Shown piece after piece: positions 1 to 64,000 of a stretch of DNA of 64,000 nucleotides. The notes under the pieces are model-generated. The model saw nothing but the letters and a program-made list of their open reading frames with translations. It made no database searches and was not told the origin of the DNA. The position numbers and the translations under genes are program-made. The stretch is from a virus: IMG/VR virus record IMGVR_UViG_3300024496_000011; one strand, 5' to 3'. Position 1 is the stretch's first letter. Each line of letters starts with the position of its first letter.

Positions 1-154
1 CCATCCTATAAAGACTTCCATTCCATACTACATCTGCAACATATCCTTCACCAACTGATTGTTGTTCTGGTTGAGAAGAATTGATGTAAAGATTTCCGTT
101 AAAATCTCCGGAAATATTTACTGATTCTGAGATGAATTGTTGAAATGATTTCAT
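1..154 (-). CDS. Partial (runs off window) prohead core/internal head protein with T4-type capsid-targeting N-terminus
   Basis: Hand translation MKSFQQFISESVNISGDFNGNLYINSSQPEQQSVGEGYVADVVWNGSLYRM...; the N-terminus resembles the T4 internal-protein targeting peptide MKTYQEFIAE; lies downstream of the portal where prohead core genes are expected; not in the ORF track. Confidence 0.65.
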   Translation of the reverse strand, partial: MKSFQQFISESVNISGDFNGNLYINSSQPEQQSVGEGYVADVVWNGSLYRM

Positions 155-312
155 TGTTCCTCTTCTACTTCTCCAGAAAACATTGAAACTGCAACAGAAG
201 GTCGGAAAGAATCTATTTTTTCTGCTGATTTTGTGAATAAAAGTTCTTTAATTTTGTCGCTAATCTGAGAAGGTGATTCGTCAGAGACAATCATATCCAT
301 AAGATCATCCAT
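151..312 (-). CDS. Small acidic prohead core protein (gp67-like position), 53 aa
   Basis: Hand translation MDDLMDMIVSDESPSQISDKIKELLFTKSAEKIDSFRPSVAVSMFSGEVEEEQ; immediately downstream of g20, own ATAAATA promoter at 341-347, ATGA overlap with the next ORF. Confidence 0.7.
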   Translation of the reverse strand: MDDLMDMIVSDESPSQISDKIKELLFTKSAEKIDSFRPSVAVSMFSGEVEEEQ

Positions 313-340
313 TTTTAATAAACTCATAAGTAATCTCTAG

Positions 341-347
341 TATTTAT
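341..347 (-). promoter_or_regulatory. T4-type late promoter ATAAATA
   Basis: tatttat on + strand just upstream of ORF 151-312. Confidence 0.65.
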
Positions 348-2041
348 TAAATTTCTCCACCCTTAGGCATTTCTGCAATTTTACCACTTGCTTCGGTGGC
401 AGCACCTTGAGCATCTAAATTTGGTTCCATCACTGGTTGTCCCAAATTCATTCCTGCAGGTTGTTGTCCAGGTTCTAATGGCATACCTGTCATTGGATCT
501 ATTGGTGCATTTGGATCTGGAATAATACCATCTTTAATTTCTTTTTTCATAATTTTATCCTGCTCAAGAATTTCTTCATCAGTTTGACGAAGAATCTTTC
601 TTCTCAAATAATCTTGAGAAAAATACTTTCCAACATAAGGTTCTGCAATCTGAACCATATTCAATCTTTCATTGAGTAACTCAGCATCCTTGAGTTCAGC
701 AAAGTGATTATCATATAAGAAGTCATATTGAATATGCTCACTCATAATTTCCCAGTCTTCTGGAGTGATAATATTTTTGAGAATCAATTGCGTTCTCAAC
801 ATATCATGGAACATGTATGAGAATCTTTTTCTCAAACGAGCAACAAACTTGCTAAACTTAACTTCATCTCTCAGAATTTCTGATGACCGACCAAGATTAA
901 ATCCACCTTCTCCATCCATTCTTGATGGTGGGACATTTAGTGAACGATAAAGTTTCTTCTTAAAATATTCAATATCTGTAATCTCTCCAAGGTTTTGACC
1001 ACCAGGAAGTGTAGAGATTTCAGTTCCTCTACCACCTTCTCTTCTTGGGAGCCAGAAGTCCTCAAGCATTGCCATGAATTTTTTATCATCGCGAATTTCT
1101 CCGGTGCTTGCATCATATACCAGTTTATTGCGATAACGCATCATAACATCACGAAGATATTGTTCCGCCTTAACCTTTGGTAGATTACCTACATCAATAT
1201 AAAAAATTCTTCTTTCTGGCGCACGAGACAGACGATAAATTACCAGTGAGTCTTCAATCATTCGCAGTTGATTGAGGGACTTGATTGCTTTATGAAGATA
1301 TGAAAGTGTTGATCCCTTATTCCTATCTACAAGACCTGAGGTGCAATATGTGATAGAATCCTTTGACATTTTAATTCCAGTATTTCCACCTAAAGAAGAT
1401 GGATTTGTGGTTGGATATGTCATCTTTGGATTATAGATGAAATATTCCTCAATTTCAGGAAACTCATAATCCATTGGATTATCAGCATTTATATTAGACA
1501 GTCTATATCTGTTGTTATCTTTCTCATTCTTTTTATGTTGTCTCACATAACGCATTTTAATTGCGTCTATGTAACGAAGTTCTTGAATTCCTTCTTGTGG
1601 ATTCTTTAGATCAATTACTTTGTGATAAAATAACCTTCCATCAATATACCAATTCCTATAAATTTCGTGAGATTTTTTATCAAAATCTAAAAGTGATAAA
1701 ATATGTTTGAATTCTTGTCGTATTTTATTCTTAATACCATCACTAGCGTTCAGATTTGAAAGTTCAATTTCTACTGGACTGTCATTTGTATCCGACACTA
1801 TGGCTTCATTTACAATATCTTCAATGGCACTATCACACTCTGGATGAAGTGCCATTTCACGATATCTTTTAATTAAATCAAATTCAGTTCTATAAACACC
1901 TTCAATATCTACATATGAACCAAAAAAACCACTACTCAAGTAGTGGTCTGACCCATCCTCATTATTTGGAGGAACGGGAGAGACCGTACTTGGAGATAGT
2001 GGTTCATTATCCTCAATAGAGAATCCAAATAATTTTGACAT
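347..2041 (-). CDS. g20: Portal vertex protein gp20
   Basis: Motifs YRLSRAPERRIFYIDVGNLPKVKAEQY, EDFWLPRREGGRGTEI(S)TLPGG; position after the tail tube gene. Confidence 0.98.
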   Translation of the reverse strand: MSKLFGFSIEDNEPLSPSTVSPVPPNNEDGSDHYLSSGFFGSYVDIEGVYRTEFDLIKRYREMALHPECDSAIEDIVNEAIVSDTNDSPVEIELSNLNASDGIKNKIRQEFKHILSLLDFDKKSHEIYRNWYIDGRLFYHKVIDLKNPQEGIQELRYIDAIKMRYVRQHKKNEKDNNRYRLSNINADNPMDYEFPEIEEYFIYNPKMTYPTTNPSSLGGNTGIKMSKDSITYCTSGLVDRNKGSTLSYLHKAIKSLNQLRMIEDSLVIYRLSRAPERRIFYIDVGNLPKVKAEQYLRDVMMRYRNKLVYDASTGEIRDDKKFMAMLEDFWLPRREGGRGTEISTLPGGQNLGEITDIEYFKKKLYRSLNVPPSRMDGEGGFNLGRSSEILRDEVKFSKFVARLRKRFSYMFHDMLRTQLILKNIITPEDWEIMSEHIQYDFLYDNHFAELKDAELLNERLNMVQIAEPYVGKYFSQDYLRRKILRQTDEEILEQDKIMKKEIKDGIIPDPNAPIDPMTGMPLEPGQQPAGMNLGQPVMEPNLDAQGAATEASGKIAEMPKGGEI

Positions 2042-2065
2042 GATTTATTGAAATTGGTTTCTGAC

Positions 2066-2072
2066 TATTTAT
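2066..2072 (-). promoter_or_regulatory. Late promoter ATAAATA for g20
   Basis: tatttat at 2066-2072, ~25 bp upstream of the g20 start. Confidence 0.65.
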
Positions 2073-2722
2073 CAGCTAATTTGAACACCAGTTGCATCAT
2101 TTCTAGCTGGACCTTTTCCTGCACTCCAGTATTGAACTTGGAACTCTACAGTATATTCTTCAATTGCATCTGAAGAATCATATGAAAGATCAATTGCAGA
2201 AATTGCAGTTGGGAAAATTCCATCAAATTTGTAAGTTCTTAATGGAGTAACATCAACAGAAGGTTGTGCAGCACCACCATTATTTGTGGTAGAAAATCTT
2301 CCCTTATCATATCCTCTGCCAAGTTGGTGTACAAAGGCATCGGTCATATAGGAACTTGGATTAGTAGCACCGCTATTATTATCAAGTTTGCTGATATTAT
2401 TCATCCACAATTCAAAAGCACTTCTTAATTGGAAATCTTCATCATTGATGATAGTGACTGTCCAAACATCGAAGGTTCTATCACCCGCAACTTTCAAAAT
2501 TCTACCTCTAAAAGGTACATCAATTGAAGCAATATTTGAAGCAGGAAGAGCAGCTGCTTTACATAGAAACTTAAATGTTTCTATTTGATTGCTACTACCA
2601 GTTTTCCAAAAATTTGTTAATGGAGCTGGGAAAGATGGTATTTCAACTTCAAATAGATTAGGTCTTGCGCCACCTCCAGCAAGTCTTTCTTTAAAACCTG
2701 TGATTGTTCTGAGAGTAGACAT
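2072..2722 (-). CDS. g19: Tail tube protein gp19
   Basis: GGARPNLFEV, VPFRGRILKVAGDRTFDVWTVTIINDEDF, IEEYTVEFQVQYW motifs; synteny. Confidence 0.97.
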   Translation of the reverse strand: MSTLRTITGFKERLAGGGARPNLFEVEIPSFPAPLTNFWKTGSSNQIETFKFLCKAAALPASNIASIDVPFRGRILKVAGDRTFDVWTVTIINDEDFQLRSAFELWMNNISKLDNNSGATNPSSYMTDAFVHQLGRGYDKGRFSTTNNGGAAQPSVDVTPLRTYKFDGIFPTAISAIDLSYDSSDAIEEYTVEFQVQYWSAGKGPARNDATGVQIS

Positions 2723-2756
2723 TTTTTAGTTCCTCCTTTTGATTAATTTAAATTAA

Positions 2757-4940
2757 TTAAACTCTACCAGCAACTTCTTCAAAACTTACGCCTGTGCGCG
2801 TCGCTACAAATGTTAGAGTAACATAGTTAATTGATTTTGATGGTTTGAGGAAGATGTCTGCCCTAAACTCATTGTTGTCAATGACATCTGGAGTGTTGTT
2901 TGTTTCGTCGCAAATCACTAAGAAGTCGTAAATACCTCTCTTTGCTTGTACATCGCGAAGATATGGTTCAACAATATTTACAAAGTTTGCCCTTGTAACT
3001 TGATCGTTGATTTCAAATAGTTGTGCTTGAGAAGCTTTTTCTAGAGATTGTTCAATGGTTAGGAACAATCTTCTAACATTAATTCTATCAAATGCTGAGG
3101 CATATGCTAGAGCAGTTTTATCGCCAAAGAGGTAAATGCCGATACCAGGTTGACTGATAATTGAGTTAACTCTGGAAGTGTAAAGCAGATCTCTTTGTGG
3201 TTTATTTGGATTATATGCAAGTTTAATTGCATTATTTAATACACCTCTTTGCTGACCAGCTGGTGAATACCATGGGAAGGAATTGATATTCGTTCTCATC
3301 ATTAGACCAGCAATGTCTGCATTGCATGGTACATATCGGAAAAGGTTATTAAACCTATCATAAGTGTACTTATATCCACTATCAAATACTGCATAAGATG
3401 AAGAGGAAAGTGCGCTGAAGAATCTAACTATGTTTGTTGTTTGTGTAGTAGTATTTGATAAATTAACTACGCCATCTCTGTGAGGAGAAATTACAGCAAT
3501 ACAATCTTTTCTACCTTCAGCAATTGATATTAACTTATTAGCTTTTGCTTGAGACTCGGATTCATTTGTAAGTCCAGGACCGTTGATCAGAAAATCAACC
3601 TGAACATCATCTTTGTTGGCAAAAAGATCATATGCAGTAGAAATATTTGATAAAGTCGCTTGCATACCACCAGTAGAAGAATAATCAACACCACCAACAA
3701 GAGTGTAGGTTACATTTCCAATTGCACTATAAACTATGTTTTGTGCATCTTGTCCCCAAAGACCTTGTGATGTTGTATATGGGGTGTAACCCGAAGAGAA
3801 TCCAGTTGCTTTTGGAGAGGTTCCATGATAAGAATCCGCACCATTAGATGGATTATATCCAGCATAAATGTAGGATGAGAAATTTGATAAGAAATTTTTA
3901 TACCAAATTTTCTGGGGGGAGTTTACGGAAGATACCGAATCTGCCGCTTTTGAAAGACTTAAATGCTTTTCAAGAACATTTCCCTGAACTCCAGTAATTG
4001 CGCCAGTATCATCAACGATTGCGATATGCATCGCATCATTCTTACCATTTCTCTGAATTGAATAATTATTTGAAATTGGCTTTGGAGCTATGGACTTCCA
4101 GTAAATTATAGAGTTTGTTAAACCAAGAGTTTGCTGATCATACCAATCTAATGCAGTAGCAACTGTAGATGTACCAGCAGTGGAACCTGAATTATTGACA
4201 AAAGTGAGAGTGTCTGATGCTTGGAAAGAATCTATTTCACTTCCTTGAGCATATGTTGTTGCAGTCTCCGTATTAGCGGCGGATACTCTGGATAGAATCT
4301 TTACATCTATACTACTGTTACCATTTGTTGCATCAGTAGTTACTCCAGTAATAATACCTTTTAAGTAACCATTAAATACGGATGTTGAACCTGCTCCAGC
4401 AAGAACTGCATTGCTAATTGGGGTTGTTATACCATATCCAACAATTGCTCCAATTGAACCTGGATTAGTTGATGCAATGGTAATTCTCTGATCTGCTAGA
4501 TCGTCAATTAAACAAACTTTTAATTTGTTTCCCCATGATCCTGGGTTTTTTGCGGAAAATGTGAAATTTGTTGCTGTTGCCCAGTTAGCATTATAATCTT
4601 CATAATTTTTAATCTTTGCCGAAGAAGTAGAAGCTGCGCCAACTCCAGCATTTGCATTATTTAAAGTAGCACCATCTGTTCTCACAACTTTCAAGATACC
4701 ACCGTATGAAAGATAAGATGAAGCACTCATCCAATATTCATATTGAGCATCAGTTGAAATTGGTTTGCCGAAAGTACTAATTAACTCCTGTTCGGTATTA
4801 ATATCAATTGCTTGCTCAACTGGTCCGATTGCAAAGGGTCCAGCAATTGCACCAATATTATCTAATACATTTTCAGCTCTCCCGACTGTTAAATCAACTT
4901 CCCTAGTAATTACACCGGGAGACAATTGAGGAGTCGCCAT
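2757..4940 (-). CDS. g18: Tail sheath protein gp18
   Basis: SPGVITREVDLT N-terminus; C-terminal SAFDRINVRRLF, CDETNNTPDVIDNNEFRADIFLKP, FVATRTGVSFEE. Confidence 0.98.
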   Translation of the reverse strand: MATPQLSPGVITREVDLTVGRAENVLDNIGAIAGPFAIGPVEQAIDINTEQELISTFGKPISTDAQYEYWMSASSYLSYGGILKVVRTDGATLNNANAGVGAASTSSAKIKNYEDYNANWATATNFTFSAKNPGSWGNKLKVCLIDDLADQRITIASTNPGSIGAIVGYGITTPISNAVLAGAGSTSVFNGYLKGIITGVTTDATNGNSSIDVKILSRVSAANTETATTYAQGSEIDSFQASDTLTFVNNSGSTAGTSTVATALDWYDQQTLGLTNSIIYWKSIAPKPISNNYSIQRNGKNDAMHIAIVDDTGAITGVQGNVLEKHLSLSKAADSVSSVNSPQKIWYKNFLSNFSSYIYAGYNPSNGADSYHGTSPKATGFSSGYTPYTTSQGLWGQDAQNIVYSAIGNVTYTLVGGVDYSSTGGMQATLSNISTAYDLFANKDDVQVDFLINGPGLTNESESQAKANKLISIAEGRKDCIAVISPHRDGVVNLSNTTTQTTNIVRFFSALSSSSYAVFDSGYKYTYDRFNNLFRYVPCNADIAGLMMRTNINSFPWYSPAGQQRGVLNNAIKLAYNPNKPQRDLLYTSRVNSIISQPGIGIYLFGDKTALAYASAFDRINVRRLFLTIEQSLEKASQAQLFEINDQVTRANFVNIVEPYLRDVQAKRGIYDFLVICDETNNTPDVIDNNEFRADIFLKPSKSINYVTLTFVATRTGVSFEEVAGRV

Positions 4941-4973
4941 GTTTTTCTCCGTAATCTCAGTTTATCTAAAAAA

Positions 4974-4980
4974 TATTTAT
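4974..4980 (-). promoter_or_regulatory. Late promoter ATAAATA for g18
   Basis: tatttat in the g17-g18 intergenic gap. Confidence 0.65.
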
Positions 4981-4992
4981 TAAAAAATTGAT

Positions 4993-6639
4993 TTACATAT
5001 ACTCCCACATGTAAGATCTATCCCCATATTCATCTACGAACCATCGATCGCCATCCGAGTCAACAAAACTTTCATTATCTAGACCATCAGATATAAACCC
5101 AAAAGGCGACATATCCTGTTCAATTTGATTTTTTTGTTCTTCATATAGTCTTTTTCTTACATCTTGATCCGTAAGTTCTTTAAAATAGTCTTGAGCAACC
5201 AACCAGGCATAAATGACCAAACACATTGCAAGGTCATCATTGCATCCTTCTTCTGCTTCAAATGAATTATGTTTTTGAATAAAAGTGGTTAGCTCACTAA
5301 TTATTTCATAGTCATTTAAATATAATTTATTTTCTTCAATCATAGTCTTTAAATTAAGACATCCAACTTTTTTTACAGTTTTAGACATCTTAACGCCTAG
5401 TTGAGTTTTCTTTCCAGAAAAACCTTGCCCTACAATTTGACCCGCTCTACCTCTCATAGAGCACATAAGCAAATTATTATATTCTAAATCGTATTGAAGA
5501 ATACTTGCAACTTGATCTCCAACATCATTTACTTCACATAAAATATATGCACTATTATATGCCACTGCTGTTTCCTGAATGATGCTTGGGAAGAGCATTG
5601 GTTTTATTTCATTGTTTCTATATTTTGCAACAACTTTATGTGGAAATTGTGTTATATCAACTACGGTGAAGGCAGAATAATCATTTCCAACACCTCTAGC
5701 AACATCAACAGTAATTAAATAATCATGATTTTCTTCTGGATCAACATAAACATCCAACCCAGCACTACGTGTTTTGGGATGATCATAAACTAAAGATCTC
5801 AGTTTGCTTGGTGCAATAAGAGTATCAACAGACCCTAAAAATTCACATTCAAACTCAACTTTGAATTGTTGTTCACTTGTATTTGCAATAGTCTGGGCTT
5901 TCCATGCTTCGTCTCTACCTGGAACTTCCGACCAATGAACATCAGTGAAAACATATTCATTTTTACCTTTCTCTGCATCGTGCCACATTCGGTAGAAATG
6001 ATTCATACCATGTGGAGTAGAAACTATAATAACTTTAGTTTGTTTACCAGAAGTAATTGTTGGATATACCGAGGCAAAGAATGAGTCTGCAATATGATTT
6101 GGAACGAACGCAAATTCGTCCAAGAATAGAATGTTAAATGACATTCCTCGAACAGCAGAAGCTGATGTAGATGCTGCTAAAATCTTGGAACCATTCTCAA
6201 GTTCTAGAGAACCTTTATTCCAAGATATAATTCCTTGCTGCATCCACTTGGGTAAGTTTTCATAAGCGGTCTGTAACCTATCTAGGAGCTCCCTGGCAGT
6301 CGCTGCTTTGTTTGCAAGGATACCTATGTTAACATTGTCGTTAAACACCGCATAGTGGAGCAGGAAAGACACTACGGTAGTTGACTTACCTGTTTGCCTA
6401 GGCATCTTACAGATATTAAATCTGTGGTTATGGAAATTATTAATTAATTTCTCTTGGAAGTGATATGGTTTAAAAGTTTGTAAACCATGATCCAAGGTCA
6501 CAATTTTTACATAATTATTTGCAAAATAAACTGGGTCATCCTTACACTTAACAAATTCAAGAATTTGTTCTTGGGTAAATTCAATTGGCGTATTTGCTTT
6601 TTTTAGAAGCGGATTACCAAGATAAACATCATTTGACAT
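4993..6639 (-). CDS. g17: Terminase large subunit gp17
   Basis: Walker A PRQTGKST, Walker B ILFLDEFAF, motif III STPHG, nuclease DVARG...DYS and NDDL; no intein-sized insertion. Confidence 0.98.
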   Translation of the reverse strand: MSNDVYLGNPLLKKANTPIEFTQEQILEFVKCKDDPVYFANNYVKIVTLDHGLQTFKPYHFQEKLINNFHNHRFNICKMPRQTGKSTTVVSFLLHYAVFNDNVNIGILANKAATARELLDRLQTAYENLPKWMQQGIISWNKGSLELENGSKILAASTSASAVRGMSFNILFLDEFAFVPNHIADSFFASVYPTITSGKQTKVIIVSTPHGMNHFYRMWHDAEKGKNEYVFTDVHWSEVPGRDEAWKAQTIANTSEQQFKVEFECEFLGSVDTLIAPSKLRSLVYDHPKTRSAGLDVYVDPEENHDYLITVDVARGVGNDYSAFTVVDITQFPHKVVAKYRNNEIKPMLFPSIIQETAVAYNSAYILCEVNDVGDQVASILQYDLEYNNLLMCSMRGRAGQIVGQGFSGKKTQLGVKMSKTVKKVGCLNLKTMIEENKLYLNDYEIISELTTFIQKHNSFEAEEGCNDDLAMCLVIYAWLVAQDYFKELTDQDVRKRLYEEQKNQIEQDMSPFGFISDGLDNESFVDSDGDRWFVDEYGDRSYMWEYM

Positions 6640-6654
6640 AATAAACTCTACTTA

Positions 6655-8643
6655 TTAGTTACAATTCCAACGACGAAGTGCTTTATTGATCCTTGAATCT
6701 GGATCCCTTGCGGTTTCTGCTGAGGTTAATCTTTTTTTCATTCCAGACATACGACTGCAAAAATTTTTTCTCCTCTGCGCTCTTTTTCCTGTTGGATTTT
6801 TTTCAGTTACTGCAGTTTGAAGTTTTGAACCTGGATTCTCACGACGATAAGCATTTACTGCTTTTTGACTAAGACCATCAGTTTTATCTTTACGATTTAC
6901 TGATTGCCAATCTTCATCAATTTCAACTTCTTCTCCCATAGTTTTTACATAATTTTTACTTGGACCTGGTTTTGCTGCACTGCCTCCCTGAGGTCCAAAT
7001 GCTTGAATTAATGGTTGTCCTGGTTGAATCTCGGAAACTGAATGGTAAACAACCATTGATCCCGGATAAACTTTTTGAAGTTCGCTATTAATTTCTTTTC
7101 TTGAAGGAATTTTTACCTGGGGGAAAAACATCTTCATTGCATAATATTTACCTCTCCAAGAAAGAGTGACTGCAATCACATTGCCAGTTTGCGCCTGAAG
7201 TCTTGTTGCTTCATCTATTTCTATTTGAGTCTTAAAACCTTTAATTGGTTCTGGTTGAATTAAATCAACAACTTCCGCAAAAGTATTCCCTTCAGCATCC
7301 TCTATGGTTACATCTTCCGCCTTTACGCAGTTTGGATAACGCTTTCCAAACATTGTTTTCATACCTTTCTTTTTATAACCAGGCCAACATTTTTCTACCA
7401 CAAATTCATTTGTAATTTTATCAACTAAGGTTTGTTCTTTAATTTTTGGAAGTTCTGGAGTTGGACCCAATTTTTTAGAAGCAACTTCCTTTTCTCCTCC
7501 AACACCGCTTTTTGCTAAAGACCTTATTTTTTCTCTTTTTCTTGCAGTTTTATGTGATGACGGATCAATGGTAAATCCAAAAGATTCTTCCATTTCTCCA
7601 CTTGCAACATAATCTGCTGCAGTATCAATATAATCTGCTGCTTTGGTAATCTTTGATTGAACCCATGCTTCTAAAGATCCTTCACCTTTACCTACCTTCT
7701 TTTCAAGTCTTTTAGCAGCATCAATAATATTTTTAAGTTCAGATCTAGCCATTGAATATTCTTGATCTTTTACAGAAACCTTATCCCATGCTTTTTCGCC
7801 ATAAGAACATTCAGATCTTGTTTCTCTTTTATCACATAAAGGACAATATCTTTCTTCTTCATGTGCAGTTTCTTCTGATTTAGTCCCCCAATTTGCAGCA
7901 CCAACTTTACGGCATTTTACTAATGCTCCAGATGCATATGCACTAGGCCAAACATCATATCTAGATTTTACTTTATGATAACAAGCGTCCTTTTTTCCAC
8001 TACCTTTTCCTTTTTTATCAGATTCTTCATTCATTTTTTTCTTCCTTCCTTGACAATGAGCTCTCTGAGAAAATCCTTTAGGGTTGTCACAATCTATAGA
8101 TTTTTTATATTTATCGGACCAATCTTCTTTAACAGATTTTTCTGGTTTATCTGTAGAAACATATGTTGGTTTTGCAGCTCCTGTTTTTTGCTGCTGACCT
8201 GGATCTGCTGCTTTTTTTCTTCTTGCTGCAGAAAGTCTTTGTGCTTTAGTCATACTTGCTCTTTTTGATGAAGAAACACATTTTGGTGTTCCCTCACCTG
8301 GTTCATCGCTTGCACAAGTTCCACCAGTTACAACATTTACCCATCCAGATTTTCCATCCTTTGATTTGGATTTGCCAAACCAATCGCGAAGACCTTCTTC
8401 AGTAACATCTTTAAATTTTTTGTGGTGCTTTTTAGCATCTGCTTCCATTTTTTTCAAACGAGTATAATAATCTGGAATTTCGTCGAGATGTTGTAAAGCA
8501 ATATCACGGGCAAGATCGTGGTCTTTAGTATGCTCATGCTCAATTGGTTCTCCCATATCAAGTTGTCTTTGTATAAAAGAAACATCAAGACGATGTTTCT
8601 TTGCAATTTGCTCAACTGTTTTATGGGACTTAAATTTAGACAT
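6655..8643 (-). CDS. Multi-module basic hypothetical protein between g16 and g17 (probable head-internal polyprotein)
   Basis: 662-aa ORF made of short, often Cys-containing basic modules (EHEH..D..LA..IALQHL.E.PDYY; ACYHKVKSRY.VWPSAYASGALVKCRK; KCWPGY; RRK.FC.RM..INKALRRWNC) joined by Glu-rich linkers; late promoter at 8663-8669. Confidence 0.85.
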   Translation of the reverse strand: MSKFKSHKTVEQIAKKHRLDVSFIQRQLDMGEPIEHEHTKDHDLARDIALQHLDEIPDYYTRLKKMEADAKKHHKKFKDVTEEGLRDWFGKSKSKDGKSGWVNVVTGGTCASDEPGEGTPKCVSSSKRASMTKAQRLSAARRKKAADPGQQQKTGAAKPTYVSTDKPEKSVKEDWSDKYKKSIDCDNPKGFSQRAHCQGRKKKMNEESDKKGKGSGKKDACYHKVKSRYDVWPSAYASGALVKCRKVGAANWGTKSEETAHEEERYCPLCDKRETRSECSYGEKAWDKVSVKDQEYSMARSELKNIIDAAKRLEKKVGKGEGSLEAWVQSKITKAADYIDTAADYVASGEMEESFGFTIDPSSHKTARKREKIRSLAKSGVGGEKEVASKKLGPTPELPKIKEQTLVDKITNEFVVEKCWPGYKKKGMKTMFGKRYPNCVKAEDVTIEDAEGNTFAEVVDLIQPEPIKGFKTQIEIDEATRLQAQTGNVIAVTLSWRGKYYAMKMFFPQVKIPSRKEINSELQKVYPGSMVVYHSVSEIQPGQPLIQAFGPQGGSAAKPGPSKNYVKTMGEEVEIDEDWQSVNRKDKTDGLSQKAVNAYRRENPGSKLQTAVTEKNPTGKRAQRRKNFCSRMSGMKKRLTSAETARDPDSRINKALRRWNCN

Positions 8644-8662
8644 CGACCGATAGTATTTTTTC

Positions 8663-8669
8663 TATTTAT
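8663..8669 (-). promoter_or_regulatory. Late promoter ATAAATA
   Basis: tatttat 20 bp upstream of ORF 6655-8643. Confidence 0.65.
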
Positions 8670-9100
8670 TGGTCTAGAGACCCTTCAGAACTTTGTTGTT
8701 TTAATAACTTTGCTAATTCTGCAGTAGAACCGACAAAAAGTGCATTATTTACTGTAGTTGGACCTTTTGGTTTGTCTTCTTCAATATCTTTTATCTTCTT
8801 TTGCAAGTCCATTAATTTGTCTGTTGCATCAGCAACATTTTTAATTAACTGTCCCGCAACTTCATATGCTCTAGGCATTTCACTTTCTTGAGCTAATTCT
8901 AAAATACCATTAATTGCTTCTTGACCTTTCTCAATCAATGAATACAAGTTACCTCTAGTGTATTCATAATCTTTTTTTATGTCGTTATTTGCATTATTAA
9001 TGGTTTCTATTTTTTCTTCAACTACTTCTGGATTTTTTACTATCTCAGTAGAAACATTAAAAGTTTCATTTAAGTCTTTAAATTTTTTTGTCATTTTCAT
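8666..9100 (-). CDS. g16: Terminase small subunit gp16
   Basis: DYEYTRGNLYSLIEKGQEAI, PRAYEVAGQLIK, NNALFVGST motifs; between g15 and g17. Confidence 0.93.
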   Translation of the reverse strand: MKMTKKFKDLNETFNVSTEIVKNPEVVEEKIETINNANNDIKKDYEYTRGNLYSLIEKGQEAINGILELAQESEMPRAYEVAGQLIKNVADATDKLMDLQKKIKDIEEDKPKGPTTVNNALFVGSTAELAKLLKQQSSEGSLDQ

Positions 9101-10098
9101 GATATTGTACCACTAAATCCAAAATCATCTCCCACTTGTATTAGAGCGTCATCAGCATCTGTTATCTTTTTAACTGGAGAACCTAAAACATGAGCAGATG
9201 CAACAGTTTTATCAGCACCTCTTACAACGGTTAAAACATTACCAGTTTTTGATTTCACTAACATTTCTTCCTCATCAATGTAGATGTAAGTATTACTACT
9301 AATATTTGATGAGTCATTAACCGAAATTGATGTATCTGTTGCGGATACATCAACAGATAAATTAGTAGTTATTTGGCCAGTATAATTTTTAGTTGCTCTA
9401 GGTTCAACACTGTAAACAATTTCTCTTGTTGGAGTTTTTGTAGTATCTCCAGAAATAAGTCCAATAGAAACTCTTCTGATAACATCCGAAGAAGCAGAAG
9501 AAATAGGACCAAAAAGATATGTTTTTGCAGTAAATCTCAAAGTATAAATTAATGATCTTCTAGTAGAAAAGTCACCCTCATAATCATCGGACATTGAAAT
9601 ACTATTCAATACAACGGGAATATCTCTTTTTTCCCCAATTTGTTCTACTAAGTCAATTGTCATCGTATAAGCTGGTTGAAAATATGGTAAAATTTGCTCA
9701 ATAATTTGAAGCATATCATCATTCAACTTAGTGAATATACTAACTTCAAAATCTAAATTATATGGAACTGGTAAATATGACTTTTTTTGTTGGGTTTTAT
9801 CGGTTACTGAAGTTGTTAAAAATGTTTGAGTAGTTGTCGCTTTTCTTGATGAATCGTATGACAATCCAACCAATTCAAATGACATTCTAGGTAAACTTAT
9901 TTGAATTGGTTTATTGAGGTCTGGTGATTGCTCAATTCTTGCTAAAAATTTCTGTGTTGGTCCATATGCCAAAGGAACTTTAATAACACTAACCGTGTTA
10001 TCATTGTTATTTGTGTGTTTGATAGAAATATTGTTAAAAAGAGACCCAAAGGAAACTACAGTTCTTCTTAATATTTCGTGATAAAAATACTCAAACAT
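9097..10098 (-). CDS. g15: Tail terminator / proximal tail sheath stabiliser gp15 with C-terminal extension
   Basis: FGSLFNNI, VPLAYGP.QKFLARI, LPRMSFE, QIIEQILPYFQP motifs. Confidence 0.95.
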   Translation of the reverse strand: MFEYFYHEILRRTVVSFGSLFNNISIKHTNNNDNTVSVIKVPLAYGPTQKFLARIEQSPDLNKPIQISLPRMSFELVGLSYDSSRKATTTQTFLTTSVTDKTQQKKSYLPVPYNLDFEVSIFTKLNDDMLQIIEQILPYFQPAYTMTIDLVEQIGEKRDIPVVLNSISMSDDYEGDFSTRRSLIYTLRFTAKTYLFGPISSASSDVIRRVSIGLISGDTTKTPTREIVYSVEPRATKNYTGQITTNLSVDVSATDTSISVNDSSNISSNTYIYIDEEEMLVKSKTGNVLTVVRGADKTVASAHVLGSPVKKITDADDALIQVGDDFGFSGTIS

Positions 10099-10147
10099 TT
10101 TAAAAAAATCTATTTGGTAAATTCAATTTAGATATGAATTTAATTAT

Positions 10148-11524
10148 TTATGGATTTCCGAATGGATTACTTTCAGTAAAGTCTATTATTAAATCAGATT
10201 CACCTTCTATCTCTTCATTTTGAGCATATGGATCTGTTTTATTATAAGAATCTTCAATTCTTAATTGATAAGAAGCTCCACTTTTTGCGCCAACTATTCT
10301 TTCTCCTGTTTTGAAGGTTCCAGATATTTTATGTACTTTTAATTCTTTAGTGACTGCGTTCCAAGAATTTACTTTTGCTGTTGTATTAGTAATAGATCCA
10401 GTTACCAATTCATTAAAAATATAAGTTCCGATTCCGGAAGTTGGTGAAGATTCGATAGTTATTGTTGGATTTGATGTATAACCTATTCCAGCATCTATGA
10501 GTCTTATCTGAGTTATTGATCCACTTGAGTTTATTACTGCATAACCTTTGGCAGTTGTTCCTATACCAGGACCACTAAAGGTGACTGATGGTGAAGTAGT
10601 GTATCCAGACCCACCACTTGTTACTGTAACTACTCCAACTATACCATTACCAATGACTGCTGTTGCTGCTGCTCCCGCACCGCCACCTCCGACAAACACA
10701 ACACTTGGTGCCACTGTGTAACCAGCTCCAGAATTGCTAAGTTGAACTCCTTGAACTTTTAAGGAACTAGTTCCATTACAATCTATTAATCCACCAATCA
10801 TTGTTGCAATACCAACTGCCGTAGTTCCTCCTGATGGCGCTGATGATATTGCAACTTTTGGTACGGATGTATAACCATTACCTCTATTTGTAATTCTTAC
10901 AAATCTAATTCCACCATTTACTATAGTAGCAGCTGCTGTTGCAGTTGATGCAGATCCAACCAAAGTTAGTGTTTGAATGTATCCTTGATCTTGTATATTA
11001 TCGTCTATTTGTTCTATAGTAGTATCAACAACTTCATCTTCATATCTAAACAATTCACATCTTAATTCGTATACATAATTTTTTTGAAGTTGATAGAATG
11101 GTTGTTCATGTTCAACATATTTAATTTCGAATAATCTATCCCCTAACGGAAAATAAATCAAATCTCCTTCTTTTGGTCTGGTTGATAATTTTACATCTGT
11201 CATATTTTTTATGAGAGGAGATATGTAATTCTCAAATCTCTCTTTAGAAATAATCAAATTTAAATCATCTAATTCTTGAATTCCAAATTTTGATAGTATA
11301 GTTCCTGCGCCACTATACCCTTCATAGCTATTAAGATATGCCTCTAAAGGAAAAGCATTTTGAAATTTTGATTCTATAACTTCCTTTATTATTGTTTTTT
11401 CTGTGATATATGCTCTTGGTAAATAATAAATTTCAACACCATACATCCTTAATTGTTCATTTATTAGATCTTGGATAAGATCTTGCTCTGTTCTAGATCC
11501 TTGAAGAAAAAATGGATTGAGCAT
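10148..11524 (-). CDS. g14: Neck protein gp14 with inserted Gly/Ser/Thr-rich domain
   Basis: YGVEIYYLPR, RPKEGDLIYFP, LFEIKYVEHEQPFYQL, DFTESNPFG; internal GSGY repeats. Confidence 0.95.
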   Translation of the reverse strand: MLNPFFLQGSRTEQDLIQDLINEQLRMYGVEIYYLPRAYITEKTIIKEVIESKFQNAFPLEAYLNSYEGYSGAGTILSKFGIQELDDLNLIISKERFENYISPLIKNMTDVKLSTRPKEGDLIYFPLGDRLFEIKYVEHEQPFYQLQKNYVYELRCELFRYEDEVVDTTIEQIDDNIQDQGYIQTLTLVGSASTATAAATIVNGGIRFVRITNRGNGYTSVPKVAISSAPSGGTTAVGIATMIGGLIDCNGTSSLKVQGVQLSNSGAGYTVAPSVVFVGGGGAGAAATAVIGNGIVGVVTVTSGGSGYTTSPSVTFSGPGIGTTAKGYAVINSSGSITQIRLIDAGIGYTSNPTITIESSPTSGIGTYIFNELVTGSITNTTAKVNSWNAVTKELKVHKISGTFKTGERIVGAKSGASYQLRIEDSYNKTDPYAQNEEIEGESDLIIDFTESNPFGNP

Positions 11525-11527
11525 ATC

Positions 11528-12376
11528 TTATCCTATCATATCTAATGGTGGAAGTTCATAAGTGTTAGACATTTTTTCCATTAAAATGTCAATTTCTCTT
11601 TGAGCGTCATCGTACATTTGTCTGCCATTTAATTCAACTCCACCTGGAAGTTTGACTCCAGTAAATTTCATCATATTTTGTCCCCACTGTCTCTTGATTA
11701 ATGATGTTAAATATGGTTTCACAAAAGAATCATTCCAAACTCTACTGTAATCATTTGGATCTAAAACTGAATAGCAATCAATGACAATGTATTGATTATT
11801 AGTTACAGTTGACCAATCAATATCTAAATATAATCTATCTTGTCTTTTGTTAAATCTAATTTGTTTTTGTGTATTGAGAAGAAAATCTAAATCTTCAAGG
11901 TAAGTTTTTACCATTGCATAAGATAATAGTTCTGTGCTACCCCAATAGTAAATATCATTTAAAAATAATTGATACTTTACGCTAAACATATTATGGGTAA
12001 TAGTGTTAGCACTATCAAAAAGAAATATTTTATTTACACCTAATACTGATGGTGGAATTTGGAGATAATTACTATTTTCTTCATATGTAAAAGTCGTTGT
12101 TACCCCAACTATAGTTGTTGTAACACTTGTTGATGCTATTCCTACTGCAGGTCCGGTTCCACCTCTTGCTCGGCCCCTATTAATATCATTTTGATTTATC
12201 TTGTACTTATAAAATGTAGGATATACACCATCAAAATGTCTTTCTTGAAAAAACTGAATGGCGTCATCTACTAGATCATCAATTTGCTCATCCGCAACAT
12301 TAATTTCTAAAACTGGTGCCCCCAGTTTTCTTTTACAATAATCTATTAGTTCTTGTCTAGTAGATGGTTGCGACAT
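11528..12376 (-). CDS. g13: Neck protein gp13
   Basis: RQELIDYCKRKLGAPVLEINV, IKRQWGQN..KF.GVKLPGGVELNG motifs. Confidence 0.96.
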   Translation of the reverse strand: MSQPSTRQELIDYCKRKLGAPVLEINVADEQIDDLVDDAIQFFQERHFDGVYPTFYKYKINQNDINRGRARGGTGPAVGIASTSVTTTIVGVTTTFTYEENSNYLQIPPSVLGVNKIFLFDSANTITHNMFSVKYQLFLNDIYYWGSTELLSYAMVKTYLEDLDFLLNTQKQIRFNKRQDRLYLDIDWSTVTNNQYIVIDCYSVLDPNDYSRVWNDSFVKPYLTSLIKRQWGQNMMKFTGVKLPGGVELNGRQMYDDAQREIDILMEKMSNTYELPPLDMIG

Positions 12377-12394
12377 TTATCTTCTCTTTTAAAA

Positions 12395-12401
12395 TATTTA
12401 T
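12395..12401 (-). promoter_or_regulatory. Late promoter ATAAATA for g13
   Basis: tatttat ~20 bp upstream of the g13 start. Confidence 0.6.
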
Positions 12402-12577
12402 GATTTAGATATTAAAAGTTGAGATACAACCTCTTGTTGCTTTAAATATAACTTATAATAACATTTAGCAATATTTTTTGCATCTTCAATATTAGATATA
12501 CTATCTATTTCTGAAGCAACTTTAAAGTATTCAAAACTTTTGCTTAAATTTTCAAGTTCTATACTATCTGGATTCAT
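12398..12577 (-). CDS. 59-aa hypothetical protein, NblA-like helical pattern
   Basis: Hand translation MNPDSIELENLSKSFEYFKVASEIDSISNIEDAKNIAKCYYKLYLKQQEVVSQLLISKS; fills the gap between ORF 12564-12791 and g13; below the ORF-track cutoff. Confidence 0.7.
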   Translation of the reverse strand: MNPDSIELENLSKSFEYFKVASEIDSISNIEDAKNIAKCYYKLYLKQQEVVSQLLISKS

Positions 12578-12791
12578 TTAACAAACTCCTTAGTAAACTT
12601 TTTATTTCATCAAGATCACTTTTCATATTAGCAACATTTTCTTCAAGGGATTGTATTTTTAGATTCTCTTTTTCTTTTAATTTCTTTTGCAAAATATACG
12701 CATTGTAATCTGACATACTAGTATTAACTACCGCTTGAGTTTTATCGTCTCTTATTAAATTTGAATGGCCTGTAATTTTTGAATGACTCAT
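12564..12791 (-). CDS. Hypothetical coiled-coil protein (75 aa)
   Basis: ORF track; tightly packed in the late operon; heptad-like C-terminus. Confidence 0.8.
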   Translation of the reverse strand: MSHSKITGHSNLIRDDKTQAVVNTSMSDYNAYILQKKLKEKENLKIQSLEENVANMKSDLDEIKSLLRSLLNESR

Positions 12792-12797
12792 AGTTTA

Positions 12798-15299
12798 TCA
12801 TGCTAAAGCAATAACTCTTAAATCTTTAACTCTAGGTGGATATGCTTGATTTGTTGAAGTTCCAACAAATTTAATACCAAAATATCTAAATGGTGGAAGA
12901 TTATCAATTGTGAATTCATACTCCCTAAAGTCTAAAATATCACCATCAAATCCAATGACATCTGTTTTTGATACCATTTTATCTGGAGATCCATCATTGT
13001 TTGCTAAATTAATAATTTCTCCAGTTGAAGTTAAGTTTTTATATCCTGGGAATGGATAATAAATCATCTCCGAGTTTGGATCATCTGTAATTGAATAAAA
13101 ACATCTGATATCATTTTGGGTATTAATATAAGCATTCATATAAACTTTAATAGATGATGCCGGAGTCTCTAGTGATATTGGTTTAGTTGCATAAACAAAT
13201 GATGATGGATCTCCTTCTAAAGTTGATGTTCTATTGTCAGTTATATAGTTTGATATTGGATTATTTACTCTGTTTGAAATAAACATCACAGCAACTCTAT
13301 CCAAATCAATCACTGGAGAAATATATGCATTTGTTGTGGATAGATTTAAGTTAAGAGTGAATGATTTGTTTGCTGGTAAATTTGTAAGTTTTGAAGATTC
13401 ATTTACTTTTGAAGAAACGACTCTTGGGGTTGAAAAATAATTAGTCGCATTCAAGTTAATTTGCTCAAAACCTTGATCTATGAATGAAATTTCATTTCCA
13501 CCTATGCTACTTCCTGAAACTGATCTGATTGATGCATTGACATTAGTTCCTCTTAATGTCATAGTTTGAACTATTGGTTTTGCAAGTTCAAAAGGAATAT
13601 TTTGTGTGGCGTTTATAGAACTTCCGCCAGTTGATTTAGTTTCATTTAAAAATAGTTTTGGATGTCCCGTGGATGTAGATCTATTCGTCATTGTAGAATT
13701 TTGATCGGACATATCAAGTTTTATATGATAGTAATCCAAATCAAGTGGATTAGAAACAGTGGCGTTCGATAAATCATGAGTTTTGTTAATTCTTCTTAAA
13801 GAAACTCCAGACAACTCATACTTATAAATTAAACTCCCTGCATCATGAATAAATGATTTAGTTTGATCAACACCCCTTGTAATTCCTGTTAATTTTGGTG
13901 GAGATGTTGTCGAATTTACGCCTGTATAAGAAATAATTTCATCTTCAATTTTAATATATCCTGGATTCGTAGCTCCTACCGATACATTTTCAAAAGTTTG
14001 AAAGTTTGCGATTGTTACACTTTCTACTTGAATATCATCATTTGATGTTGCTGAATAATTTGCAAATAATTTAGTTGGTTTTAAGTCTGATACTACATTT
14101 GAAACGGCAACCAAATTATTTGCAGAGTTCATTCCATGATTCTTATGATTAACTTTTAAATGTAGTCCATCAGATAAAGTTATTATACCATCTGTGGGTA
14201 TAGTAACATTTCCACCAGTTCCATTTAAATCAGTAGTAATTCCTAAATTATTAATAAATCTAATAGTTTTTCCTATTCCGGTTAAATATTCTCCTTGCAC
14301 TTGATCTATTATTAATTCATTTACGCCAGAAATTTGAGATACCGACAATCTTAAATTTCTACCTAAGTTTTTAGATCCAATAGTAGTAATACCAAGAACA
14401 TCTCCAACAGAATAACCAGTTCCTCCATTTGAAATTGTTGCTGCGACAGCAACACCATTGGATATTGTTATATCTGCTGCGGCATCTCTTCCAGAACCTG
14501 TTATACTATTCAATGAAACATTTGTAAAAAGATAACTGCCTGATGATGGAGTATAACCTATACCAGAATTAATAATTCCTAAAGTGCTAAATGCAGAACC
14601 AGCTGATCCAACAAAATTGCCAGTTGCATTGCTATTTTGTTGAATTATCGTATTACCTGGAGATGGTAGTTTTGAATCTGCAATAGTTGTTCCTATACCT
14701 ACTTTAATTTTTTTAGATGCAATTTCTAAAGAATCCTTGACTAAAGTTGCAACCTGACCATTTCCAACACTTAGATCTGGATTATAGAAATTTATATTTC
14801 CACTTCCAACGAAATTTGCTCTGTATAATTTAAACTTTAAATCTTCCAATTGGCTTGGAGTCCAAGTAGATCCATTTTGCGATTTAAATAAAGATCCACT
14901 CAGAGGTTGCTTCGAAACTAGTACTTGTTGATCTTCTGTAAGATTTGAAGTACTAACTTCAACTTCTGATAATCTAGCAATCCATACATTATATACACTA
15001 GAATTTGAAAGTATGGCTAAAGCATGAAATTGTTTTCCCGCCAAATAAATTGGCGAATCAAATGTAACTCTAGTTGGAACTGATGCGTCCGCAGAAATGT
15101 TTACATTTTTTGGATCAATAACAACCTCTCCAAATGGATAAACTTCATTTGTAGGTACACCCAACTGCATTGGTCTCAATTGAACTGTAACTGGAAGTTC
15201 CGCATCTCTGGAGTAAAAATATAAATCAACAGAAGTTACAAAAATACCGCTGTCAGGTTCTACATAAAAAGATTGTGCTAAAGGATCTATTATTTTCAT
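12798..15299 (-). CDS. Virion structural protein (C-terminal part of DUF4815-type baseplate/fibre protein)
   Basis: Starts with DPLAQSFYV..GIFVTSVDLYF, typical of this family; Gly/Ser/Thr-rich; ends PPRVKDLRVIALA. Confidence 0.85.
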   Translation of the reverse strand: MKIIDPLAQSFYVEPDSGIFVTSVDLYFYSRDAELPVTVQLRPMQLGVPTNEVYPFGEVVIDPKNVNISADASVPTRVTFDSPIYLAGKQFHALAILSNSSVYNVWIARLSEVEVSTSNLTEDQQVLVSKQPLSGSLFKSQNGSTWTPSQLEDLKFKLYRANFVGSGNINFYNPDLSVGNGQVATLVKDSLEIASKKIKVGIGTTIADSKLPSPGNTIIQQNSNATGNFVGSAGSAFSTLGIINSGIGYTPSSGSYLFTNVSLNSITGSGRDAAADITISNGVAVAATISNGGTGYSVGDVLGITTIGSKNLGRNLRLSVSQISGVNELIIDQVQGEYLTGIGKTIRFINNLGITTDLNGTGGNVTIPTDGIITLSDGLHLKVNHKNHGMNSANNLVAVSNVVSDLKPTKLFANYSATSNDDIQVESVTIANFQTFENVSVGATNPGYIKIEDEIISYTGVNSTTSPPKLTGITRGVDQTKSFIHDAGSLIYKYELSGVSLRRINKTHDLSNATVSNPLDLDYYHIKLDMSDQNSTMTNRSTSTGHPKLFLNETKSTGGSSINATQNIPFELAKPIVQTMTLRGTNVNASIRSVSGSSIGGNEISFIDQGFEQINLNATNYFSTPRVVSSKVNESSKLTNLPANKSFTLNLNLSTTNAYISPVIDLDRVAVMFISNRVNNPISNYITDNRTSTLEGDPSSFVYATKPISLETPASSIKVYMNAYINTQNDIRCFYSITDDPNSEMIYYPFPGYKNLTSTGEIINLANNDGSPDKMVSKTDVIGFDGDILDFREYEFTIDNLPPFRYFGIKFVGTSTNQAYPPRVKDLRVIALA

Positions 15300-15338
15300 T
15301 TTAATTGTTAATTGTTGGACGATAACTCCACTATGATA

Positions 15339-15345
15339 TATTTAT
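15339..15345 (-). promoter_or_regulatory. Late promoter ATAAATA
   Basis: tatttat between the two large structural genes. Confidence 0.55.
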
Positions 15346-15361
15346 TTCTCATTTTACTTAG

Positions 15362-18300
15362 TTATTTTTTACCTTTTTTCTTATTATTTACTGGTGAAAC
15401 TGTGATTGCGTTTGGTATTACAGTGGTAAGACCGTTTGGACCTGTTACTCTTACATCTCTTACAAAATCTTTTTGTATTTGCTTAGCTGGTTGTCCTAAT
15501 GATGGACTATTTTGTGTTGTAGGAATCATGCCTTTTGCTTGATTACTTTCTTTTAGTTGAGTAGATAATGCTGCATAATTTTTATCGGTTGGAGTAACTT
15601 TTGCACCTTGTGCATTAAACGCTTGTTCTGCTTTATTGGCACCAATTTTCTTCTTGAGTTCTCCATAAGTAACTTCTTTACCATTATATTTAATTGTTGT
15701 TAGAGGAACCGAATAATATGGTTGATTGCTACCTTGAAGTTTCTTACCAAAAAGACCTGCTACAAATTTATCCCCACCAATACCACGCTGACCATATACT
15801 AATCCACCTGCATTTACATTTAAGAATTTGATACCAGCAGTTGATTTTGGTTCAACAGGTTTCACTGGACCTGGATCTGTCGTTGGTCCTGGAATATCAT
15901 CGAGTGGTGGTGGTTGTGTCGTTGGTCCTGGATCAGGTGTCCACGATGGAGTGGGTTGATTATCAATTGGCGATGGGAACACCGGTGTTGGTGTTGGTTG
16001 TGGTTGTGGTTGAGGTTCTGGTTGTGGTTGTGGTTGTGGTTCTGGTAAAGTATTTCCAACAATAGTTGTTGCGACCACTGCAACCGGTCCAGTAGAAACC
16101 TCAGATCTACTTTCTATTATGGTTTGAGTTTCAGTTCTAGCAGTTCTGACAGATAATATATTTTCTTGTACCCTATTAATTTTACCTTCAGAATAAAATC
16201 TTTCTTCCGCACTTGTAATTGTAGAATCAATTAAAGAATTAGTTGAGCTACTTGTTATTCTGAAAAGTTTTGTGCCTGTTTGGAAACTTGGATTTCCGAA
16301 AACATTTGGATTTGGGATAAAGAAAGATCCTATTATTACACCATTGACATCAGTAATTAATCTAATATTCGTTATTACTGCTTCTGCGCCACTTGTATTT
16401 CCTCTAAGTCTCATTCCAGTTTGAATAAATCCAAAGAAATCGCCAAGAGCTTGTTGTGAAAGACTAAAGGTATCAATATTTAAAATCGTTGAAGTTGATG
16501 AATAATTTGTTGGAATGTCTTGTACTGAGTTATATGGATCTTTTGTAAAGATTTCTGTTGGTGAATTGTAAGGTCCATATTTATGATTTGAATTTGCCAC
16601 TCTAAAAGTAATCTTTGGTGTAGAAGATTGAACTCCTAAAATCTCAGCTCCATCACTAACAACACCCTGTACAGTTTCACCCACTTGGAATGTTCCTGAA
16701 ACCATGCTAATTTCTAATAGTTTTGGAACTATAAATTTATTAACATCAAGACCACTAAAGAATGTGTAAACTCTTGTTAGTGGTTTTAATCTCTTGGCAA
16801 CAAATTCAATATTCCTAGACCTCATGAAAGGACTTATATCAGAACTTAGAACAGTATCACCTAAAGAAACATACTTAGTATCTTCTTTAGTAATTTTTCT
16901 AATACCACTTCTTGTACTTGTGCCAGTTTTAGTTATTGTCTCTAAATCTTCTTTAATGATGTAATATCCAACATTAACTGTTCTTGAATCTTTTGCTGTA
17001 GTTGAACCTGTCCAGACAGTTTCCCAAGATCCCCAAGTTACTGGTCCAAATCCAGTTTGTTTATCTAATTCTGAAGCAGTAATTTGAGATTCTGACTGAA
17101 TATAATTTGTTGCCACTTCTGTTGAATTTGCAACAAGTCTTACGACATCAACCCAAACATCTGAAGATGGGGCAAGATTGATTGTTCCGCCATAATAACC
17201 AACTCTGTATGGAGCAACACTTTCTACTCTAGTTGCATATGGTTGATTTATTTCTTCCACTTCCAAATAATCTAAGGTAATTATATCATTTGTTTTTTTG
17301 ATGTTAGTTCCTATTAAGTCTGTAACATACCTAGAATCTACTTGAGAATTTGAAGTTACACCTAATCCAATAAGAGAATTTGACCCTAAAACTAAATCAA
17401 CTAATGTATTATATGGTGAAGGTCTTAGTTCCGAGTTAGCAACATCAATACTGTTCTTTACTATTGTTACTTTTTTCTGTGAAGATGTTGTAGAAAAGTC
17501 ATCAACAAAAAATCCAGATTTAAAACGATTTAAACCATTGACATCTCTAATAAAAAGATTTGAAGTATCTGTTTCTAATAAAGAAAGTGAAGTATAATAC
17601 TCTAAATTTTTAATTCTATTCTCAAGAGAATAGATATCTTTCATTCTATATCTCTTGTGTTCGGCAAGATTTAGACTTGCATCGTTTATGTCGCACAAAT
17701 ATGCTGGTAATGTAATAGTTGCTATATCTAAAGCATCTTCAATTCCAATTGGTGGTTGTGGATTATCTGCAGGTTCCCCTTTATTTAACTGGAATATTCC
17801 ATCTTTAGTTAAATAAATTTTATCTACTCTTGGTAAATAATAAGAATAATTTAATAAAATAGATTCATCGGAAGCCAAAACATTAGATGCAGAATTTCCA
17901 CTAGAAGTAAAACTTCTAGATCTAAATTCAAATGGAGATAATGAAGATGTTGTAACTGTAAATTCAGAAACTCTTGGTCTAATATCTAAAATATCACTAT
18001 TCCTAATACCATTGACGGAAGGTATGTCACAATAATCAAATTGGTTATAAGAATTTGCAGTTGTTATATTGCCATCATCAGAAGACAAAAAACTTGCAGA
18101 CTCAAATACAATTTTTAATTTTCTAATTGGTTCTTTTGCTGCAGATTTTCTAGTTATTCTAGAATAATCATATATCGTGTTTCTTTGACCATTATCAAAA
18201 ATATAATTTGTGGTGACATTATTATCACCTGCATCAGAAGAAGTTATAACTGCTGTTATTCCGGATTCTTTGAAAGTGATTGTTTCGTCAATTCTGAATC

Positions 18301-21016
18301 TATTAGAATTTCTAGAGATATATGATATTTTTATTGAATTTAATTTTTCTGCATAAACACCAACAGCACCACTTATAGATCCAACAAATTCTTCTCCAAT
18401 TAATAAATCATCTGTCTTATTAGTTGGGCCCTCGATAGTTGTTAATGTTAAATTTGGTAGTTCTGGTTCTGAAGTATCATTAGATTCGTATATTCCGTAT
18501 AATTTAGTTACATCAGGTTCTAATAAACAAATATCCTCATCCTGAACTCTTGTTCCATATGGATAAGTTCCATATGTTAAACCATCATTGTTTGTAGTTG
18601 CTCCAACTCCAGAATATTGATATTTTGACTTGTCTACAATAATTGTTTTAATTCTATTTTTATTTTTAACTTTCGATTTAATATCAATTTTTCTTAAAGT
18701 ACCTATTAGTCTTCCGGTGCCAGAACTTGTTTGGAGCCCATTTATTGTCAATTCTCTTCCACCATTACCAAAGACAAGTTTATCTGAGCTTAAACTTTCA
18801 GTTAATCCAGAATCTGTAATTAAAACATATCTTTCTTCATCAAATGGTAAGAAAGTTTCATCTGATTCTGCAGATACTGTGTTTGTTGAATTTGATGTAA
18901 TTGTCACATTATATTGATTTCTCACCGTCAATGAAGATTCGGTTAAATCTACGGAAGCAACATTTCTATTTGGTAATGTTGTATATAAATTATTATCTAA
19001 AGAAGATTGGAAATTAGAATATAATATTCTAAAATCACTTGGATTTATATCTGAAGTCGGTAAACCACCATCACAGACTCCACTGACAGTAGTAACGCCA
19101 GATATTGTAATAGAACTTTGAGATACTGAATTAATTTTTGCAAAAGTATTTACAGAAAGTCCTGGATTTGAAAAAGCTACAATGTTTCCTACTGTAGCAA
19201 TTCCAGTAAAAATATAATTAGATGATGTTACCGTGCTTATTCCACCACCAGTAGCAGTAATTTTAACTTGACCAACATCTGAGATTGTAGATAATTTTAT
19301 ATCAGATGTGAATGTAGATCCGCTTCCAACAATACCATAAAGGGATTTAACATCATTTGTTGAATATGCCGTGATTGCTGTAGAAACTCTAGTATTTTCT
19401 ATACCATCAAAAATTAATCTTTCACCAATTACAAAAGTACCTTTTGTATTATATGCGGTGATAATTCCCGAATTAGATGCGTCATATCTTAAAAATCCAA
19501 CAGCACCACTAGACTTACCCTTAATATAAGTGGGTGTAGTTAAACTAATAGGTTCATTTAATGAAATTTCTGTATAAGTTTGTATATCATACAAAGAAAT
19601 ATCCCATTCATTAGAATCTGGTTGAGAAGTATTATATGATCCAGATTCTAATGCAAAATCATAAACTCTTGCAAGACCTATTTCTTTTCCCGAAGAGTTG
19701 GTTTGATTTGTCCCTACTCTAGAATCTCTTAAACTTACAGTATAAGATGTTGATATTCCTAGAGATGGTGATCCATAGACTCTATTTAAAGTATATGTTG
19801 GACCTGTTACATAATTTACGCTTTGATTTTGTAATAGTTTTGTTGTTCTTGGTTTTTCAAAATCCAAATATGTTGTTCCTACAACATCTATCTCATATCC
19901 ACTCACAAATGCTTTAAGTGGAGAAATTATATAAGTACCTAAATCATCAGAAGCTTTGTTATTATTATATGTTACTTGATTATCTTTAAATACGCCACCA
20001 TTTCCCTTTAAATCATCTAAAGTTTCTTTAACGGAGAGAGATGGGGATTTTACATAATAATTTCCAGATTCATCATAAGTTCTTCTTGCAAATTCTTTTT
20101 CAAGAATATTATAATCTGGATTATTAATTTGTTTTTGTATTATACCATTTCTAACTTCTAAAAGTTGAACAAAGTTTGGAGTAGCTTCTGGATTTTCTAC
20201 ATTTAAAGGAATTTTTGAAAGTATTGCTTGAATTGATAATCGATCTGCTCCAGGTGCAGCGTAATTTGAAAATCCTTGGGCATTATCATTTAAATCAATA
20301 TCATCATCGGGAGTTATAATACTCTCAAATATTTCTAGTCCAACTCTATAGCTTGGATAATTTGAATATTGATCTAATAAAATAGTTTGATCATCTACAG
20401 TAACAAAATGACCTCTAAGGTAGTAAACACCTTCGGAAATATTTACTGCTGATCCTATTGAGTTTGGATTTGATAAAATTGTAGCGGCAAATCCTTCATT
20501 TTGTTGAATTATTACATTTTTATCTCCAAAAATAGTGCTTTGCTCTGATATCCCATCTTCCACCAGCAAAACTTCATTCGAACCAAATCCTTGATAACTA
20601 TTTGATAGTAGATCTGAATTTAAAAAATTAACATATAAAGTGTTATTATTTCTTTCCGAATTAGAAAAATCTAAAACACCAACAACTACAGCTCTAACTC
20701 CACTATTTACGCCACGAATTGTCTTCCCTATCAAATAAGGAAGATATTCTATTACATTAATACCAAGATAACTTTCTTGAATTTCTACTGCATAATAGTT
20801 GTCAATATAATTAATATTTCCGGGAATTACAATAGATCCTTCTTTGAAAAAATGATTTCCAAATTTTTCAATTTGATTTTGTAATAATGATTGAAGAGTG
20901 GTTAATTCTCTAGCTTGAACTGGATAACCGGGTTTAAATAAAACTTTATAATATTGACTTTCTGGGTCAAAGTCATCAAAATATGGAGAAACATTAAGGT
21001 TGGTTTGCTGTGGCAT
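15362..21016 (-). CDS. Large virion structural protein, DUF4815-type (1884 aa), with Pro-rich linker near C-terminus
   Basis: N-terminus NLNVSPYFDDFD...YKVLFKPGYPVQARELTTLQS, YAAPGADRL, ARRTYDESGNY, RFKSGFFVDDF; follows g8. Confidence 0.9.
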   Translation of the reverse strand: MPQQTNLNVSPYFDDFDPESQYYKVLFKPGYPVQARELTTLQSLLQNQIEKFGNHFFKEGSIVIPGNINYIDNYYAVEIQESYLGINVIEYLPYLIGKTIRGVNSGVRAVVVGVLDFSNSERNNNTLYVNFLNSDLLSNSYQGFGSNEVLLVEDGISEQSTIFGDKNVIIQQNEGFAATILSNPNSIGSAVNISEGVYYLRGHFVTVDDQTILLDQYSNYPSYRVGLEIFESIITPDDDIDLNDNAQGFSNYAAPGADRLSIQAILSKIPLNVENPEATPNFVQLLEVRNGIIQKQINNPDYNILEKEFARRTYDESGNYYVKSPSLSVKETLDDLKGNGGVFKDNQVTYNNNKASDDLGTYIISPLKAFVSGYEIDVVGTTYLDFEKPRTTKLLQNQSVNYVTGPTYTLNRVYGSPSLGISTSYTVSLRDSRVGTNQTNSSGKEIGLARVYDFALESGSYNTSQPDSNEWDISLYDIQTYTEISLNEPISLTTPTYIKGKSSGAVGFLRYDASNSGIITAYNTKGTFVIGERLIFDGIENTRVSTAITAYSTNDVKSLYGIVGSGSTFTSDIKLSTISDVGQVKITATGGGISTVTSSNYIFTGIATVGNIVAFSNPGLSVNTFAKINSVSQSSITISGVTTVSGVCDGGLPTSDINPSDFRILYSNFQSSLDNNLYTTLPNRNVASVDLTESSLTVRNQYNVTITSNSTNTVSAESDETFLPFDEERYVLITDSGLTESLSSDKLVFGNGGRELTINGLQTSSGTGRLIGTLRKIDIKSKVKNKNRIKTIIVDKSKYQYSGVGATTNNDGLTYGTYPYGTRVQDEDICLLEPDVTKLYGIYESNDTSEPELPNLTLTTIEGPTNKTDDLLIGEEFVGSISGAVGVYAEKLNSIKISYISRNSNRFRIDETITFKESGITAVITSSDAGDNNVTTNYIFDNGQRNTIYDYSRITRKSAAKEPIRKLKIVFESASFLSSDDGNITTANSYNQFDYCDIPSVNGIRNSDILDIRPRVSEFTVTTSSLSPFEFRSRSFTSSGNSASNVLASDESILLNYSYYLPRVDKIYLTKDGIFQLNKGEPADNPQPPIGIEDALDIATITLPAYLCDINDASLNLAEHKRYRMKDIYSLENRIKNLEYYTSLSLLETDTSNLFIRDVNGLNRFKSGFFVDDFSTTSSQKKVTIVKNSIDVANSELRPSPYNTLVDLVLGSNSLIGLGVTSNSQVDSRYVTDLIGTNIKKTNDIITLDYLEVEEINQPYATRVESVAPYRVGYYGGTINLAPSSDVWVDVVRLVANSTEVATNYIQSESQITASELDKQTGFGPVTWGSWETVWTGSTTAKDSRTVNVGYYIIKEDLETITKTGTSTRSGIRKITKEDTKYVSLGDTVLSSDISPFMRSRNIEFVAKRLKPLTRVYTFFSGLDVNKFIVPKLLEISMVSGTFQVGETVQGVVSDGAEILGVQSSTPKITFRVANSNHKYGPYNSPTEIFTKDPYNSVQDIPTNYSSTSTILNIDTFSLSQQALGDFFGFIQTGMRLRGNTSGAEAVITNIRLITDVNGVIIGSFFIPNPNVFGNPSFQTGTKLFRITSSSTNSLIDSTITSAEERFYSEGKINRVQENILSVRTARTETQTIIESRSEVSTGPVAVVATTIVGNTLPEPQPQPQPEPQPQPQPTPTPVFPSPIDNQPTPSWTPDPGPTTQPPPLDDIPGPTTDPGPVKPVEPKSTAGIKFLNVNAGGLVYGQRGIGGDKFVAGLFGKKLQGSNQPYYSVPLTTIKYNGKEVTYGELKKKIGANKAEQAFNAQGAKVTPTDKNYAALSTQLKESNQAKGMIPTTQNSPSLGQPAKQIQKDFVRDVRVTGPNGLTTVIPNAITVSPVNNKKKGKK
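15976..16046 (+). repeat. Low-complexity GGTTGT/GGTTCT hexamer repeat encoding (PQ/PE)n linker
   Basis: ggttgtggttgtggttgaggttctggttgtggttgtggttgtggttctgg, giving PEPQPQPQPEPQPQPQPTPTP on the minus strand. Confidence 0.9.
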
Positions 21017-21022
21017 GATTCT

Positions 21023-22579
21023 TTAGAATTGCAAAATGACTTTGATATCTTCTTTTTGATTTGATGACCTAGTTATAGAAGGTCTGTTATCAACATATAT
21101 AATGTTTCCAGAATATTTTTTTACTTCTGGATCAGAAACACCATTAATAAATGTTTGACCGACATAATACTTTCTATTATTTATTGTAGTAGATACACCA
21201 GTAAATGAAGTATCAATTCCTAATCCACTTATACCTGAGGAATTAATGGTCAAAGATCCACCTGTGCTTGGAGATGATGTAAACCTATGCATTTTAAATC
21301 CATAAATTGAATTTGGGTTTTTTGTACCATCACTATTAAATCCAACTAAAGTTCTATCCTGCCAATATTTTAAAACACCAGTATTTTTATCATAAGAAAC
21401 AACTCTACCTACAGCTGTAGATCCTATTCCTATTGTTTGAGTGATAACGCTATCGTAAATAAAATTCGCAGTACTATAAGCGATTCCAACAAGTTTTAAT
21501 GCAGATAAAGCACTAGATTTGTCTTTATTTAAAATTTGATTTGATCCAAACGCTAACGGATTTTCTACTATTCCAACCCTTGCAATTTGATTACCAACAA
21601 TAAAATCTGGATTTTCTAAATCATTTTCTATTCTAGAATATACTAAAACTCTATACGCACCCAATTCTCTATAAATGTCGTATCCATGGCCATTTTGGGG
21701 AGGAATAATGACATCAAAAACTGGAGGTGTTGATCCAGCGGGAACTCCTCCGGCAGATAAATTTACAGTTCCATATGAGTATCCAGAACCGCCATTTGTA
21801 ATAATAGCGGATTGTACTCTAGAGTCGCTATTAATCACTATGGTACATTCTGCTCCAGTTCCATCTCCATTTATAGGAACCCTAGTGTATGTTCTTCCTG
21901 CAGTACCAATTCCAGTTCCTCTATTAGTAACTGTTACAATTTTAATTTGACCGCTCACTTCCGCGTTATTTCTAACTGCAGAATAATCGCTGTTTGTCTC
22001 CCAATCAGAGGGAACTGGAATAAAATTAGTAGATTCAAACTTCACTAATTCATTCGGTTTAATAGTATATAAGTATTTCCAGATGTAACCATCTTCACTA
22101 TCGCCAGCAGATCTTGGCTCTAAATCAGTAAAAGTTGGTTCGTCTAAAGAAGGTTTTCCTTTTGGATTTTCTGGGTCAACACCATTATAAAGACATATAT
22201 AAACTCTATAATCACTATTAACTACATAAAAATTTGATGCATATAAACTAGTTGCATTTGAAGGTACTGATAAATTTGTTCTACTAATATCATGTCTATA
22301 CATATCATAGACAGTTCCAGAACTCCAAGTAATTTTTCTTATTACCTGTCTGACATCACCCGGCAAAATCTTTTTTAATGCAATTATAGTGTCCCAATAA
22401 TCATTTTCCTGATCAAAATTATCTTTTGGCGATGGTGGAACAGAGTCCCAATTAGAATCATAATTTGTTGCATTCGGTAAACCTACAAAAGTATAATAAC
22501 CGTTTGCAGAAGAAGTTGCTGCCGCAACAAAGTTTTTTGCGTTTAATATTCTAATTTGATCAGTTATAATTGCAGACAT
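21023..22579 (-). CDS. g8: Baseplate wedge subunit gp8
   Basis: W.SGTVYDMY, FYVVNSDYRVYICLYNG, DGYIWKYLYTI, YVDNRPSITRSSNQKEDIKVILQF. Confidence 0.93.
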   Translation of the reverse strand: MSAIITDQIRILNAKNFVAAATSSANGYYTFVGLPNATNYDSNWDSVPPSPKDNFDQENDYWDTIIALKKILPGDVRQVIRKITWSSGTVYDMYRHDISRTNLSVPSNATSLYASNFYVVNSDYRVYICLYNGVDPENPKGKPSLDEPTFTDLEPRSAGDSEDGYIWKYLYTIKPNELVKFESTNFIPVPSDWETNSDYSAVRNNAEVSGQIKIVTVTNRGTGIGTAGRTYTRVPINGDGTGAECTIVINSDSRVQSAIITNGGSGYSYGTVNLSAGGVPAGSTPPVFDVIIPPQNGHGYDIYRELGAYRVLVYSRIENDLENPDFIVGNQIARVGIVENPLAFGSNQILNKDKSSALSALKLVGIAYSTANFIYDSVITQTIGIGSTAVGRVVSYDKNTGVLKYWQDRTLVGFNSDGTKNPNSIYGFKMHRFTSSPSTGGSLTINSSGISGLGIDTSFTGVSTTINNRKYYVGQTFINGVSDPEVKKYSGNIIYVDNRPSITRSSNQKEDIKVILQF

Positions 22580-22592
22580 TTTGCCGTTTTTT

Positions 22593-22599
22593 TATTTAT
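22593..22599 (-). promoter_or_regulatory. Late promoter ATAAATA for g8
   Basis: tatttat in the g7-g8 gap. Confidence 0.55.
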
Positions 22600-22608
22600 T
22601 TATGAATA

Positions 22609-25600
22609 TTATTGTAAAGTAGTTGAATAACCAACATATCTCAAAGGATTAATTCTTTGGATAACCGCAGATGTTGACAAACCTGATATTCCATTATTTG
22701 TGTATGAAGTAAAAGATTTTGGTCTCTTTCTAACAGTGGTATTTATTTTACCCCAACTATATTCGCCATAGAAAGCACTATATCCCATTCCAGATAATCC
22801 ATTATAACCTAAGACACTTACAATCACTCTTGACACATTTGTTACTCCAATTCCAGGAACACTTGTCTGTGCTATGGAAACTGATGCAACTTTGTAAACA
22901 TTGTCCAAACAAGATGTCCCAACTCCAACTATTGAAGAGGATGAATCTAGAGATGTTATTCCATAACCAATGTTAGAATTAAAAATAGTAAAGTAATAGT
23001 CTGTTTTAATTCCACTTATTCCTGTAGTAGCTACTCCAACATTAATATTTGTGTTTCGTAAGTAGGACTCTGTTGGTACAAATAAATCAAATATAATTCC
23101 AGTTGAAGCTATTCCAACAGATGTTGTCTGAACACCAACAATAATTCCAAAATCACCTTCATAAGTAACATCTTCAATTTTTTCTGTTTTGGGTGATGGA
23201 TAAGAAATTAAAACATAAGGTGGTTTCGATTGAGTATATCCAGATCCTGGGTTTGTAATTGTGAATGAAGTTACAATCCCCGATGATATTGATGATGTCA
23301 CTAAACAAGTGCTTCCAATTCCAGTAGGAGATGAAATAGTAACAGATGGTGATGTGGTAAATCCAAGTCCGCCATTTGTTAACGAAATAGCAGATATTGT
23401 TCCTGCAATAGAAACTACTGCCGTAGCAGATGCTCCAACTAAACTATCTTGAGATGTTATTAATATTTTTGTTTTATATGGAACCGTTGCATTTTCTCTT
23501 AGGTCATCGAAGAAAATCTTTGCATTTTGTACAAAAATCTCTGTCGAACCTACACTAACATTCTGTATAATATTAGTGGTTGGTTGAATTAATGACTCAT
23601 ATAAAATTCTATCTTTGCCAACTTCTTTTCCATTGACAATCTTATCTTCGGTTTGTTTACACCAAACTACAGGTCTTACTAAATTTTCATCTAAAGATAG
23701 TCCAACATCTGAATATGGATTAGTCTCAACGCTATCTGACGAAACAATATCAGTTACTAATCTTTCATTCTCTTTCAATGAAATAGAATCGCCGTTTATC
23801 CTCAGATTATCTCCAACTTTTACAGATTCTAGAATATCTGCAAAAACAACATCAACTTGACTGGTTCCTTTGTAGAATATAATCTTACAAGAATCACCTT
23901 CTTTTGGTGCTTCCGTAAATGTAATTATACTTCCGCCATTAAATATGTAACCAGATCCTGGAACTTGTAAAATATCATTAATAAAAACTAATAATGTTGA
24001 CTGTACATCAATACTCGATCCGCTTAAAGATCTAATGGCTGTTTGAATTCCATCTATTTTAATTGGGAAATTTCTTCTTCTGCCATTAAATAAATTTTCT
24101 ACCTTATCAATAACTTGAAAATCTCCAATTGACCATCCAGAGAACTGGTCAGAAAATACCTGATCAATAGTAATCTCAAAATTTCTAAATGGTTTTGTTG
24201 GATCTGTAGGAATTCCTACCAATCCACCAACAGGAACCGTTAATAATTCTGACACTTTATATGCATAACCAAGATTTTTAATTTCAAAATTAACCACACT
24301 GGATCCTTGACCAACTATTATGTCTATGGTTGCCTGTGTTCCAACACCAGAATATCCACCTGAATATACTAAAGGAATATCTGAATAATTTAATGGACTT
24401 TCAAAAACAACAGTTGGTGGATTTGATGTTGTATAACCAGATCCGGGATTAGTTATGATAACATTATTTGATATATGACCTGACAAAATTGTAGCAAAAC
24501 CAACAAATTGATAATTAAGGAGTCCAGTACTTGAAGTTTTAACTCCAACATCAACCAGACCAACCATTGGAGAATTTAGAGATATTAATGCGGTTGCATC
24601 TTTACTAATTATTTGACTTGTTGTACTTGCCGCACCAATTGTAATATAAGTAGACCCAACAGAAACAATTGGCACATTAACTAAAACAGATCCTATTCCA
24701 ATAGTATTTGCTGATGAGAATAAAAGTTTTCCAAATACACCATCAATATTATCGATAGGTATAATTGTCTGACCTGATCCGACCGTAGTTGAAACCTTAG
24801 TTATAATTTCATATTTTAGTGAAGATCTATATCCAGATCCAGTATTTCCAATGCTGATTGATGAAATAGTTCCGGCAGAAGAAACTATCGAAGTTCCACC
24901 TGCAGAAACTAAAGGTTGGTAACCAAATCCTTGTGTAGAACCTACAGAAATTATAATACCACCTCTAGGTATACTAGAAGTATTAATATCATATGCAGTA
25001 GAAGATATATTTCCAGTAAAACCAATTGTTGTTATACCAGAGTTTTCTTCCAATTTATAATCACCAAAAATATTAATGGATCCAAGTCTTTGTGGTTCCT
25101 GGAATACATTATTGATTAAAATAACCGCAGATGATCCAGATGTTGATAAACCGGAAACATTTGACCCAGAAGATTTTAGAGTAAACTGAGTAGAAACTCC
25201 ACTAAACTGTTCATCTAAACTATCAAAAACATAGTTAGTTTTATATGTGTCTTCGTTTGAATTTTCTATACCAGATCTTAAGAAAACTCTTCCACTAAAA
25301 GTTGATCTTGTAGTAATACCTGTAAAATCTCTGGCATCTGGTCTATTTGTTATTGTTCCAATCGGAGAATTTCCGTAAGGTGCGTCAATAAAATGAATTG
25401 TATTATCTACAATATTATAATTGCCCATGATCTTAGTTACAAGAGACCCATTAGAGTGATCGTCTGGATTTGTTCCCATCCAACCACGAGAAACTAAAAG
25501 TACATTTGTGCTACCAAAACCTACTGAATTTACTTTTACAATCTCGTCATCAATCTTTAATAAATCTCCTCCAAATATAGAACTTATACCGGAAAGTGAG

Positions 25601-28600
25601 ATTGTTTCTTCATTTAATTGAGAAAGATTAGATAATGTAGTAGTTGTTGAAGTCGAAACAATTGGAGATTGAATAAAATTATCAATACTTATTAAACATT
25701 TACTGTTTTGCTTTGTTGAGGTAAATGTATGTGTTGTGCCAATACCTACAGAAGTTAAAATTAAAGGTTCTGGTATTGGTTTTAGGGCATTTTCTGCAGA
25801 TGCGGACAATCTTATACTCAAGTCATTAACTTTTATTGCATATACTGTTGAAGGAACTTTATCAGTGGTTCCAATGCCAGCAATAGTTGTAGTAGCAATA
25901 CCAATTTTTTCTCCACCACCAGAATTATATACCAATTCTTCTCCAGTAACGAAGAAGTGTTTTGGTAATCTGATCGTATTATTTTCAATATTAACTATTG
26001 ATGTGTCTGAAGAATCTATTCTTCTTTGGAAAATTGGAGTTTCTTTATGTTTTAAGTCAAATGATTTTTTAACACTGTTAAATGTTCCTTCATAGCTAGA
26101 GAATCTGGAAAGAATATTTGCATTATTAAAATTATAAAATTCAAAAGAATTTGAGGTATCAACAACACGCATTGCATGTTGATAAACTCTAACATCGACC
26201 GATATGTTAGGATCTGCGGTAAAATAAAGATTTGTCCCAGTTGACCCAATTCCTGCTCCTATTGTCCCAATACCGGATCCAGAAACTGTTTCAATTGTAC
26301 CATATTCAAGCAAATAAGTTTCACCTCCATCATCTACTAATACAACCTCAGATGCTTTATATCTGTTGTTTGTAGTATCCTCAGCAACTATAAAATAGTA
26401 AGCGCCAGAATGATTTGTATCGTAGGTTGATATTTTTGTTTCTGTGGGACTTGCTGAAGATAAAATAGAAGTATAAGTGGACTTTAATTCACCTGTATTG
26501 AATGTGAGATTTCCAGAAGTTACTGCAGATGAAGTGCTTCCAATAGAAATTCCTAAAGTATTTGCAAAATATGTAGTGCCAACACCAACATTAGGGGTAA
26601 AGTCCAGATTTATAACAGATCCGGAAATATATGCAGAATAAGTTCCTATTGAATCTAAACCACTGTACGCAAGTCTATTTGCATTAGAAAGTCTTCCATA
26701 TTCGGTAATATTTACATTAGTACCATCATGAATAAGAGTTAATTCGCTAAATTCAAAGTAAGTTCCATCAGATGCGGTCAATTCAACTAAAACTTTTGAA
26801 GATCTATAAGAAGATCCAATTCCAACAATTGTAGTTGTTGTACTTGGTGGTATTACTGCCCTTGAAGATTCTAATGTTGCGATATTTCCTAAAGATGTAT
26901 TTCCAACACTTGAAACAGAATCAGAAATACTGTAAGACATAACACTAATATCATAATCATTTATAGTGTAATTAATTGGATAAAATCTCAATATTCCCTG
27001 AGAACCTAAAATAGAAAAATCGAAGGATCCTAAATCGTAATTAGATGAAACTTTTCCATACTGAAGCATATATGATTCCAGTTCATCTTGCACTAGAGAG
27101 ACCAAACATATTTGTCGGAGTCCGCTAAATTTTTTATCTCTAACATATGTTACATATTTTTTGGCTCTTATAGTTGATAGGACAAAAGACTCTATGTTCG
27201 AATAAGTATCTGTTTTTGGAATATTGCTAAATTGATCGCTAAAATCATCGACTAGTAATACTCTATTTCCTATAGACTGAAGTTCATCCTGTAAAGAAAT
27301 TGAACTGAATGCAATTTCTTTTGAGAAATAATTCGAATCAATAGTTATAACTCTTTCCTTCACTAAATCGTAATCATTTATGCAATTTAAGTCAACTTCG
27401 GAAACTAAGTCTGCAATACCGATAAAATTGCCTTGATCTTGAACTGTTGATATTCCAGTAAATCCGGAATCAACAGATTCTGCGACAAGATCTCCAAATT
27501 TTTTGAATCCAGATGTATGATTTAAGTTTCCAATAGATTTATTCCAAGTTTCATAATCTACCTTTGATTTTATAGCATAAGAGAAGTATTGATAATAATT
27601 ATTATCTGGAGTAACTTGAAATTGGTTATTCAAAAATCCAACTTCATCTTCCCATCCTTGATTTACAACTGAAGATCCATCAACAGAATAAATTGCAATA
27701 AGATCTTCTATTTTCGTTATTATACCTTTAGTGTTGGAAGTTTCTCCTCTGATAAAGACTCCTGTATTAAAATAATCTTTACTTGTTATTTTCAACTGCT
27801 CAGAATATTGATTCCAATTCAAAACATTGCCATAAGAAGAATCGCTAGTAACTTTTTCTCCTTTAATAAACTTTCCTTTTTCTAAAACAGGATCAAATAT
27901 TGGGAAGTATTTACTTGGTACAATTATTGCTGCAGAATTTTCTTCATCAAAAGTCCCCGGATTTTCATTTACCCCCAAATAATTAGATAAGTTATATACA
28001 ACAGTTGCGCCAGATCCACCATACTGTGGATTAACTGATGTCAATGTAAATAATTCATAATTGTAGTTTTTAGAGTTATATCCTCTGAATGAGGTTGAAC
28101 CCGAACTAATAATATTTGCACTTTCAACTAAAATTTTATCACCTATTGAAAGAGGAAATTCTTGACCATAACTAAAATTAACAGCCAATTCAACAGTAAC
28201 ATCTTTTGTTGTACTGTTAAATGTTATGTTATTAACTGGAATTCCATTGGAATTATTGACTGGTAAGATTTTTGGAGTTGCATCGTAAATACCATCAGTA
28301 TTTTTTAAAATATTTACTTTTTTATTAAGGATATCATATTCTAAATCAATATCCGTAACTACTTTATTAGTATAAGAGTCTATAACGACTAACTTTGGTG
28401 AAAGTGTGTAATTAATACCAACTGAAGATACGCCAACTGACTTAAAAGTTGATGATGGATTGATGGTTAAAATTTGAGGAAGTTTTGCAGAAGGTCTTAA
28501 TGTTGTATCTGCAGAATATTCAAACCCAATATCATCAATTTCTATTTTTTTAATAGAACCTATATCTGTACTAGATATATTAAATATTGCACCTCTTCCA

Positions 28601-31600
28601 GTGTTACTAATAACACTGGTTATTCCTGGAACAGAGGAATAATTTCTGCCGCCAGATCTTAATTCAAGATCTTCAATGCAACCTGTTACATTTTTTGAAT
28701 TAGTATAATATTCAAAAAATCCATCAGATTCTGTGTAAGATAAACTTTCTGGATATGTTAAAATATTAAATTTAAATGTTGTCTGACCAACACCTAAGAT
28801 TGTATGATATCCCGAATAACCGCTATTTGTTAAAGAAAGTTTGTTATTATTTCGGACTTCATCATCAGTGATTATTTCTTTCTTTATTGAACTATTGCTA
28901 AGTAAGTCAATAGGAACCAAAGAATAATACAAATCAAAATTTAAATTATTGGTCGTTAAAGTGACTATAGCATTTGATCCAATTTTGCCTGATTTTACAA
29001 TTTCAAATTGAGAAGAATCCGTTGTTTTTTTGAATTCTTCACTAAAACTAGGATCAAAATATAATTTAAAGTCAAAAGCTGGGTAAGAATTTTGATCCTT
29101 AATATATGATAAGGAACTATCAGAAAGATCAAATCTAACAACTTGATTGGGTATTACATTTAGTTCTGGATTGACTAAAGAAATTGTACCAAAAGAAGCA
29201 CTCGTAAAATCTATAATCTCTGGAATAGTTTTAGTAGAGTTATAGTATGATGAAGATAATTTAATCCTATCCTTATCAAACCTTACGATATAATATATTT
29301 GATTGTCTAAAAGTCCACCAATTGGAGTATTGGAAGAATAAATTATTTTTTGTCCAGTATAATACCCGTGATTTGGGATATTAATTGTATTATTTGTGAT
29401 GTTTACTTTTGATGAAATAAATGATACCGGATTAATTACTAATCTTCTATGTTTATCGTTATATTTTACTGTAATAGTAGTAGTAATACCAGGTAAAGAA
29501 TTCATGTAAATTACTTCACCATTACTTAACCCATGAGACGATGCCGTAGAGACTGTAATAGTATTTTTTACAATTTCTCCACTTAAGACATTATCATAAT
29601 TAGTTTTAAAACTATGATTTACTCCAGAACCAATATTAATAAAATATAATAATGATGCAGATATGCTACTATCTATTCCGACGAAAGAACCAGTAGAACC
29701 TAGACCTACTCTATAAGTGGATATTCCTACCAAATCATTCGAAATTTTAGTTGCATATAACACCTGATTGTCTGCTAATTGGAAATTAACAGAACCATCA
29801 TCAGAAACATAAAAAGGCGATCCACCATTACTAGAATATATTAATTCAGTTCCAGTATCTAAAGAATGATTAGGCAAATACATTGTTTTGGTTGGAACAA
29901 AGATATTTGTAATCCCAGCTCCAGGATTTGAGAAATATATTGTAGAACCAATACTAGCTCCAGAAGAAGAACCTATAGATAAAGACTCTTTAGGATCAAA
30001 GTAAATAGTCTTATTTAAATTATAATTTTGATTCTGACCGTTAATAGAATTTACAACAAATTTTCTAGTTTGCTCATAAAGAACAGATGTTGCCGTGTGA
30101 GATGCTCCAACTGTAGAATCATATTCTCTAATCACTTTGATTCTTGACGATAATTTATCGATAGATAAAATTCTTACTTTTTCATCATCAATTTTATAAA
30201 TGTCATTTTCCCTAATATTTGGGAAATTCAACGATCCATTTACCTCAAAATAGGTTACTATTCCAGTAGCAGAAGAAGATCCTACAGATTTAGATAAAAT
30301 TAAAGTATCAGATCTAATTCCAACTTCAAAAAGACTGTCAAAATCTTTTGAAGAAGTGCTCAATCCTGATATAGAAATTATATCTTTGTTAAAAAGACTA
30401 TGTGGCAGTGTGCAGAATCCAATGAATTTACCTGTAGAGTCGTATGGATAAAATTCTACTGATTGCGAAGAAGTTGAAGCAAAACTAATATTTTTAATTG
30501 ATTTTCCTTTTACATATGAAACATGCGCATATGCATCAGATCCCCCAGAATTAAAATTATTAAATCTTACGAGATCTCCAACTTTATATCCAGATCCTCC
30601 TGTTACAATTCCTATATTTGATATTCTTCCACTAGTGGAAGATTTTACTATTGAAACTGGTTCTTTAACTTTAATTGGGTTGAAAACAAAATCGTAGTTT
30701 GAAGTATTGCTAGTAAATTTATAAGGTGTAGTATTTCTTAATAACTGCTCAGAAACAAAGTCAAAAGTATTTTGACTTATACTCCTATCATAATTGAATT
30801 GGATTGAATCTGATTTAAAAGTATTTCCAATTAAATATGGAAAGACTGGTTTTTTATAGTTCTTGAAAACTCCATCAGTCTCTGTTGGTCCATTATTAAT
30901 AGTTGCGAAATATGCATAAACTCCATTTGGATATTCTGGAGTAATACAAAATCTTCCATTATGTCTATCCAAATCACCCGAACCATTGAATTGATAATCT
31001 TCGACAAAAAAACCTTCAGAATAAATTCTATTTCCTGAAGATATTGGATTTGGTCTGTCACTTGATGGTTGATAAACATATCCAGATACCATCTCTCTAA
31101 TATTTCCACTACCAGAAGGATTATCATATCCATATGGTCCATAAATTGGATTTCCGTCATATGCCCATCCAATAATAGGAGAGTGTACATATGATGTTAC
31201 TTCTCTACTATTTGATAATTTCAAATCTGCAACATAAGTTTTTTTACCATTTACATAATCAATACCAAAAACACTTCTCCTCAATTTTCTTGGTGCATAT
31301 AAATGACAATATTGGGATCCGTTTATTGTATATGAAGATACATCAATAATTCCATCGTCATCTAAAACTTTTTTAGATTCCAAATACTGCTGAACTTTGT
31401 TAATAGTCCAAGATTTTATTTTGGTCTCACATTTAAAGTTTTGACCAGATGGAACAACATTTACATAAGTGCTTGATGTAGTAAATCCAGATCCTCCATT
31501 TACTACTTTTACTTCTACTATTTTGCCATTATTAATTACTGGAGTTAAAACTGCTCCTGTTCCAATACCCAAAATATTAATATTTGGTGGTGCAGTGTAA

Positions 31601-34600
31601 CTATTTCCCTGATTTAAAACTAAAATTTCAGTTATTCTACCATTATTAATTATCGGAGAAAACTGAGCTCCAGAACCAATACCTAGCGTTATTCTGGGTT
31701 GTCTTTCATAGTTAATGATTTCCGAAGATCCATACCCAACTCCAGGATTTTTAACAAAAAGATTTGTGATACTTCCTCTAAAAATAGGTTGCAATTTAGC
31801 ATTAAAATTTTGTCCCGTTAATGTAGAGACTCCTATTTTGCCAGTTATTTGTACATTAATTTCTGGGTAGTTGAAACTATGTGTCGAAGAACCAGAAGAG
31901 ACGAAATTAATATATTGATTTGTTCTATAATAAAAATCTTTATTAGTAGTGGCAATTCCCACTAAAGAAAGTCTAAATTCATCTTTATTCAATTTAGTAA
32001 TATAATATGAATTGTTATCAGACAAACCCCCAACAGGTGTTTCAGAAGAATTGTAAACTACAATTTCTCCACTTTCATATCCATGATCAAATATTTTAAT
32101 AGTGTTTGATGAGGTATTAATGCCAGATGATGAACAAAAAGTTTGTTTATTTGTATACCCAAATCCAGAATCTATTACATTAATACTGGATATTTTTCTT
32201 TTTGTAAGAACAGATTCAAAGGCATGAATTCCTGAACCATGAGATGTTAAATCTATAGTGTTTATTCCGGAAACAGCATCATTAAAAGTCTTATGAAGCT
32301 TTATATTGTATGCATCTTGAACTGAAGCATAATATTGAGCATTAGTTGATAGACCACCGACAGCAGTAGAACCATATGTCAAATACACAATATTTTCATA
32401 ATCTCTAAATTTGTGGTAGCTAGAGAATCCAATTGTATTGTTTGCAAGATTTACTAATCCCGAAGAACTATCTGAAATAAAAGAAACATTGTGTTTAAAC
32501 GGGGTTAAATTTGGTTTGGCGTAAGCACCATAACCATTTCCTCCGGTTATTGTTATCACAGGTTCTTCAACATAATCAAATCCACCATCTAGAACATCAA
32601 TTCTTTCTAAAGAACCATTTACATGAGTAATTAAAGATGCGCCTATACCCAAAGAATCTTCTACAACTGCGATAGGCGGATTAATAACATCAAAGTTTTC
32701 TCCACCCGTTATTACATTAATTGATTGAATACCTCCATAATAAACTTTATCGTCAGATTTATAGTTATATGCCTCTACACCATTGACAAAAACTCCAATG
32801 GGACCAACTGGAGTTTCTTCATTTCTACCACTAGTAGAAGATTGTGTTATATTTTTTACATAATTTTGTGGTGATAACGAAGCATTTTCAAATTTTAATT
32901 TTCTAAAAATATTATCTGTGACAGTACCAGAAACTGTTACAAACTTATTTTTAAATAAATCCGATTTGCTATTAGATAATTTTATTTTTGTATTGTCTAT
33001 TCTTTTAACATAATATACTTTTCCCAAAATATCCAAAGAATTTACAACACTTTCATCATTTTTGATGTAAATAATTGCATCGCCAGTATAAAGACCATGT
33101 AAATTATTTGGATTACCTGAACTTAAATCTAAAGTTTCTTGATTGAAAGATCCCGAAAAAATAATATCCGTATTTTTTATTTGAATATCTTCATTTAAAT
33201 AATCTGGAATAGAATTTGCTGCGACATAAATGTTATTTTCATCTTTAATGTAAACATTTTGAATATTTGCAGTACTATCATTTATAAATTTAAAGTTGGA
33301 AAATCTTGGTTTTTTTAATTTTCTTTGAATGGTATATCTTAAATTTAAATTTTCAACTTTTGGTCCTTCAATAGATATACTCTTTTCGTTATCTATACCA
33401 ACTACATTATATAAAAGTTTAATTCCACCTGAAGATAGTAAATCTGCAGAGTCTCCTAGGGAAAAATTATGATCATCATAAGTTGTAATGTTATAAGAAA
33501 ATGTATTTTGAGTTATATTGGATGCAGTTGGTCCCTTTATTTCTTTTACATCGTAACTGTTAACTACATTAAATTTCCAAGTGTTCGGTAAAACACCCTT
33601 TGCTTCATATCCTAAAGTAATTGTTTTTATTGGATCACCTTTAGTCATTGAAGAGTTAAGTATACTGTAGGATAAATCTGACAAAACTCCAGTAATTCTG
33701 ACTTGTATAATCGAATTATCTGATGCATATGCATATGCATATTGATTTAATTTTATATCTGTACCTTCAGGAACAATAATATCCGATAGAGGAGTTATAA
33801 AAAATTGGTTTATATTTTTATATGAATATTTTGTTTTATAATCCACTCCATTTACATTAAATATTAGCTCTCCATAACTTGGAAATCCCAAAGTAGAATC
33901 TACATCTATAAAATACTGATTCTGTTTTATTTCTGAAACATTTTTTGTTGATGGATGAATATAGAAATTACCATAAATCGAACCCTGAACATTGATGTCT
34001 TTATTGTAATCAGAATCAATACTCAAAACATAGTATGTTTTATTTTGTCTTACTATTTTTTCAACTTTTGAAACGCTACCGTAAGCTTTACCGTGAAAAT
34101 CATTCTCGTCCTGATAGAGAGTTCTATTCTCCAAATCAATTGGATTTCCTAGAATAGATTCTACTACTATCTGCTTAGAAACTCTATATTTTGAATCTGA
34201 AGGTTTTAGAAGAAAATCTCTTGGTTTTACTACGCTTACATCTTCGCCAAATAGAGCTTTGAATATTAATTTATAGGAATCATCAGTTCCTTTTGATTTG
34301 TAAAAATCTTTTGCCTGCAGTAAAAAATTTTTTTCGTTTAAACCGTCAGCAAAAGTTCTATTTTCAAATCCAGGAAGCAACTGTTTTTTTATTTTAAATA
34401 AAAATTCTTTTAAAAATAAAGAACTTAAATTTAAAACTTTTGTGTTAGTAGTATGTGTTGAAATACTTGATGTGGAGAATACTAACTGATCTGGATTATT
34501 GCTTGAATGGTAAGATGTTATACCACTAAATCCTCTAGTACAATTATTAAATGTTGTGCTTGTCTTATCCGAATATAATATGATCTCAGAATCTATTTGA

Positions 34601-35091
34601 ATTATGCCATTTTTTTCTGGAAATCCATAAGTTGATTCTACTGTTACTGTTAAATCGGTAAAATCAACATCACTTTTTAAAAATGTCGTTGATTTAGATT
34701 CTGAAGAAAATTCTAAGATATCTCCTGGAACAGCAGGTAACACAAAAGATACTGATAATCCATCAGTTGCAAAATAATCAATGTCTTTTTGTAACTTCAG
34801 ACCATTTTTATAAACAATAAGATCTTCTGGAGAATAACCAGTAGAAATTACAAAATAATTTTCTGGAGACTGTGGTTTTATTGTTACGACACGGTTAAAT
34901 AAACTATCATACAGTTTGTCAATTTTTAAATACTGATCAATGTTTTGGAGAATATCTAAAGTTCCTCCCTGAGACTCAACTGAGTTATAATATTCTTTTA
35001 AAAACTCACTGACAAGAGGATATTCCTCTTGCACAAAGTCTGGAAGTTGATTCTGTACGATTGAACTGATTTTAACTCGTGTATCTTTCAT
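22609..35091 (-). CDS. g7: Giant baseplate wedge initiator gp7-like protein (4160 aa)
   Basis: Position between g6 and g8; N-terminal QLPDFV..EYP...EFLKEYY, FYKSKGTDDSYKLIFKALFG; HSPIIGWAYDGNPIYGPYG / LDRHNGRFCITPEYPNGVYAYF (YHYH-like) block; many GSGY repeats. Confidence 0.85.
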   Translation of the reverse strand: MKDTRVKISSIVQNQLPDFVQEEYPLVSEFLKEYYNSVESQGGTLDILQNIDQYLKIDKLYDSLFNRVVTIKPQSPENYFVISTGYSPEDLIVYKNGLKLQKDIDYFATDGLSVSFVLPAVPGDILEFSSESKSTTFLKSDVDFTDLTVTVESTYGFPEKNGIIQIDSEIILYSDKTSTTFNNCTRGFSGITSYHSSNNPDQLVFSTSSISTHTTNTKVLNLSSLFLKEFLFKIKKQLLPGFENRTFADGLNEKNFLLQAKDFYKSKGTDDSYKLIFKALFGEDVSVVKPRDFLLKPSDSKYRVSKQIVVESILGNPIDLENRTLYQDENDFHGKAYGSVSKVEKIVRQNKTYYVLSIDSDYNKDINVQGSIYGNFYIHPSTKNVSEIKQNQYFIDVDSTLGFPSYGELIFNVNGVDYKTKYSYKNINQFFITPLSDIIVPEGTDIKLNQYAYAYASDNSIIQVRITGVLSDLSYSILNSSMTKGDPIKTITLGYEAKGVLPNTWKFNVVNSYDVKEIKGPTASNITQNTFSYNITTYDDHNFSLGDSADLLSSGGIKLLYNVVGIDNEKSISIEGPKVENLNLRYTIQRKLKKPRFSNFKFINDSTANIQNVYIKDENNIYVAANSIPDYLNEDIQIKNTDIIFSGSFNQETLDLSSGNPNNLHGLYTGDAIIYIKNDESVVNSLDILGKVYYVKRIDNTKIKLSNSKSDLFKNKFVTVSGTVTDNIFRKLKFENASLSPQNYVKNITQSSTSGRNEETPVGPIGVFVNGVEAYNYKSDDKVYYGGIQSINVITGGENFDVINPPIAVVEDSLGIGASLITHVNGSLERIDVLDGGFDYVEEPVITITGGNGYGAYAKPNLTPFKHNVSFISDSSSGLVNLANNTIGFSSYHKFRDYENIVYLTYGSTAVGGLSTNAQYYASVQDAYNIKLHKTFNDAVSGINTIDLTSHGSGIHAFESVLTKRKISSINVIDSGFGYTNKQTFCSSSGINTSSNTIKIFDHGYESGEIVVYNSSETPVGGLSDNNSYYITKLNKDEFRLSLVGIATTNKDFYYRTNQYINFVSSGSSTHSFNYPEINVQITGKIGVSTLTGQNFNAKLQPIFRGSITNLFVKNPGVGYGSSEIINYERQPRITLGIGSGAQFSPIINNGRITEILVLNQGNSYTAPPNINILGIGTGAVLTPVINNGKIVEVKVVNGGSGFTTSSTYVNVVPSGQNFKCETKIKSWTINKVQQYLESKKVLDDDGIIDVSSYTINGSQYCHLYAPRKLRRSVFGIDYVNGKKTYVADLKLSNSREVTSYVHSPIIGWAYDGNPIYGPYGYDNPSGSGNIREMVSGYVYQPSSDRPNPISSGNRIYSEGFFVEDYQFNGSGDLDRHNGRFCITPEYPNGVYAYFATINNGPTETDGVFKNYKKPVFPYLIGNTFKSDSIQFNYDRSISQNTFDFVSEQLLRNTTPYKFTSNTSNYDFVFNPIKVKEPVSIVKSSTSGRISNIGIVTGGSGYKVGDLVRFNNFNSGGSDAYAHVSYVKGKSIKNISFASTSSQSVEFYPYDSTGKFIGFCTLPHSLFNKDIISISGLSTSSKDFDSLFEVGIRSDTLILSKSVGSSSATGIVTYFEVNGSLNFPNIRENDIYKIDDEKVRILSIDKLSSRIKVIREYDSTVGASHTATSVLYEQTRKFVVNSINGQNQNYNLNKTIYFDPKESLSIGSSSGASIGSTIYFSNPGAGITNIFVPTKTMYLPNHSLDTGTELIYSSNGGSPFYVSDDGSVNFQLADNQVLYATKISNDLVGISTYRVGLGSTGSFVGIDSSISASLLYFINIGSGVNHSFKTNYDNVLSGEIVKNTITVSTASSHGLSNGEVIYMNSLPGITTTITVKYNDKHRRLVINPVSFISSKVNITNNTINIPNHGYYTGQKIIYSSNTPIGGLLDNQIYYIVRFDKDRIKLSSSYYNSTKTIPEIIDFTSASFGTISLVNPELNVIPNQVVRFDLSDSSLSYIKDQNSYPAFDFKLYFDPSFSEEFKKTTDSSQFEIVKSGKIGSNAIVTLTTNNLNFDLYYSLVPIDLLSNSSIKKEIITDDEVRNNNKLSLTNSGYSGYHTILGVGQTTFKFNILTYPESLSYTESDGFFEYYTNSKNVTGCIEDLELRSGGRNYSSVPGITSVISNTGRGAIFNISSTDIGSIKKIEIDDIGFEYSADTTLRPSAKLPQILTINPSSTFKSVGVSSVGINYTLSPKLVVIDSYTNKVVTDIDLEYDILNKKVNILKNTDGIYDATPKILPVNNSNGIPVNNITFNSTTKDVTVELAVNFSYGQEFPLSIGDKILVESANIISSGSTSFRGYNSKNYNYELFTLTSVNPQYGGSGATVVYNLSNYLGVNENPGTFDEENSAAIIVPSKYFPIFDPVLEKGKFIKGEKVTSDSSYGNVLNWNQYSEQLKITSKDYFNTGVFIRGETSNTKGIITKIEDLIAIYSVDGSSVVNQGWEDEVGFLNNQFQVTPDNNYYQYFSYAIKSKVDYETWNKSIGNLNHTSGFKKFGDLVAESVDSGFTGISTVQDQGNFIGIADLVSEVDLNCINDYDLVKERVITIDSNYFSKEIAFSSISLQDELQSIGNRVLLVDDFSDQFSNIPKTDTYSNIESFVLSTIRAKKYVTYVRDKKFSGLRQICLVSLVQDELESYMLQYGKVSSNYDLGSFDFSILGSQGILRFYPINYTINDYDISVMSYSISDSVSSVGNTSLGNIATLESSRAVIPPSTTTTIVGIGSSYRSSKVLVELTASDGTYFEFSELTLIHDGTNVNITEYGRLSNANRLAYSGLDSIGTYSAYISGSVINLDFTPNVGVGTTYFANTLGISIGSTSSAVTSGNLTFNTGELKSTYTSILSSASPTETKISTYDTNHSGAYYFIVAEDTTNNRYKASEVVLVDDGGETYLLEYGTIETVSGSGIGTIGAGIGSTGTNLYFTADPNISVDVRVYQHAMRVVDTSNSFEFYNFNNANILSRFSSYEGTFNSVKKSFDLKHKETPIFQRRIDSSDTSIVNIENNTIRLPKHFFVTGEELVYNSGGGEKIGIATTTIAGIGTTDKVPSTVYAIKVNDLSIRLSASAENALKPIPEPLILTSVGIGTTHTFTSTKQNSKCLISIDNFIQSPIVSTSTTTTLSNLSQLNEETISLSGISSIFGGDLLKIDDEIVKVNSVGFGSTNVLLVSRGWMGTNPDDHSNGSLVTKIMGNYNIVDNTIHFIDAPYGNSPIGTITNRPDARDFTGITTRSTFSGRVFLRSGIENSNEDTYKTNYVFDSLDEQFSGVSTQFTLKSSGSNVSGLSTSGSSAVILINNVFQEPQRLGSINIFGDYKLEENSGITTIGFTGNISSTAYDINTSSIPRGGIIISVGSTQGFGYQPLVSAGGTSIVSSAGTISSISIGNTGSGYRSSLKYEIITKVSTTVGSGQTIIPIDNIDGVFGKLLFSSANTIGIGSVLVNVPIVSVGSTYITIGAASTTSQIISKDATALISLNSPMVGLVDVGVKTSSTGLLNYQFVGFATILSGHISNNVIITNPGSGYTTSNPPTVVFESPLNYSDIPLVYSGGYSGVGTQATIDIIVGQGSSVVNFEIKNLGYAYKVSELLTVPVGGLVGIPTDPTKPFRNFEITIDQVFSDQFSGWSIGDFQVIDKVENLFNGRRRNFPIKIDGIQTAIRSLSGSSIDVQSTLLVFINDILQVPGSGYIFNGGSIITFTEAPKEGDSCKIIFYKGTSQVDVVFADILESVKVGDNLRINGDSISLKENERLVTDIVSSDSVETNPYSDVGLSLDENLVRPVVWCKQTEDKIVNGKEVGKDRILYESLIQPTTNIIQNVSVGSTEIFVQNAKIFFDDLRENATVPYKTKILITSQDSLVGASATAVVSIAGTISAISLTNGGLGFTTSPSVTISSPTGIGSTCLVTSSISSGIVTSFTITNPGSGYTQSKPPYVLISYPSPKTEKIEDVTYEGDFGIIVGVQTTSVGIASTGIIFDLFVPTESYLRNTNINVGVATTGISGIKTDYYFTIFNSNIGYGITSLDSSSSIVGVGTSCLDNVYKVASVSIAQTSVPGIGVTNVSRVIVSVLGYNGLSGMGYSAFYGEYSWGKINTTVRKRPKSFTSYTNNGISGLSTSAVIQRINPLRYVGYSTTLQ

Positions 35092-35092
35092 G

Positions 35093-37006
35093 TTATTCTC
35101 TTATAATTACTCCGTTACTGTAACTTGTAGTTTTTGTATAAGATGATCCTGATGGATCATCTCCAGAAGAAATTCTATCTGGCAAAGTTTGTATTGACAC
35201 ATTATCAATACTTAGATTTAAATATAAATCCTGTAAACCTATAACATCGTTTGATTCTGGTATTGCAGATATTTCTATTACAGGTTCACCTCCACTTTCT
35301 TTAGATGTTCCGACAATGTTAATAGCATTTAAGTAAATTTCTCCCTTTACATAATCAATTGAACCTGCATTTGAATTTACTATTCTATAAGATTGAGCAG
35401 AGTCTAGATAAAATAAGAAAATAGTTCCAGTTAAACCGTTTGATAAGGGTGAATCACTTAAATAGACCGTCTGAGCAATACCAGGAACGGTAAATCCAGA
35501 AGATTTAATGTTAAATCCATTAAGATTTTTTATATGAAATTGGTTACCAAAACATATTTCATAAGTCGCTAAACTATTTAACACAGATTTTAAATCACGC
35601 CTCATTTCAACTTTTGTTATATTTGAAGTAATAGATTCGTGACTATCATCAATTAATTTTAAAAATTTGCTATATTTGAATCTAGCTCCATATCGATTTA
35701 ATTCAGTTGATTTTGCATATTTGTTTATATTTTGATAAACTACATTATTGATATACTCCGAAGATGGTGCGATGTTATTGTCGTAATAAATTGTTGAATT
35801 AATCTCAAGTATAAGATATTTTAAGTCTTTTATTTCTGGAATTATTCCAGCCACAGAATATTTTTTAAGTTTCTGTTTGATATTGTCTTTTACACCATTT
35901 GGAACAAAAAATCCATTTTGAGGTTTAATTGTAATAAAAACTTTTCCATATTCTGGTGGATTTAAATCTTCCCCACCATATACAGAAATAGATTCTGCTT
36001 CAGGATAAATTTGTGAGACTATTGCTTCATAATCATTTGCTGTGACTGCCCTATTCTGCGATGCATAAACCCTTGGGGCATATTTTTTGATAGAATCAAT
36101 AGACTCTATCTCTTTACCACCACTTCCAGCGGTATTAGTGCTTATCAATGATATTTCGCTTAAAACAATAAATCCATTATTGTCTACAATATTTCCACTA
36201 AAAACAAAAGATGATACTCCATTTGCAGACTCACCTTTAGTCACAACATATGAAATATCAACAATGTTTCCGCTGATCAATTTTCTACCAAAAATTCCAT
36301 CACCAAATAAAAGTTCATATCTTTGATCTTCTATTTCTTGAATAAAAAAGACTCTAGAATCTGCATTGATATTTAAAATATTATCTGATTGAATATATTT
36401 TTTTCTTGGACCGAGTTCGCCGTCACGAACCTCAACTCTAATTAAGGAAGAATCGATATCAGAATTGTTTAAAATATACTTTTGATTTGGATTTAATGAG
36501 TCAACAGTATATTTTTCTGTGATATATGTACCTTCATATATGCTTATGTTACTAAATTCTGCAATTCCATTTATAACAGGAACTGTTATGTCATCAGGAA
36601 TTGAAAAAACATAATTTTCTGATCCAAAAGATGACACCGAAGTAGCGACAATTCCTTTTTTCAGTGTCAATGCAACAGGTTTTTGTGGAGAAGAACTAGT
36701 TGAGGTATCGACAAAGAAAGAAATATTAGCTCTTGATGCTATTTTAGATCTGGGGATATATCCAATGCTTCTTGCAATTGATACCACATTTTCTCTAAGA
36801 GTGGCACTATCAATAAAAACCTCATTGCTAACCATGTTAGCATTATATGAGGAAATATATGTATTATATGCAAGTATATCTAAGATTACTGATAGATTCG
36901 ATCCTTCAAAATCGTAATCAGTAAAATTTGAATTCGATCTAAGGTAATCCTTAATCGAAGTCTTAATTTGATCAAAATCTAGATTGGTAAAGTTAACTAG
37001 TGCCAT
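35093..37006 (-). CDS. g6: Baseplate wedge subunit gp6
   Basis: LDFDQIK, FTDYDFEGSNLSVILDILAYNT, FIDSATLRENVVS.A, QNRAVTANDY. Confidence 0.96.
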   Translation of the reverse strand: MALVNFTNLDFDQIKTSIKDYLRSNSNFTDYDFEGSNLSVILDILAYNTYISSYNANMVSNEVFIDSATLRENVVSIARSIGYIPRSKIASRANISFFVDTSTSSSPQKPVALTLKKGIVATSVSSFGSENYVFSIPDDITVPVINGIAEFSNISIYEGTYITEKYTVDSLNPNQKYILNNSDIDSSLIRVEVRDGELGPRKKYIQSDNILNINADSRVFFIQEIEDQRYELLFGDGIFGRKLISGNIVDISYVVTKGESANGVSSFVFSGNIVDNNGFIVLSEISLISTNTAGSGGKEIESIDSIKKYAPRVYASQNRAVTANDYEAIVSQIYPEAESISVYGGEDLNPPEYGKVFITIKPQNGFFVPNGVKDNIKQKLKKYSVAGIIPEIKDLKYLILEINSTIYYDNNIAPSSEYINNVVYQNINKYAKSTELNRYGARFKYSKFLKLIDDSHESITSNITKVEMRRDLKSVLNSLATYEICFGNQFHIKNLNGFNIKSSGFTVPGIAQTVYLSDSPLSNGLTGTIFLFYLDSAQSYRIVNSNAGSIDYVKGEIYLNAINIVGTSKESGGEPVIEISAIPESNDVIGLQDLYLNLSIDNVSIQTLPDRISSGDDPSGSSYTKTTSYSNGVIIRE

Positions 37007-37009
37007 TTA

Positions 37010-37411
37010 TTATCGTGTTGGTTGTAATGCAAATGATAACTGTTGAGGAGATACATCAATACCAACTATGTAATATTTAATAGTTACATTAAATTCATAA
37101 TTATCATAATTTGGAGCAACATTAACCTCTATTAAATTTACTCTGGGTTCATAATTTCGAATTGAAGATTCAATTTGATCTTTTACTATAGAAGCACTGA
37201 TATCATCAATGTTTTCAAATAGAGACTGATTTACATTAGAACCTAAATTTGGTTCAAAAAATCTTTCTCCAGGTTGAGTTGCTATTAGATTACGAACAGA
37301 TCGAGCAATAGCATTTTCATTTTTAATCGCAATTAAATCGTAGTTCAGGGGATTAACCTGAAAGGATAAACTAATATCTTTAAATGATTTGCTTATCCTT
37401 TCAGAAGGCAT
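37010..37411 (-). CDS. g25: Baseplate wedge subunit gp25
   Basis: FKDISLSF, AIARSVRNLIAT.PGERFF.P.LGS, I.NYEPRV motifs. Confidence 0.96.
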   Translation of the reverse strand: MPSERISKSFKDISLSFQVNPLNYDLIAIKNENAIARSVRNLIATQPGERFFEPNLGSNVNQSLFENIDDISASIVKDQIESSIRNYEPRVNLIEVNVAPNYDNYEFNVTIKYYIVGIDVSPQQLSFALQPTR

Positions 37412-37433
37412 GAAAAAAGTAATAATTCTATCT

Positions 37434-37440
37434 TATTTAT
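37434..37440 (-). promoter_or_regulatory. Late promoter ATAAATA for g25 operon
   Basis: tatttat ~22 bp upstream of g25. Confidence 0.65.
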
Positions 37441-37694
37441 CACTGATTTTTGGTTTCATAAAGGGGTTCTGTGCCATATTCCCAGTCATCGTAGTCAGAA
37501 TCATTGCGAATTTTTGAGTGAATTTCATTTTGGTGGTAAAAATCATGCTTTTTGGGTGTCAGATCATCACTTGCGATTTCACGAAGCATTTTTTGCTTAG
37601 TAATTTTAGTTTCCCACCCATATTCACTTGACAAATACTCTGTTCCCCACTCATTTTTCATGAAATTTTGGTCTTTATCGACTTTTTTGGTCAT
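37440..37694 (-). CDS. Hypothetical protein (84 aa)
   Basis: ORF track, co-oriented, tight packing. Confidence 0.75.
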   Translation of the reverse strand: MTKKVDKDQNFMKNEWGTEYLSSEYGWETKITKQKMLREIASDDLTPKKHDFYHQNEIHSKIRNDSDYDDWEYGTEPLYETKNQ

Positions 37695-37739
37695 TTTTTT
37701 GCTCCTGATTTGTTAAAATCAGAACTTTTTACGGGGTTG

Positions 37740-37943
37740 CTATCCCGAATTGTTATTATGTCGATGTAAAGTATAATTTTTTTGAATTCTAATATCGGAA
37801 TTCTTAAAGGTCCAACATTCCCCACTACTATCTAGAAAAACAACCCACTCAAGATCATGTTCTTGAGATCGATCAATTACAAAAAAAGCCCAACCTTTAC
37901 CCTTTGGAGTAAAGACTGGGATTTGAGGGTTAAGTTGAATCAC
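37740..37943 (-). CDS. Hypothetical protein (67 aa, GTG start)
   Basis: LNPQIPVFTPKGKGWAFFVIDRSQEHDLEWVVF; GTGA overlap with the upstream ORF. Confidence 0.75.
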   Translation of the reverse strand: MIQLNPQIPVFTPKGKGWAFFVIDRSQEHDLEWVVFLDSSGECWTFKNSDIRIQKNYTLHRHNNNSG

Positions 37944-38080
37944 CTACCTTGACCGCGATACTTTTTCTTTCGTCCGTTACGAGAGGTTGCACTCAATAGT
38001 GTGCGAGGAGAACGCCCTTGACGGGTTTTCTTTGGTGCTCCTGGTTCAAAAATAGTCTTATTAGATCCACCCTTTGCCAT
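37940..38080 (-). CDS. Small highly basic protein (46 aa)
   Basis: Hand translation MAKGGSNKTIFEPGAPKKTRQGRSPRTLLSATSRNGRKKKYRGQGR; abuts neighbours. Confidence 0.7.
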   Translation of the reverse strand: MAKGGSNKTIFEPGAPKKTRQGRSPRTLLSATSRNGRKKKYRGQGR

Positions 38081-38233
38081 TTAGATTTCCTCCATTTCAA
38101 TTAAATTAGGATCAATATCTTCTCCAGAGAAATAATCCTCAGAGAGATCTTGTAGAATCTCACTACACTCTTCCATAGTGAGATTCATGTAAATTTTACG
38201 CCCTTTATATAAAAGATTGTAGTGTTTTTCCAT
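38081..38233 (-). CDS. Small acidic hypothetical protein (50 aa)
   Basis: Hand translation MEKHYNLLYKGRKIYMNLTMEECSEILQDLSEDYFSGEDIDPNLIEMEEI; TAATG coupling to the upstream gene. Confidence 0.7.
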   Translation of the reverse strand: MEKHYNLLYKGRKIYMNLTMEECSEILQDLSEDYFSGEDIDPNLIEMEEI

Positions 38234-39000
38234 TAGATTACGCGAGTTTTTTCATGACCTACTCTAATCCGAGGATCGCACCAGATTTCAAAGCCTTCTT
38301 CTTTTGCATCAAGACAGAAAGAAACATCCTCTCCACACATATCCTGAACTTTACCAGACTCAAAGACTTGCATCTTCGGAGCAAACCAAGGATACTCAAG
38401 ATTCTCAAAGACACCCTTCTTAATCAGAACCCAACCAAATCCAGTGTAATCAACAGTAAATGGTTTCCGACGCTTTGAGATAGACTCAACGGTTTCATGA
38501 TTCATTACTCCACCGTTCTTACGGAAATCATCCTCTTCCAACCAGTGTGCGACAGAGGTTGTGTGACCATCCTCAGTTGCATACCATCCTGCAACAATTT
38601 CCTTCTCTTCACCTTCCTCATTGAGAGCAAGATCACAGAGTTGCCAGAATTTGTTAGTGTCAAAAACAATATCACTATCAATCCAAAGTTGATAATCATA
38701 TTGTAGTTTTCCATCCCAAGGAATTTGCTTCGGACCTCTGAGAACATTTGCACCGAGTACTTTACAGCGAGCAAAGTTTACCATCGATGAGTAATCCTGA
38801 GAAATCTGAATACTCATTCCATTCTGAACCATGTCAAAACAAAGTTGTACAAATGCTTTCAGAAAAATAAAAGAACATCCTCGACCAGGGAGACAAAAAA
38901 CAATTGACTTCCCTTTCATTCTCTCTTTAATTGCATCAATATCCCATTCTTGTTCTTTGGGTTTTGGTGCATTTGCTTTAACTGTGAATCCTTTTGCCAT
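38233..39000 (-). CDS. Putative GT-A fold (GT2-like) glycosyltransferase
   Basis: IVFCLPG, FARC..L, YDYQLWIDSDIVF (DxD), TGFGWVLIKKGVFE, GEDVSFC motifs. Confidence 0.75.
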   Translation of the reverse strand: MAKGFTVKANAPKPKEQEWDIDAIKERMKGKSIVFCLPGRGCSFIFLKAFVQLCFDMVQNGMSIQISQDYSSMVNFARCKVLGANVLRGPKQIPWDGKLQYDYQLWIDSDIVFDTNKFWQLCDLALNEEGEEKEIVAGWYATEDGHTTSVAHWLEEDDFRKNGGVMNHETVESISKRRKPFTVDYTGFGWVLIKKGVFENLEYPWFAPKMQVFESGKVQDMCGEDVSFCLDAKEEGFEIWCDPRIRVGHEKTRVI

Positions 39001-39049
39001 AAGTAAAAATAACCTTCAGATCAATTTTATCAGTCTATATATGCTTTTG

Positions 39050-39244
39050 TCAATGCGAAGAATTCAATAATACTTCCTTATTCAAACAAAGTTCTTCATA
39101 ACTTAAATCATCCTTTGTAAGGTCCAAATCAAGAAGATCAACCATTCTGTGCATCATTTCCCAGGTCTCAGAAAACTTATTCTCTGATAAACTGTGATAG
39201 ACGCACCGACCCTTTGCGTATATGTGATAAACCTTTTCAGTCAT
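39050..39244 (-). CDS. Hypothetical protein (64 aa)
   Basis: ORF track; YHIY.K..C+YHSL.E..F pattern. Confidence 0.7.
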   Translation of the reverse strand: MTEKVYHIYAKGRCVYHSLSENKFSETWEMMHRMVDLLDLDLTKDDLSYEELCLNKEVLLNSSH

Positions 39245-39276
39245 AAAAATATTTCCGGAATTTTTTCAGTCTCTTT

Positions 39277-39462
39277 TTAGTTTGTAGCCGCATTATATAT
39301 CAGAACTATCAAAAATCCAACGGGGAGGAATACAATTTTTCCCATTGTCTTTGGATATCTGATCATCCACCCCGCAAGAATAACTCTCCAGAAATTCCAG
39401 TATGGCGTAGATCTTCTCATTTTTTCTTTTTGCGTTTTCTCGAAGCATTCTTTTGGGCACAA
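39277..39462 (-). CDS. Small putative membrane protein
   Basis: PYWNFWRVILAGWMIRYP plus hydrophobic C-terminus; true start probably the internal Met (MRRS). Confidence 0.6.
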   Translation of the reverse strand: MCPKECFEKTQKEKMRRSTPYWNFWRVILAGWMIRYPKTMGKIVFLPVGFLIVLIYNAATN

Positions 39463-39779
39463 GTTCTTCCCGCACCTTTTGCTTTGTTCTTATTAGGGCG
39501 ACTTTTACCGTTCTTATGAATCCATCCAAACATTTGAAATACCTCCGGAAAATTTTTATGCGTTTGATACTTATAGGTCGATTTGTCACCTCTGTAGGTT
39601 AGGGTAGTTTGCTTTTTTTAATAAGGGGGGGGGGCGCAACGCCCGCTTATAATAATAACAAACAACATAAAATCGCTGCTAATTCACTATACTGTCAAAT
39701 CACGAATGTCGATATAAAGAATTAACAACTCACAAAGTAATTATAATACCTAACTGTTTAACAAACAAAATACTTAAGA

Positions 39780-39808
39780 ACGGGGAGAAAGAATAACTAA
39801 CTCCCCGT
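39780..39808 (-). terminator. Hairpin terminator after the first early ORF block
   Basis: ACGGGGAG-13nt-CTCCCCGT perfect 8-bp stem just downstream of ORF 39821-39961; weak U-tract. Confidence 0.5.
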
Positions 39809-39820
39809 CCCAGTTTACTA

Positions 39821-39961
39821 TCAGAACTCGATGGTATCTGCAGTGGGTTCGTTCACACTCTCCCCTGCAATCTCTTCACTCACGATAACATCCAGAATGG
39901 ACAGAATCTCATCACCAGTGTTACCTTGAGCAAGCAGAGAGAACATCATCGACTTAGACAT
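39821..39961 (-). CDS. Small acidic early protein (46 aa)
   Basis: Hand translation MSKSMMFSLLAQGNTGDEILSILDVIVSEEIAGESVNEPTADTIEF. Confidence 0.65.
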   Translation of the reverse strand: MSKSMMFSLLAQGNTGDEILSILDVIVSEEIAGESVNEPTADTIEF

Positions 39962-40036
39962 AATCACCAAGAAAGAATAAAGAACTGTTGTGGTGTTAGT
40001 TTATAGTCATAACCCAGGACTGTTTGTGATACTAAC

Positions 40037-40234
40037 TCAGCGAACTTGTGTCACAAAGTTAGTGCCACTGCTACGGTTAGTTCTACAACGATTCCCCTTG
40101 GTTTGTGTCATCACTAGGTGAGACTTACGGGGTTTCACTGTTGCTAACCGTGTCACCTTAACCTTACCTTGAACCTCAGCAATCACGAGATCCAGTGTAG
40201 ACAACGAAGCAAACTCAGAGACGGTCATAATCAC
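40037..40234 (-). CDS. Hypothetical early protein (65 aa)
   Basis: ORF track; basic C-terminus. Confidence 0.65.
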   Translation of the reverse strand: MIMTVSEFASLSTLDLVIAEVQGKVKVTRLATVKPRKSHLVMTQTKGNRCRTNRSSGTNFVTQVR

Positions 40235-40263
40235 GAAGAAGTGTGTTGGTGAGTGATAACAAT

Positions 40264-40581
40264 TCAGTTAAGAATCATACCCTCAGTGAACGGAACTGTT
40301 TGGACAGTATCATTCACAAACCACTCGAAGTCTTTCTGATAAACACGAGCACCATTTCCATGCTCTTGGAGAATAGCATTGAGACGCGACTTGGTGGTGT
40401 TTGTATAATACCCACAAGTGTAAAGTTCAATGAATGTATCACCAATAGTGGCAATGTGATTCCCGTGCAGATACACATAAGACGCATCTCTTTCGGGAGA
40501 ATAAGTAACAGAAGTGTTGCTATTCTTCCAGTCGATGCACTTATTGATAGCGGTATTCATCTGCTTTTCGATGATACGCAT
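40264..40581 (-). CDS. Hypothetical early protein (start corrected to MRIIEKQM)
   Basis: ORF track 40264-40641; upstream ATG overlaps the promoter, so internal Met at 40581 is preferred; VYLHGNHIA..CGYYTNTTKSRLNAIL motif. Confidence 0.75.
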   Translation of the reverse strand: MRIIEKQMNTAINKCIDWKNSNTSVTYSPERDASYVYLHGNHIATIGDTFIELYTCGYYTNTTKSRLNAILQEHGNGARVYQKDFEWFVNDTVQTVPFTEGMILN

Positions 40582-40632
40582 TGCAGGAAAGTGTCGGTGG
40601 GTTTGTGTGGTTGATCTCTCTTCCACCCTTAT

Positions 40633-40690
40633 AGAATACACGATTTTGGATCCTGTGCTCTTTTATTGTGCCACTTTAACTTGTGTCACA
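40633..40690 (-). promoter_or_regulatory. Early promoter copy A: -10 TATTCT plus upstream palindrome TGTGCCAC-N8-GTGTCACA
   Basis: agaata 40633-40638; palindrome 40667-40690; 28-bp gap. Confidence 0.75.
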
Positions 40691-40712
40691 TGGTATAAAC
40701 AATCGGAGCAAC

Positions 40713-40886
40713 TCACCATCTGTCAGGTACACTTAGGTCTTCAACATAAGCATCACACTTCTCTGCAGGTTCCAACTTGAATAACTTCTCCCAATCAATC
40801 TGATGTGGGTCGAAGTCACCGAACACTGATAGATCCAGAGTGATCCTATAACGCTGCTTCTGTGCTTGACTGTATGCTACTGACAT
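40713..40886 (-). CDS. Hypothetical early protein (start corrected to MSVAYSQ)
   Basis: ORF track 40713-40943; YRITLDL.V..DFDPHQIDWEKLF; internal Met lies downstream of the sigma70 promoter. Confidence 0.7.
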   Translation of the reverse strand: MSVAYSQAQKQRYRITLDLSVFGDFDPHQIDWEKLFKLEPAEKCDAYVEDLSVPDRW

Positions 40887-40914
40887 AAGTGCGCTCCGTT
40901 GGTGTATGTGAAAC

Positions 40915-40943
40915 ACTATAAGATGCCTGTGAGAACTTGTCAA
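40915..40943 (-). promoter_or_regulatory. sigma70-type promoter TTGACA-17-TATAGT
   Basis: tgtcaa 40938-40943, actata 40915-40920, 17-bp spacer. Confidence 0.75.
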
Positions 40944-41017
40944 GTCCTGTGGGGTATTTATGAGCGAGTGGTGGATTTATGTGGGGGATGTGTGGGGATT
41001 TTGTGACGCTGGGGGTA

Positions 41018-41046
41018 TTGACATTTGTGCGGAGTGCTGATATAAT
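41018..41046 (+). promoter_or_regulatory. Perfect consensus sigma70 promoter TTGACA-17-TATAAT on the + (gene-free) strand
   Basis: ttgaca 41018-41023, tataat 41041-41046, 17-bp spacer. Confidence 0.8.
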
Positions 41047-41070
41047 GCACGGTAAGATCACAAGGTCTGA

Positions 41071-41156
41071 GCACATTTATAAGCACATAAGTACAAGACC
41101 TCAGCACATTTATAAGCACATAAGTACAAGACCTCAGCACATTTATAAGCACATAA
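41071..41156 (+). repeat. 33-bp tandem repeat, 2.6 identical copies
   Basis: Unit gcacatttataagcacataagtacaagacctca at 41071, 41104 and 41137 (partial). Confidence 0.95.
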
Positions 41157-41300
41157 ATGGGTCTTAATTGATACTAATTCTTATCATTATCACCTTTTAA
41201 TAACAATAATTATCAGAGAATAAAAACACGCATATACATTTAAAAATACATTTTTAATTGATTTTATATCATTTTATCGTTATATTGTATTAAAAAGCAT

Positions 41301-41327
41301 AAAAAAGAGAGGGATTTGTTCCCTCTC
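41301..41327 (-). terminator. Rho-independent terminator
   Basis: GAGAGGGA-5-TCCCTCTC stem followed on the minus strand by TTTTTT; downstream of ORF 41334-41510. Confidence 0.8.
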
Positions 41328-41333
41328 TGAGCA

Positions 41334-41510
41334 TTATTCAATCACTGGTACTTTCACCTCTTGTTTGTACTTATCAGCATAGAATCCTGCTAACTCTACT
41401 GATGACATTGGCACTGGAGTTTGATTGTATTTGTATAAACGATGTCTGTCATAAGTGAACCATTCATACTCTTTTGTTTGTAGATTAGATGCAACGCAGT
41501 GTGAGATCAT
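41334..41510 (-). CDS. Hypothetical early protein (58 aa)
   Basis: Hand translation MISHCVASNLQTKEYEWFTYDRHRLYKYNQTPVPMSSVELAGFYADKYKQEVKVPVIE. Confidence 0.6.
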   Translation of the reverse strand: MISHCVASNLQTKEYEWFTYDRHRLYKYNQTPVPMSSVELAGFYADKYKQEVKVPVIE

Positions 41511-41514
41511 TACA

Positions 41515-41841
41515 TCAAACTCCTAGAAGTTCTCGTTGTTCTGGTGTAAGACTTTCAATCAATTCTTTACGCTTTTGTGATTTGATTTCTTTCTGTTTCT
41601 GCTCTTCAAGTTTTTCATCTAAAATGTTATTCATTGTGTAAAACTCATAATCACCTTTATCCCAAGTAGATTCACCTTCGTTGGTGATGAAAACAGTTTT
41701 ATTGCTCCATTCGTTACTATCGTACCAATCATCGCGCAGAGTGATTGTATAACCTTCATCTGTTTGAGTATAGGTTACATCAACAATAGAAAGTTTTTCT
41801 GCTTTACAGAGAAAGTCCAGCAGTTCAGTTGTAGTAATCAT
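41515..41841 (-). CDS. Hypothetical early protein (108 aa)
   Basis: ORF track; C-terminal RKELIESLTPEQRELLG. Confidence 0.75.
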   Translation of the reverse strand: MITTTELLDFLCKAEKLSIVDVTYTQTDEGYTITLRDDWYDSNEWSNKTVFITNEGESTWDKGDYEFYTMNNILDEKLEEQKQKEIKSQKRKELIESLTPEQRELLGV

Positions 41842-41846
41842 TTCAG

Positions 41847-42059
41847 TTACCTAAGATCAAAATTGTTAAACTGTTCACTCACATAATCCCACGAAAACAT
41901 TGGTCCTTTGACAATAAGATAACTGATGCCCATACATGCTACATAAGCACCACCAAATACAAATGCAAGTAACATAAAAGGAAGTGCAAATAGATTCTTC
42001 AGCATCACATACCAAGGCAACAGATTGTTGTTTGGTGTTTGAGGAAACTTCCAGTTCAT
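41847..42059 (-). CDS. Small membrane protein (70 aa)
   Basis: Long hydrophobic segment LFALPFMLLAFVFGGAYVACMGISYLIV. Confidence 0.7.
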   Translation of the reverse strand: MNWKFPQTPNNNLLPWYVMLKNLFALPFMLLAFVFGGAYVACMGISYLIVKGPMFSWDYVSEQFNNFDLR

Positions 42060-42229
42060 TGGTTTTCAGGATAAAGAATGTCTAGCATTTGTTGATAATA
42101 CTCATCTGCTTCAACCTCACATTGATGAGATTCAGTTGCATCTTCAATCTCATATTGTTTTAGGTTGAGAGTGTGAATCACTGTAGAGAGAAGTTCAGTC
42201 AGAGCATCAACTTTGTCTGCATCAGTCAT
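42056..42229 (-). CDS. Acidic hypothetical early protein (start MTDADK)
   Basis: ORF track 42056-42256, trimmed to the ATGA-coupled start. Confidence 0.7.
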   Translation of the reverse strand: MTDADKVDALTELLSTVIHTLNLKQYEIEDATESHQCEVEADEYYQQMLDILYPENQ

Positions 42230-42357
42230 TGCATTAAGTGCGCAGGTGATCCACAAGAAAGATAAAACTCAATCATCCTTTGTGCTTCATCAAGTGTAGA
42301 GAATGATTGTATTCTCCACTCTTGTTGATATGGTGTGAAGTAGCGAATCGTGAACAT
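42226..42357 (-). CDS. Hypothetical early protein (start MFTIRY)
   Basis: ORF track 42226-42408, trimmed; FTIRYFTPYQQEWR.QSF.TLDEA.RMIEFY.SCGSPA. Confidence 0.65.
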   Translation of the reverse strand: MFTIRYFTPYQQEWRIQSFSTLDEAQRMIEFYLSCGSPAHLMQ

Positions 42358-42412
42358 CTCAGTGATGAAAGTAGAAACGAAGTACAACTGAAATGAATAC
42401 AGTTTCAATCAT

Positions 42413-42739
42413 TTACATCAACGAAAATGCTTCAGTTTGAGATACACTACCTTCTGGCAGTTTTGTAGTTTCAGCACAGAAAACTGCATCAGCAAAAGTA
42501 TTAAACTTTCCGAAGTTTACTTGATTACCAACCCAGCAACCTTTGTATTCATAAACCATTGCTTGCACAATAAACTCATCACCTTTTGTTTGCTGATTCA
42601 CAGAATGACGAATCTCAATGTTGTTTCCTTCCTGAGAATAAGTGTCGAAACTATTACTCTTAAAGCGACGATTCCAGGTAGGAAAACTTACAGAAACATC
42701 AATGTTCTCAGCAAAGAGATTTGCGAAGTGAGCAGTCAT
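42413..42739 (-). CDS. Hypothetical early protein (108 aa)
   Basis: ORF track; directly behind early promoter copy B and the conserved leader. Confidence 0.8.
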   Translation of the reverse strand: MTAHFANLFAENIDVSVSFPTWNRRFKSNSFDTYSQEGNNIEIRHSVNQQTKGDEFIVQAMVYEYKGCWVGNQVNFGKFNTFADAVFCAETTKLPEGSVSQTEAFSLM

Positions 42740-42740
42740 T

Positions 42741-42820
42741 GAGTGAAATCCCTTGAACTTCTATAGAATACACGATTTTGGACACTGGAGAGATTTATTG
42801 TGCCACCTCTACAAGTGTCC
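42741..42820 (-). promoter_or_regulatory. Early promoter copy B with conserved 5' leader
   Basis: gagtgaaatcccttgaacttctatagaatacacgattttgg; -10 at 42765-42770; TGTGCCAC 42799-42806 ... GTGTCC 42815-42820. Confidence 0.75.
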
Positions 42821-42973
42821 TATCAATATATTTTTGATTGAGAATACTCAGGTAATCAAAAGGCCAAAGAACAGGATTTTCCAGAAAAAACTCATCATCA
42901 GCATCAGTCAGTTGTGGATACTTTTCCCGACACATTTGCAGGATTTCTTCATCAGTGGGAAACTTGTTCATAA

Positions 42974-43129
42974 TCAGCAGTTGCGAAGTTTCAATTCCTC
43001 AATGAGAAGATTCATATACTCTTCTGCTTCTGGTGTCTTTAACAGTGCTGTATCTGCAATCTCAAAGGATAAATCAGAATCAGCAAGTTCTTGCAGTTCT
43101 TCTACAGAATAGAAACCATAATCAGTCAT
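42974..43129 (-). CDS. Small acidic protein (start MTDYG)
   Basis: ORF track 42974-43165, trimmed. Confidence 0.6.
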   Translation of the reverse strand: MTDYGFYSVEELQELADSDLSFEIADTALLKTPEAEEYMNLLIEELKLRNC

Positions 43130-43133
43130 TGAA

Positions 43134-43379
43134 TTAACCTCCACCGTATTCATAAGCAACAACACCAGCAGGATGATTCACACCTTCGATGACTTTAATT
43201 GGTGCAGAATTAAACTCTTTTTGCATATCTTCATTCTTTACTTTTGCATAATCACTTTCACCAGATTCACCAAACTGCTCCATAAAGATCTGCTCACAAT
43301 GAGGCAATGATTCAGCAGCGATTACACACATTCCAGGAGTGTAATCATACAGCACTTCGTTGAGAATGTAGAGGTTCAT
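43134..43379 (-). CDS. Hypothetical protein (start MNLYIL)
   Basis: ORF track 43134-43412; LYILNEVLYDYTPGMCVIAAESL...YEYGGG. Confidence 0.7.
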   Translation of the reverse strand: MNLYILNEVLYDYTPGMCVIAAESLPHCEQIFMEQFGESGESDYAKVKNEDMQKEFNSAPIKVIEGVNHPAGVVAYEYGGG

Positions 43380-43383
43380 TGTT

Positions 43384-43581
43384 TTAGTTGCGGTCATAAA
43401 CAAGATTCTCAAGTTCAGTAAGAAGTTCGGGCGTGAAGTTTTCTACAATGAGAACTGGTTCTTCATCCTCATTGCAATCATAATACAATTCACATTCATA
43501 CTGATAAGCAAGGTCATCATCCAACAACATCAGATTCTCAAGTTGTTGTTCAATACTGCGAATCAGTTGTTCTTGTGTCAT
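43384..43581 (-). CDS. Acidic hypothetical protein (65 aa)
   Basis: ORF track; ATGA coupling. Confidence 0.7.
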   Translation of the reverse strand: MTQEQLIRSIEQQLENLMLLDDDLAYQYECELYYDCNEDEEPVLIVENFTPELLTELENLVYDRN

Positions 43582-43763
43582 TTTGCGGGATAAAGACAGG
43601 AACTAAGATGACCGGGGCGAACAAGAACTTGCCCACCTTTTGCTGCACATTGTGCTTCAATCTTTGGATTGGTAAAAGCAAGAAGAATTGCAGCAAATGC
43701 AAGAAATACTACACCAATCCCAAGATAAACAAACACCTCAAACCAAGTTTCGTTGTTGTTCAA
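43578..43763 (-). CDS. Small membrane protein (61 aa)
   Basis: TM segment VFVYLGIGVVFLAFAAILLAF, then C..KGG...C. Confidence 0.7.
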   Translation of the reverse strand: MNNNETWFEVFVYLGIGVVFLAFAAILLAFTNPKIEAQCAAKGGQVLVRPGHLSSCLYPAK

Positions 43764-43948
43764 AACTCAACCTCCCAATCAGAATCGTTGTTGAGATTAA
43801 CCCAGAAAAAGTTCTTTCCATTCAGTGAACGCAAAAATACACGATCACCTTTGTTTTGTTCAACAATACACTCTGATTCTGATTGCATCAAGTTACAAAA
43901 TCTGTTCTTTGCTTTCTTAGATTTTGGAGAGACAAATGCAGTGTTCAT
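43760..43948 (-). CDS. Hypothetical protein (62 aa)
   Basis: V.PKS.KAKNRF.N.M pattern; ATGA coupling. Confidence 0.75.
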   Translation of the reverse strand: MNTAFVSPKSKKAKNRFCNLMQSESECIVEQNKGDRVFLRSLNGKNFFWVNLNNDSDWEVEF

Positions 43949-43951
43949 TGT

Positions 43952-44191
43952 TCAAAAGTGCGATTCGGACCAATCAAGTTTGTCACTGTACTTTGCAATA
44001 CCATCGTAACAACGACCTGCCATCAGATCGTCACCGTCAGCGACATAACCTTTGAGAAACTCAAAGCAATACTTGATACGCAGTTCAGGTGCAACTGCAT
44101 CAAGTTGTTGTTGCTTACGCTGCTGATAGTTTGCATTGTAAGCAAACATTTCACGATCTTCGATGCTGATGGGATGAAACTTGCGATCCAT
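43952..44191 (-). CDS. Hypothetical early protein (79 aa)
   Basis: ORF track; behind promoter copy C. Confidence 0.75.
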   Translation of the reverse strand: MDRKFHPISIEDREMFAYNANYQQRKQQQLDAVAPELRIKYCFEFLKGYVADGDDLMAGRCYDGIAKYSDKLDWSESHF

Positions 44192-44192
44192 T

Positions 44193-44274
44193 GGGTGAAA
44201 TCCCTTGAACTTCTATAGAATACACCAATCTGGGCGCTGTGCTCATACCTTGTGACAGTTCCTCAACCGTCCGC
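44193..44274 (-). promoter_or_regulatory. Early promoter copy C with conserved leader
   Basis: -10 agaata 44217-44222; TGTGACAG 44251-44258 ... CCGTCCGC 44267-44274. Confidence 0.7.
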
Positions 44275-44520
44275 ATTTACTACATTTTCAATCATTTCAT
44301 TCACATAATCTTCATCATAAAACTGTGAAATCTCTTCTACCAATTCATCTGGAGTAGAACAACTTTCACGCAGATTCATTTCAATTTGTTCTGATACAAA
44401 TTGCACCAAACTGTCTAGATCCATTCCATCAACCAACTGCTCAACATAGTTGGCAAGCAGTTTATCGTACTGATCTTGAGTAAGTTCCATTTTGTTTGTG
44501 AAGTTAGGAAGGGAAATCAT
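44263..44520 (-). CDS. Acidic hypothetical protein (85 aa)
   Basis: ORF track; YVEQLVDGMDLDSL pattern. Confidence 0.7.
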   Translation of the reverse strand: MISLPNFTNKMELTQDQYDKLLANYVEQLVDGMDLDSLVQFVSEQIEMNLRESCSTPDELVEEISQFYDEDYVNEMIENVVNADG

Positions 44521-44732
44521 TTTTTGAGAAAGTTTTTGATGAAACTAAGAATTAGAATCACACCAAACACCTGCCAATAGGTGACAGTCAAACCAATCAG
44601 AAAATGGATAATTGCATATAGCACACCTGCGAAGATTGCAGTGGCAATGAGACTACCAATCAGTTCTCCAATCAATCCACTAATCTCAACTAAAATCTCT
44701 TTGATTTGTTGCTTTTCAGAAGAAATAGTCAT
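44517..44732 (-). CDS. Small membrane protein (71 aa)
   Basis: Two hydrophobic segments. Confidence 0.7.
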   Translation of the reverse strand: MTISSEKQQIKEILVEISGLIGELIGSLIATAIFAGVLYAIIHFLIGLTVTYWQVFGVILILSFIKNFLKK

Positions 44733-44734
44733 AA

Positions 44735-44959
44735 TCAGTTCTTGAAGTAAAAACCTGCAGTTTTGTTCATTGCAATCAATTTATCTTGAATCTCTTGCAA
44801 CTCTGGTTCATAACAACCTTCATATAAATCATCACTATCAACTTCTGCAGTTTCCTCCAGATAGAGTGTTCCACCTTCAAGAAGTGGAGTGTAATACATT
44901 GCACCTTCTGCATCAATAGAATATGCACAACCGTGACCTTCGGGAATGTATAGAATCAT
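44735..44959 (-). CDS. Acidic hypothetical protein (74 aa)
   Basis: ORF track. Confidence 0.7.
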   Translation of the reverse strand: MILYIPEGHGCAYSIDAEGAMYYTPLLEGGTLYLEETAEVDSDDLYEGCYEPELQEIQDKLIAMNKTAGFYFKN

Positions 44960-44962
44960 TGT

Positions 44963-45178
44963 TCAGTGAGTGTTGAGAATGTGACGGTAATCAATAGACT
45001 TAATGCACCAACCAGTCCAAGATGTAATCTCTTCGACTAGATCTTCTTCATCATCTGCTTCTACAATCTGACCGATTGTTTCTTCAGTGATTGCGTTCAT
45101 CTCTTCTGCAGAGATTTCATCTTCAGCACCAGTGAAATCAAACTCAATGTCAGTAACTTGGAATTGCATTACTTGCAA
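44963..45178 (-). CDS. Acidic hypothetical protein (71 aa)
   Basis: VTDIEFDF...EEDLVEEITSWTGWCIKSIDY pattern. Confidence 0.7.
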   Translation of the reverse strand: MQVMQFQVTDIEFDFTGAEDEISAEEMNAITEETIGQIVEADDEEDLVEEITSWTGWCIKSIDYRHILNTH

Positions 45179-45448
45179 TAGTTAGGGTCAATTTGACAGA
45201 AACGATCTGCTTGTTGTTCTTGATACTCATTCACAGTAGCGTGAGCAGCAAGACCAACACGAAGACCAAGCGCGAGAGTAGCAATCAAAAAAGCAATTCG
45301 CATCAGACTTCATCCCTCATTTGACCAACTTTGTCATAAAGTTGCTCAATATCCACATCCAGATGTTCACTCAATTCTATCCAATCGTGAAACTCAATCA
45401 ATGCAAGAATTGCATCCAATTCTTCAAAAGTGAGAGTGGTTTTAGTCA

Positions 45449-45697
45449 TCAAACTGCACCTTGCATAAAGTTGTACTCTTGAACCAGACCAATGTTGTCA
45501 CCAGTGATGACATAATCCATTGCGATTCTCTCATCAATCTCGCGGATTGCATCTTTCTTGGTGATGCACTTCTGAGAGATTGTATCAATACCCTTCCAAG
45601 AAAGAATCTTGAGAGTGTGAGTAGAACAATCCTCAATGGGATAGAATCCCACGAGCATTGTGCCGTCTTTTGATTGAAGTGTGGGAAACTCGGTCAT
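45449..45697 (-). CDS. Hypothetical early protein (82 aa)
   Basis: ORF track; behind promoter copy D. Confidence 0.75.
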   Translation of the reverse strand: MTEFPTLQSKDGTMLVGFYPIEDCSTHTLKILSWKGIDTISQKCITKKDAIREIDERIAMDYVITGDNIGLVQEYNFMQGAV

Positions 45698-45779
45698 GGG
45701 TGAAATCCCTTGAACTTCTTAAGAATACACGATTTTGGGTCAGGAAACCAGAGCGTGTGCCAGAAATCGAACTGGCACA
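45698..45779 (-). promoter_or_regulatory. Early promoter copy D, perfect palindrome TGTGCCAG-N8-CTGGCACA
   Basis: -10 agaata 45722-45727; palindrome 45756-45779. Confidence 0.78.
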
Positions 45780-45795
45780 CCTCTCTTAGTTTATA

Positions 45796-46239
45796 TCAAC
45801 GAGCGTACAAATATCCTCCCGACCAATCGCAATTCTCAAGCACATATTCACGATCAGTAATCAATCGCAAATCATAGCGAACACCTTTAGCAGGAGACTT
45901 CCAACTGGCAGACTTATAAACTTCTCCCGTTTGCTTATCAATGAAGCAATGAACACTGCGGGAACCGCCACCATTAACCAAAATCACTTTGTGATACTTT
46001 TTACCAGTTTCTACCTGATAATCAATGTCGCACTCTCCAGACTTGAGTTCATCAATCTTGCGCTGATGATACTCTTGGGTATCAGCATCATTCGCGAACT
46101 TTTGATGACCGCGAATAGAATACTCAACATAATTCTGTTTGAGTGCTTCAATCAGCATTTGAGTGTACTTAACAACATTCTCAGCAATTTGTTGCTTTGC
46201 TTGTTGTTGAGCAGGAAAATCAACGAAAGCAGTTGTCAT
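45796..46239 (-). CDS. Conserved phage hypothetical protein (147 aa)
   Basis: GKKYHKV..GSRSVHCFIDKQTGEVYKSASWKSPAKGVRYDL...CDWSGGYLY. Confidence 0.85.
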   Translation of the reverse strand: MTTAFVDFPAQQQAKQQIAENVVKYTQMLIEALKQNYVEYSIRGHQKFANDADTQEYHQRKIDELKSGECDIDYQVETGKKYHKVILVNGGGSRSVHCFIDKQTGEVYKSASWKSPAKGVRYDLRLITDREYVLENCDWSGGYLYAR

Positions 46240-46240
46240 T

Positions 46241-46322
46241 GGGTGAAATCCCTTGAACTTCTTAAGAATACATCATTTTGAGCACTGTGCTCATTTACTG
46301 TGCCACTTTCATAAGTGTCACC
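46241..46322 (-). promoter_or_regulatory. Early promoter copy E with conserved leader
   Basis: -10 agaata 46265-46270; inner palindrome GAGCAC-T-GTGCTC; TGTGCCAC 46299-46306 ... GTGTCACC 46315-46322. Confidence 0.75.
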
Positions 46323-46572
46323 ATTTGTTTTGTTGAATGAGGATCTTTTTGATTTCTTGATAAATGAACTGACGAAGTTTAGGTTCGGTAGTGTTATCAA
46401 AAGCATAATACAGTCGATTCAGATACTCATTCTGTGTTGCACCAATGTTACCATCACCACCGATGTCATTGAGTGATGAACCTGCAACAACTTTCGATTT
46501 TCCAAAGTTACCTGAGACACGCCCAGTTGTTCTCAGTTTAGGGCGAATCTTTGAGAGGTTAGAGTAAGTCAT
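46318..46572 (-). CDS. Hypothetical protein (84 aa)
   Basis: ORF track. Confidence 0.75.
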   Translation of the reverse strand: MTYSNLSKIRPKLRTTGRVSGNFGKSKVVAGSSLNDIGGDGNIGATQNEYLNRLYYAFDNTTEPKLRQFIYQEIKKILIQQNKW

Positions 46573-46878
46573 TCATCCTCTTCATAAGGGAACATTTCAT
46601 CATACTCTTCATCTGTGAGAGTAAGATACTGAACATTAGCATTTTTGTGCTCTTCAGCATACACTAACTGATAATGTGCAAAAGAACTAGGATCGGAACT
46701 AGCAAACTCTACCAGACCATCAATCAAACAAAGGTAATTCATTTGAAACTCACATTTACACCAATTACTTTTGCTTTTGGATTTCGTGCAGTAGCAGTTT
46801 CTCTTGCATCTTTAGGAGAGTTAGCATACACCTCTTCCTTAAAGACTTTGCCACCAACATACAGATCAACAATGTACT

Positions 46879-47076
46879 TCATAGTGTTTGCCAGTGTTGT
46901 GCTTCTTTGATGTTAGAATTGAAAAACTTTTGAATGATAGAATCAATCACAGGATACCATTCTTCGTTTGCACTAGGATACCCACATTCTCGTGCTTGAT
47001 TGAGAAACTTAAGGATGCAAGTTTCCTCATTAGGAGTAAAATTAACGCGATTGAAAGTGTAACCGTCAGTCATCAA
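46879..47076 (-). CDS. Hypothetical protein (65 aa)
   Basis: ORF track. Confidence 0.65.
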   Translation of the reverse strand: MMTDGYTFNRVNFTPNEETCILKFLNQARECGYPSANEEWYPVIDSIIQKFFNSNIKEAQHWQTL

Positions 47077-47233
47077 TCATCTCCAAAGTTGTTGACAAGA
47101 AAATCCTCAAGTTCGCAAAGTTCCACCTCATCTAAGGAGTCAATGTAGTTACGCAAAGTATCTTCTAAGACACCATTATTCTTTTTGCAAGTTTCATACA
47201 GAAACTCAAAAAGTTGCGTTTTGTTAGTCATAA

Positions 47234-47509
47234 TCAGTTTGCGTAGATTGCCAGACCCTTACGGTCACGGATTGAATCATCAATCACCTCACCAATCTGT
47301 TCGTAAATGTAGTCGGAACCACCTACATCAGCGAGCACATCTTGAGTGAAAAGAGAAGAAAAATACTTCTCTTGATTGTCCTCACCATCAAACTCAACAA
47401 CATCGTGTTGAGTGAATACAAACGCAGCACAGGGAGCGTTCTCACCTTGACTCTCAATCATTTGGTTGATAGAGTCACGAAGTTCAGAAAGAGTGCGATA
47501 CATAATCAA
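47234..47509 (-). CDS. Hypothetical protein (91 aa)
   Basis: ORF track; QGENAPCAAFVFT..DV. Confidence 0.75.
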   Translation of the reverse strand: MIMYRTLSELRDSINQMIESQGENAPCAAFVFTQHDVVEFDGEDNQEKYFSSLFTQDVLADVGGSDYIYEQIGEVIDDSIRDRKGLAIYAN

Positions 47510-47727
47510 ACAGGGGTAACTTCAACAGAGCGGATAAGATTTGTGCGATCTCGTGCTAGGTAATCGTCTGCAATCTTGCCACAAGATGAACGAGACTTAA
47601 TGAATGTTTCTTCATAATAAGTCTCTGCACTGTTGGGGACTTTATACTCAATCAAGAGTCGATAGTTGTTCATAATCAGCAAGCAGTGGGAAGAATAGAG
47701 AAAGTGCCACACCAACGACAAACCCAA
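47506..47727 (-). CDS. Hypothetical protein (true start probably MNNYRLL)
   Basis: ORF track. Confidence 0.55.
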   Translation of the reverse strand: MGLSLVWHFLYSSHCLLIMNNYRLLIEYKVPNSAETYYEETFIKSRSSCGKIADDYLARDRTNLIRSVEVTPV

Positions 47728-47909
47728 TCAAGGGTATCATTGTAGCAGCGAGGATTGCTCACCACCATGCTGCTGTTTCTTTCGGGATTGTATGCAACAG
47801 CAACATAAAGGTTCTTACCAACCTCCTGAATCCACATTTGATTCACTTTACCTTCCTTCCAGTTGGTAGTGTAGTGAAATACCATCGGTTGCGTGGTTTG
47901 ATTCAACAA
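47676..47909 (-). CDS. Hypothetical early protein (77 aa)
   Basis: ORF track; behind promoter copy J (-10 TATACT 47914-47919, palindrome 47950-47973). Confidence 0.65.
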   Translation of the reverse strand: MLNQTTQPMVFHYTTNWKEGKVNQMWIQEVGKNLYVAVAYNPERNSSMVVSNPRCYNDTLDWVCRWCGTFSILPTAC

Positions 47910-47961
47910 AGTCAGTATAAGCGCATCAGAGGCGATTCTGGTGCGCCTGGTGGACAGTTAA

Positions 47962-48324
47962 TCAGGTGTCACTGTCGGCGCCGCGAGCAAGTTTATTTGC
48001 TCTTTTCTGCTGCGAACGATAATGTGTTGTCATAGCATCAGATCTTGCTTGTGCAGTATCACGATCTGCTACTGTTTTTGTAGTTTTGCGAATCTTATTT
48101 GCTCTTTGACGATCTTTAGCACTTTGAGACTGACTTAGGCGCTCTGCTTTATTCAGTGCCTTTTCTTCACCAGTTTTCTTAGGATACTTGAAATTGCCAG
48201 CATCACGAGCGAATGGAACTTTTGCTTCACAAATGCTCATAAACTCCTCAAAAGTTCTTGGTTTTGGGATGGGTTTGCCAGTGATTCCTACTTCTGTTTG
48301 ATCCTTTGACATCTTAACAAACAC
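47962..48324 (-). CDS. Basic late protein with capsid-targeting-like peptide (RTFEEFMSICE)
   Basis: ORF track; ATAAATA promoter at 48333-48339; K/R/Q-rich C-terminal half. Confidence 0.7.
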   Translation of the reverse strand: MFVKMSKDQTEVGITGKPIPKPRTFEEFMSICEAKVPFARDAGNFKYPKKTGEEKALNKAERLSQSQSAKDRQRANKIRKTTKTVADRDTAQARSDAMTTHYRSQQKRANKLARGADSDT

Positions 48325-48338
48325 TTTTTAGGTATTTA

Positions 48339-49268
48339 TTAAGTCCATTGCTTAGGAAGAGCAAAGTTTTGATGAGAAAACTCATCACGATTTACAATCT
48401 TGTAACTTCCAAACTCATTGTGCATGACATAACCTTCATGATCACTGATTCCACCATCAATTTCACATCGAATGTCAGTGTCACATTCAATGTAAAAGAA
48501 CATGTCCATTTTGATAGACTCAATCAACTTCCACAAACGAAGCAGGTTGATGTCAACATCATAATTTTCTGCAATTTCATGCTCATCCACCTCACTACCC
48601 TCGCGGATGTAGGAATTGATGACTTTTTTGAGTTCTTTTGCTTGTTTATCATTCACAAAGGTGCAAAGAGTGCTCATTTGTTTAGCAAACTTGCAGAAGT
48701 CTTCGATGTCTTCGCGATAAGGACAAATAGATGCTTCTGGTTGCACCCATTTCACATCCAGAGTATCAGCAAACTGTTTGCTGATAGGATATGCAACAGC
48801 ATTGCGAAGATCATCTTCACAATCATACTCAGTGTGAGGGGCAATGATTACACTTTGCTCAATCACCTCAGGGAACTTGTAAGTGATCGTGTTGGGGCAA
48901 TAAGTATCACTCCCAGCAAAACCAATAAAATCACCTTGATAGATATGACTTGTGCGAGGTAGACTATCAAAGCAAGCATGAAGAATAGTCGCAACTTTAC
49001 CTTCATGGTTTTGATCAATTTCTTCATGAGAATGATTGATTTTAATTTTTACTTTGTTGAACACAGATTTGGTGCCAACAAAAAACTTACCGTTAGCAGG
49101 ATTGCGACCCCACACAATAGCAGGAGCGCCATCAATCTTGACACTGACATGAGAATCGGCAGTGAACCAATCAAGAACTGAAAGATCACCAGTCAAGATG
49201 GTATCTTCAGGATGTTCGATGTGCTTGTTTTGCATTGGTGTTTGAGTCACAGGTTGATCATAAAACAA
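48339..49268 (-). CDS. Nucleotidyltransferase/ligase-fold protein (DUF6267-like)
   Basis: HIEHPED; SVKIDG (KxDG motif I), YQGDF (III-like), HEGYV (IV), YKIVNR (V). Confidence 0.7.
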   Translation of the reverse strand: MFYDQPVTQTPMQNKHIEHPEDTILTGDLSVLDWFTADSHVSVKIDGAPAIVWGRNPANGKFFVGTKSVFNKVKIKINHSHEEIDQNHEGKVATILHACFDSLPRTSHIYQGDFIGFAGSDTYCPNTITYKFPEVIEQSVIIAPHTEYDCEDDLRNAVAYPISKQFADTLDVKWVQPEASICPYREDIEDFCKFAKQMSTLCTFVNDKQAKELKKVINSYIREGSEVDEHEIAENYDVDINLLRLWKLIESIKMDMFFYIECDTDIRCEIDGGISDHEGYVMHNEFGSYKIVNRDEFSHQNFALPKQWT

Positions 49269-49304
49269 AAACAGGAACCTTGTGGGTTCCTGCGTGACAG
49301 TTGT

Positions 49305-49517
49305 TTAATTGTCCTCTTTCATCTTATCTTGAGCAGATTTGCTGATTTTGCACACCAAATCATTATCGTAAAAGTATTTTACCCTTTCACGGCGAGCAGC
49401 AATCAACATGTTGTACTCTTCTTGTTGCTGTTTCGTAAAAATAAAATCTTGACGACGCCAAGCATCTTTCAGTTCTTGAAGATGTGGCAGAACATTTACA
49501 GTATCAGTCATAATCAA
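49305..49517 (-). CDS. Hypothetical protein (70 aa)
   Basis: ORF track. Confidence 0.7.
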   Translation of the reverse strand: MIMTDTVNVLPHLQELKDAWRRQDFIFTKQQQEEYNMLIAARRERVKYFYDNDLVCKISKSAQDKMKEDN

Positions 49518-49680
49518 TAATCGTAGTTGGAGTTTAGAAAAGAATTGAAAGACTTTTCCTCATCTTCGACTTCATCAAAGAGTCCATCATAAGATGCTTC
49601 TGCAAAGTCGAAACCATCAGATTCTTCAATTTGGAAATCATCAAAGGTGTTCATGAAGTGCTCCTTGACTGAACAAATGT

Positions 49681-49739
49681 AATTTAACTGATCTTGGTGT
49701 GGAAATCAAGTGTCTTGTGACAGTTTGAGAACTGTCTCA
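49681..49739 (-). promoter_or_regulatory. Early promoter copy F
   Basis: TGTGACAG-TTTGAGAA-CTGTCTCA at 49716-49739; TAAATT -10-like box 29 bp away. Confidence 0.55.
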
Positions 49740-50315
49740 AAGTTTCTTATAAAGTATGATTTTCTTGTTTTCTCCAGTAGGTTTAACAAACTTTTGCTTT
49801 AATTGTTCTCCACTATCCCATTTCATTGAAGATGATTTGTGGGCAGGAAGTCCTGCGGTTTCACCTATAACTTCCCAATTATCTGCTTTATAAACTGCAC
49901 CAGTGTTTCCACCTGCAACAAATGTGAGCAAATGCGATAGATCATCACCATATTTTTCTTTCCATACTTCTTGGCAAGAATTGCGAACAAGTTTCAAAAT
50001 CTGTGTGCCTGCATTGGGTATCTTTCTCTTTAGGCAAAATCTCCAATTATTTGCGAAGTTGTTAAAAACCTTTCGATATTCATCTTTACTGAGATTTACC
50101 TTTTTCAACAAATCTTTCGGTGGTGGATATACTGAAGAACCAAGTCCAATCATGCCAATACACTCAGGAAGTAAACCCTCCTGAGTATAATAAATCAACC
50201 AATCAATCCGTCTACCTACAGATGCTGCAGATGCGACATAACTGTGATAGTTCTCGATGATATTTTTTACTTCTTGCTTTTGTGCTTTTGTTGTAACTAA
50301 CTCAATAGAAAACAT
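49737..50315 (-). CDS. Mom/DUF4338 (DruA)-like GNAT-fold protein, putative DNA base-modifying acyltransferase
   Basis: I.NYHSYV...GRRIDWLIY..CIGMIGLGS; NNWRFCL; W.EKYG..L..LLTFV...TGAVYKADNW..IGETAG. Confidence 0.7.
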   Translation of the reverse strand: MFSIELVTTKAQKQEVKNIIENYHSYVASAASVGRRIDWLIYYTQEGLLPECIGMIGLGSSVYPPPKDLLKKVNLSKDEYRKVFNNFANNWRFCLKRKIPNAGTQILKLVRNSCQEVWKEKYGDDLSHLLTFVAGGNTGAVYKADNWEVIGETAGLPAHKSSSMKWDSGEQLKQKFVKPTGENKKIILYKKL

Positions 50316-50983
50316 TAGAAAGTTTTGTAAATATGAAACATCAATCCATGATAACCAGAGGTATATTTTTTACCCGAACCTTTCATTTGAAGATGAAACA
50401 TTTTATTGCCATTTGAGTCAATAAAATGTAGTGTGGTCTCATTCAATACCCATTGTCCATTATACACCAGTTGCTCAAGATCTTCAACAGAGTACACTTG
50501 AGTATTAGTAGTAGGTTTATCAAACCAAATCAAATAATCAACTGGAGTGTCGCTCATGCCGCGGCGGACAATCACATCGAAGATTTCAAGTTTGTGTTGA
50601 TTGAACCATTCAATCGCCCAATCATTGTATCCATCATCAATTTGACTTTTAGTGAGTCGATGTTGACGACTTTGACCTTTGCTTACATCTTTTCCAGGAA
50701 TACCAAAGAAAGAATCAAACCACAGACGGAGATCTCCAGCAATGTTAAAAAACTCACACCACCTTTCAGTAGAAGTTAGGTGACATTGAGTGTGATTCTT
50801 ACTGACAGATTTGAGACTGTAAGAAACACCAGTTTCGTTGTTAATGATGTCTTGCTTTGTCTTGGGTTTTCCATCAACAACATGACCAGCAGTTTTAGTA
50901 TTCAACCAATCACAAATGCGCTGTTCATTAAGATGACCGATGCGCTTTGCTTCGGTTCCTGCAATGATTTGGGCAGTAGTCAT
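50315..50983 (-). CDS. Type IIP-like restriction endonuclease, HinP1I/MspI-family PD-(D/E)XK fold
   Basis: AKRIGHLNEQRICDW, K.KQDI, YSLKSVS..HTQC, RL...I......IEWF..HK..I.DVIVRRG, LQMKGSG, LMFHI; follows the motif order I recall for HinP1I. Confidence 0.7.
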   Translation of the reverse strand: MTTAQIIAGTEAKRIGHLNEQRICDWLNTKTAGHVVDGKPKTKQDIINNETGVSYSLKSVSKNHTQCHLTSTERWCEFFNIAGDLRLWFDSFFGIPGKDVSKGQSRQHRLTKSQIDDGYNDWAIEWFNQHKLEIFDVIVRRGMSDTPVDYLIWFDKPTTNTQVYSVEDLEQLVYNGQWVLNETTLHFIDSNGNKMFHLQMKGSGKKYTSGYHGLMFHIYKTF

Positions 50984-51008
50984 GAATTAGATGTCAAAAG
51001 TGAATAAT

Positions 51009-51434
51009 TTAGCGACTCATAATTGCTTTGAGTCTTGCCTTCTTTGCTGCAAGTTCAGATTGTGCTCTGCTTTGCATTTCTCCATGAGATTGTCTAATCT
51101 GTTTCCCCTTCCAAGTAGCAGATTGTCTAGCAACTTGTTGGTTATACAAATTAGGTTCCATTGTTGGACTTTGCTCAGTCTGCAACTCTTCCTTTACCTT
51201 CTTCGCTGCTTTTTCTCTACGCTTGAGTTCTCTCTTTACAGCACCACCGCCACTACGATTAACAATGAGTTTTTCTATTTCTTTTTTCTTTGGTTTACCT
51301 GCTGGACCTGAATGTGACTGGAGAGTGTAACTTTTTACTCCATCAACTTCTTTATAAGTTCCAGGAACTGCGTGTGGTGGAGTATTTGGTTTTTTACCTT
51401 CACAAATTTCGTAGAACTCTTTGAATGTCAACAT
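51009..51434 (-). CDS. Basic late protein with capsid-targeting-like N-terminus (MLTFKEFYEICE)
   Basis: ORF track; ATAAATA promoter at 51455-51461; K/R-rich body. Confidence 0.75.
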   Translation of the reverse strand: MLTFKEFYEICEGKKPNTPPHAVPGTYKEVDGVKSYTLQSHSGPAGKPKKKEIEKLIVNRSGGGAVKRELKRREKAAKKVKEELQTEQSPTMEPNLYNQQVARQSATWKGKQIRQSHGEMQSRAQSELAAKKARLKAIMSR

Positions 51435-51463
51435 TTGTCTATTGTTTTTTTGATTATTTATTT

Positions 51464-51757
51464 TTACTCAAACTCAAGAGTCCTATTTGCTTTTTGAAGT
51501 GGGTTCGGAGTTTGATATTCAAATTGTGAGGGAGTTTCAACAAATACTTCGATTTTAGTTTCATCGTTCCAATGTCGAATCACACCAGCACAAATAAAAG
51601 CATTAGTAATCAAATAAGTTGCAAATATAAAAGTGCGAATAATTGCAACCTTATCAGATTCTTTATCACATTTGCTTGCCTTTTCACCCAATGCTTTTGC
51701 CCACCAGCGCCATGCAGTCTTGTTCTTCTTCATGTTTTGATTGTCTTGATTTAACAT
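51464..51757 (-). CDS. Putative membrane protein
   Basis: WRWWAKALGEKA..D.VAIIRTFIF.TYLITN.FI..GVIRHW. Confidence 0.7.
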   Translation of the reverse strand: MLNQDNQNMKKNKTAWRWWAKALGEKASKCDKESDKVAIIRTFIFATYLITNAFICAGVIRHWNDETKIEVFVETPSQFEYQTPNPLQKANRTLEFE

Positions 51758-51959
51758 ACTTCAACTGTTTCCAATCTTCTTTGTAACAAACCACAAGCAA
51801 TCTTTCGTTTGCATGAATAGGGCAAGCATGATAGTTTACTTTATCTTTAGGACGAACAATGTACTCGATAGTAATGTATTCGTCATCCTTAAAATAAACC
51901 CAACCTTCAACACCCTTTGTCCATTCTACATAATCATTGACTTGTGGTTTGTATTTCAT
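51684..51959 (-). CDS. Hypothetical protein (91 aa)
   Basis: Y.PQVNDYV.W....EGWVYF...YITIE. Confidence 0.7.
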   Translation of the reverse strand: MKYKPQVNDYVEWTKGVEGWVYFKDDEYITIEYIVRPKDKVNYHACPIHANERLLVVCYKEDWKQLKYVKSRQSKHEEEQDCMALVGKSIG

Positions 51960-52327
51960 ACAAAGAACGCATCTAGTGGAGATTGTTTAATGGGCATTGC
52001 GGTGTAGTTTCGCGTGTCCGTGATATTTACACGAGCACCGATGGTTTTACTATTGATGGGGGCGAAGTATTCTCTGGTCTTGGACTTGTAGAATCCCCAG
52101 ATGGTTTTTGTTGCAGCACCATTATTGTAATCAAACTTGCGATGGCAATGCAACCATATAGCAATAACTCCGCGCTTAAACTCTTCGAACTCATAAGAAT
52201 ACCCCTTTGGTGGATGATGAGGAAACTCAGCAATCATAGAACTTGTCTCGCGACATGTACTCAATTTGTTTTTGCAGTTGTAAGATTTCGTGTTCTTGTT
52301 CTGCAATTTTACTTTGCAGTTGTTCAA
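51956..52327 (-). CDS. Hypothetical protein (true start probably MIAEFPH)
   Basis: FPHHPPKGYSYE...IWL..TIWGFY..YFAPINSK..G..V.I..TRNYTAM. Confidence 0.7.
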   Translation of the reverse strand: MNNCKVKLQNKNTKSYNCKNKLSTCRETSSMIAEFPHHPPKGYSYEFEEFKRGVIAIWLHCHRKFDYNNGAATKTIWGFYKSKTREYFAPINSKTIGARVNITDTRNYTAMPIKQSPLDAFFV

Positions 52328-52393
52328 TGCGATCTTGATACTGTTTCTTCAAATCAAACACCATTTTATTGGTGTGAGCAACATGGTGAGTCA

Positions 52394-52636
52394 TCAGGTC
52401 GTAAAAGATTCAACTACTACAGATTCTACATCTTCTGCAAGAGCATAAGTCCTTGAGTTTAACACATTTTCGCGAAGAGTAGTGTAATGTTGCTCATAGA
52501 AGTTTCCTTCATCCTCCGCAGCAATTAAATCAAAACATTCATTGTCATCTTTGGCAATTACATTCCAAAGTCCACCGTATTCACTAGATGGAAAAGGAAT
52601 GTAGTGGTCAACGATGTAAAGAAACTTTTGTGTCAT
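52394..52636 (-). CDS. Hypothetical protein (80 aa)
   Basis: YIVDHYIPFPSSEYGGLWNVIA..D.EC. Confidence 0.75.
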   Translation of the reverse strand: MTQKFLYIVDHYIPFPSSEYGGLWNVIAKDDNECFDLIAAEDEGNFYEQHYTTLRENVLNSRTYALAEDVESVVVESFTT

Positions 52637-53031
52637 TTGTCTTTGTAAATTACCTCTTTAGTTTAATGTCATTGAATAGAATTGTCAACATCATCATCGG
52701 AAGCAATCAAAAATGCAAACCCAATGGTAAGTAGAGAACCTAGTCCCATTCCAAGTAGAAAAGTCATCAGTAAAACTCTGCAAGATAATAGTCAACTGTC
52801 ACTTCAAGTTTTGCTGCTTCACGCTCAATTTCTTTCCAAAACTCTTCTGCTACTTTGTCCATTTCTGCTTGTTTAATGAGGTCGCGGAGTCGTTTTGGGA
52901 TCATTTTAGGTGTTGAGTTGCTTGTTGACGATAATATGATTTATACATTGCATCATCACGCTGGATTAGGAAAACATTCCAACCAAGAATAACTGCAAAA
53001 CCAATCAATCCAACAACAATGTACTTTTTGT

Positions 53032-53439
53032 TCATTTGTTCATTTGAAGAGTAGGAACGGGCATACCACCTTCAGTGGGAACATAGATGGTCACATTACC
53101 TTTGTTAGATCCTTCTTCAAGACCAGTAATGTAAAGATACTGAAGATACTCACGATTATCTTTCAGCGAATCACCAATGATTTGGTTTGCCTTGGCAACA
53201 CCAGTGGCACGGATAATTTCAGCATCAGCAAGTTGTTGTGCTGAATCTTTCTTTGCTTGTGCTTCCAAAACAGCAACCTGTCGGGTATATTCTGCTTTTT
53301 GCAGTTCTGCTTTACCAGCAAGAGATTGTTGCCACACATTGTATTGAGGTCCACCAATGAAGATAAGACCACCAATCACTACCACACCTACAGTAATAGC
53401 AGCAACTGCAGGGTCAATAAATCCGTTTTGTTGTTTCAT
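53032..53439 (-). CDS. Membrane-anchored Band7/prohibitin-like small protein
   Basis: N-terminal TM, P.YNVWQQ.LAGKAEL..AE...QVAV.EA.AK, A.G.A.AN.IIG.SL, Y+.YL.I, IY+PTEG.+P. Confidence 0.7.
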   Translation of the reverse strand: MKQQNGFIDPAVAAITVGVVVIGGLIFIGGPQYNVWQQSLAGKAELQKAEYTRQVAVLEAQAKKDSAQQLADAEIIRATGVAKANQIIGDSLKDNREYLQYLYITGLEEGSNKGNVTIYVPTEGGMPVPTLQMNK

Positions 53440-53456
53440 AATAATTTACCTAAGAA

Positions 53457-53876
53457 TTAAACAGCAAGGGCAGCAGAGGGGATTTCAACAACTTCAGGCA
53501 TTTTAGTTCCCCACTGGTGACGATCATAGCATACCCACTCACCTTTCAGAGTGTAGATGTAAGCATACTCTTCACCCTCAGCAAGATACTCATATTTGTT
53601 AGCATCAAGGCGAGGGGGGCAATCTTCACCACGCTCAGAGTAATACTGAGGACCATATTCAGATTTCTTTTCTACACCTTCAGAAGTGCGGAAGTGATCA
53701 TCAGTCCAACAGCAAGACATATCACCACCATCAATCAGTTCGGCAACTTTCTGACGGGTGTTGTAATGGGTACGGAGAATACGACCCAACCATTCAGGAT
53801 AACCATCCCAATGGTGGTAAGCAGAAAGAATAGATCCGTCAGAGAGTTCAAGACCAATTCGTGCTCGGGTTGCCAT
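53457..53876 (-). CDS. Conserved phage hypothetical protein (start corrected to MATRARIG)
   Basis: TRARIG...YHHWDGYPEWLG..L..HY...GGDMS...EEYAY; the ORF-track start lies inside promoter copy G. Confidence 0.8.
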   Translation of the reverse strand: MATRARIGLELSDGSILSAYHHWDGYPEWLGRILRTHYNTRQKVAELIDGGDMSCCWTDDHFRTSEGVEKKSEYGPQYYSERGEDCPPRLDANKYEYLAEGEEYAYIYTLKGEWVCYDRHQWGTKMPEVVEIPSAALAV

Positions 53877-53906
53877 TTGAGAGTTGTCTCCGTTGATTAC
53901 TTTGTA

Positions 53907-53965
53907 AGTATAGGGTCTCCTGCGACCCCTGCGAGCATGTGTGGGACAGTTCCCCAACTGTCCTC
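53907..53965 (-). promoter_or_regulatory. Early promoter copy G
   Basis: -10 TATACT 53907-53912; TGGGACAG-TTCCCCAA-CTGTCCTC 53942-53965. Confidence 0.65.
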
Positions 53966-54800
53966 AGTACAATAAACTCTCTAGTGCATTTGGATTAGAT
54001 TCCACCTTCACTTCTGGATGTTTGATGATAATAAGTTCCGTTTTCTTTCCTCTGCAACTTACATCACCTGCCATCTGATAATCAAACTCCAAATAGCGAA
54101 ACTCTGTCCAATCTTTATAAAGTTCTTTAAGGTAATCTGTGTTGTCATAAGACATCACGAACCCACCTTTATGTTGCTTCAAGACATCAGAAAGTTTATC
54201 GTGATTGAATCCTTCGTGAGTGCTTCCATCAATACCATAATAGTATGATGTAGTTTTATAATAAGGAGGATCCAAATACATAAAATCATTCTGATGCTTT
54301 GGTATTGTATCAAAACAATTTCCAAAAGAAAATGAGAAGTTTGGATTATAGAACCCAATGAGTTTATGAATACCAGAAAGATTTAGATTCTTTCTGGATG
54401 ATTCTGATGTGTGACCAAGATCTCCACTAAAGGCACCTTTGATGCAAATGTAAAATGACCATGCTCGGGTGAACTTATCATCACTCTCTAAAAGAGGAAG
54501 AAAAGACTTATAGTGTTCTCTATCTTTTAGAGGATAATGCTTTGCTGCTTCTTCTCCAATTCTCTTTCCACCTTCTGTGGTTAGAATCTCCCAAAAATCA
54601 GCAAGAGGTTGAAATAAATCATATGCTTGAACTTTTACACCTCTTGCTGCAAGGGCAAGTTCAATACAACCTCCACCCATGAAAGGTGACATCATATATG
54701 TAAGATTAGGATGAATCTCATCAATAATCTTAATGATCTCATCTTTCATAGTGTTTTTACCACCAGCGTAGCGGTATAAACTTGTGGAGGTATATCTCAT
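53964..54800 (-). CDS. dam: Dam-like (D12 class) N6-adenine DNA methyltransferase
   Basis: RYAGGK, motif I SPFMGGG, motif IV YLDPPY, SYDN, KKTEL; target specificity not determinable from sequence reading. Confidence 0.88.
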   Translation of the reverse strand: MRYTSTSLYRYAGGKNTMKDEIIKIIDEIHPNLTYMMSPFMGGGCIELALAARGVKVQAYDLFQPLADFWEILTTEGGKRIGEEAAKHYPLKDREHYKSFLPLLESDDKFTRAWSFYICIKGAFSGDLGHTSESSRKNLNLSGIHKLIGFYNPNFSFSFGNCFDTIPKHQNDFMYLDPPYYKTTSYYYGIDGSTHEGFNHDKLSDVLKQHKGGFVMSYDNTDYLKELYKDWTEFRYLEFDYQMAGDVSCRGKKTELIIIKHPEVKVESNPNALESLLY

Positions 54801-54973
54801 ATTGGTAACTTTGCTACAGATTTTCCTTTCTTATGATCAGCAATATACTTTCGTGCAGATGATTCTGTTCTGCAGATTTTTTCTAATTGCTGACCGTTAT
54901 GGATAATTATATATCCTTTTTTACCAAATGGCACTGCCGCATACTCACCTTTACCTACAATAAATCCCTCCAT
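54797..54973 (-). CDS. Hypothetical protein (58 aa)
   Basis: Hand translation MEGFIVGKGEYAAVPFGKKGYIIIHNGQQLEKICRTESSARKYIADHKKGKSVAKLPI; coupled to both neighbours. Confidence 0.7.
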   Translation of the reverse strand: MEGFIVGKGEYAAVPFGKKGYIIIHNGQQLEKICRTESSARKYIADHKKGKSVAKLPI

Positions 54974-55974
54974 CAGTTAATTTCAACAAGAGATTGAGGA
55001 TCTTCCACACCAATCAGTTGGGGAAGAGCACCTGCAATCGAATATGCAGAAGATTGATTACTCATACGCTTAACAACATATTGAACAACAAGATCATCAA
55101 GTTTTTTGAGATAATCAACTGCGAACTGTCGTTGTTTGGTAACTTCTTCTGCAGTTTCACAACCTTTAGTATAAGTCACAACATCAGTCATCTCAATGTC
55201 CCTTTGGACAAAGTTTTCCATAATTTGGATGAAACCACGCTTCACATACATTACATCTTTACAACAAATCACAACAGGATTTGTAGAAGAATCAGTATCT
55301 ACAATTTCAGCAACTTTAGACTGTGCGTTTTGTGGGTAAGGGAATGGGAGAATGTTGACAGCGATTGTGGTTTGTTGATAGATTCGATTTACGGCATCTT
55401 CAACTTGCTTTGCTGTAAAAGAGTGATCAATACTTTCAATCCAATTTTTGATTTCTTTCTTTGAAAGATTACTACCGTGACGCTTGCAGTAGCACACGCC
55501 ACGATTCACAAAATCATTGATAGTATGTCGCTTTGCAACTGTGTGATTGTTAGAACCAAGAGACACCATATCATAGGCATCTTCAATACGATCTTCCCAA
55601 TCTTTTTTGAGTCGATATACAAGAAAGGGATAATCTTGAATACCAAGTTTATATGCAGCGTTGCTACGATTGTATCCATCCCAAAGTTGCTTTTTACCAT
55701 TGGGAAGAATCATCACAACAGGAGGAAGTTCGGTTACGCGATAACCTTTTTGAAACTCTGCAATGAGACCGTTGATATTATCAGTATCAACACCACCTGC
55801 TCGTGCTTTATTTTTTTGTTGTTGAATTTGAAGTTGATTCCACTTAAGAATTTGAATATCATCAAATTCAGCACATTCAAATTCAGGAATGTCAAGAGAG
55901 TCAAAAGTAGGATTGCTCAGAAGAGCATCCCAAGAAGTCACATTAGACTGGAAAAAAGGAACAATTTGAGTCAT
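54973..55974 (-). CDS. ParB/Srx-like N-terminal domain protein (333 aa)
   Basis: NKAR...I..L...F..GY....PPVV...LWDGYNR..A...G....PF.V pattern. Confidence 0.65.
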   Translation of the reverse strand: MTQIVPFFQSNVTSWDALLSNPTFDSLDIPEFECAEFDDIQILKWNQLQIQQQKNKARAGGVDTDNINGLIAEFQKGYRVTELPPVVMILPNGKKQLWDGYNRSNAAYKLGIQDYPFLVYRLKKDWEDRIEDAYDMVSLGSNNHTVAKRHTINDFVNRGVCYCKRHGSNLSKKEIKNWIESIDHSFTAKQVEDAVNRIYQQTTIAVNILPFPYPQNAQSKVAEIVDTDSSTNPVVICCKDVMYVKRGFIQIMENFVQRDIEMTDVVTYTKGCETAEEVTKQRQFAVDYLKKLDDLVVQYVVKRMSNQSSAYSIAGALPQLIGVEDPQSLVEIN

Positions 55975-56039
55975 AATTAAAAGTTAGCAATTTGCTTTGA
56001 GTGTCGATGCTATGAACAGAAGTTCTGACCAACGAGACA

Positions 56040-56068
56040 AGATTAACAACTTTGGGTGGGGATGTCAA
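56040..56068 (-). promoter_or_regulatory. sigma70-type promoter TTGACA-17-TAATCT for the ParB-like gene
   Basis: tgtcaa 56063-56068, agatta 56040-56045. Confidence 0.6.
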
Positions 56069-56084
56069 GCCCCATTTTGGGATC

Positions 56085-56597
56085 TTAAAAACTCTTTACA
56101 TACTCGTAATCAAACTCTTCTGCTTCTGCAAAGTAGTCTTTTTCATACTGATCCTGGTATCCGTGAAGGAAAAAATGATCCTGATTTGGATTACAACTTC
56201 CAGTAAGAACAGCACCAGTAAACTTAGTGTTGTAGATCATATTTGAAGGAACACAGCACGCTTTCCCAAGTTTTACATCAGTAAAGATAAAGAAATCGGC
56301 AAGTTTTTCGTTGACAGAACTGCTGGCGCGACTATTCTTCAGGATTACACCACGCACTGCCATTTTTGACACATTCTTGAATTGAATGACTTTTGATTCA
56401 TAAGTGCATCCATCAGTGCCAATCAAATCTACTCCAGGTAGATTAACTCTCTTGAGTTGTCCTTTGCTATAAACATCATATGCAATCTCCACAAGTTCCC
56501 CTGCTTTGGGAAAGCGAAGATTATTTGTGGTATAGTCTCTCAAACTCCACAAGAGTTTAGAAAGGCGATCTAGTTCAAATGTGTTGAAATCAATCAT
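56085..56597 (-). CDS. Putative PD-(D/E)XK nuclease (170 aa)
   Basis: GELVE...PGVDLIGTDGCTYESK motif; K..DFFIF.D. Confidence 0.5.
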   Translation of the reverse strand: MIDFNTFELDRLSKLLWSLRDYTTNNLRFPKAGELVEIAYDVYSKGQLKRVNLPGVDLIGTDGCTYESKVIQFKNVSKMAVRGVILKNSRASSSVNEKLADFFIFTDVKLGKACCVPSNMIYNTKFTGAVLTGSCNPNQDHFFLHGYQDQYEKDYFAEAEEFDYEYVKSF

Positions 56598-56599
56598 AA

Positions 56600-57844
56600 T
56601 CAGCGTTTGATTGTGGAAATAGCAGGTTCACCTTGTTGAAACACAGTGTCAACAACATTCTGAATTTTTTTAGCGGTGGAGATTCCCACAGAGTTGAAGG
56701 TCGGGATAATCACCAGACCATACGACTTATGGTAGTCCTCCAACCGTCCAGGTGTCAAGTCTCCAGAGCGAAGTCGTGCAGCATCCTTATGATGTAGTCG
56801 CACAACCCGTCCAATAGTCTGACAGATACCAATAGCATCCATAGATCGCATAAAGATCACTGCTTCAAGTCCAGATACATTGATACCTTCGGACAGAATA
56901 GAATAATGAAGCAAAACAAACTTCTTAGAATCATCCAAACTCCACTTATGAAGAATCTCAAAGAACTCCTCACGATTTACCTTCTTACCATCAATGATTG
57001 CACCAGTCTTAGATGTAATGACCATCCAAGAATATCCACGATCTTCTAGTTCCTGACAGAACCCAGTTTGTGAGATTAGATTGGTGATTTGCTTGGTTGC
57101 TTTGGCACACACAAGCACCTTAGAAACTGCTGCTTCGTCAATACTTTCCAGAAGATGATTGCAGTCACGCTCAAATACATTATTGCTGTCCAAAGATACT
57201 TGCTTAGCAACAATCTTAGGAGGAATAATATATCCTTCTCTCACCATACGGGGAGCAGGAACATTTGCAATGATGTTACCATAAACCTGAGTATTGTTCA
57301 TCCCAGGTTTCTTGGGAGTGGAAGAATACTTTGGAGTTGCAGTATAGAAATAACAACGATCCGCTTTCCTGCTGAAGTATTCAGTAGCAACATAGAAGTT
57401 CTTTTGCACGCTGTTATGTGCTTCATCAAAGTGAATTGTATTCACCTTGATACCTGCCTCCATAATTTTATGAAGAGAATGATATGTGGTGAAGATCAGT
57501 TTGTGCTTAGGAGCATCAGGATTAAATGCAACTCTCACTATCTGATCCCAGTGCTGAATCTCTGCAGGTTTAGTGGTGCTGAAATGATGCGTTTCTCCAG
57601 AGTGAACATGAAGAACAGCAACTGTATCAATATGCTCCAGATACTCAGAAGACAGTTGATTCGCAAGCAAAATGCGAGGAGCAACAACCACAACAGTTTG
57701 TGGTGTCTCTTTCTCAAATTCTCTTATTGTGTCACCAATACCCACAAGAGTCTTACCTGCACCTGTCGTTGCACAGATAATACCTTTAGGATGAATCTCA
57801 GTCGCATCAAGACATTCATTCTGATGATCGCGAAAGGAAATCAT
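56600..57844 (-). CDS. SF2 (DEAD/DEAH-like, ResIII-type) helicase
   Basis: Walker A TTGAGKT, VAPR..LA.Q, FTTY.SL, Walker B FDEAH, TAT, LSEGIN, QTIGRVVR. Confidence 0.92.
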   Translation of the reverse strand: MISFRDHQNECLDATEIHPKGIICATTGAGKTLVGIGDTIREFEKETPQTVVVVAPRILLANQLSSEYLEHIDTVAVLHVHSGETHHFSTTKPAEIQHWDQIVRVAFNPDAPKHKLIFTTYHSLHKIMEAGIKVNTIHFDEAHNSVQKNFYVATEYFSRKADRCYFYTATPKYSSTPKKPGMNNTQVYGNIIANVPAPRMVREGYIIPPKIVAKQVSLDSNNVFERDCNHLLESIDEAAVSKVLVCAKATKQITNLISQTGFCQELEDRGYSWMVITSKTGAIIDGKKVNREEFFEILHKWSLDDSKKFVLLHYSILSEGINVSGLEAVIFMRSMDAIGICQTIGRVVRLHHKDAARLRSGDLTPGRLEDYHKSYGLVIIPTFNSVGISTAKKIQNVVDTVFQQGEPAISTIKR

Positions 57845-57865
57845 AAATTAAGAATCAATGAAGTA

Positions 57866-57923
57866 ATCATACCAGGAATCTGGTGCTGTGGCAAGTCAGT
57901 GTGCCAGTTAATCAATTAGCACA
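57866..57923 (-). promoter_or_regulatory. Early promoter copy H for the helicase operon
   Basis: -10 TATGAT 57866-57871; TGTGCCAG-TTAATCAA-TTAGCACA 57900-57923; 28-bp gap. Confidence 0.7.
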
Positions 57924-59587
57924 TATGGTGCAGTTGCGACCTTTGCAAGTTTTGTTTTATTATTTTTTGTTTTGAACTCTTTAACAAAAGCATCTTCAAT
58001 AAGCATACTTTTGTTTCCAGAAAGAAATACCTTAGCACCTTTCTTTGCAAACAATCCATAAAGAGACAGCGTAATTTGTTTTTTCAGAAAATTTTGTATA
58101 TCTCTATCATTTCTAGTATAAATCCACAATCCTTGAGCATGGACATAATCATTATGCAAAATACCCATTTTATTTTTTAACATTGAATTTTTATCAAGAG
58201 TTGCAAGTTTTCCATGAGGACTTGTCAATGATTTGTTTTTACACAACTTAGATACTGCTATTCTATATTCTTGAAAGGAATCTTTTGGATTACTGGTTAA
58301 AGTATCATATTCTGCACAAAAACCTTTTATAATTTTATTTGAAGCATCATCATATAATACTAATTCTCTCTTACGAATTTCTCTCAAAGCACTATTATAA
58401 TCATTTCTTATCTTTTGAGGAATGTTTCTTTTGTTGATCGCAAAATCAAATGCTTTATTTCTAATTGAAATAATTTCTACAATCATAGAATTATATTTTG
58501 AATATTTTTTCATTATTACATCAGATACCGTATATGAAGCACCACCAACAAATGCACCTTTACCGAAAGGTTTTGCATTAAAACCCGTTCGTCCAATTTG
58601 CAAATCAAATTTTGCCAACTTATCTGTAATGTCAACTTTTTTGTAGTTTAAAGTGTAAATTACACTGAAATAAGTTCTACCATCCGCAATTTTGTCATCA
58701 TCAATATCTTCTATTTCCACCATTTCACTGATTAAGTCATATAGTTCCTTTCTATTCATTGACGATGCTCTTGCAAGAAATTCAGTATATGGGTCCAAAT
58801 ATATTTCAAATCCCTGAGCACCAGAAACTGTACCAACTATTGAAATATCTGCTTTTGATGCACTTGTTTTCTTCAAAGAAATGCCAACCATATCCTTTGA
58901 AGCAAAATACTTGTTTGTTAAAGTTCTAAAAGTATTTCTACCTCTATTTCCCCAAGCAAGATTATTCAAGATATCCATTGTTGTGACACTTGAATCAGTA
59001 ATGTTATCTTTAAATTCTTTTAGAATATCATTTACTTTACTTTTTTTTACTGCGATTACATCAACAGATGATAAAATATCAGAACCAACACTATCTGGCA
59101 AATCTAAAGAATTTAAAGTTTTTGTCAGAGCATCATCTTTCACAATTTGCATAAAATCTGTGCTCTGATCAAAAAACATGTATTGAGATAAATTTCCAAT
59201 AATGTTAGATTGTTTTAATTTTGCTGCACTAAGGTATGCCGACTTAATTTCACCATCTAATTTTGTAGGTTCTCCAGTTTCAGATCTTAACAAGGTTCCG
59301 TTTGGAAAATCTTTTTTGTGTTGACCAATTGGATATTTGCCATCTTTGTTAAGTGCATCTTCTTTTTTTAAAATTCCTGTTTTAGAATCTTTATGAAATT
59401 CTTGTATTCTTCTAAAATTAAAGGAATTTGGTAAATGATTGGAAAGTTTTCTTACTTCAGTATCATTATTATTGAAATAATAATCATAAACGATATTGCT
59501 AAACTCCTGCAAATCAGTATTTCCATCTGCAAAGTAACTAAATGCAAGACAAGTTAGTGCTTCTCTTGGTGTAGTTTGTGACGCCAT
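57908..59587 (-). CDS. Large hypothetical protein, possible PD-(D/E)XK nuclease (559 aa)
   Basis: RE.L.CLA N-terminus; SSVDVIAVK ... MVGISLKK; AT-rich; CTAAATA late-type promoter at 59602-59608. Confidence 0.7.
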   Translation of the reverse strand: MASQTTPREALTCLAFSYFADGNTDLQEFSNIVYDYYFNNNDTEVRKLSNHLPNSFNFRRIQEFHKDSKTGILKKEDALNKDGKYPIGQHKKDFPNGTLLRSETGEPTKLDGEIKSAYLSAAKLKQSNIIGNLSQYMFFDQSTDFMQIVKDDALTKTLNSLDLPDSVGSDILSSVDVIAVKKSKVNDILKEFKDNITDSSVTTMDILNNLAWGNRGRNTFRTLTNKYFASKDMVGISLKKTSASKADISIVGTVSGAQGFEIYLDPYTEFLARASSMNRKELYDLISEMVEIEDIDDDKIADGRTYFSVIYTLNYKKVDITDKLAKFDLQIGRTGFNAKPFGKGAFVGGASYTVSDVIMKKYSKYNSMIVEIISIRNKAFDFAINKRNIPQKIRNDYNSALREIRKRELVLYDDASNKIIKGFCAEYDTLTSNPKDSFQEYRIAVSKLCKNKSLTSPHGKLATLDKNSMLKNKMGILHNDYVHAQGLWIYTRNDRDIQNFLKKQITLSLYGLFAKKGAKVFLSGNKSMLIEDAFVKEFKTKNNKTKLAKVATAPYVLID

Positions 59588-59608
59588 AATACTTTTTCAA
59601 GTATTTAG

Positions 59609-59636
59609 AAAAAAAGAGGGTCATTTCTGACCCTCT
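59609..59636 (-). terminator. Rho-independent terminator
   Basis: AGAGGGTCA-4-TGACCCTCT stem followed by a T7 tract on the minus strand. Confidence 0.8.
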
Positions 59637-59639
59637 CTA

Positions 59640-59804
59640 TCAACCACCCTTTTCTCTCAAACTTCGCACAAGATATTCAGTAAACTCTTCCATTTTTTCA
59701 GGAACAACAGCAGCAGGTCTTTCATTGATAGCATTTTTAAGTGCTGTCATTTCATTCCATTCTGCATCAGTAAGTTTTTCTTGTTTTCCTGATGAAAGAG
59801 TCAT
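59640..59804 (-). CDS. Hypothetical protein (54 aa)
   Basis: Hand translation MTLSSGKQEKLTDAEWNEMTALKNAINERPAAVVPEKMEEFTEYLVRSLREKGG. Confidence 0.65.
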   Translation of the reverse strand: MTLSSGKQEKLTDAEWNEMTALKNAINERPAAVVPEKMEEFTEYLVRSLREKGG

Positions 59805-59893
59805 AATTTTGCTCCCGAATACTTCGATATGTTAGCATATCCCTATAAAATATCTAGTAACTTAACAATCTCTTTGGGATTGATTAACAGTTC

Positions 59894-60124
59894 TTAACTG
59901 AAGAAAGTTCCGAAAGAACCTTTATCATCACCCAAACCTTTCATTCGATCTTCAAGTTTATCAAGAAGTTGATCTGTTTTAATTAAACTATCAATACGAC
60001 AAATAATTTCCGAAATTTCACGAGAAACAAAGGGTTTCTCTTGTCTTGCAGCATATGCTAAAGCATTTCGGAGATTACCTTCTGCTTCTTTCAAACTTTC
60101 TTCTACTGATTCACTTAGTGCCAT
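59894..60124 (-). CDS. Hypothetical protein (76 aa)
   Basis: MALS.SVE.SL.EAE.NLRNALA.AAR.E.P pattern. Confidence 0.75.
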   Translation of the reverse strand: MALSESVEESLKEAEGNLRNALAYAARQEKPFVSREISEIICRIDSLIKTDQLLDKLEDRMKGLGDDKGSFGTFFS

Positions 60125-60289
60125 TTAATCGATCCTCACATTTAGTATAAAAAGTTCCGTTGACATAACAGGACTTCCCTGGTTCATAGTATTTTATCGT
60201 AGGTGGGTTAGGTTGGTCAATGGTACATATATTTCCAGTTGACATTAACAATCCATTTAAACAATACATTACCAACTGCGGAAGTAACA

Positions 60290-60865
60290 TTACCCCACAC
60301 TCACTTTACGCAATTCAAAACTACCATCACCACGATCAATCCATTCAATTTGGTCACCCTCTTTCAGGTTTGCTGCTTCTAACAAGTCATCAGGGAAACT
60401 GATAAAGTATTCTGTTTTATCGGTATCAGCATCTTTACATTCTTCAACAGGAAGTTGCCACTTTACAACTTTATCTCTCACTGGATAAATGTCTCCATCT
60501 TCAGTTATATGAAGTTTAGATTCTTCTGACCAATTATTAACATCTTCCCAAAAATCATTCCAAGATTTCATACATTCTGGTGAAGGGTCATCTTTATCAC
60601 AAGAAAGAATTTTGTCTGGATCATATGATCCTTCATAGTATTCTTTTTCACTCATCACCTCTTTATATGTCCAACCACCATTACCATTTAACAGTGCAAG
60701 GAGTTCATAAGCCTCAGATGTTTTTTGTTTATATGTGTAGTAGTTTTCTTTAACTACACCGACAATAACATCATAAATCTCCTGTGGTGTTGCTTCACCT
60801 GCAGACATTGCATCATAAAGCCAATTTTCTAGATTTTCAAGTGAATACTTTTTGTAATCAGTCAT
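60290..60865 (-). CDS. Protein with C-terminal AbrB/MazE-type DNA-binding domain (start MTDYKK)
   Basis: C-terminal YFISFPDDLLEAANLKEGDQIEWIDRGDGSFELRK; ORF track 60290-60913, trimmed. Confidence 0.7.
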   Translation of the reverse strand: MTDYKKYSLENLENWLYDAMSAGEATPQEIYDVIVGVVKENYYTYKQKTSEAYELLALLNGNGGWTYKEVMSEKEYYEGSYDPDKILSCDKDDPSPECMKSWNDFWEDVNNWSEESKLHITEDGDIYPVRDKVVKWQLPVEECKDADTDKTEYFISFPDDLLEAANLKEGDQIEWIDRGDGSFELRKVSVG

Positions 60866-61064
60866 TTCTTGGTTTGGGTTTAGAGCAATCGTGGCAATAG
60901 TAAGAGAAACCATCGCGGAAGTATTTTACCACCTGATAGTGGTCTTTGTCAAGTGGTTTTTCCACACCACATTTATCACAGATCCTTGTCTTTCTTGAGG
61001 GACTTTCGGATTCGCTTGAGTTCTTTGAGTTCCATTTTAATATTTTTGTAAGCAGCATCAGCAT
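60858..61064 (-). CDS. Small Cys4 zinc-finger protein (start uncertain)
   Basis: RICDKCGVEKPL...F.YYCHDC. Confidence 0.55.
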   Translation of the reverse strand: MLMLLTKILKWNSKNSSESESPSRKTRICDKCGVEKPLDKDHYQVVKYFRDGFSYYCHDCSKPKPRND

Positions 61065-61176
61065 CTAATTTGCCTCCCATTTCCATTGCAATGATAACAT
61101 CAACTCTTGTACCAAAGTGTGCTAATGCTTTTTCAAAATCGTCTAGTTCATACATTTTTCTTGTTCCAGTTCTCAA
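60976..61176 (-). CDS. Hypothetical protein (start probably MYELDD)
   Basis: FEKAL.HFGTRV..IIAMEMGGK+....AY..IK.ELKELK. Confidence 0.7.
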   Translation of the reverse strand: MRTGTRKMYELDDFEKALAHFGTRVDVIIAMEMGGKLDADAAYKNIKMELKELKRIRKSLKKDKDL

Positions 61177-61378
61177 GAGTTAGAATATCTATGCGTGCAT
61201 CAACTGCATCAATAGAATTAGAGAGTTCATAAAAGCAATTGCTATTCTCTACACTTTCCGCTTCAAGTGCTTCAATTCTCAATTCAAGTTCAAGTAACTT
61301 TGAATAAACATCATCTTCAACAGAAAATTTTTCTGTTGATGCAAAAAACCATTCAATAAATTTTCTAATCATTATCAA
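61148..61378 (-). CDS. Coiled-coil hypothetical protein
   Basis: ORF track. Confidence 0.65.
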   Translation of the reverse strand: MIMIRKFIEWFFASTEKFSVEDDVYSKLLELELRIEALEAESVENSNCFYELSNSIDAVDARIDILTLENWNKKNV

Positions 61379-61525
61379 GAAGTCCGACAGATTTTAAGTA
61401 ACGCCTATATGACATAAAACGCCCCAGAGATGGTTGTCCTGGAGCATTTAATTGGTGGCAGATTTCGCAGTAACACAACCACTCATACCAAGGAGTAGTC
61501 TTATCAAAAACATGATAGGGATATT

Positions 61526-61753
61526 CTACAGCAGTTCTTTCCAAAATTGTTCTCCTTTTTGTAACGCTAATACGACAGTTGTATGCTCTCTCGCGTGCCT
61601 ATCAAGGTCTTTATCTTGAAAGTAAATGTTAGACCTTTCTACAGCACATTTAAAGATGTTAGCCCAAAACTGTTGATTAGGATTCAATCGTACTTTCATT
61701 TTTATTAAATCCAAATTTAATCTTCTCTTCTTCTGCACGAAGTTTGTGTGCAA
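61526..61753 (-). CDS. Hypothetical protein (start probably MKVRLN)
   Basis: ORF track. Confidence 0.55.
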   Translation of the reverse strand: MHTNFVQKKRRLNLDLIKMKVRLNPNQQFWANIFKCAVERSNIYFQDKDLDRHAREHTTVVLALQKGEQFWKELL

Positions 61754-61895
61754 GATTACAGACCGTTTCCATTACCTTGAGCGTGTCTTCTGTTGTGGCA
61801 TTTGTAGGCATACGACTATTAACAATGCGAAACAAAGGAAAGAATTGTTCTGCTGCTTGCTGTACTTCTTCAGGCGTCAGTGGTTTATTGTTCAT
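61677..61895 (-). CDS. Hypothetical protein (72 aa)
   Basis: ORF track; LKVME.V..LAHKLR....FGF. Confidence 0.7.
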   Translation of the reverse strand: MNNKPLTPEEVQQAAEQFFPLFRIVNSRMPTNATTEDTLKVMETVCNLAHKLRAEEEKIKFGFNKNESTIES

Positions 61896-62040
61896 TTTTC
61901 AAATCAGGATGTGGTGCATACAAAGGACCAGAATAGTTACCAGCAAACTTTGCAAGTTCTTGAACTGCTTTTACAGTTTCTGGTGTTTCACTCCACTCAA
62001 AAGTTGTACCTGATTTTGTTGTAAAAGTTCTTTGAGTCAT
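61885..62040 (-). CDS. Hypothetical protein (start MTQRTF)
   Basis: ORF track 61885-62100, trimmed; the upstream extension belongs to the duplicated remnant. Confidence 0.6.
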   Translation of the reverse strand: MTQRTFTTKSGTTFEWSETPETVKAVQELAKFAGNYSGPLYAPHPDLKNEQ

Positions 62041-62041
62041 A

Positions 62042-62158
62042 TTAGAGTTTATAGTTATCTTTTGTAGAATAGGTCTTTTCGGGTGATTTGTCAAACTCAC
62101 CTTCTTGTTTTGCTTTCAAATACCAACGAGTTGCCTTTATACATTCTTCTTCAGTTAG
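62042..62158 (-). pseudogene. Start-less duplicate of the 3' half of gene 63188-63406
   Basis: Reads LTEEECIKATRWYLKAKQEGEFDKSPEKTYSTKDNYKL*, in frame directly after the dehydratase TGA; paralog reads LTEEECVRATRWYLKAKQDGEFDKSPDKTY. Confidence 0.8.
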
Positions 62159-63304
62159 TCATAGAGTAATCCAGCGTTTGTTAATAAGAGTCCATTTTGT
62201 TACTTCTGCGATGCGTTCCCGTACAGATTTTGCGGGCACCCATCCCAGTTTTTTCATTTTATCACCATCCAGAGCATAACGCAAATCGTGCCCTGGACGG
62301 GAAGAATGGAAGTCTAGCAATTCATACTTCAGTTCTTTACCCTGTGCTTCTGCAATAATCTGAGCGAGTTCAAGATTATTCAGTTCTTCAGAACCAACAA
62401 TGTTAAATTTGGAGCACTTTGCACCACCCCAAGTTGGTTCAAATGTTCCTTGATAATTCAGAAGGAACAGAATGGCATCAGCAACATCTTCAGCGTGAAT
62501 ATAATGACGGGAACCAGGAATGGTACAGGTCTTGTCACTATGAATCGTCACAGTCTCACCATCACGAATGCGTTTGATACACATTGGAATGTACTTCTCA
62601 GGATGTTGACGCTCCCCAAACACATTCATCGTATGAGTAATGTAAATCGGAAGACCATAGGTGTTCTCATAGGCAACTGCAAGTTCTTCACCACCTGCTT
62701 TGGTTGCACTGTAAGGATTAGTGGAGTTGTACCGATCATTCTCCTTGTACTTGATACCATTCGGTGCAGGACCAAATACTTCATCCGTGCTGAAATACAC
62801 AAAGCGTTCCAGATTATCTTTTTGAAGACGCGCAAACTCCAGAATGTTGCAGGTTGCCACAACATTATCCAGAACAAACTCCATTGGATATTCAATACTG
62901 CGATCAACATGAGATCCAGCGGCAAGATGTAGAATATAATCCACATTTCCAACTTCACTACGGACCAAAGGATTAAGCTCTGCCTTGAGATCGTGATGAA
63001 CTACTTTGACACGTTTGCGAACTTCAGGATCAAATGAAAGCATCAAATCGTGCAGACGATTCAAGTTTCCACTATAATCAAGACGATCAAGTGTTACAAT
63101 GTCCCAATCAGTTGTTTTTAAAATTTGTCCAATCAAATGATGGGCAATAAATCCAGCACCGCCAGTAATTAAAACTTTTTTATTCACTTACAATTTTCCC
63201 TCAACAGTTGAATCATAAGTTTTATCAGGTGATTTGTCAAACTCACCGTCTTGCTTTGCTTTCAAATACCAACGAGTTGCTCTAACACATTCTTCTTCAG
63301 TAAG
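62082..63304. repeat. 77-bp direct repeat (70/77 identical) at 62082-62158 and 63228-63304 flanking the dehydratase gene
   Basis: Manual alignment of ggtgatttgtcaaactcacc...acattcttcttcagt. Confidence 0.9.
62159..63187 (-). CDS. rmlB: NAD-dependent epimerase/dehydratase, dTDP-glucose 4,6-dehydratase type
   Basis: TGGAGFI (GxxGxxG), HLAA.SHVDRSI, STDEVFG, PYSATK (YxxxK), N.FG..Q.PEK, RPGHD.RY. Confidence 0.85.
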   Translation of the reverse strand: MNKKVLITGGAGFIAHHLIGQILKTTDWDIVTLDRLDYSGNLNRLHDLMLSFDPEVRKRVKVVHHDLKAELNPLVRSEVGNVDYILHLAAGSHVDRSIEYPMEFVLDNVVATCNILEFARLQKDNLERFVYFSTDEVFGPAPNGIKYKENDRYNSTNPYSATKAGGEELAVAYENTYGLPIYITHTMNVFGERQHPEKYIPMCIKRIRDGETVTIHSDKTCTIPGSRHYIHAEDVADAILFLLNYQGTFEPTWGGAKCSKFNIVGSEELNNLELAQIIAEAQGKELKYELLDFHSSRPGHDLRYALDGDKMKKLGWVPAKSVRERIAEVTKWTLINKRWITL

Positions 63305-63406
63305 TGAGGTAATAATACCTTTACCATCTGGATAATGTGATTGCCAAGTTCCCCAACTTTTTTGCTCCACATAAAAAGCATCGTCGTCATAAAACTGTTT
63401 ACTCAT
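63188..63406 (-). CDS. Hypothetical protein (72 aa)
   Basis: ORF track; abuts the dehydratase start. Confidence 0.75.
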   Translation of the reverse strand: MSKQFYDDDAFYVEQKSWGTWQSHYPDGKGIITSLTEEECVRATRWYLKAKQDGEFDKSPDKTYDSTVEGKL

Positions 63407-63548
63407 AATGATTCAGTTGCCTCTGTAGTTCAATTCGTGTGGAGATTAGTTTACTGTATAGAAAGTCTTGATACTGATTTCCTTTTAGCAGTTCAGTAAG
63501 ATTATCAATCTGCATCATAGCAAGAATGAGTTTGGTTTTATCATCCAT
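63399..63548 (-). CDS. Hypothetical protein (49 aa)
   Basis: Hand translation MDDKTKLILAMMQIDNLTELLKGNQYQDFLYSKLISTRIELQRQLNHYE. Confidence 0.6.
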   Translation of the reverse strand: MDDKTKLILAMMQIDNLTELLKGNQYQDFLYSKLISTRIELQRQLNHYE

Positions 63549-63690
63549 CGTCTTTCAGTTTTTGAAGATGTTCCATAATCGCTTTGGTGAAGTCGTCTTC
63601 AGTCCAGGTGTTGAGAATACTTTCCGTAGGAGAATTCTCATCCCAGGAGATATCGAAAGATCCGTCTTCATTTTCAGTTACCTGTATCAT
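63541..63690 (-). CDS. Small acidic hypothetical protein (49 aa)
   Basis: Hand translation MIQVTENEDGSFDISWDENSPTESILNTWTEDDFTKAIMEHLQKLKDDG. Confidence 0.6.
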   Translation of the reverse strand: MIQVTENEDGSFDISWDENSPTESILNTWTEDDFTKAIMEHLQKLKDDG

Positions 63691-63899
63691 TTGTTAGACT
63701 TTGTATTGCGAGTAGTGTTTCGATTGGAATCCACGCTGGGTTTTCTTTTGCGAACTGCACTTGTACTTCCGTCACCTTTTGGTTTAGGTTTTTGTTCCAC
63801 ACTTCTCTTGTGTTTTTTACTGGGGACAGGGGGTTCATCACGATAATCAATCTTTGTGGTCTTACTATCCAGTTTATACCTTTCTAGATATTTTTGCAA
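63687..63899 (-). CDS. Basic hypothetical protein (start probably upstream; 3' part in ORF track)
   Basis: ORF track MQKYLERYKL...; upstream sequence continues to the window edge. Confidence 0.55.
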   Translation of the reverse strand: MQKYLERYKLDSKTTKIDYRDEPPVPSKKHKRSVEQKPKPKGDGSTSAVRKRKPSVDSNRNTTRNTKSNK

Positions 63900-64000
63900 G
63901 TGTTCTTCGCAAGAAAAATAACAAACCGTAGGATTTTTCTTTTCACCAAACTCTAATCGGTATGGGTGATTCTCATGAGGAAACAGTTCAGTAGAAATCA

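What the first reader, a model, noticed from the sequence alone, without database searches (positions are those of the whole stretch)
49737..50983. Candidate new restriction-modification architecture: HinP1I/MspI-like endonuclease coupled to a Mom/DUF4338-like GNAT instead of a methyltransferase
Seen: two genes overlapping by one base (TAATG at 50315). The upstream 222-aa protein follows, block by block, the motif order I recall for HinP1I: G+..AK.G..NE..I..; K.DI; +.+K.VS...Q; R+...+.....+.W+..++..+..I.R.G; +Q.KG; L.F.I. The downstream 192-aa protein has the Mom/DruA-type signature (I..YHSY; +G.IGLGS; W...YG..L..L.TFV; G.+YKA.NW..+G.T). Established: HinP1I (GCGC) and MspI (CCGG) are normally paired with C5-cytosine MTases; Mu Mom is a GNAT-fold adenine-modifying enzyme; DUF4338 is DruA of Druantia. 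No C5 MTase is present in the window, and both CCGG (108-111) and GCGC (2796-2799) occur in the phage DNA, so self-protection would be needed if specificity is similar. Inference: a phage-borne R-M module in which a non-methyl base modification protects phage DNA while the nuclease destroys host or competitor DNA.
Basis: partly seen in the sequence, partly recalled or inferred. Interest (0 to 1): 0.85.

Follow-up and report, generated by a model that had tools for sequence, protein, structure and literature searches.

The report
Phage ACGT-cutter paired with Mom-like modifier
A T4-like phage carries a mobile two-gene unit: a HinP1I-type restriction enzyme that most likely cuts ACGT (a word the phage has almost erased from its own DNA) and, where relatives carry a DNA methylase, a Mom/DruA-type acyltransferase that probably marks DNA with something other than a methyl group.

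Summary
Two minus-strand genes overlap by one base. The 222-aa protein has the full HinP1I/MspI fold (Z 18.9). The 192-aa protein is a GNAT whose best structural match is Mu Mom, with a marginal Pfam DruA hit.

The restriction-modification reading is partly supported.
- For it: the pair moves as a unit between three backbone positions. In three separate nuclease clades the neighbouring slot holds either this GNAT or a DNA methyltransferase. One swap is with a nuclease 67% identical to that of cultured cyanophage S-CAM22.
- Corrections: the target is probably ACGT, not GCGC or CCGG. The window has 2 ACGT against 59 expected. A 180-kb relative with the nuclease and no adjacent modifier has 0 against 267. 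Seventy-nine nuclease-free relatives have 1162 against 1577. The purge is made by context-dependent codon choice. Self-protection is therefore mainly by site loss, and the GNAT is at most a second layer.

The idea is not new. Iyer et al. 2021 predicted Mom-plus-REase "momylation" systems, and this scan reported an HNH/Mom-like pair on other DNA. This is a new variant of a predicted, still untested kind, and it can be tested with standard E. coli assays.

The parts
50315..50983 (-). HinP1I/MspI-fold restriction endonuclease, 222 aa; inferred target ACGT
   Evidence: ORF. AF2 pLDDT 91.5. HinP1I Z 18.9 over 208/222 residues, MspI Z 12.4. E20, D45, S56-x-K58 are conserved across all clades. Distant family members reach Pfam R-HINP1I (P0348, 30.9 bits). 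The ACGT purge tracks the gene.
49737..50315 (-). Compact Mom/DruA-type GNAT acyltransferase, 192 aa; candidate DNA base modifier in the 'M' slot
   Evidence: Pfam DruA 27.6 bits and PHROG Mom-like. GNAT fold with Mom 8bv8 top at Z 14.8. Mom H58, R111, S124 (as Thr) and Y159 equivalents are kept; D149 and R151 are lost. A methyltransferase occupies this slot in sister cassettes.
50313..50317 (-). TAATG stop/start overlap coupling the two genes
   Evidence: The same -1 overlap, or -4 or -10 overlaps, occur in related cassettes.
5767..5770 (.). One of only two ACGT sites left in the 64-kb window (inside the terminase gene)
63011..63014 (.). Second remaining ACGT site (inside the epimerase-like gene)
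51009..51434 (-). 141-aa basic protein of no known family; lies inside the stretch that is inserted relative to the nuclease-free relative L184
   Evidence: L184 has g51464, s49514, s49305 and DUF6267 contiguous. No Pfam or PADLOC hit.

Best explanation
This is a mobile two-gene cassette of a T4-like phage.

Gene 1 encodes a monomeric HinP1I/MspI-family restriction endonuclease (about 0.95). Its target is most likely ACGT (about 0.75). It would cut host DNA and the DNA of co-infecting phages that carry ACGT.

The phage's own DNA is safe mainly because ACGT has been removed by synonymous codon choice. This is shown by counts.

Gene 2 is translationally coupled to gene 1. It encodes a compact member of the Mom/DruA branch of GNAT acyltransferases and most likely writes an acyl or aminoacyl mark on an exocyclic amine of a DNA base (about 0.6, inferred from homology and context). 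It occupies the slot that an SPPY-type DNA methyltransferase holds in sister cassettes. It therefore probably acts as the protective 'M' partner (about 0.45), in one or more of these ways:
- covering residual or new ACGT sites;
- letting the cassette enter ACGT-bearing genomes;
- doubling as general anti-restriction.

Shown: folds, motifs, gene order, cassette mobility, partner swaps, the ACGT purge and its link to the nuclease. Inferred: cleavage at ACGT, DNA modification by the GNAT, and protection by it.
For: Folds: nuclease; GNAT.

Catalytic pattern: the helix Glu plus D-X10-SxK is invariant in 13 diverse homologues, compared with HhaI SD-X11-EAK (PMC7026639).

Sequence bridge to Pfam R-HINP1I through distant family members.

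ACGT counts (observed/expected):
- window 2/59
- nuclease loci with no adjacent modifier 0/584
- whole 180-kb contig G002 0/267
- 79 nuclease-free relatives anchored on DUF6267 1162/1577
- P-SSM2 52/60, Syn9 33/42, S-PM2 59/63

Codon level in the window: NAC before GTN occurs 0 times against 193 for NAT; ACG before T occurs 0 times against 53 elsewhere; CGT after a codon ending in A occurs 2 times against 64 elsewhere.

Lineages with a methyltransferase partner keep ACGT: S-CAM22 45/74, SPPY-MTase clade 53/154.

Partner swaps:
- The nuclease tree has a clade (support 95) that mixes GNAT-followed and PF01555-followed genes.
- A second clade (support 100) holds GNAT-preceded genes and genes followed by an SPPY MTase-like protein.
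- The L104 nuclease is 67% identical to the S-CAM22 nuclease. L104 is followed by the GNAT, S-CAM22 by a PF01555 methylase.
- The S-CAM22 methylase is 88% identical to the clade-A partner methylase.

Mobility: the pair is 86-92% identical yet sits at three backbone positions, while backbone proteins are 50-70% identical.
Against: - Nuclease homologues do without any adjacent modifier in about 45 of 77 loci. In the 93%-complete G002 there is no GNAT, no PF01555 and no C5 methyltransferase. A partner is therefore not required once ACGT is gone.
- The window clade is purged almost as fully as those modifier-less lineages (6/163 against 0/584), so the GNAT has little left to protect.
- The GNAT is solitary in 63 of 79 loci, inside T4-like replication modules, so it has a function of its own.
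- It lacks the counterparts of Mom D149 and R151, which are essential in Mom (PMC13219725).
- It reaches neither Pfam Mom PF25680 nor any PADLOC model.
- No cleavage or modification has been measured.
- The tree is a quick search with SH-aLRT support only.
Confidence: 0.5

Rival explanations
1. The nuclease works alone and is protected by site purge only. The GNAT is an independent anti-restriction DNA modifier, like Mom in Mu. It sits beside the nuclease because both are accessory genes that travel through the same insertion hotspots.
For: Modifier-less nuclease lineages have zero ACGT. The GNAT is solitary in 63 of 79 loci. The window is nearly ACGT-free. Some phages carry arrays of GNATs with true Mom or long DruA paralogues and no nuclease (L120, L130).
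Against: The stop/start overlap is conserved. The pair moves as a unit to three backbone positions at 86-92% identity. Adjacency arose in both gene orders and in three nuclease clades. Each such clade sits next to methyltransferase-partnered sisters. No GNAT was found in about 700 kb around DUF6267 in nuclease-free relatives.
Confidence: 0.3
2. One reading: the nuclease cuts GCGC or CCGG like HinP1I or MspI, and the GNAT mark is the only thing that protects the 64 such sites in the window.
For: Fold similarity to HinP1I and MspI.
Against: G002 keeps 75 GCGC and 128 CCGG with the nuclease, but has no GNAT, PF01555 or C5 methyltransferase. The word that vanishes with the nuclease is ACGT. Fold does not fix specificity within this family (HinP1I, MspI and HhaI differ; PMC7026639).
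Confidence: 0.04
3. The nearby D12-class adenine methyltransferase (53964-54800) is the true protective partner, and the GNAT is unrelated.
For: A D12 methyltransferase lies 3 kb from the nuclease. G002 and G006 also carry one.
Against: In G002 it lies about 80 kb from the nuclease. D12 Dam genes are common in nuclease-free cyanophages such as P-SSM2. It does not move with the cassette. If it protected ACGT, the site would not need purging.
Confidence: 0.05
4. The GNAT does not act on DNA. It acylates a protein, an aminoacyl-tRNA or the nuclease itself, for example as a timing switch or a toxin-like host-takeover factor.
For: The Mom match is only about 1 Z unit above generic GNATs. Mom D149 and R151 are missing. 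GNAT substrates cannot be read from the fold (PMC13219725, discussion).
Against: Pfam DruA and PHROG Mom-like hits. BLAST-level links to a 405-aa DruA protein (PF14236, 3e-21). It sits in DNA replication modules and in the methyltransferase slot of R-M cassettes.
Confidence: 0.1

Closest known systems
R.HinP1I (G^CGC) and R.MspI (C^CGG), monomeric Type IIP PD-(D/E)XK restriction endonucleases (PDB 2fkc, 1ynm, 1sa3; Pfam PF11463)
   Same: The full-length two-domain fold is shared (Z 18.9 and 12.4). So is the N-terminal helix Glu plus Asp...xK catalytic pattern, and the small size suited to a monomer. Distant family members reach PF11463.
   Different: The window protein has no direct Pfam or PDB sequence hit. 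It has Ser in place of Gln/Asn/Glu before the catalytic Lys. The inferred target is ACGT rather than GCGC or CCGG. It is phage-borne. Its partner is a GNAT or an SPPY/NPPY methyltransferase, not a C5 methyltransferase.
Predicted 'momylation' restriction-modification systems: Mom-family GNAT fused to REase-fold domains in jumbo phages (Iyer, Anantharaman, Krishnan, Burroughs, Aravind 2021, PMC7824862 section 3.4.7)
   Same: A Mom-superfamily GNAT is coupled to a restriction-fold nuclease in a phage. The proposed logic is the same: the mark protects phage DNA and the nuclease attacks host or rival DNA.
   Different: Here there are two separate, overlapping genes. The GNAT is a compact DruA-like form lacking Mom D149 and R151. 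The nuclease is a HinP1I-type Type IIP enzyme. There is added evidence from methyltransferase-to-GNAT swaps and from a genome-wide purge of the site. Both the published systems and this one are untested at the bench.
Mu Mom (PDB 8bv8; Silva et al. 2026, PMC13219725), a glycyl-tRNA-dependent N6-adenine DNA modifier
   Same: GNAT fold. An insert between the last two strands. Equivalents of H58, R111, S124 (as Thr), Y159 and N163.
   Different: No PF25680 hit. D149 and R151 are absent. It is shorter (192 against 241 aa). Target base and acyl donor are unknown. It is linked to a nuclease, whereas Mom in Mu has no nuclease partner.
Solitary restriction enzymes in site-free genomes (PacI type), named by earlier scan reports e1-5625436 and e1-5750268 and not checked by me in the literature; also virus-encoded R-M such as that of chloroviruses (from my own knowledge)
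   Same: The carrier is immune because it lacks the target word, and the nuclease can attack other DNA.
   Different: In the window a candidate modifier is still attached. The fully solitary state is seen in relatives (G002).

Membership tests
HinP1I/MspI family of monomeric Type IIP endonucleases | Two-domain alpha/beta fold superposable over the full length | tested here: met
   VIA Z 18.9, rmsd 2.8, 208/222 residues on 2fkc; MspI Z 12.4. The next unrelated nucleases score Z 6-7. Foldseek E 8e-11.
HinP1I/MspI family of monomeric Type IIP endonucleases | PD-(D/E)XK catalytic residues on helix A and strands 2-3 | tested here: met
   E20 lies on helix 3-30, D45 at the start of strand 46-48, and S56-x-K58 on strand 54-60. 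D45, S56 and K58 are invariant across 13 diverse homologues, and E20 across the 36 closer ones. Equivalence to the HinP1I residues is inferred from position, not from a residue-level superposition.
HinP1I/MspI family of monomeric Type IIP endonucleases | Match to Pfam PF11463 (R-HINP1I) | tested here: inconclusive
   The window protein has no hit at E<=1. Family members found with its profile do hit: P0348 30.9 bits (cut-off 25), P0367 24.1, P0368 17.6.
HinP1I/MspI family of monomeric Type IIP endonucleases | Sequence-specific cleavage of a short palindrome | not testable with these tools
   Indirect only: ACGT is purged wherever the gene occurs.
Mom family (Pfam PF25680) | Profile match to PF25680 | tested here: not met
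   No hit at E<=1. True Mom proteins in related phages score 7e-48.
Mom family (Pfam PF25680) | Residues essential in Mu Mom: R111, S124, D149, R151 (PMC13219725) | tested here: not met
   R92 aligns with R111 and T104 with S124. D149 and R151 fall in a shortened loop (TFVAGGN) with no acidic or basic counterpart.
DruA / DUF4338 (Pfam PF14236) | Profile match above the gathering score | tested here: met
   27.6 bits against a cut-off of 27, covering profile positions 52-174 of 297 only. Most family members carry the precomputed PF14236 label.
Druantia defence system | DruA together with DruB-E (large helicase) | tested here: not met
   No PADLOC model hits the GNAT, the nuclease or the 1884-aa neighbour. 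The surrounding genes are T4-like phage genes.
GNAT superfamily | GNAT fold | tested here: met
   84 PDB matches at E<=1e-3, all listed ones GNATs. Z 13-15.
Type II restriction-modification system | Adjacent, co-oriented nuclease and modification genes that travel together | tested here: met
Type II restriction-modification system | The modification enzyme is a SAM-dependent DNA methyltransferase acting on the nuclease's site | tested here: not met
   The partner here is a GNAT. Methyltransferases (PF01555 with SPPY, PF05869 with NPPY) fill the slot only in relatives.
Solitary restriction enzyme protected by site avoidance | The carrier genome lacks the target word | tested here: met
   Window 2/59; relative G002 0/267.

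The most novel reading that the evidence does not exclude
The compact GNAT has repeatedly replaced an SPPY-type methyltransferase. From my own knowledge, SPPY is the usual motif of N4-cytosine DNA methyltransferases. On this reading the GNAT writes an acyl or aminoacyl group on an exocyclic amine inside ACGT. That amine could be cytosine N4 rather than adenine N6, which would fit the loss of Mom's D149 and R151. The result would be a working Type II restriction-modification system whose protective mark is not a methyl group. The nuclease in turn would drive genome-wide loss of ACGT, and perhaps gene conversion of ACGT-free alleles among co-infecting phages.
Probability: 0.3. Interest if true: 0.85.

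Novelty: new variant of a known kind. Interest (0 to 1): 0.68.

Why it matters
If the GNAT protects DNA from its neighbour nuclease, this would be bench-ready evidence for restriction-modification built on an acyl mark instead of a methyl mark. That idea has been predicted from genomics but never tested. It could also reveal a new DNA base modification in abundant aquatic T4-like phages.

Three results stand regardless of the GNAT's role:
- An unannotated HinP1I-type nuclease family exists in cyanophage relatives. It is labelled 'hypothetical' in cultured S-CAM22 and is not called at all in S-RIM12.
- The family is tied to a complete loss of ACGT from genomes of up to 180 kb. This gives a rare case where an enzyme's specificity can be read from the carrier's sequence.
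- Pfam does not recognise the nuclease and only marginally recognises the GNAT, and PADLOC recognises neither.

Tried and rejected
- Direct sequence searches of both proteins and their profiles against PDB found nothing useful.
- megablast of the region, and tblastn of the GNAT, against 50,697 GenBank phage records found nothing.
- The window's own assembly is not held, so the rest of the genome could not be searched for other methyltransferases.
- hhalign of the GNAT profile against Mu Mom was weak (22% probability) and misplaced the beta-5 strand. A MAFFT alignment through intermediate sequences was used instead.
- The promoter and terminator scan gave no more sites than shuffles. One sigma-70-like site lies inside the nuclease gene upstream of the GNAT (50487-50459) and is only a lead.
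- A search for nuclease-free close relatives using the halogenase-like neighbour returned the same contigs. The DUF6267 anchor worked.
- A codon-by-codon comparison of the DUF6267 gene with L179 and L180 was uninformative, because those copies also lack ACGT.
- In the clade where the nuclease follows a replication-module GNAT, no 4- to 6-letter word is purged. Its target cannot be read from counts, and its ACGT content equals that of GNAT-only relatives.
- The HinP1I structure papers (PMC1074309, PMC1363774) and Iyer et al. 2009 (PMC2995806) are not held.
- Complex prediction, the look-up of sequencing runs and read laying were not used, because no claim here rests on binding or on reads.
Full report
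**1. Observation**

The two genes are real. They lie on the minus strand at 50315-50983 (222 aa) and 49737-50315 (192 aa). The stop of the first and the start of the second share base 50315, reading TAATG. The window belongs to a T4-like myovirus: portal, sheath, large terminase, head-closure and UvsW-like helicase genes are present, and nearly all genes are on the minus strand.

**2. The nuclease**

- It has no Pfam family and only an unnamed PHROG.
- It has 174 relatives in the 5.8-billion-protein set, and 146 cluster representatives in the 1.84-billion set.
- An AlphaFold2 model built on 36 homologues has pLDDT 91.5.
- Foldseek ranks HinP1I first (E 8e-11), then MspI and HhaI.
- The second-look aligner gives HinP1I Z 18.9, rmsd 2.8, over 208 of 222 residues. 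MspI scores Z 12.4 and HhaI 7.5. All other nucleases, including the homing enzyme I-Ssp6803I, score 6.6 or less.
- E20 on the first helix, D45 at the start of a strand and S56-x-K58 on the next strand are conserved in every clade. This matches the layout described for this enzyme group, for example HhaI SD-X11-EAK (PMC7026639).
- The window protein does not itself reach Pfam R-HINP1I. Distant members found with its profile do: P0348 scores 30.9 bits against a cut-off of 25.

**3. The second protein**

- It scores just above the Pfam DruA threshold (27.6 against 27) and weakly matches the PHROG 'Mom-like DNA modification protein'.
- It has more than 1100 relatives at 90% clustering, and most carry the precomputed DruA label.
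- Its model (pLDDT 82) is a GNAT. Mu Mom is the top match at Z 14.8 with 161 residues aligned, but it stands only about one Z unit above ordinary acetyltransferases.
- I aligned it to Mu Mom through intermediate sequences from related phages.
  - It keeps the counterparts of Mom H58 (H24), R111 (R92), N121 (N101), S124 (T104), Y159 (Y142) and N163 (N146).
  - It lacks D149 and R151, which are essential in Mom and are modelled next to the flipped adenine (PMC13219725, section on the crystal structure).
- A conserved 33-residue insert lies between the last two strands, where Mom has its essential insert.
- I therefore call it a distinct compact branch of the Mom/DruA group, not a Mom orthologue.

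**4. Is the pairing more than chance?**

Among 77 viral contigs with a nuclease homologue, the neighbours are:

| Neighbour of the nuclease | Loci |
|---|---|
| This GNAT, downstream | 8 |
| This GNAT, upstream | 4 |
| PF01555 methyltransferase with an SPPY motif, downstream | 10 |
| PF05869 Dam-type methyltransferase (NPPY), downstream | 2 |
| SPPY methyltransferase-like protein, downstream | 2 |
| No adjacent modifier | about 45 |

A quick maximum-likelihood tree of the nucleases (SH-aLRT support only) shows three points:
- The window's group sits inside a clade (support 95) that it shares with the PF01555-partnered group.
- The GNAT-upstream group is sister to the SPPY-like group, within a clade of support 100.
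- L104, whose nuclease is followed by the GNAT with a 4-nt overlap, groups with the Dam-partnered genes.

The L104 nuclease is 67% identical to the unnamed 'hypothetical protein' of cultured Synechococcus phage S-CAM22. That protein overlaps an annotated 'DNA methylase' (PF01555) by 4 nt. The S-CAM22 methylase is 88% identical to the methylase that partners the window's sister group. So the same two modifier types alternate next to nucleases that are only about 25% identical to each other.

The window-type pair is 86-92% identical between contigs whose backbone proteins are only 50-70% identical, and it sits at three different backbone positions. In the nuclease-free relative L184 the flanking genes are contiguous. 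The pair therefore behaves as a mobile cassette.

**5. The unexpected finding: ACGT**

ACGT occurs twice in the 64-kb window, at 5767 and 63011. A second-order Markov model expects 59, and base composition alone expects 202. ACGC, ACGA, TCGT and the other one-letter neighbours are normal or enriched. GCGC (34/50) and CCGG (30/41) are not purged.

In the window's long ORFs the purge shows up as context-dependent codon choice in all three frames:
- NAC codons never precede GTN (0, against 193 NAT).
- ACG never precedes T (0, against 53 elsewhere).
- CGT follows a codon ending in A only twice (against 64 elsewhere).

Across relatives the purge follows the nuclease:

| Set | ACGT observed/expected |
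|---|---|
| Nuclease loci without an adjacent modifier (493 kb) | 0/584 |
| Whole contig G002 (180 kb, 93% complete) | 0/267 |
| Window-type cassette loci | 4/104 |
| L007 and L010 | 0/28 |
| Dam-partnered loci | 0/22 |
| L241 | 2/22 |
| 79 nuclease-free relatives anchored on DUF6267 (55-86% identical to the window's copy) | 1162/1577 |
| P-SSM2 | 52/60 |
| Syn9 | 33/42 |
| S-PM2 | 59/63 |
| PF01555-partnered clade | 53/154 |
| S-CAM22 | 45/74 |

Lineages with a methyltransferase partner keep many sites. The simplest reading is that the nuclease cuts ACGT. Carriers are then immune either by methylation or by having no target. From my own knowledge of REBASE entries, the known A^CGT cutters (MaeII, HpyCH4IV) leave the same 5'-CG overhang as HinP1I and MspI. 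This is a lead, not a test.

**6. What this means for the GNAT**

It weakens the claim that the GNAT is needed for self-protection in this phage.
- The window clade is almost as purged as the modifier-less lineages.
- G002 has no GNAT, no PF01555 and no C5 methyltransferase. Its one D12 methyltransferase lies about 80 kb from the nuclease.
- The GNAT is usually solitary (63 of 79 loci). It then sits in T4-like replication modules next to gp59, gp32, gp41, gp61, gp45 or the clamp loader.
- Sometimes it occurs beside true Mom paralogues (PF25680, 7e-48) or a 405-aa DruA protein (PF14236, 3e-21).
- So it has a role of its own, most plausibly anti-restriction DNA modification, as proposed by earlier first-stage notes of this scan.

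Other evidence keeps the 'M-slot' reading alive.
- There is the conserved overlap, the joint mobility, adjacency in both gene orders, and repeated exchange with methyltransferases.
- In the clade where the nuclease follows a replication-module GNAT, no 4- to 6-letter word is purged although the catalytic residues are intact.
- L104 keeps ACGT (7/14) with only the GNAT beside its nuclease.
- In those two lineages something other than site loss must protect the DNA, if their nucleases are active.

A plausible history is that the cassette enters with a modifier, the sites are then lost, and finally the modifier is lost. On that view the window stands at the middle stage. This is inference.

**7. 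Rivals**

- Independent GNAT beside a solitary nuclease: 0.3.
- GNAT acting on a non-DNA substrate: 0.1.
- The D12 methyltransferase as protector: 0.05. It does not move with the cassette and is common in nuclease-free cyanophages.
G002 keeps 75 GCGC and 128 CCGG unprotected.

**8. Comparison with what is known**

The concept was published. Iyer et al. 2021 describe Mom-family GNATs fused to REase-fold domains in jumbo phages. They predict that momylation protects phage DNA while the nuclease attacks host or superinfecting DNA (PMC7824862, section 3.4.7).

Mom itself is now known to transfer glycine from Gly-tRNA to adenine N6 (PMC13219725).

This scan earlier reported three related cases on other DNA:
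- an HNH plus Mom-like pair with the same reading (e1-5391505);
- a site-purged element with an unpartnered ACGT cutter (e1-5625436);
- a TTAA-free cyanophage with its own nuclease (e1-5750268).

What is new here:
- the HinP1I-type nuclease family in cyanophage relatives;
- its inferred ACGT target;
- the two-gene form with a compact DruA-like GNAT that lacks two residues essential in Mom;
- the methyltransferase-to-GNAT swaps;
- the coexistence of site purge and a candidate modifier.

None of it has been tested at the bench.

**9. Verdict**

This is a new variant of a predicted kind. Interest is 0.68, because the predictions are sharp and can be tested with standard E. coli and cell-free assays and with one cultured phage.

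Noticed in passing
L160 (KU686207.1 32917-34262) and L164 (KX349327.1 37879-39179): Cultured cyanophages S-CAM22 and S-RIM12 carry a HinP1I-fold nuclease homologue directly upstream of a PF01555 DNA methylase. In S-CAM22 it is annotated 'hypothetical protein'. In S-RIM12 no gene is called at that place.
   Followed up: partly
L161 (P-SSM2), L162 (Syn9), L163 (S-PM2), L160 (S-CAM22): CCGG is completely absent from the sampled 30-50 kb of four cultured marine cyanophages (0 against 18-31 expected). GCGC is also absent from P-SSM2 (0/12). None of the first three carries this nuclease.
   Followed up: no
L120:4913-7495 and L130:5001-7100: Some T4-like phages carry arrays of Mom-superfamily genes. 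One has the compact GNAT, then gp45, then a 405-aa DruA-like protein. Another has the compact GNAT followed by two tandem true Mom genes (PF25680).
   Followed up: partly
GNAT-only loci L084-L157 (about 454 kb): GATC (427/1650) and CGCG (34/177) are strongly depleted in the phages that carry the solitary GNAT in their replication module.
   Followed up: no
window 48339-49268 (-): The DUF6267 protein has a K-x-D-G motif like motif I of nucleotidyl-transferase ligases. It is a conserved neighbour of the nuclease in several lineages, and its gene is ACGT-free even in relatives that otherwise keep ACGT (L179, L180, L182).
   Followed up: partly
window 50459-50487 (-): A sigma-70-like hexamer pair (TTGAAG, 17 nt, TATAAT) lies inside the nuclease gene about 150 nt upstream of the GNAT start. 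It could let the modifier be made without the nuclease, but the scan found no more sites than in shuffled sequence.
   Followed up: no
P0348 (1299 aa): A metagenomic protein call joins RNA polymerase Rpb1-like domains, an intein with a LAGLIDADG domain, and a C-terminal HinP1I-like domain. This may be a fused gene call.
   Followed up: no
window 22609-35091 (-): A 4160-aa ORF lies in the structural module, next to an 1884-aa ORF with no PADLOC hit.
   Followed up: no
window, whole: Other 4-letter palindromes are moderately depleted against the Markov expectation: AGCT 50/116, CATG 90/187, GGCC 8/15, GTAC 85/151.
   Followed up: no
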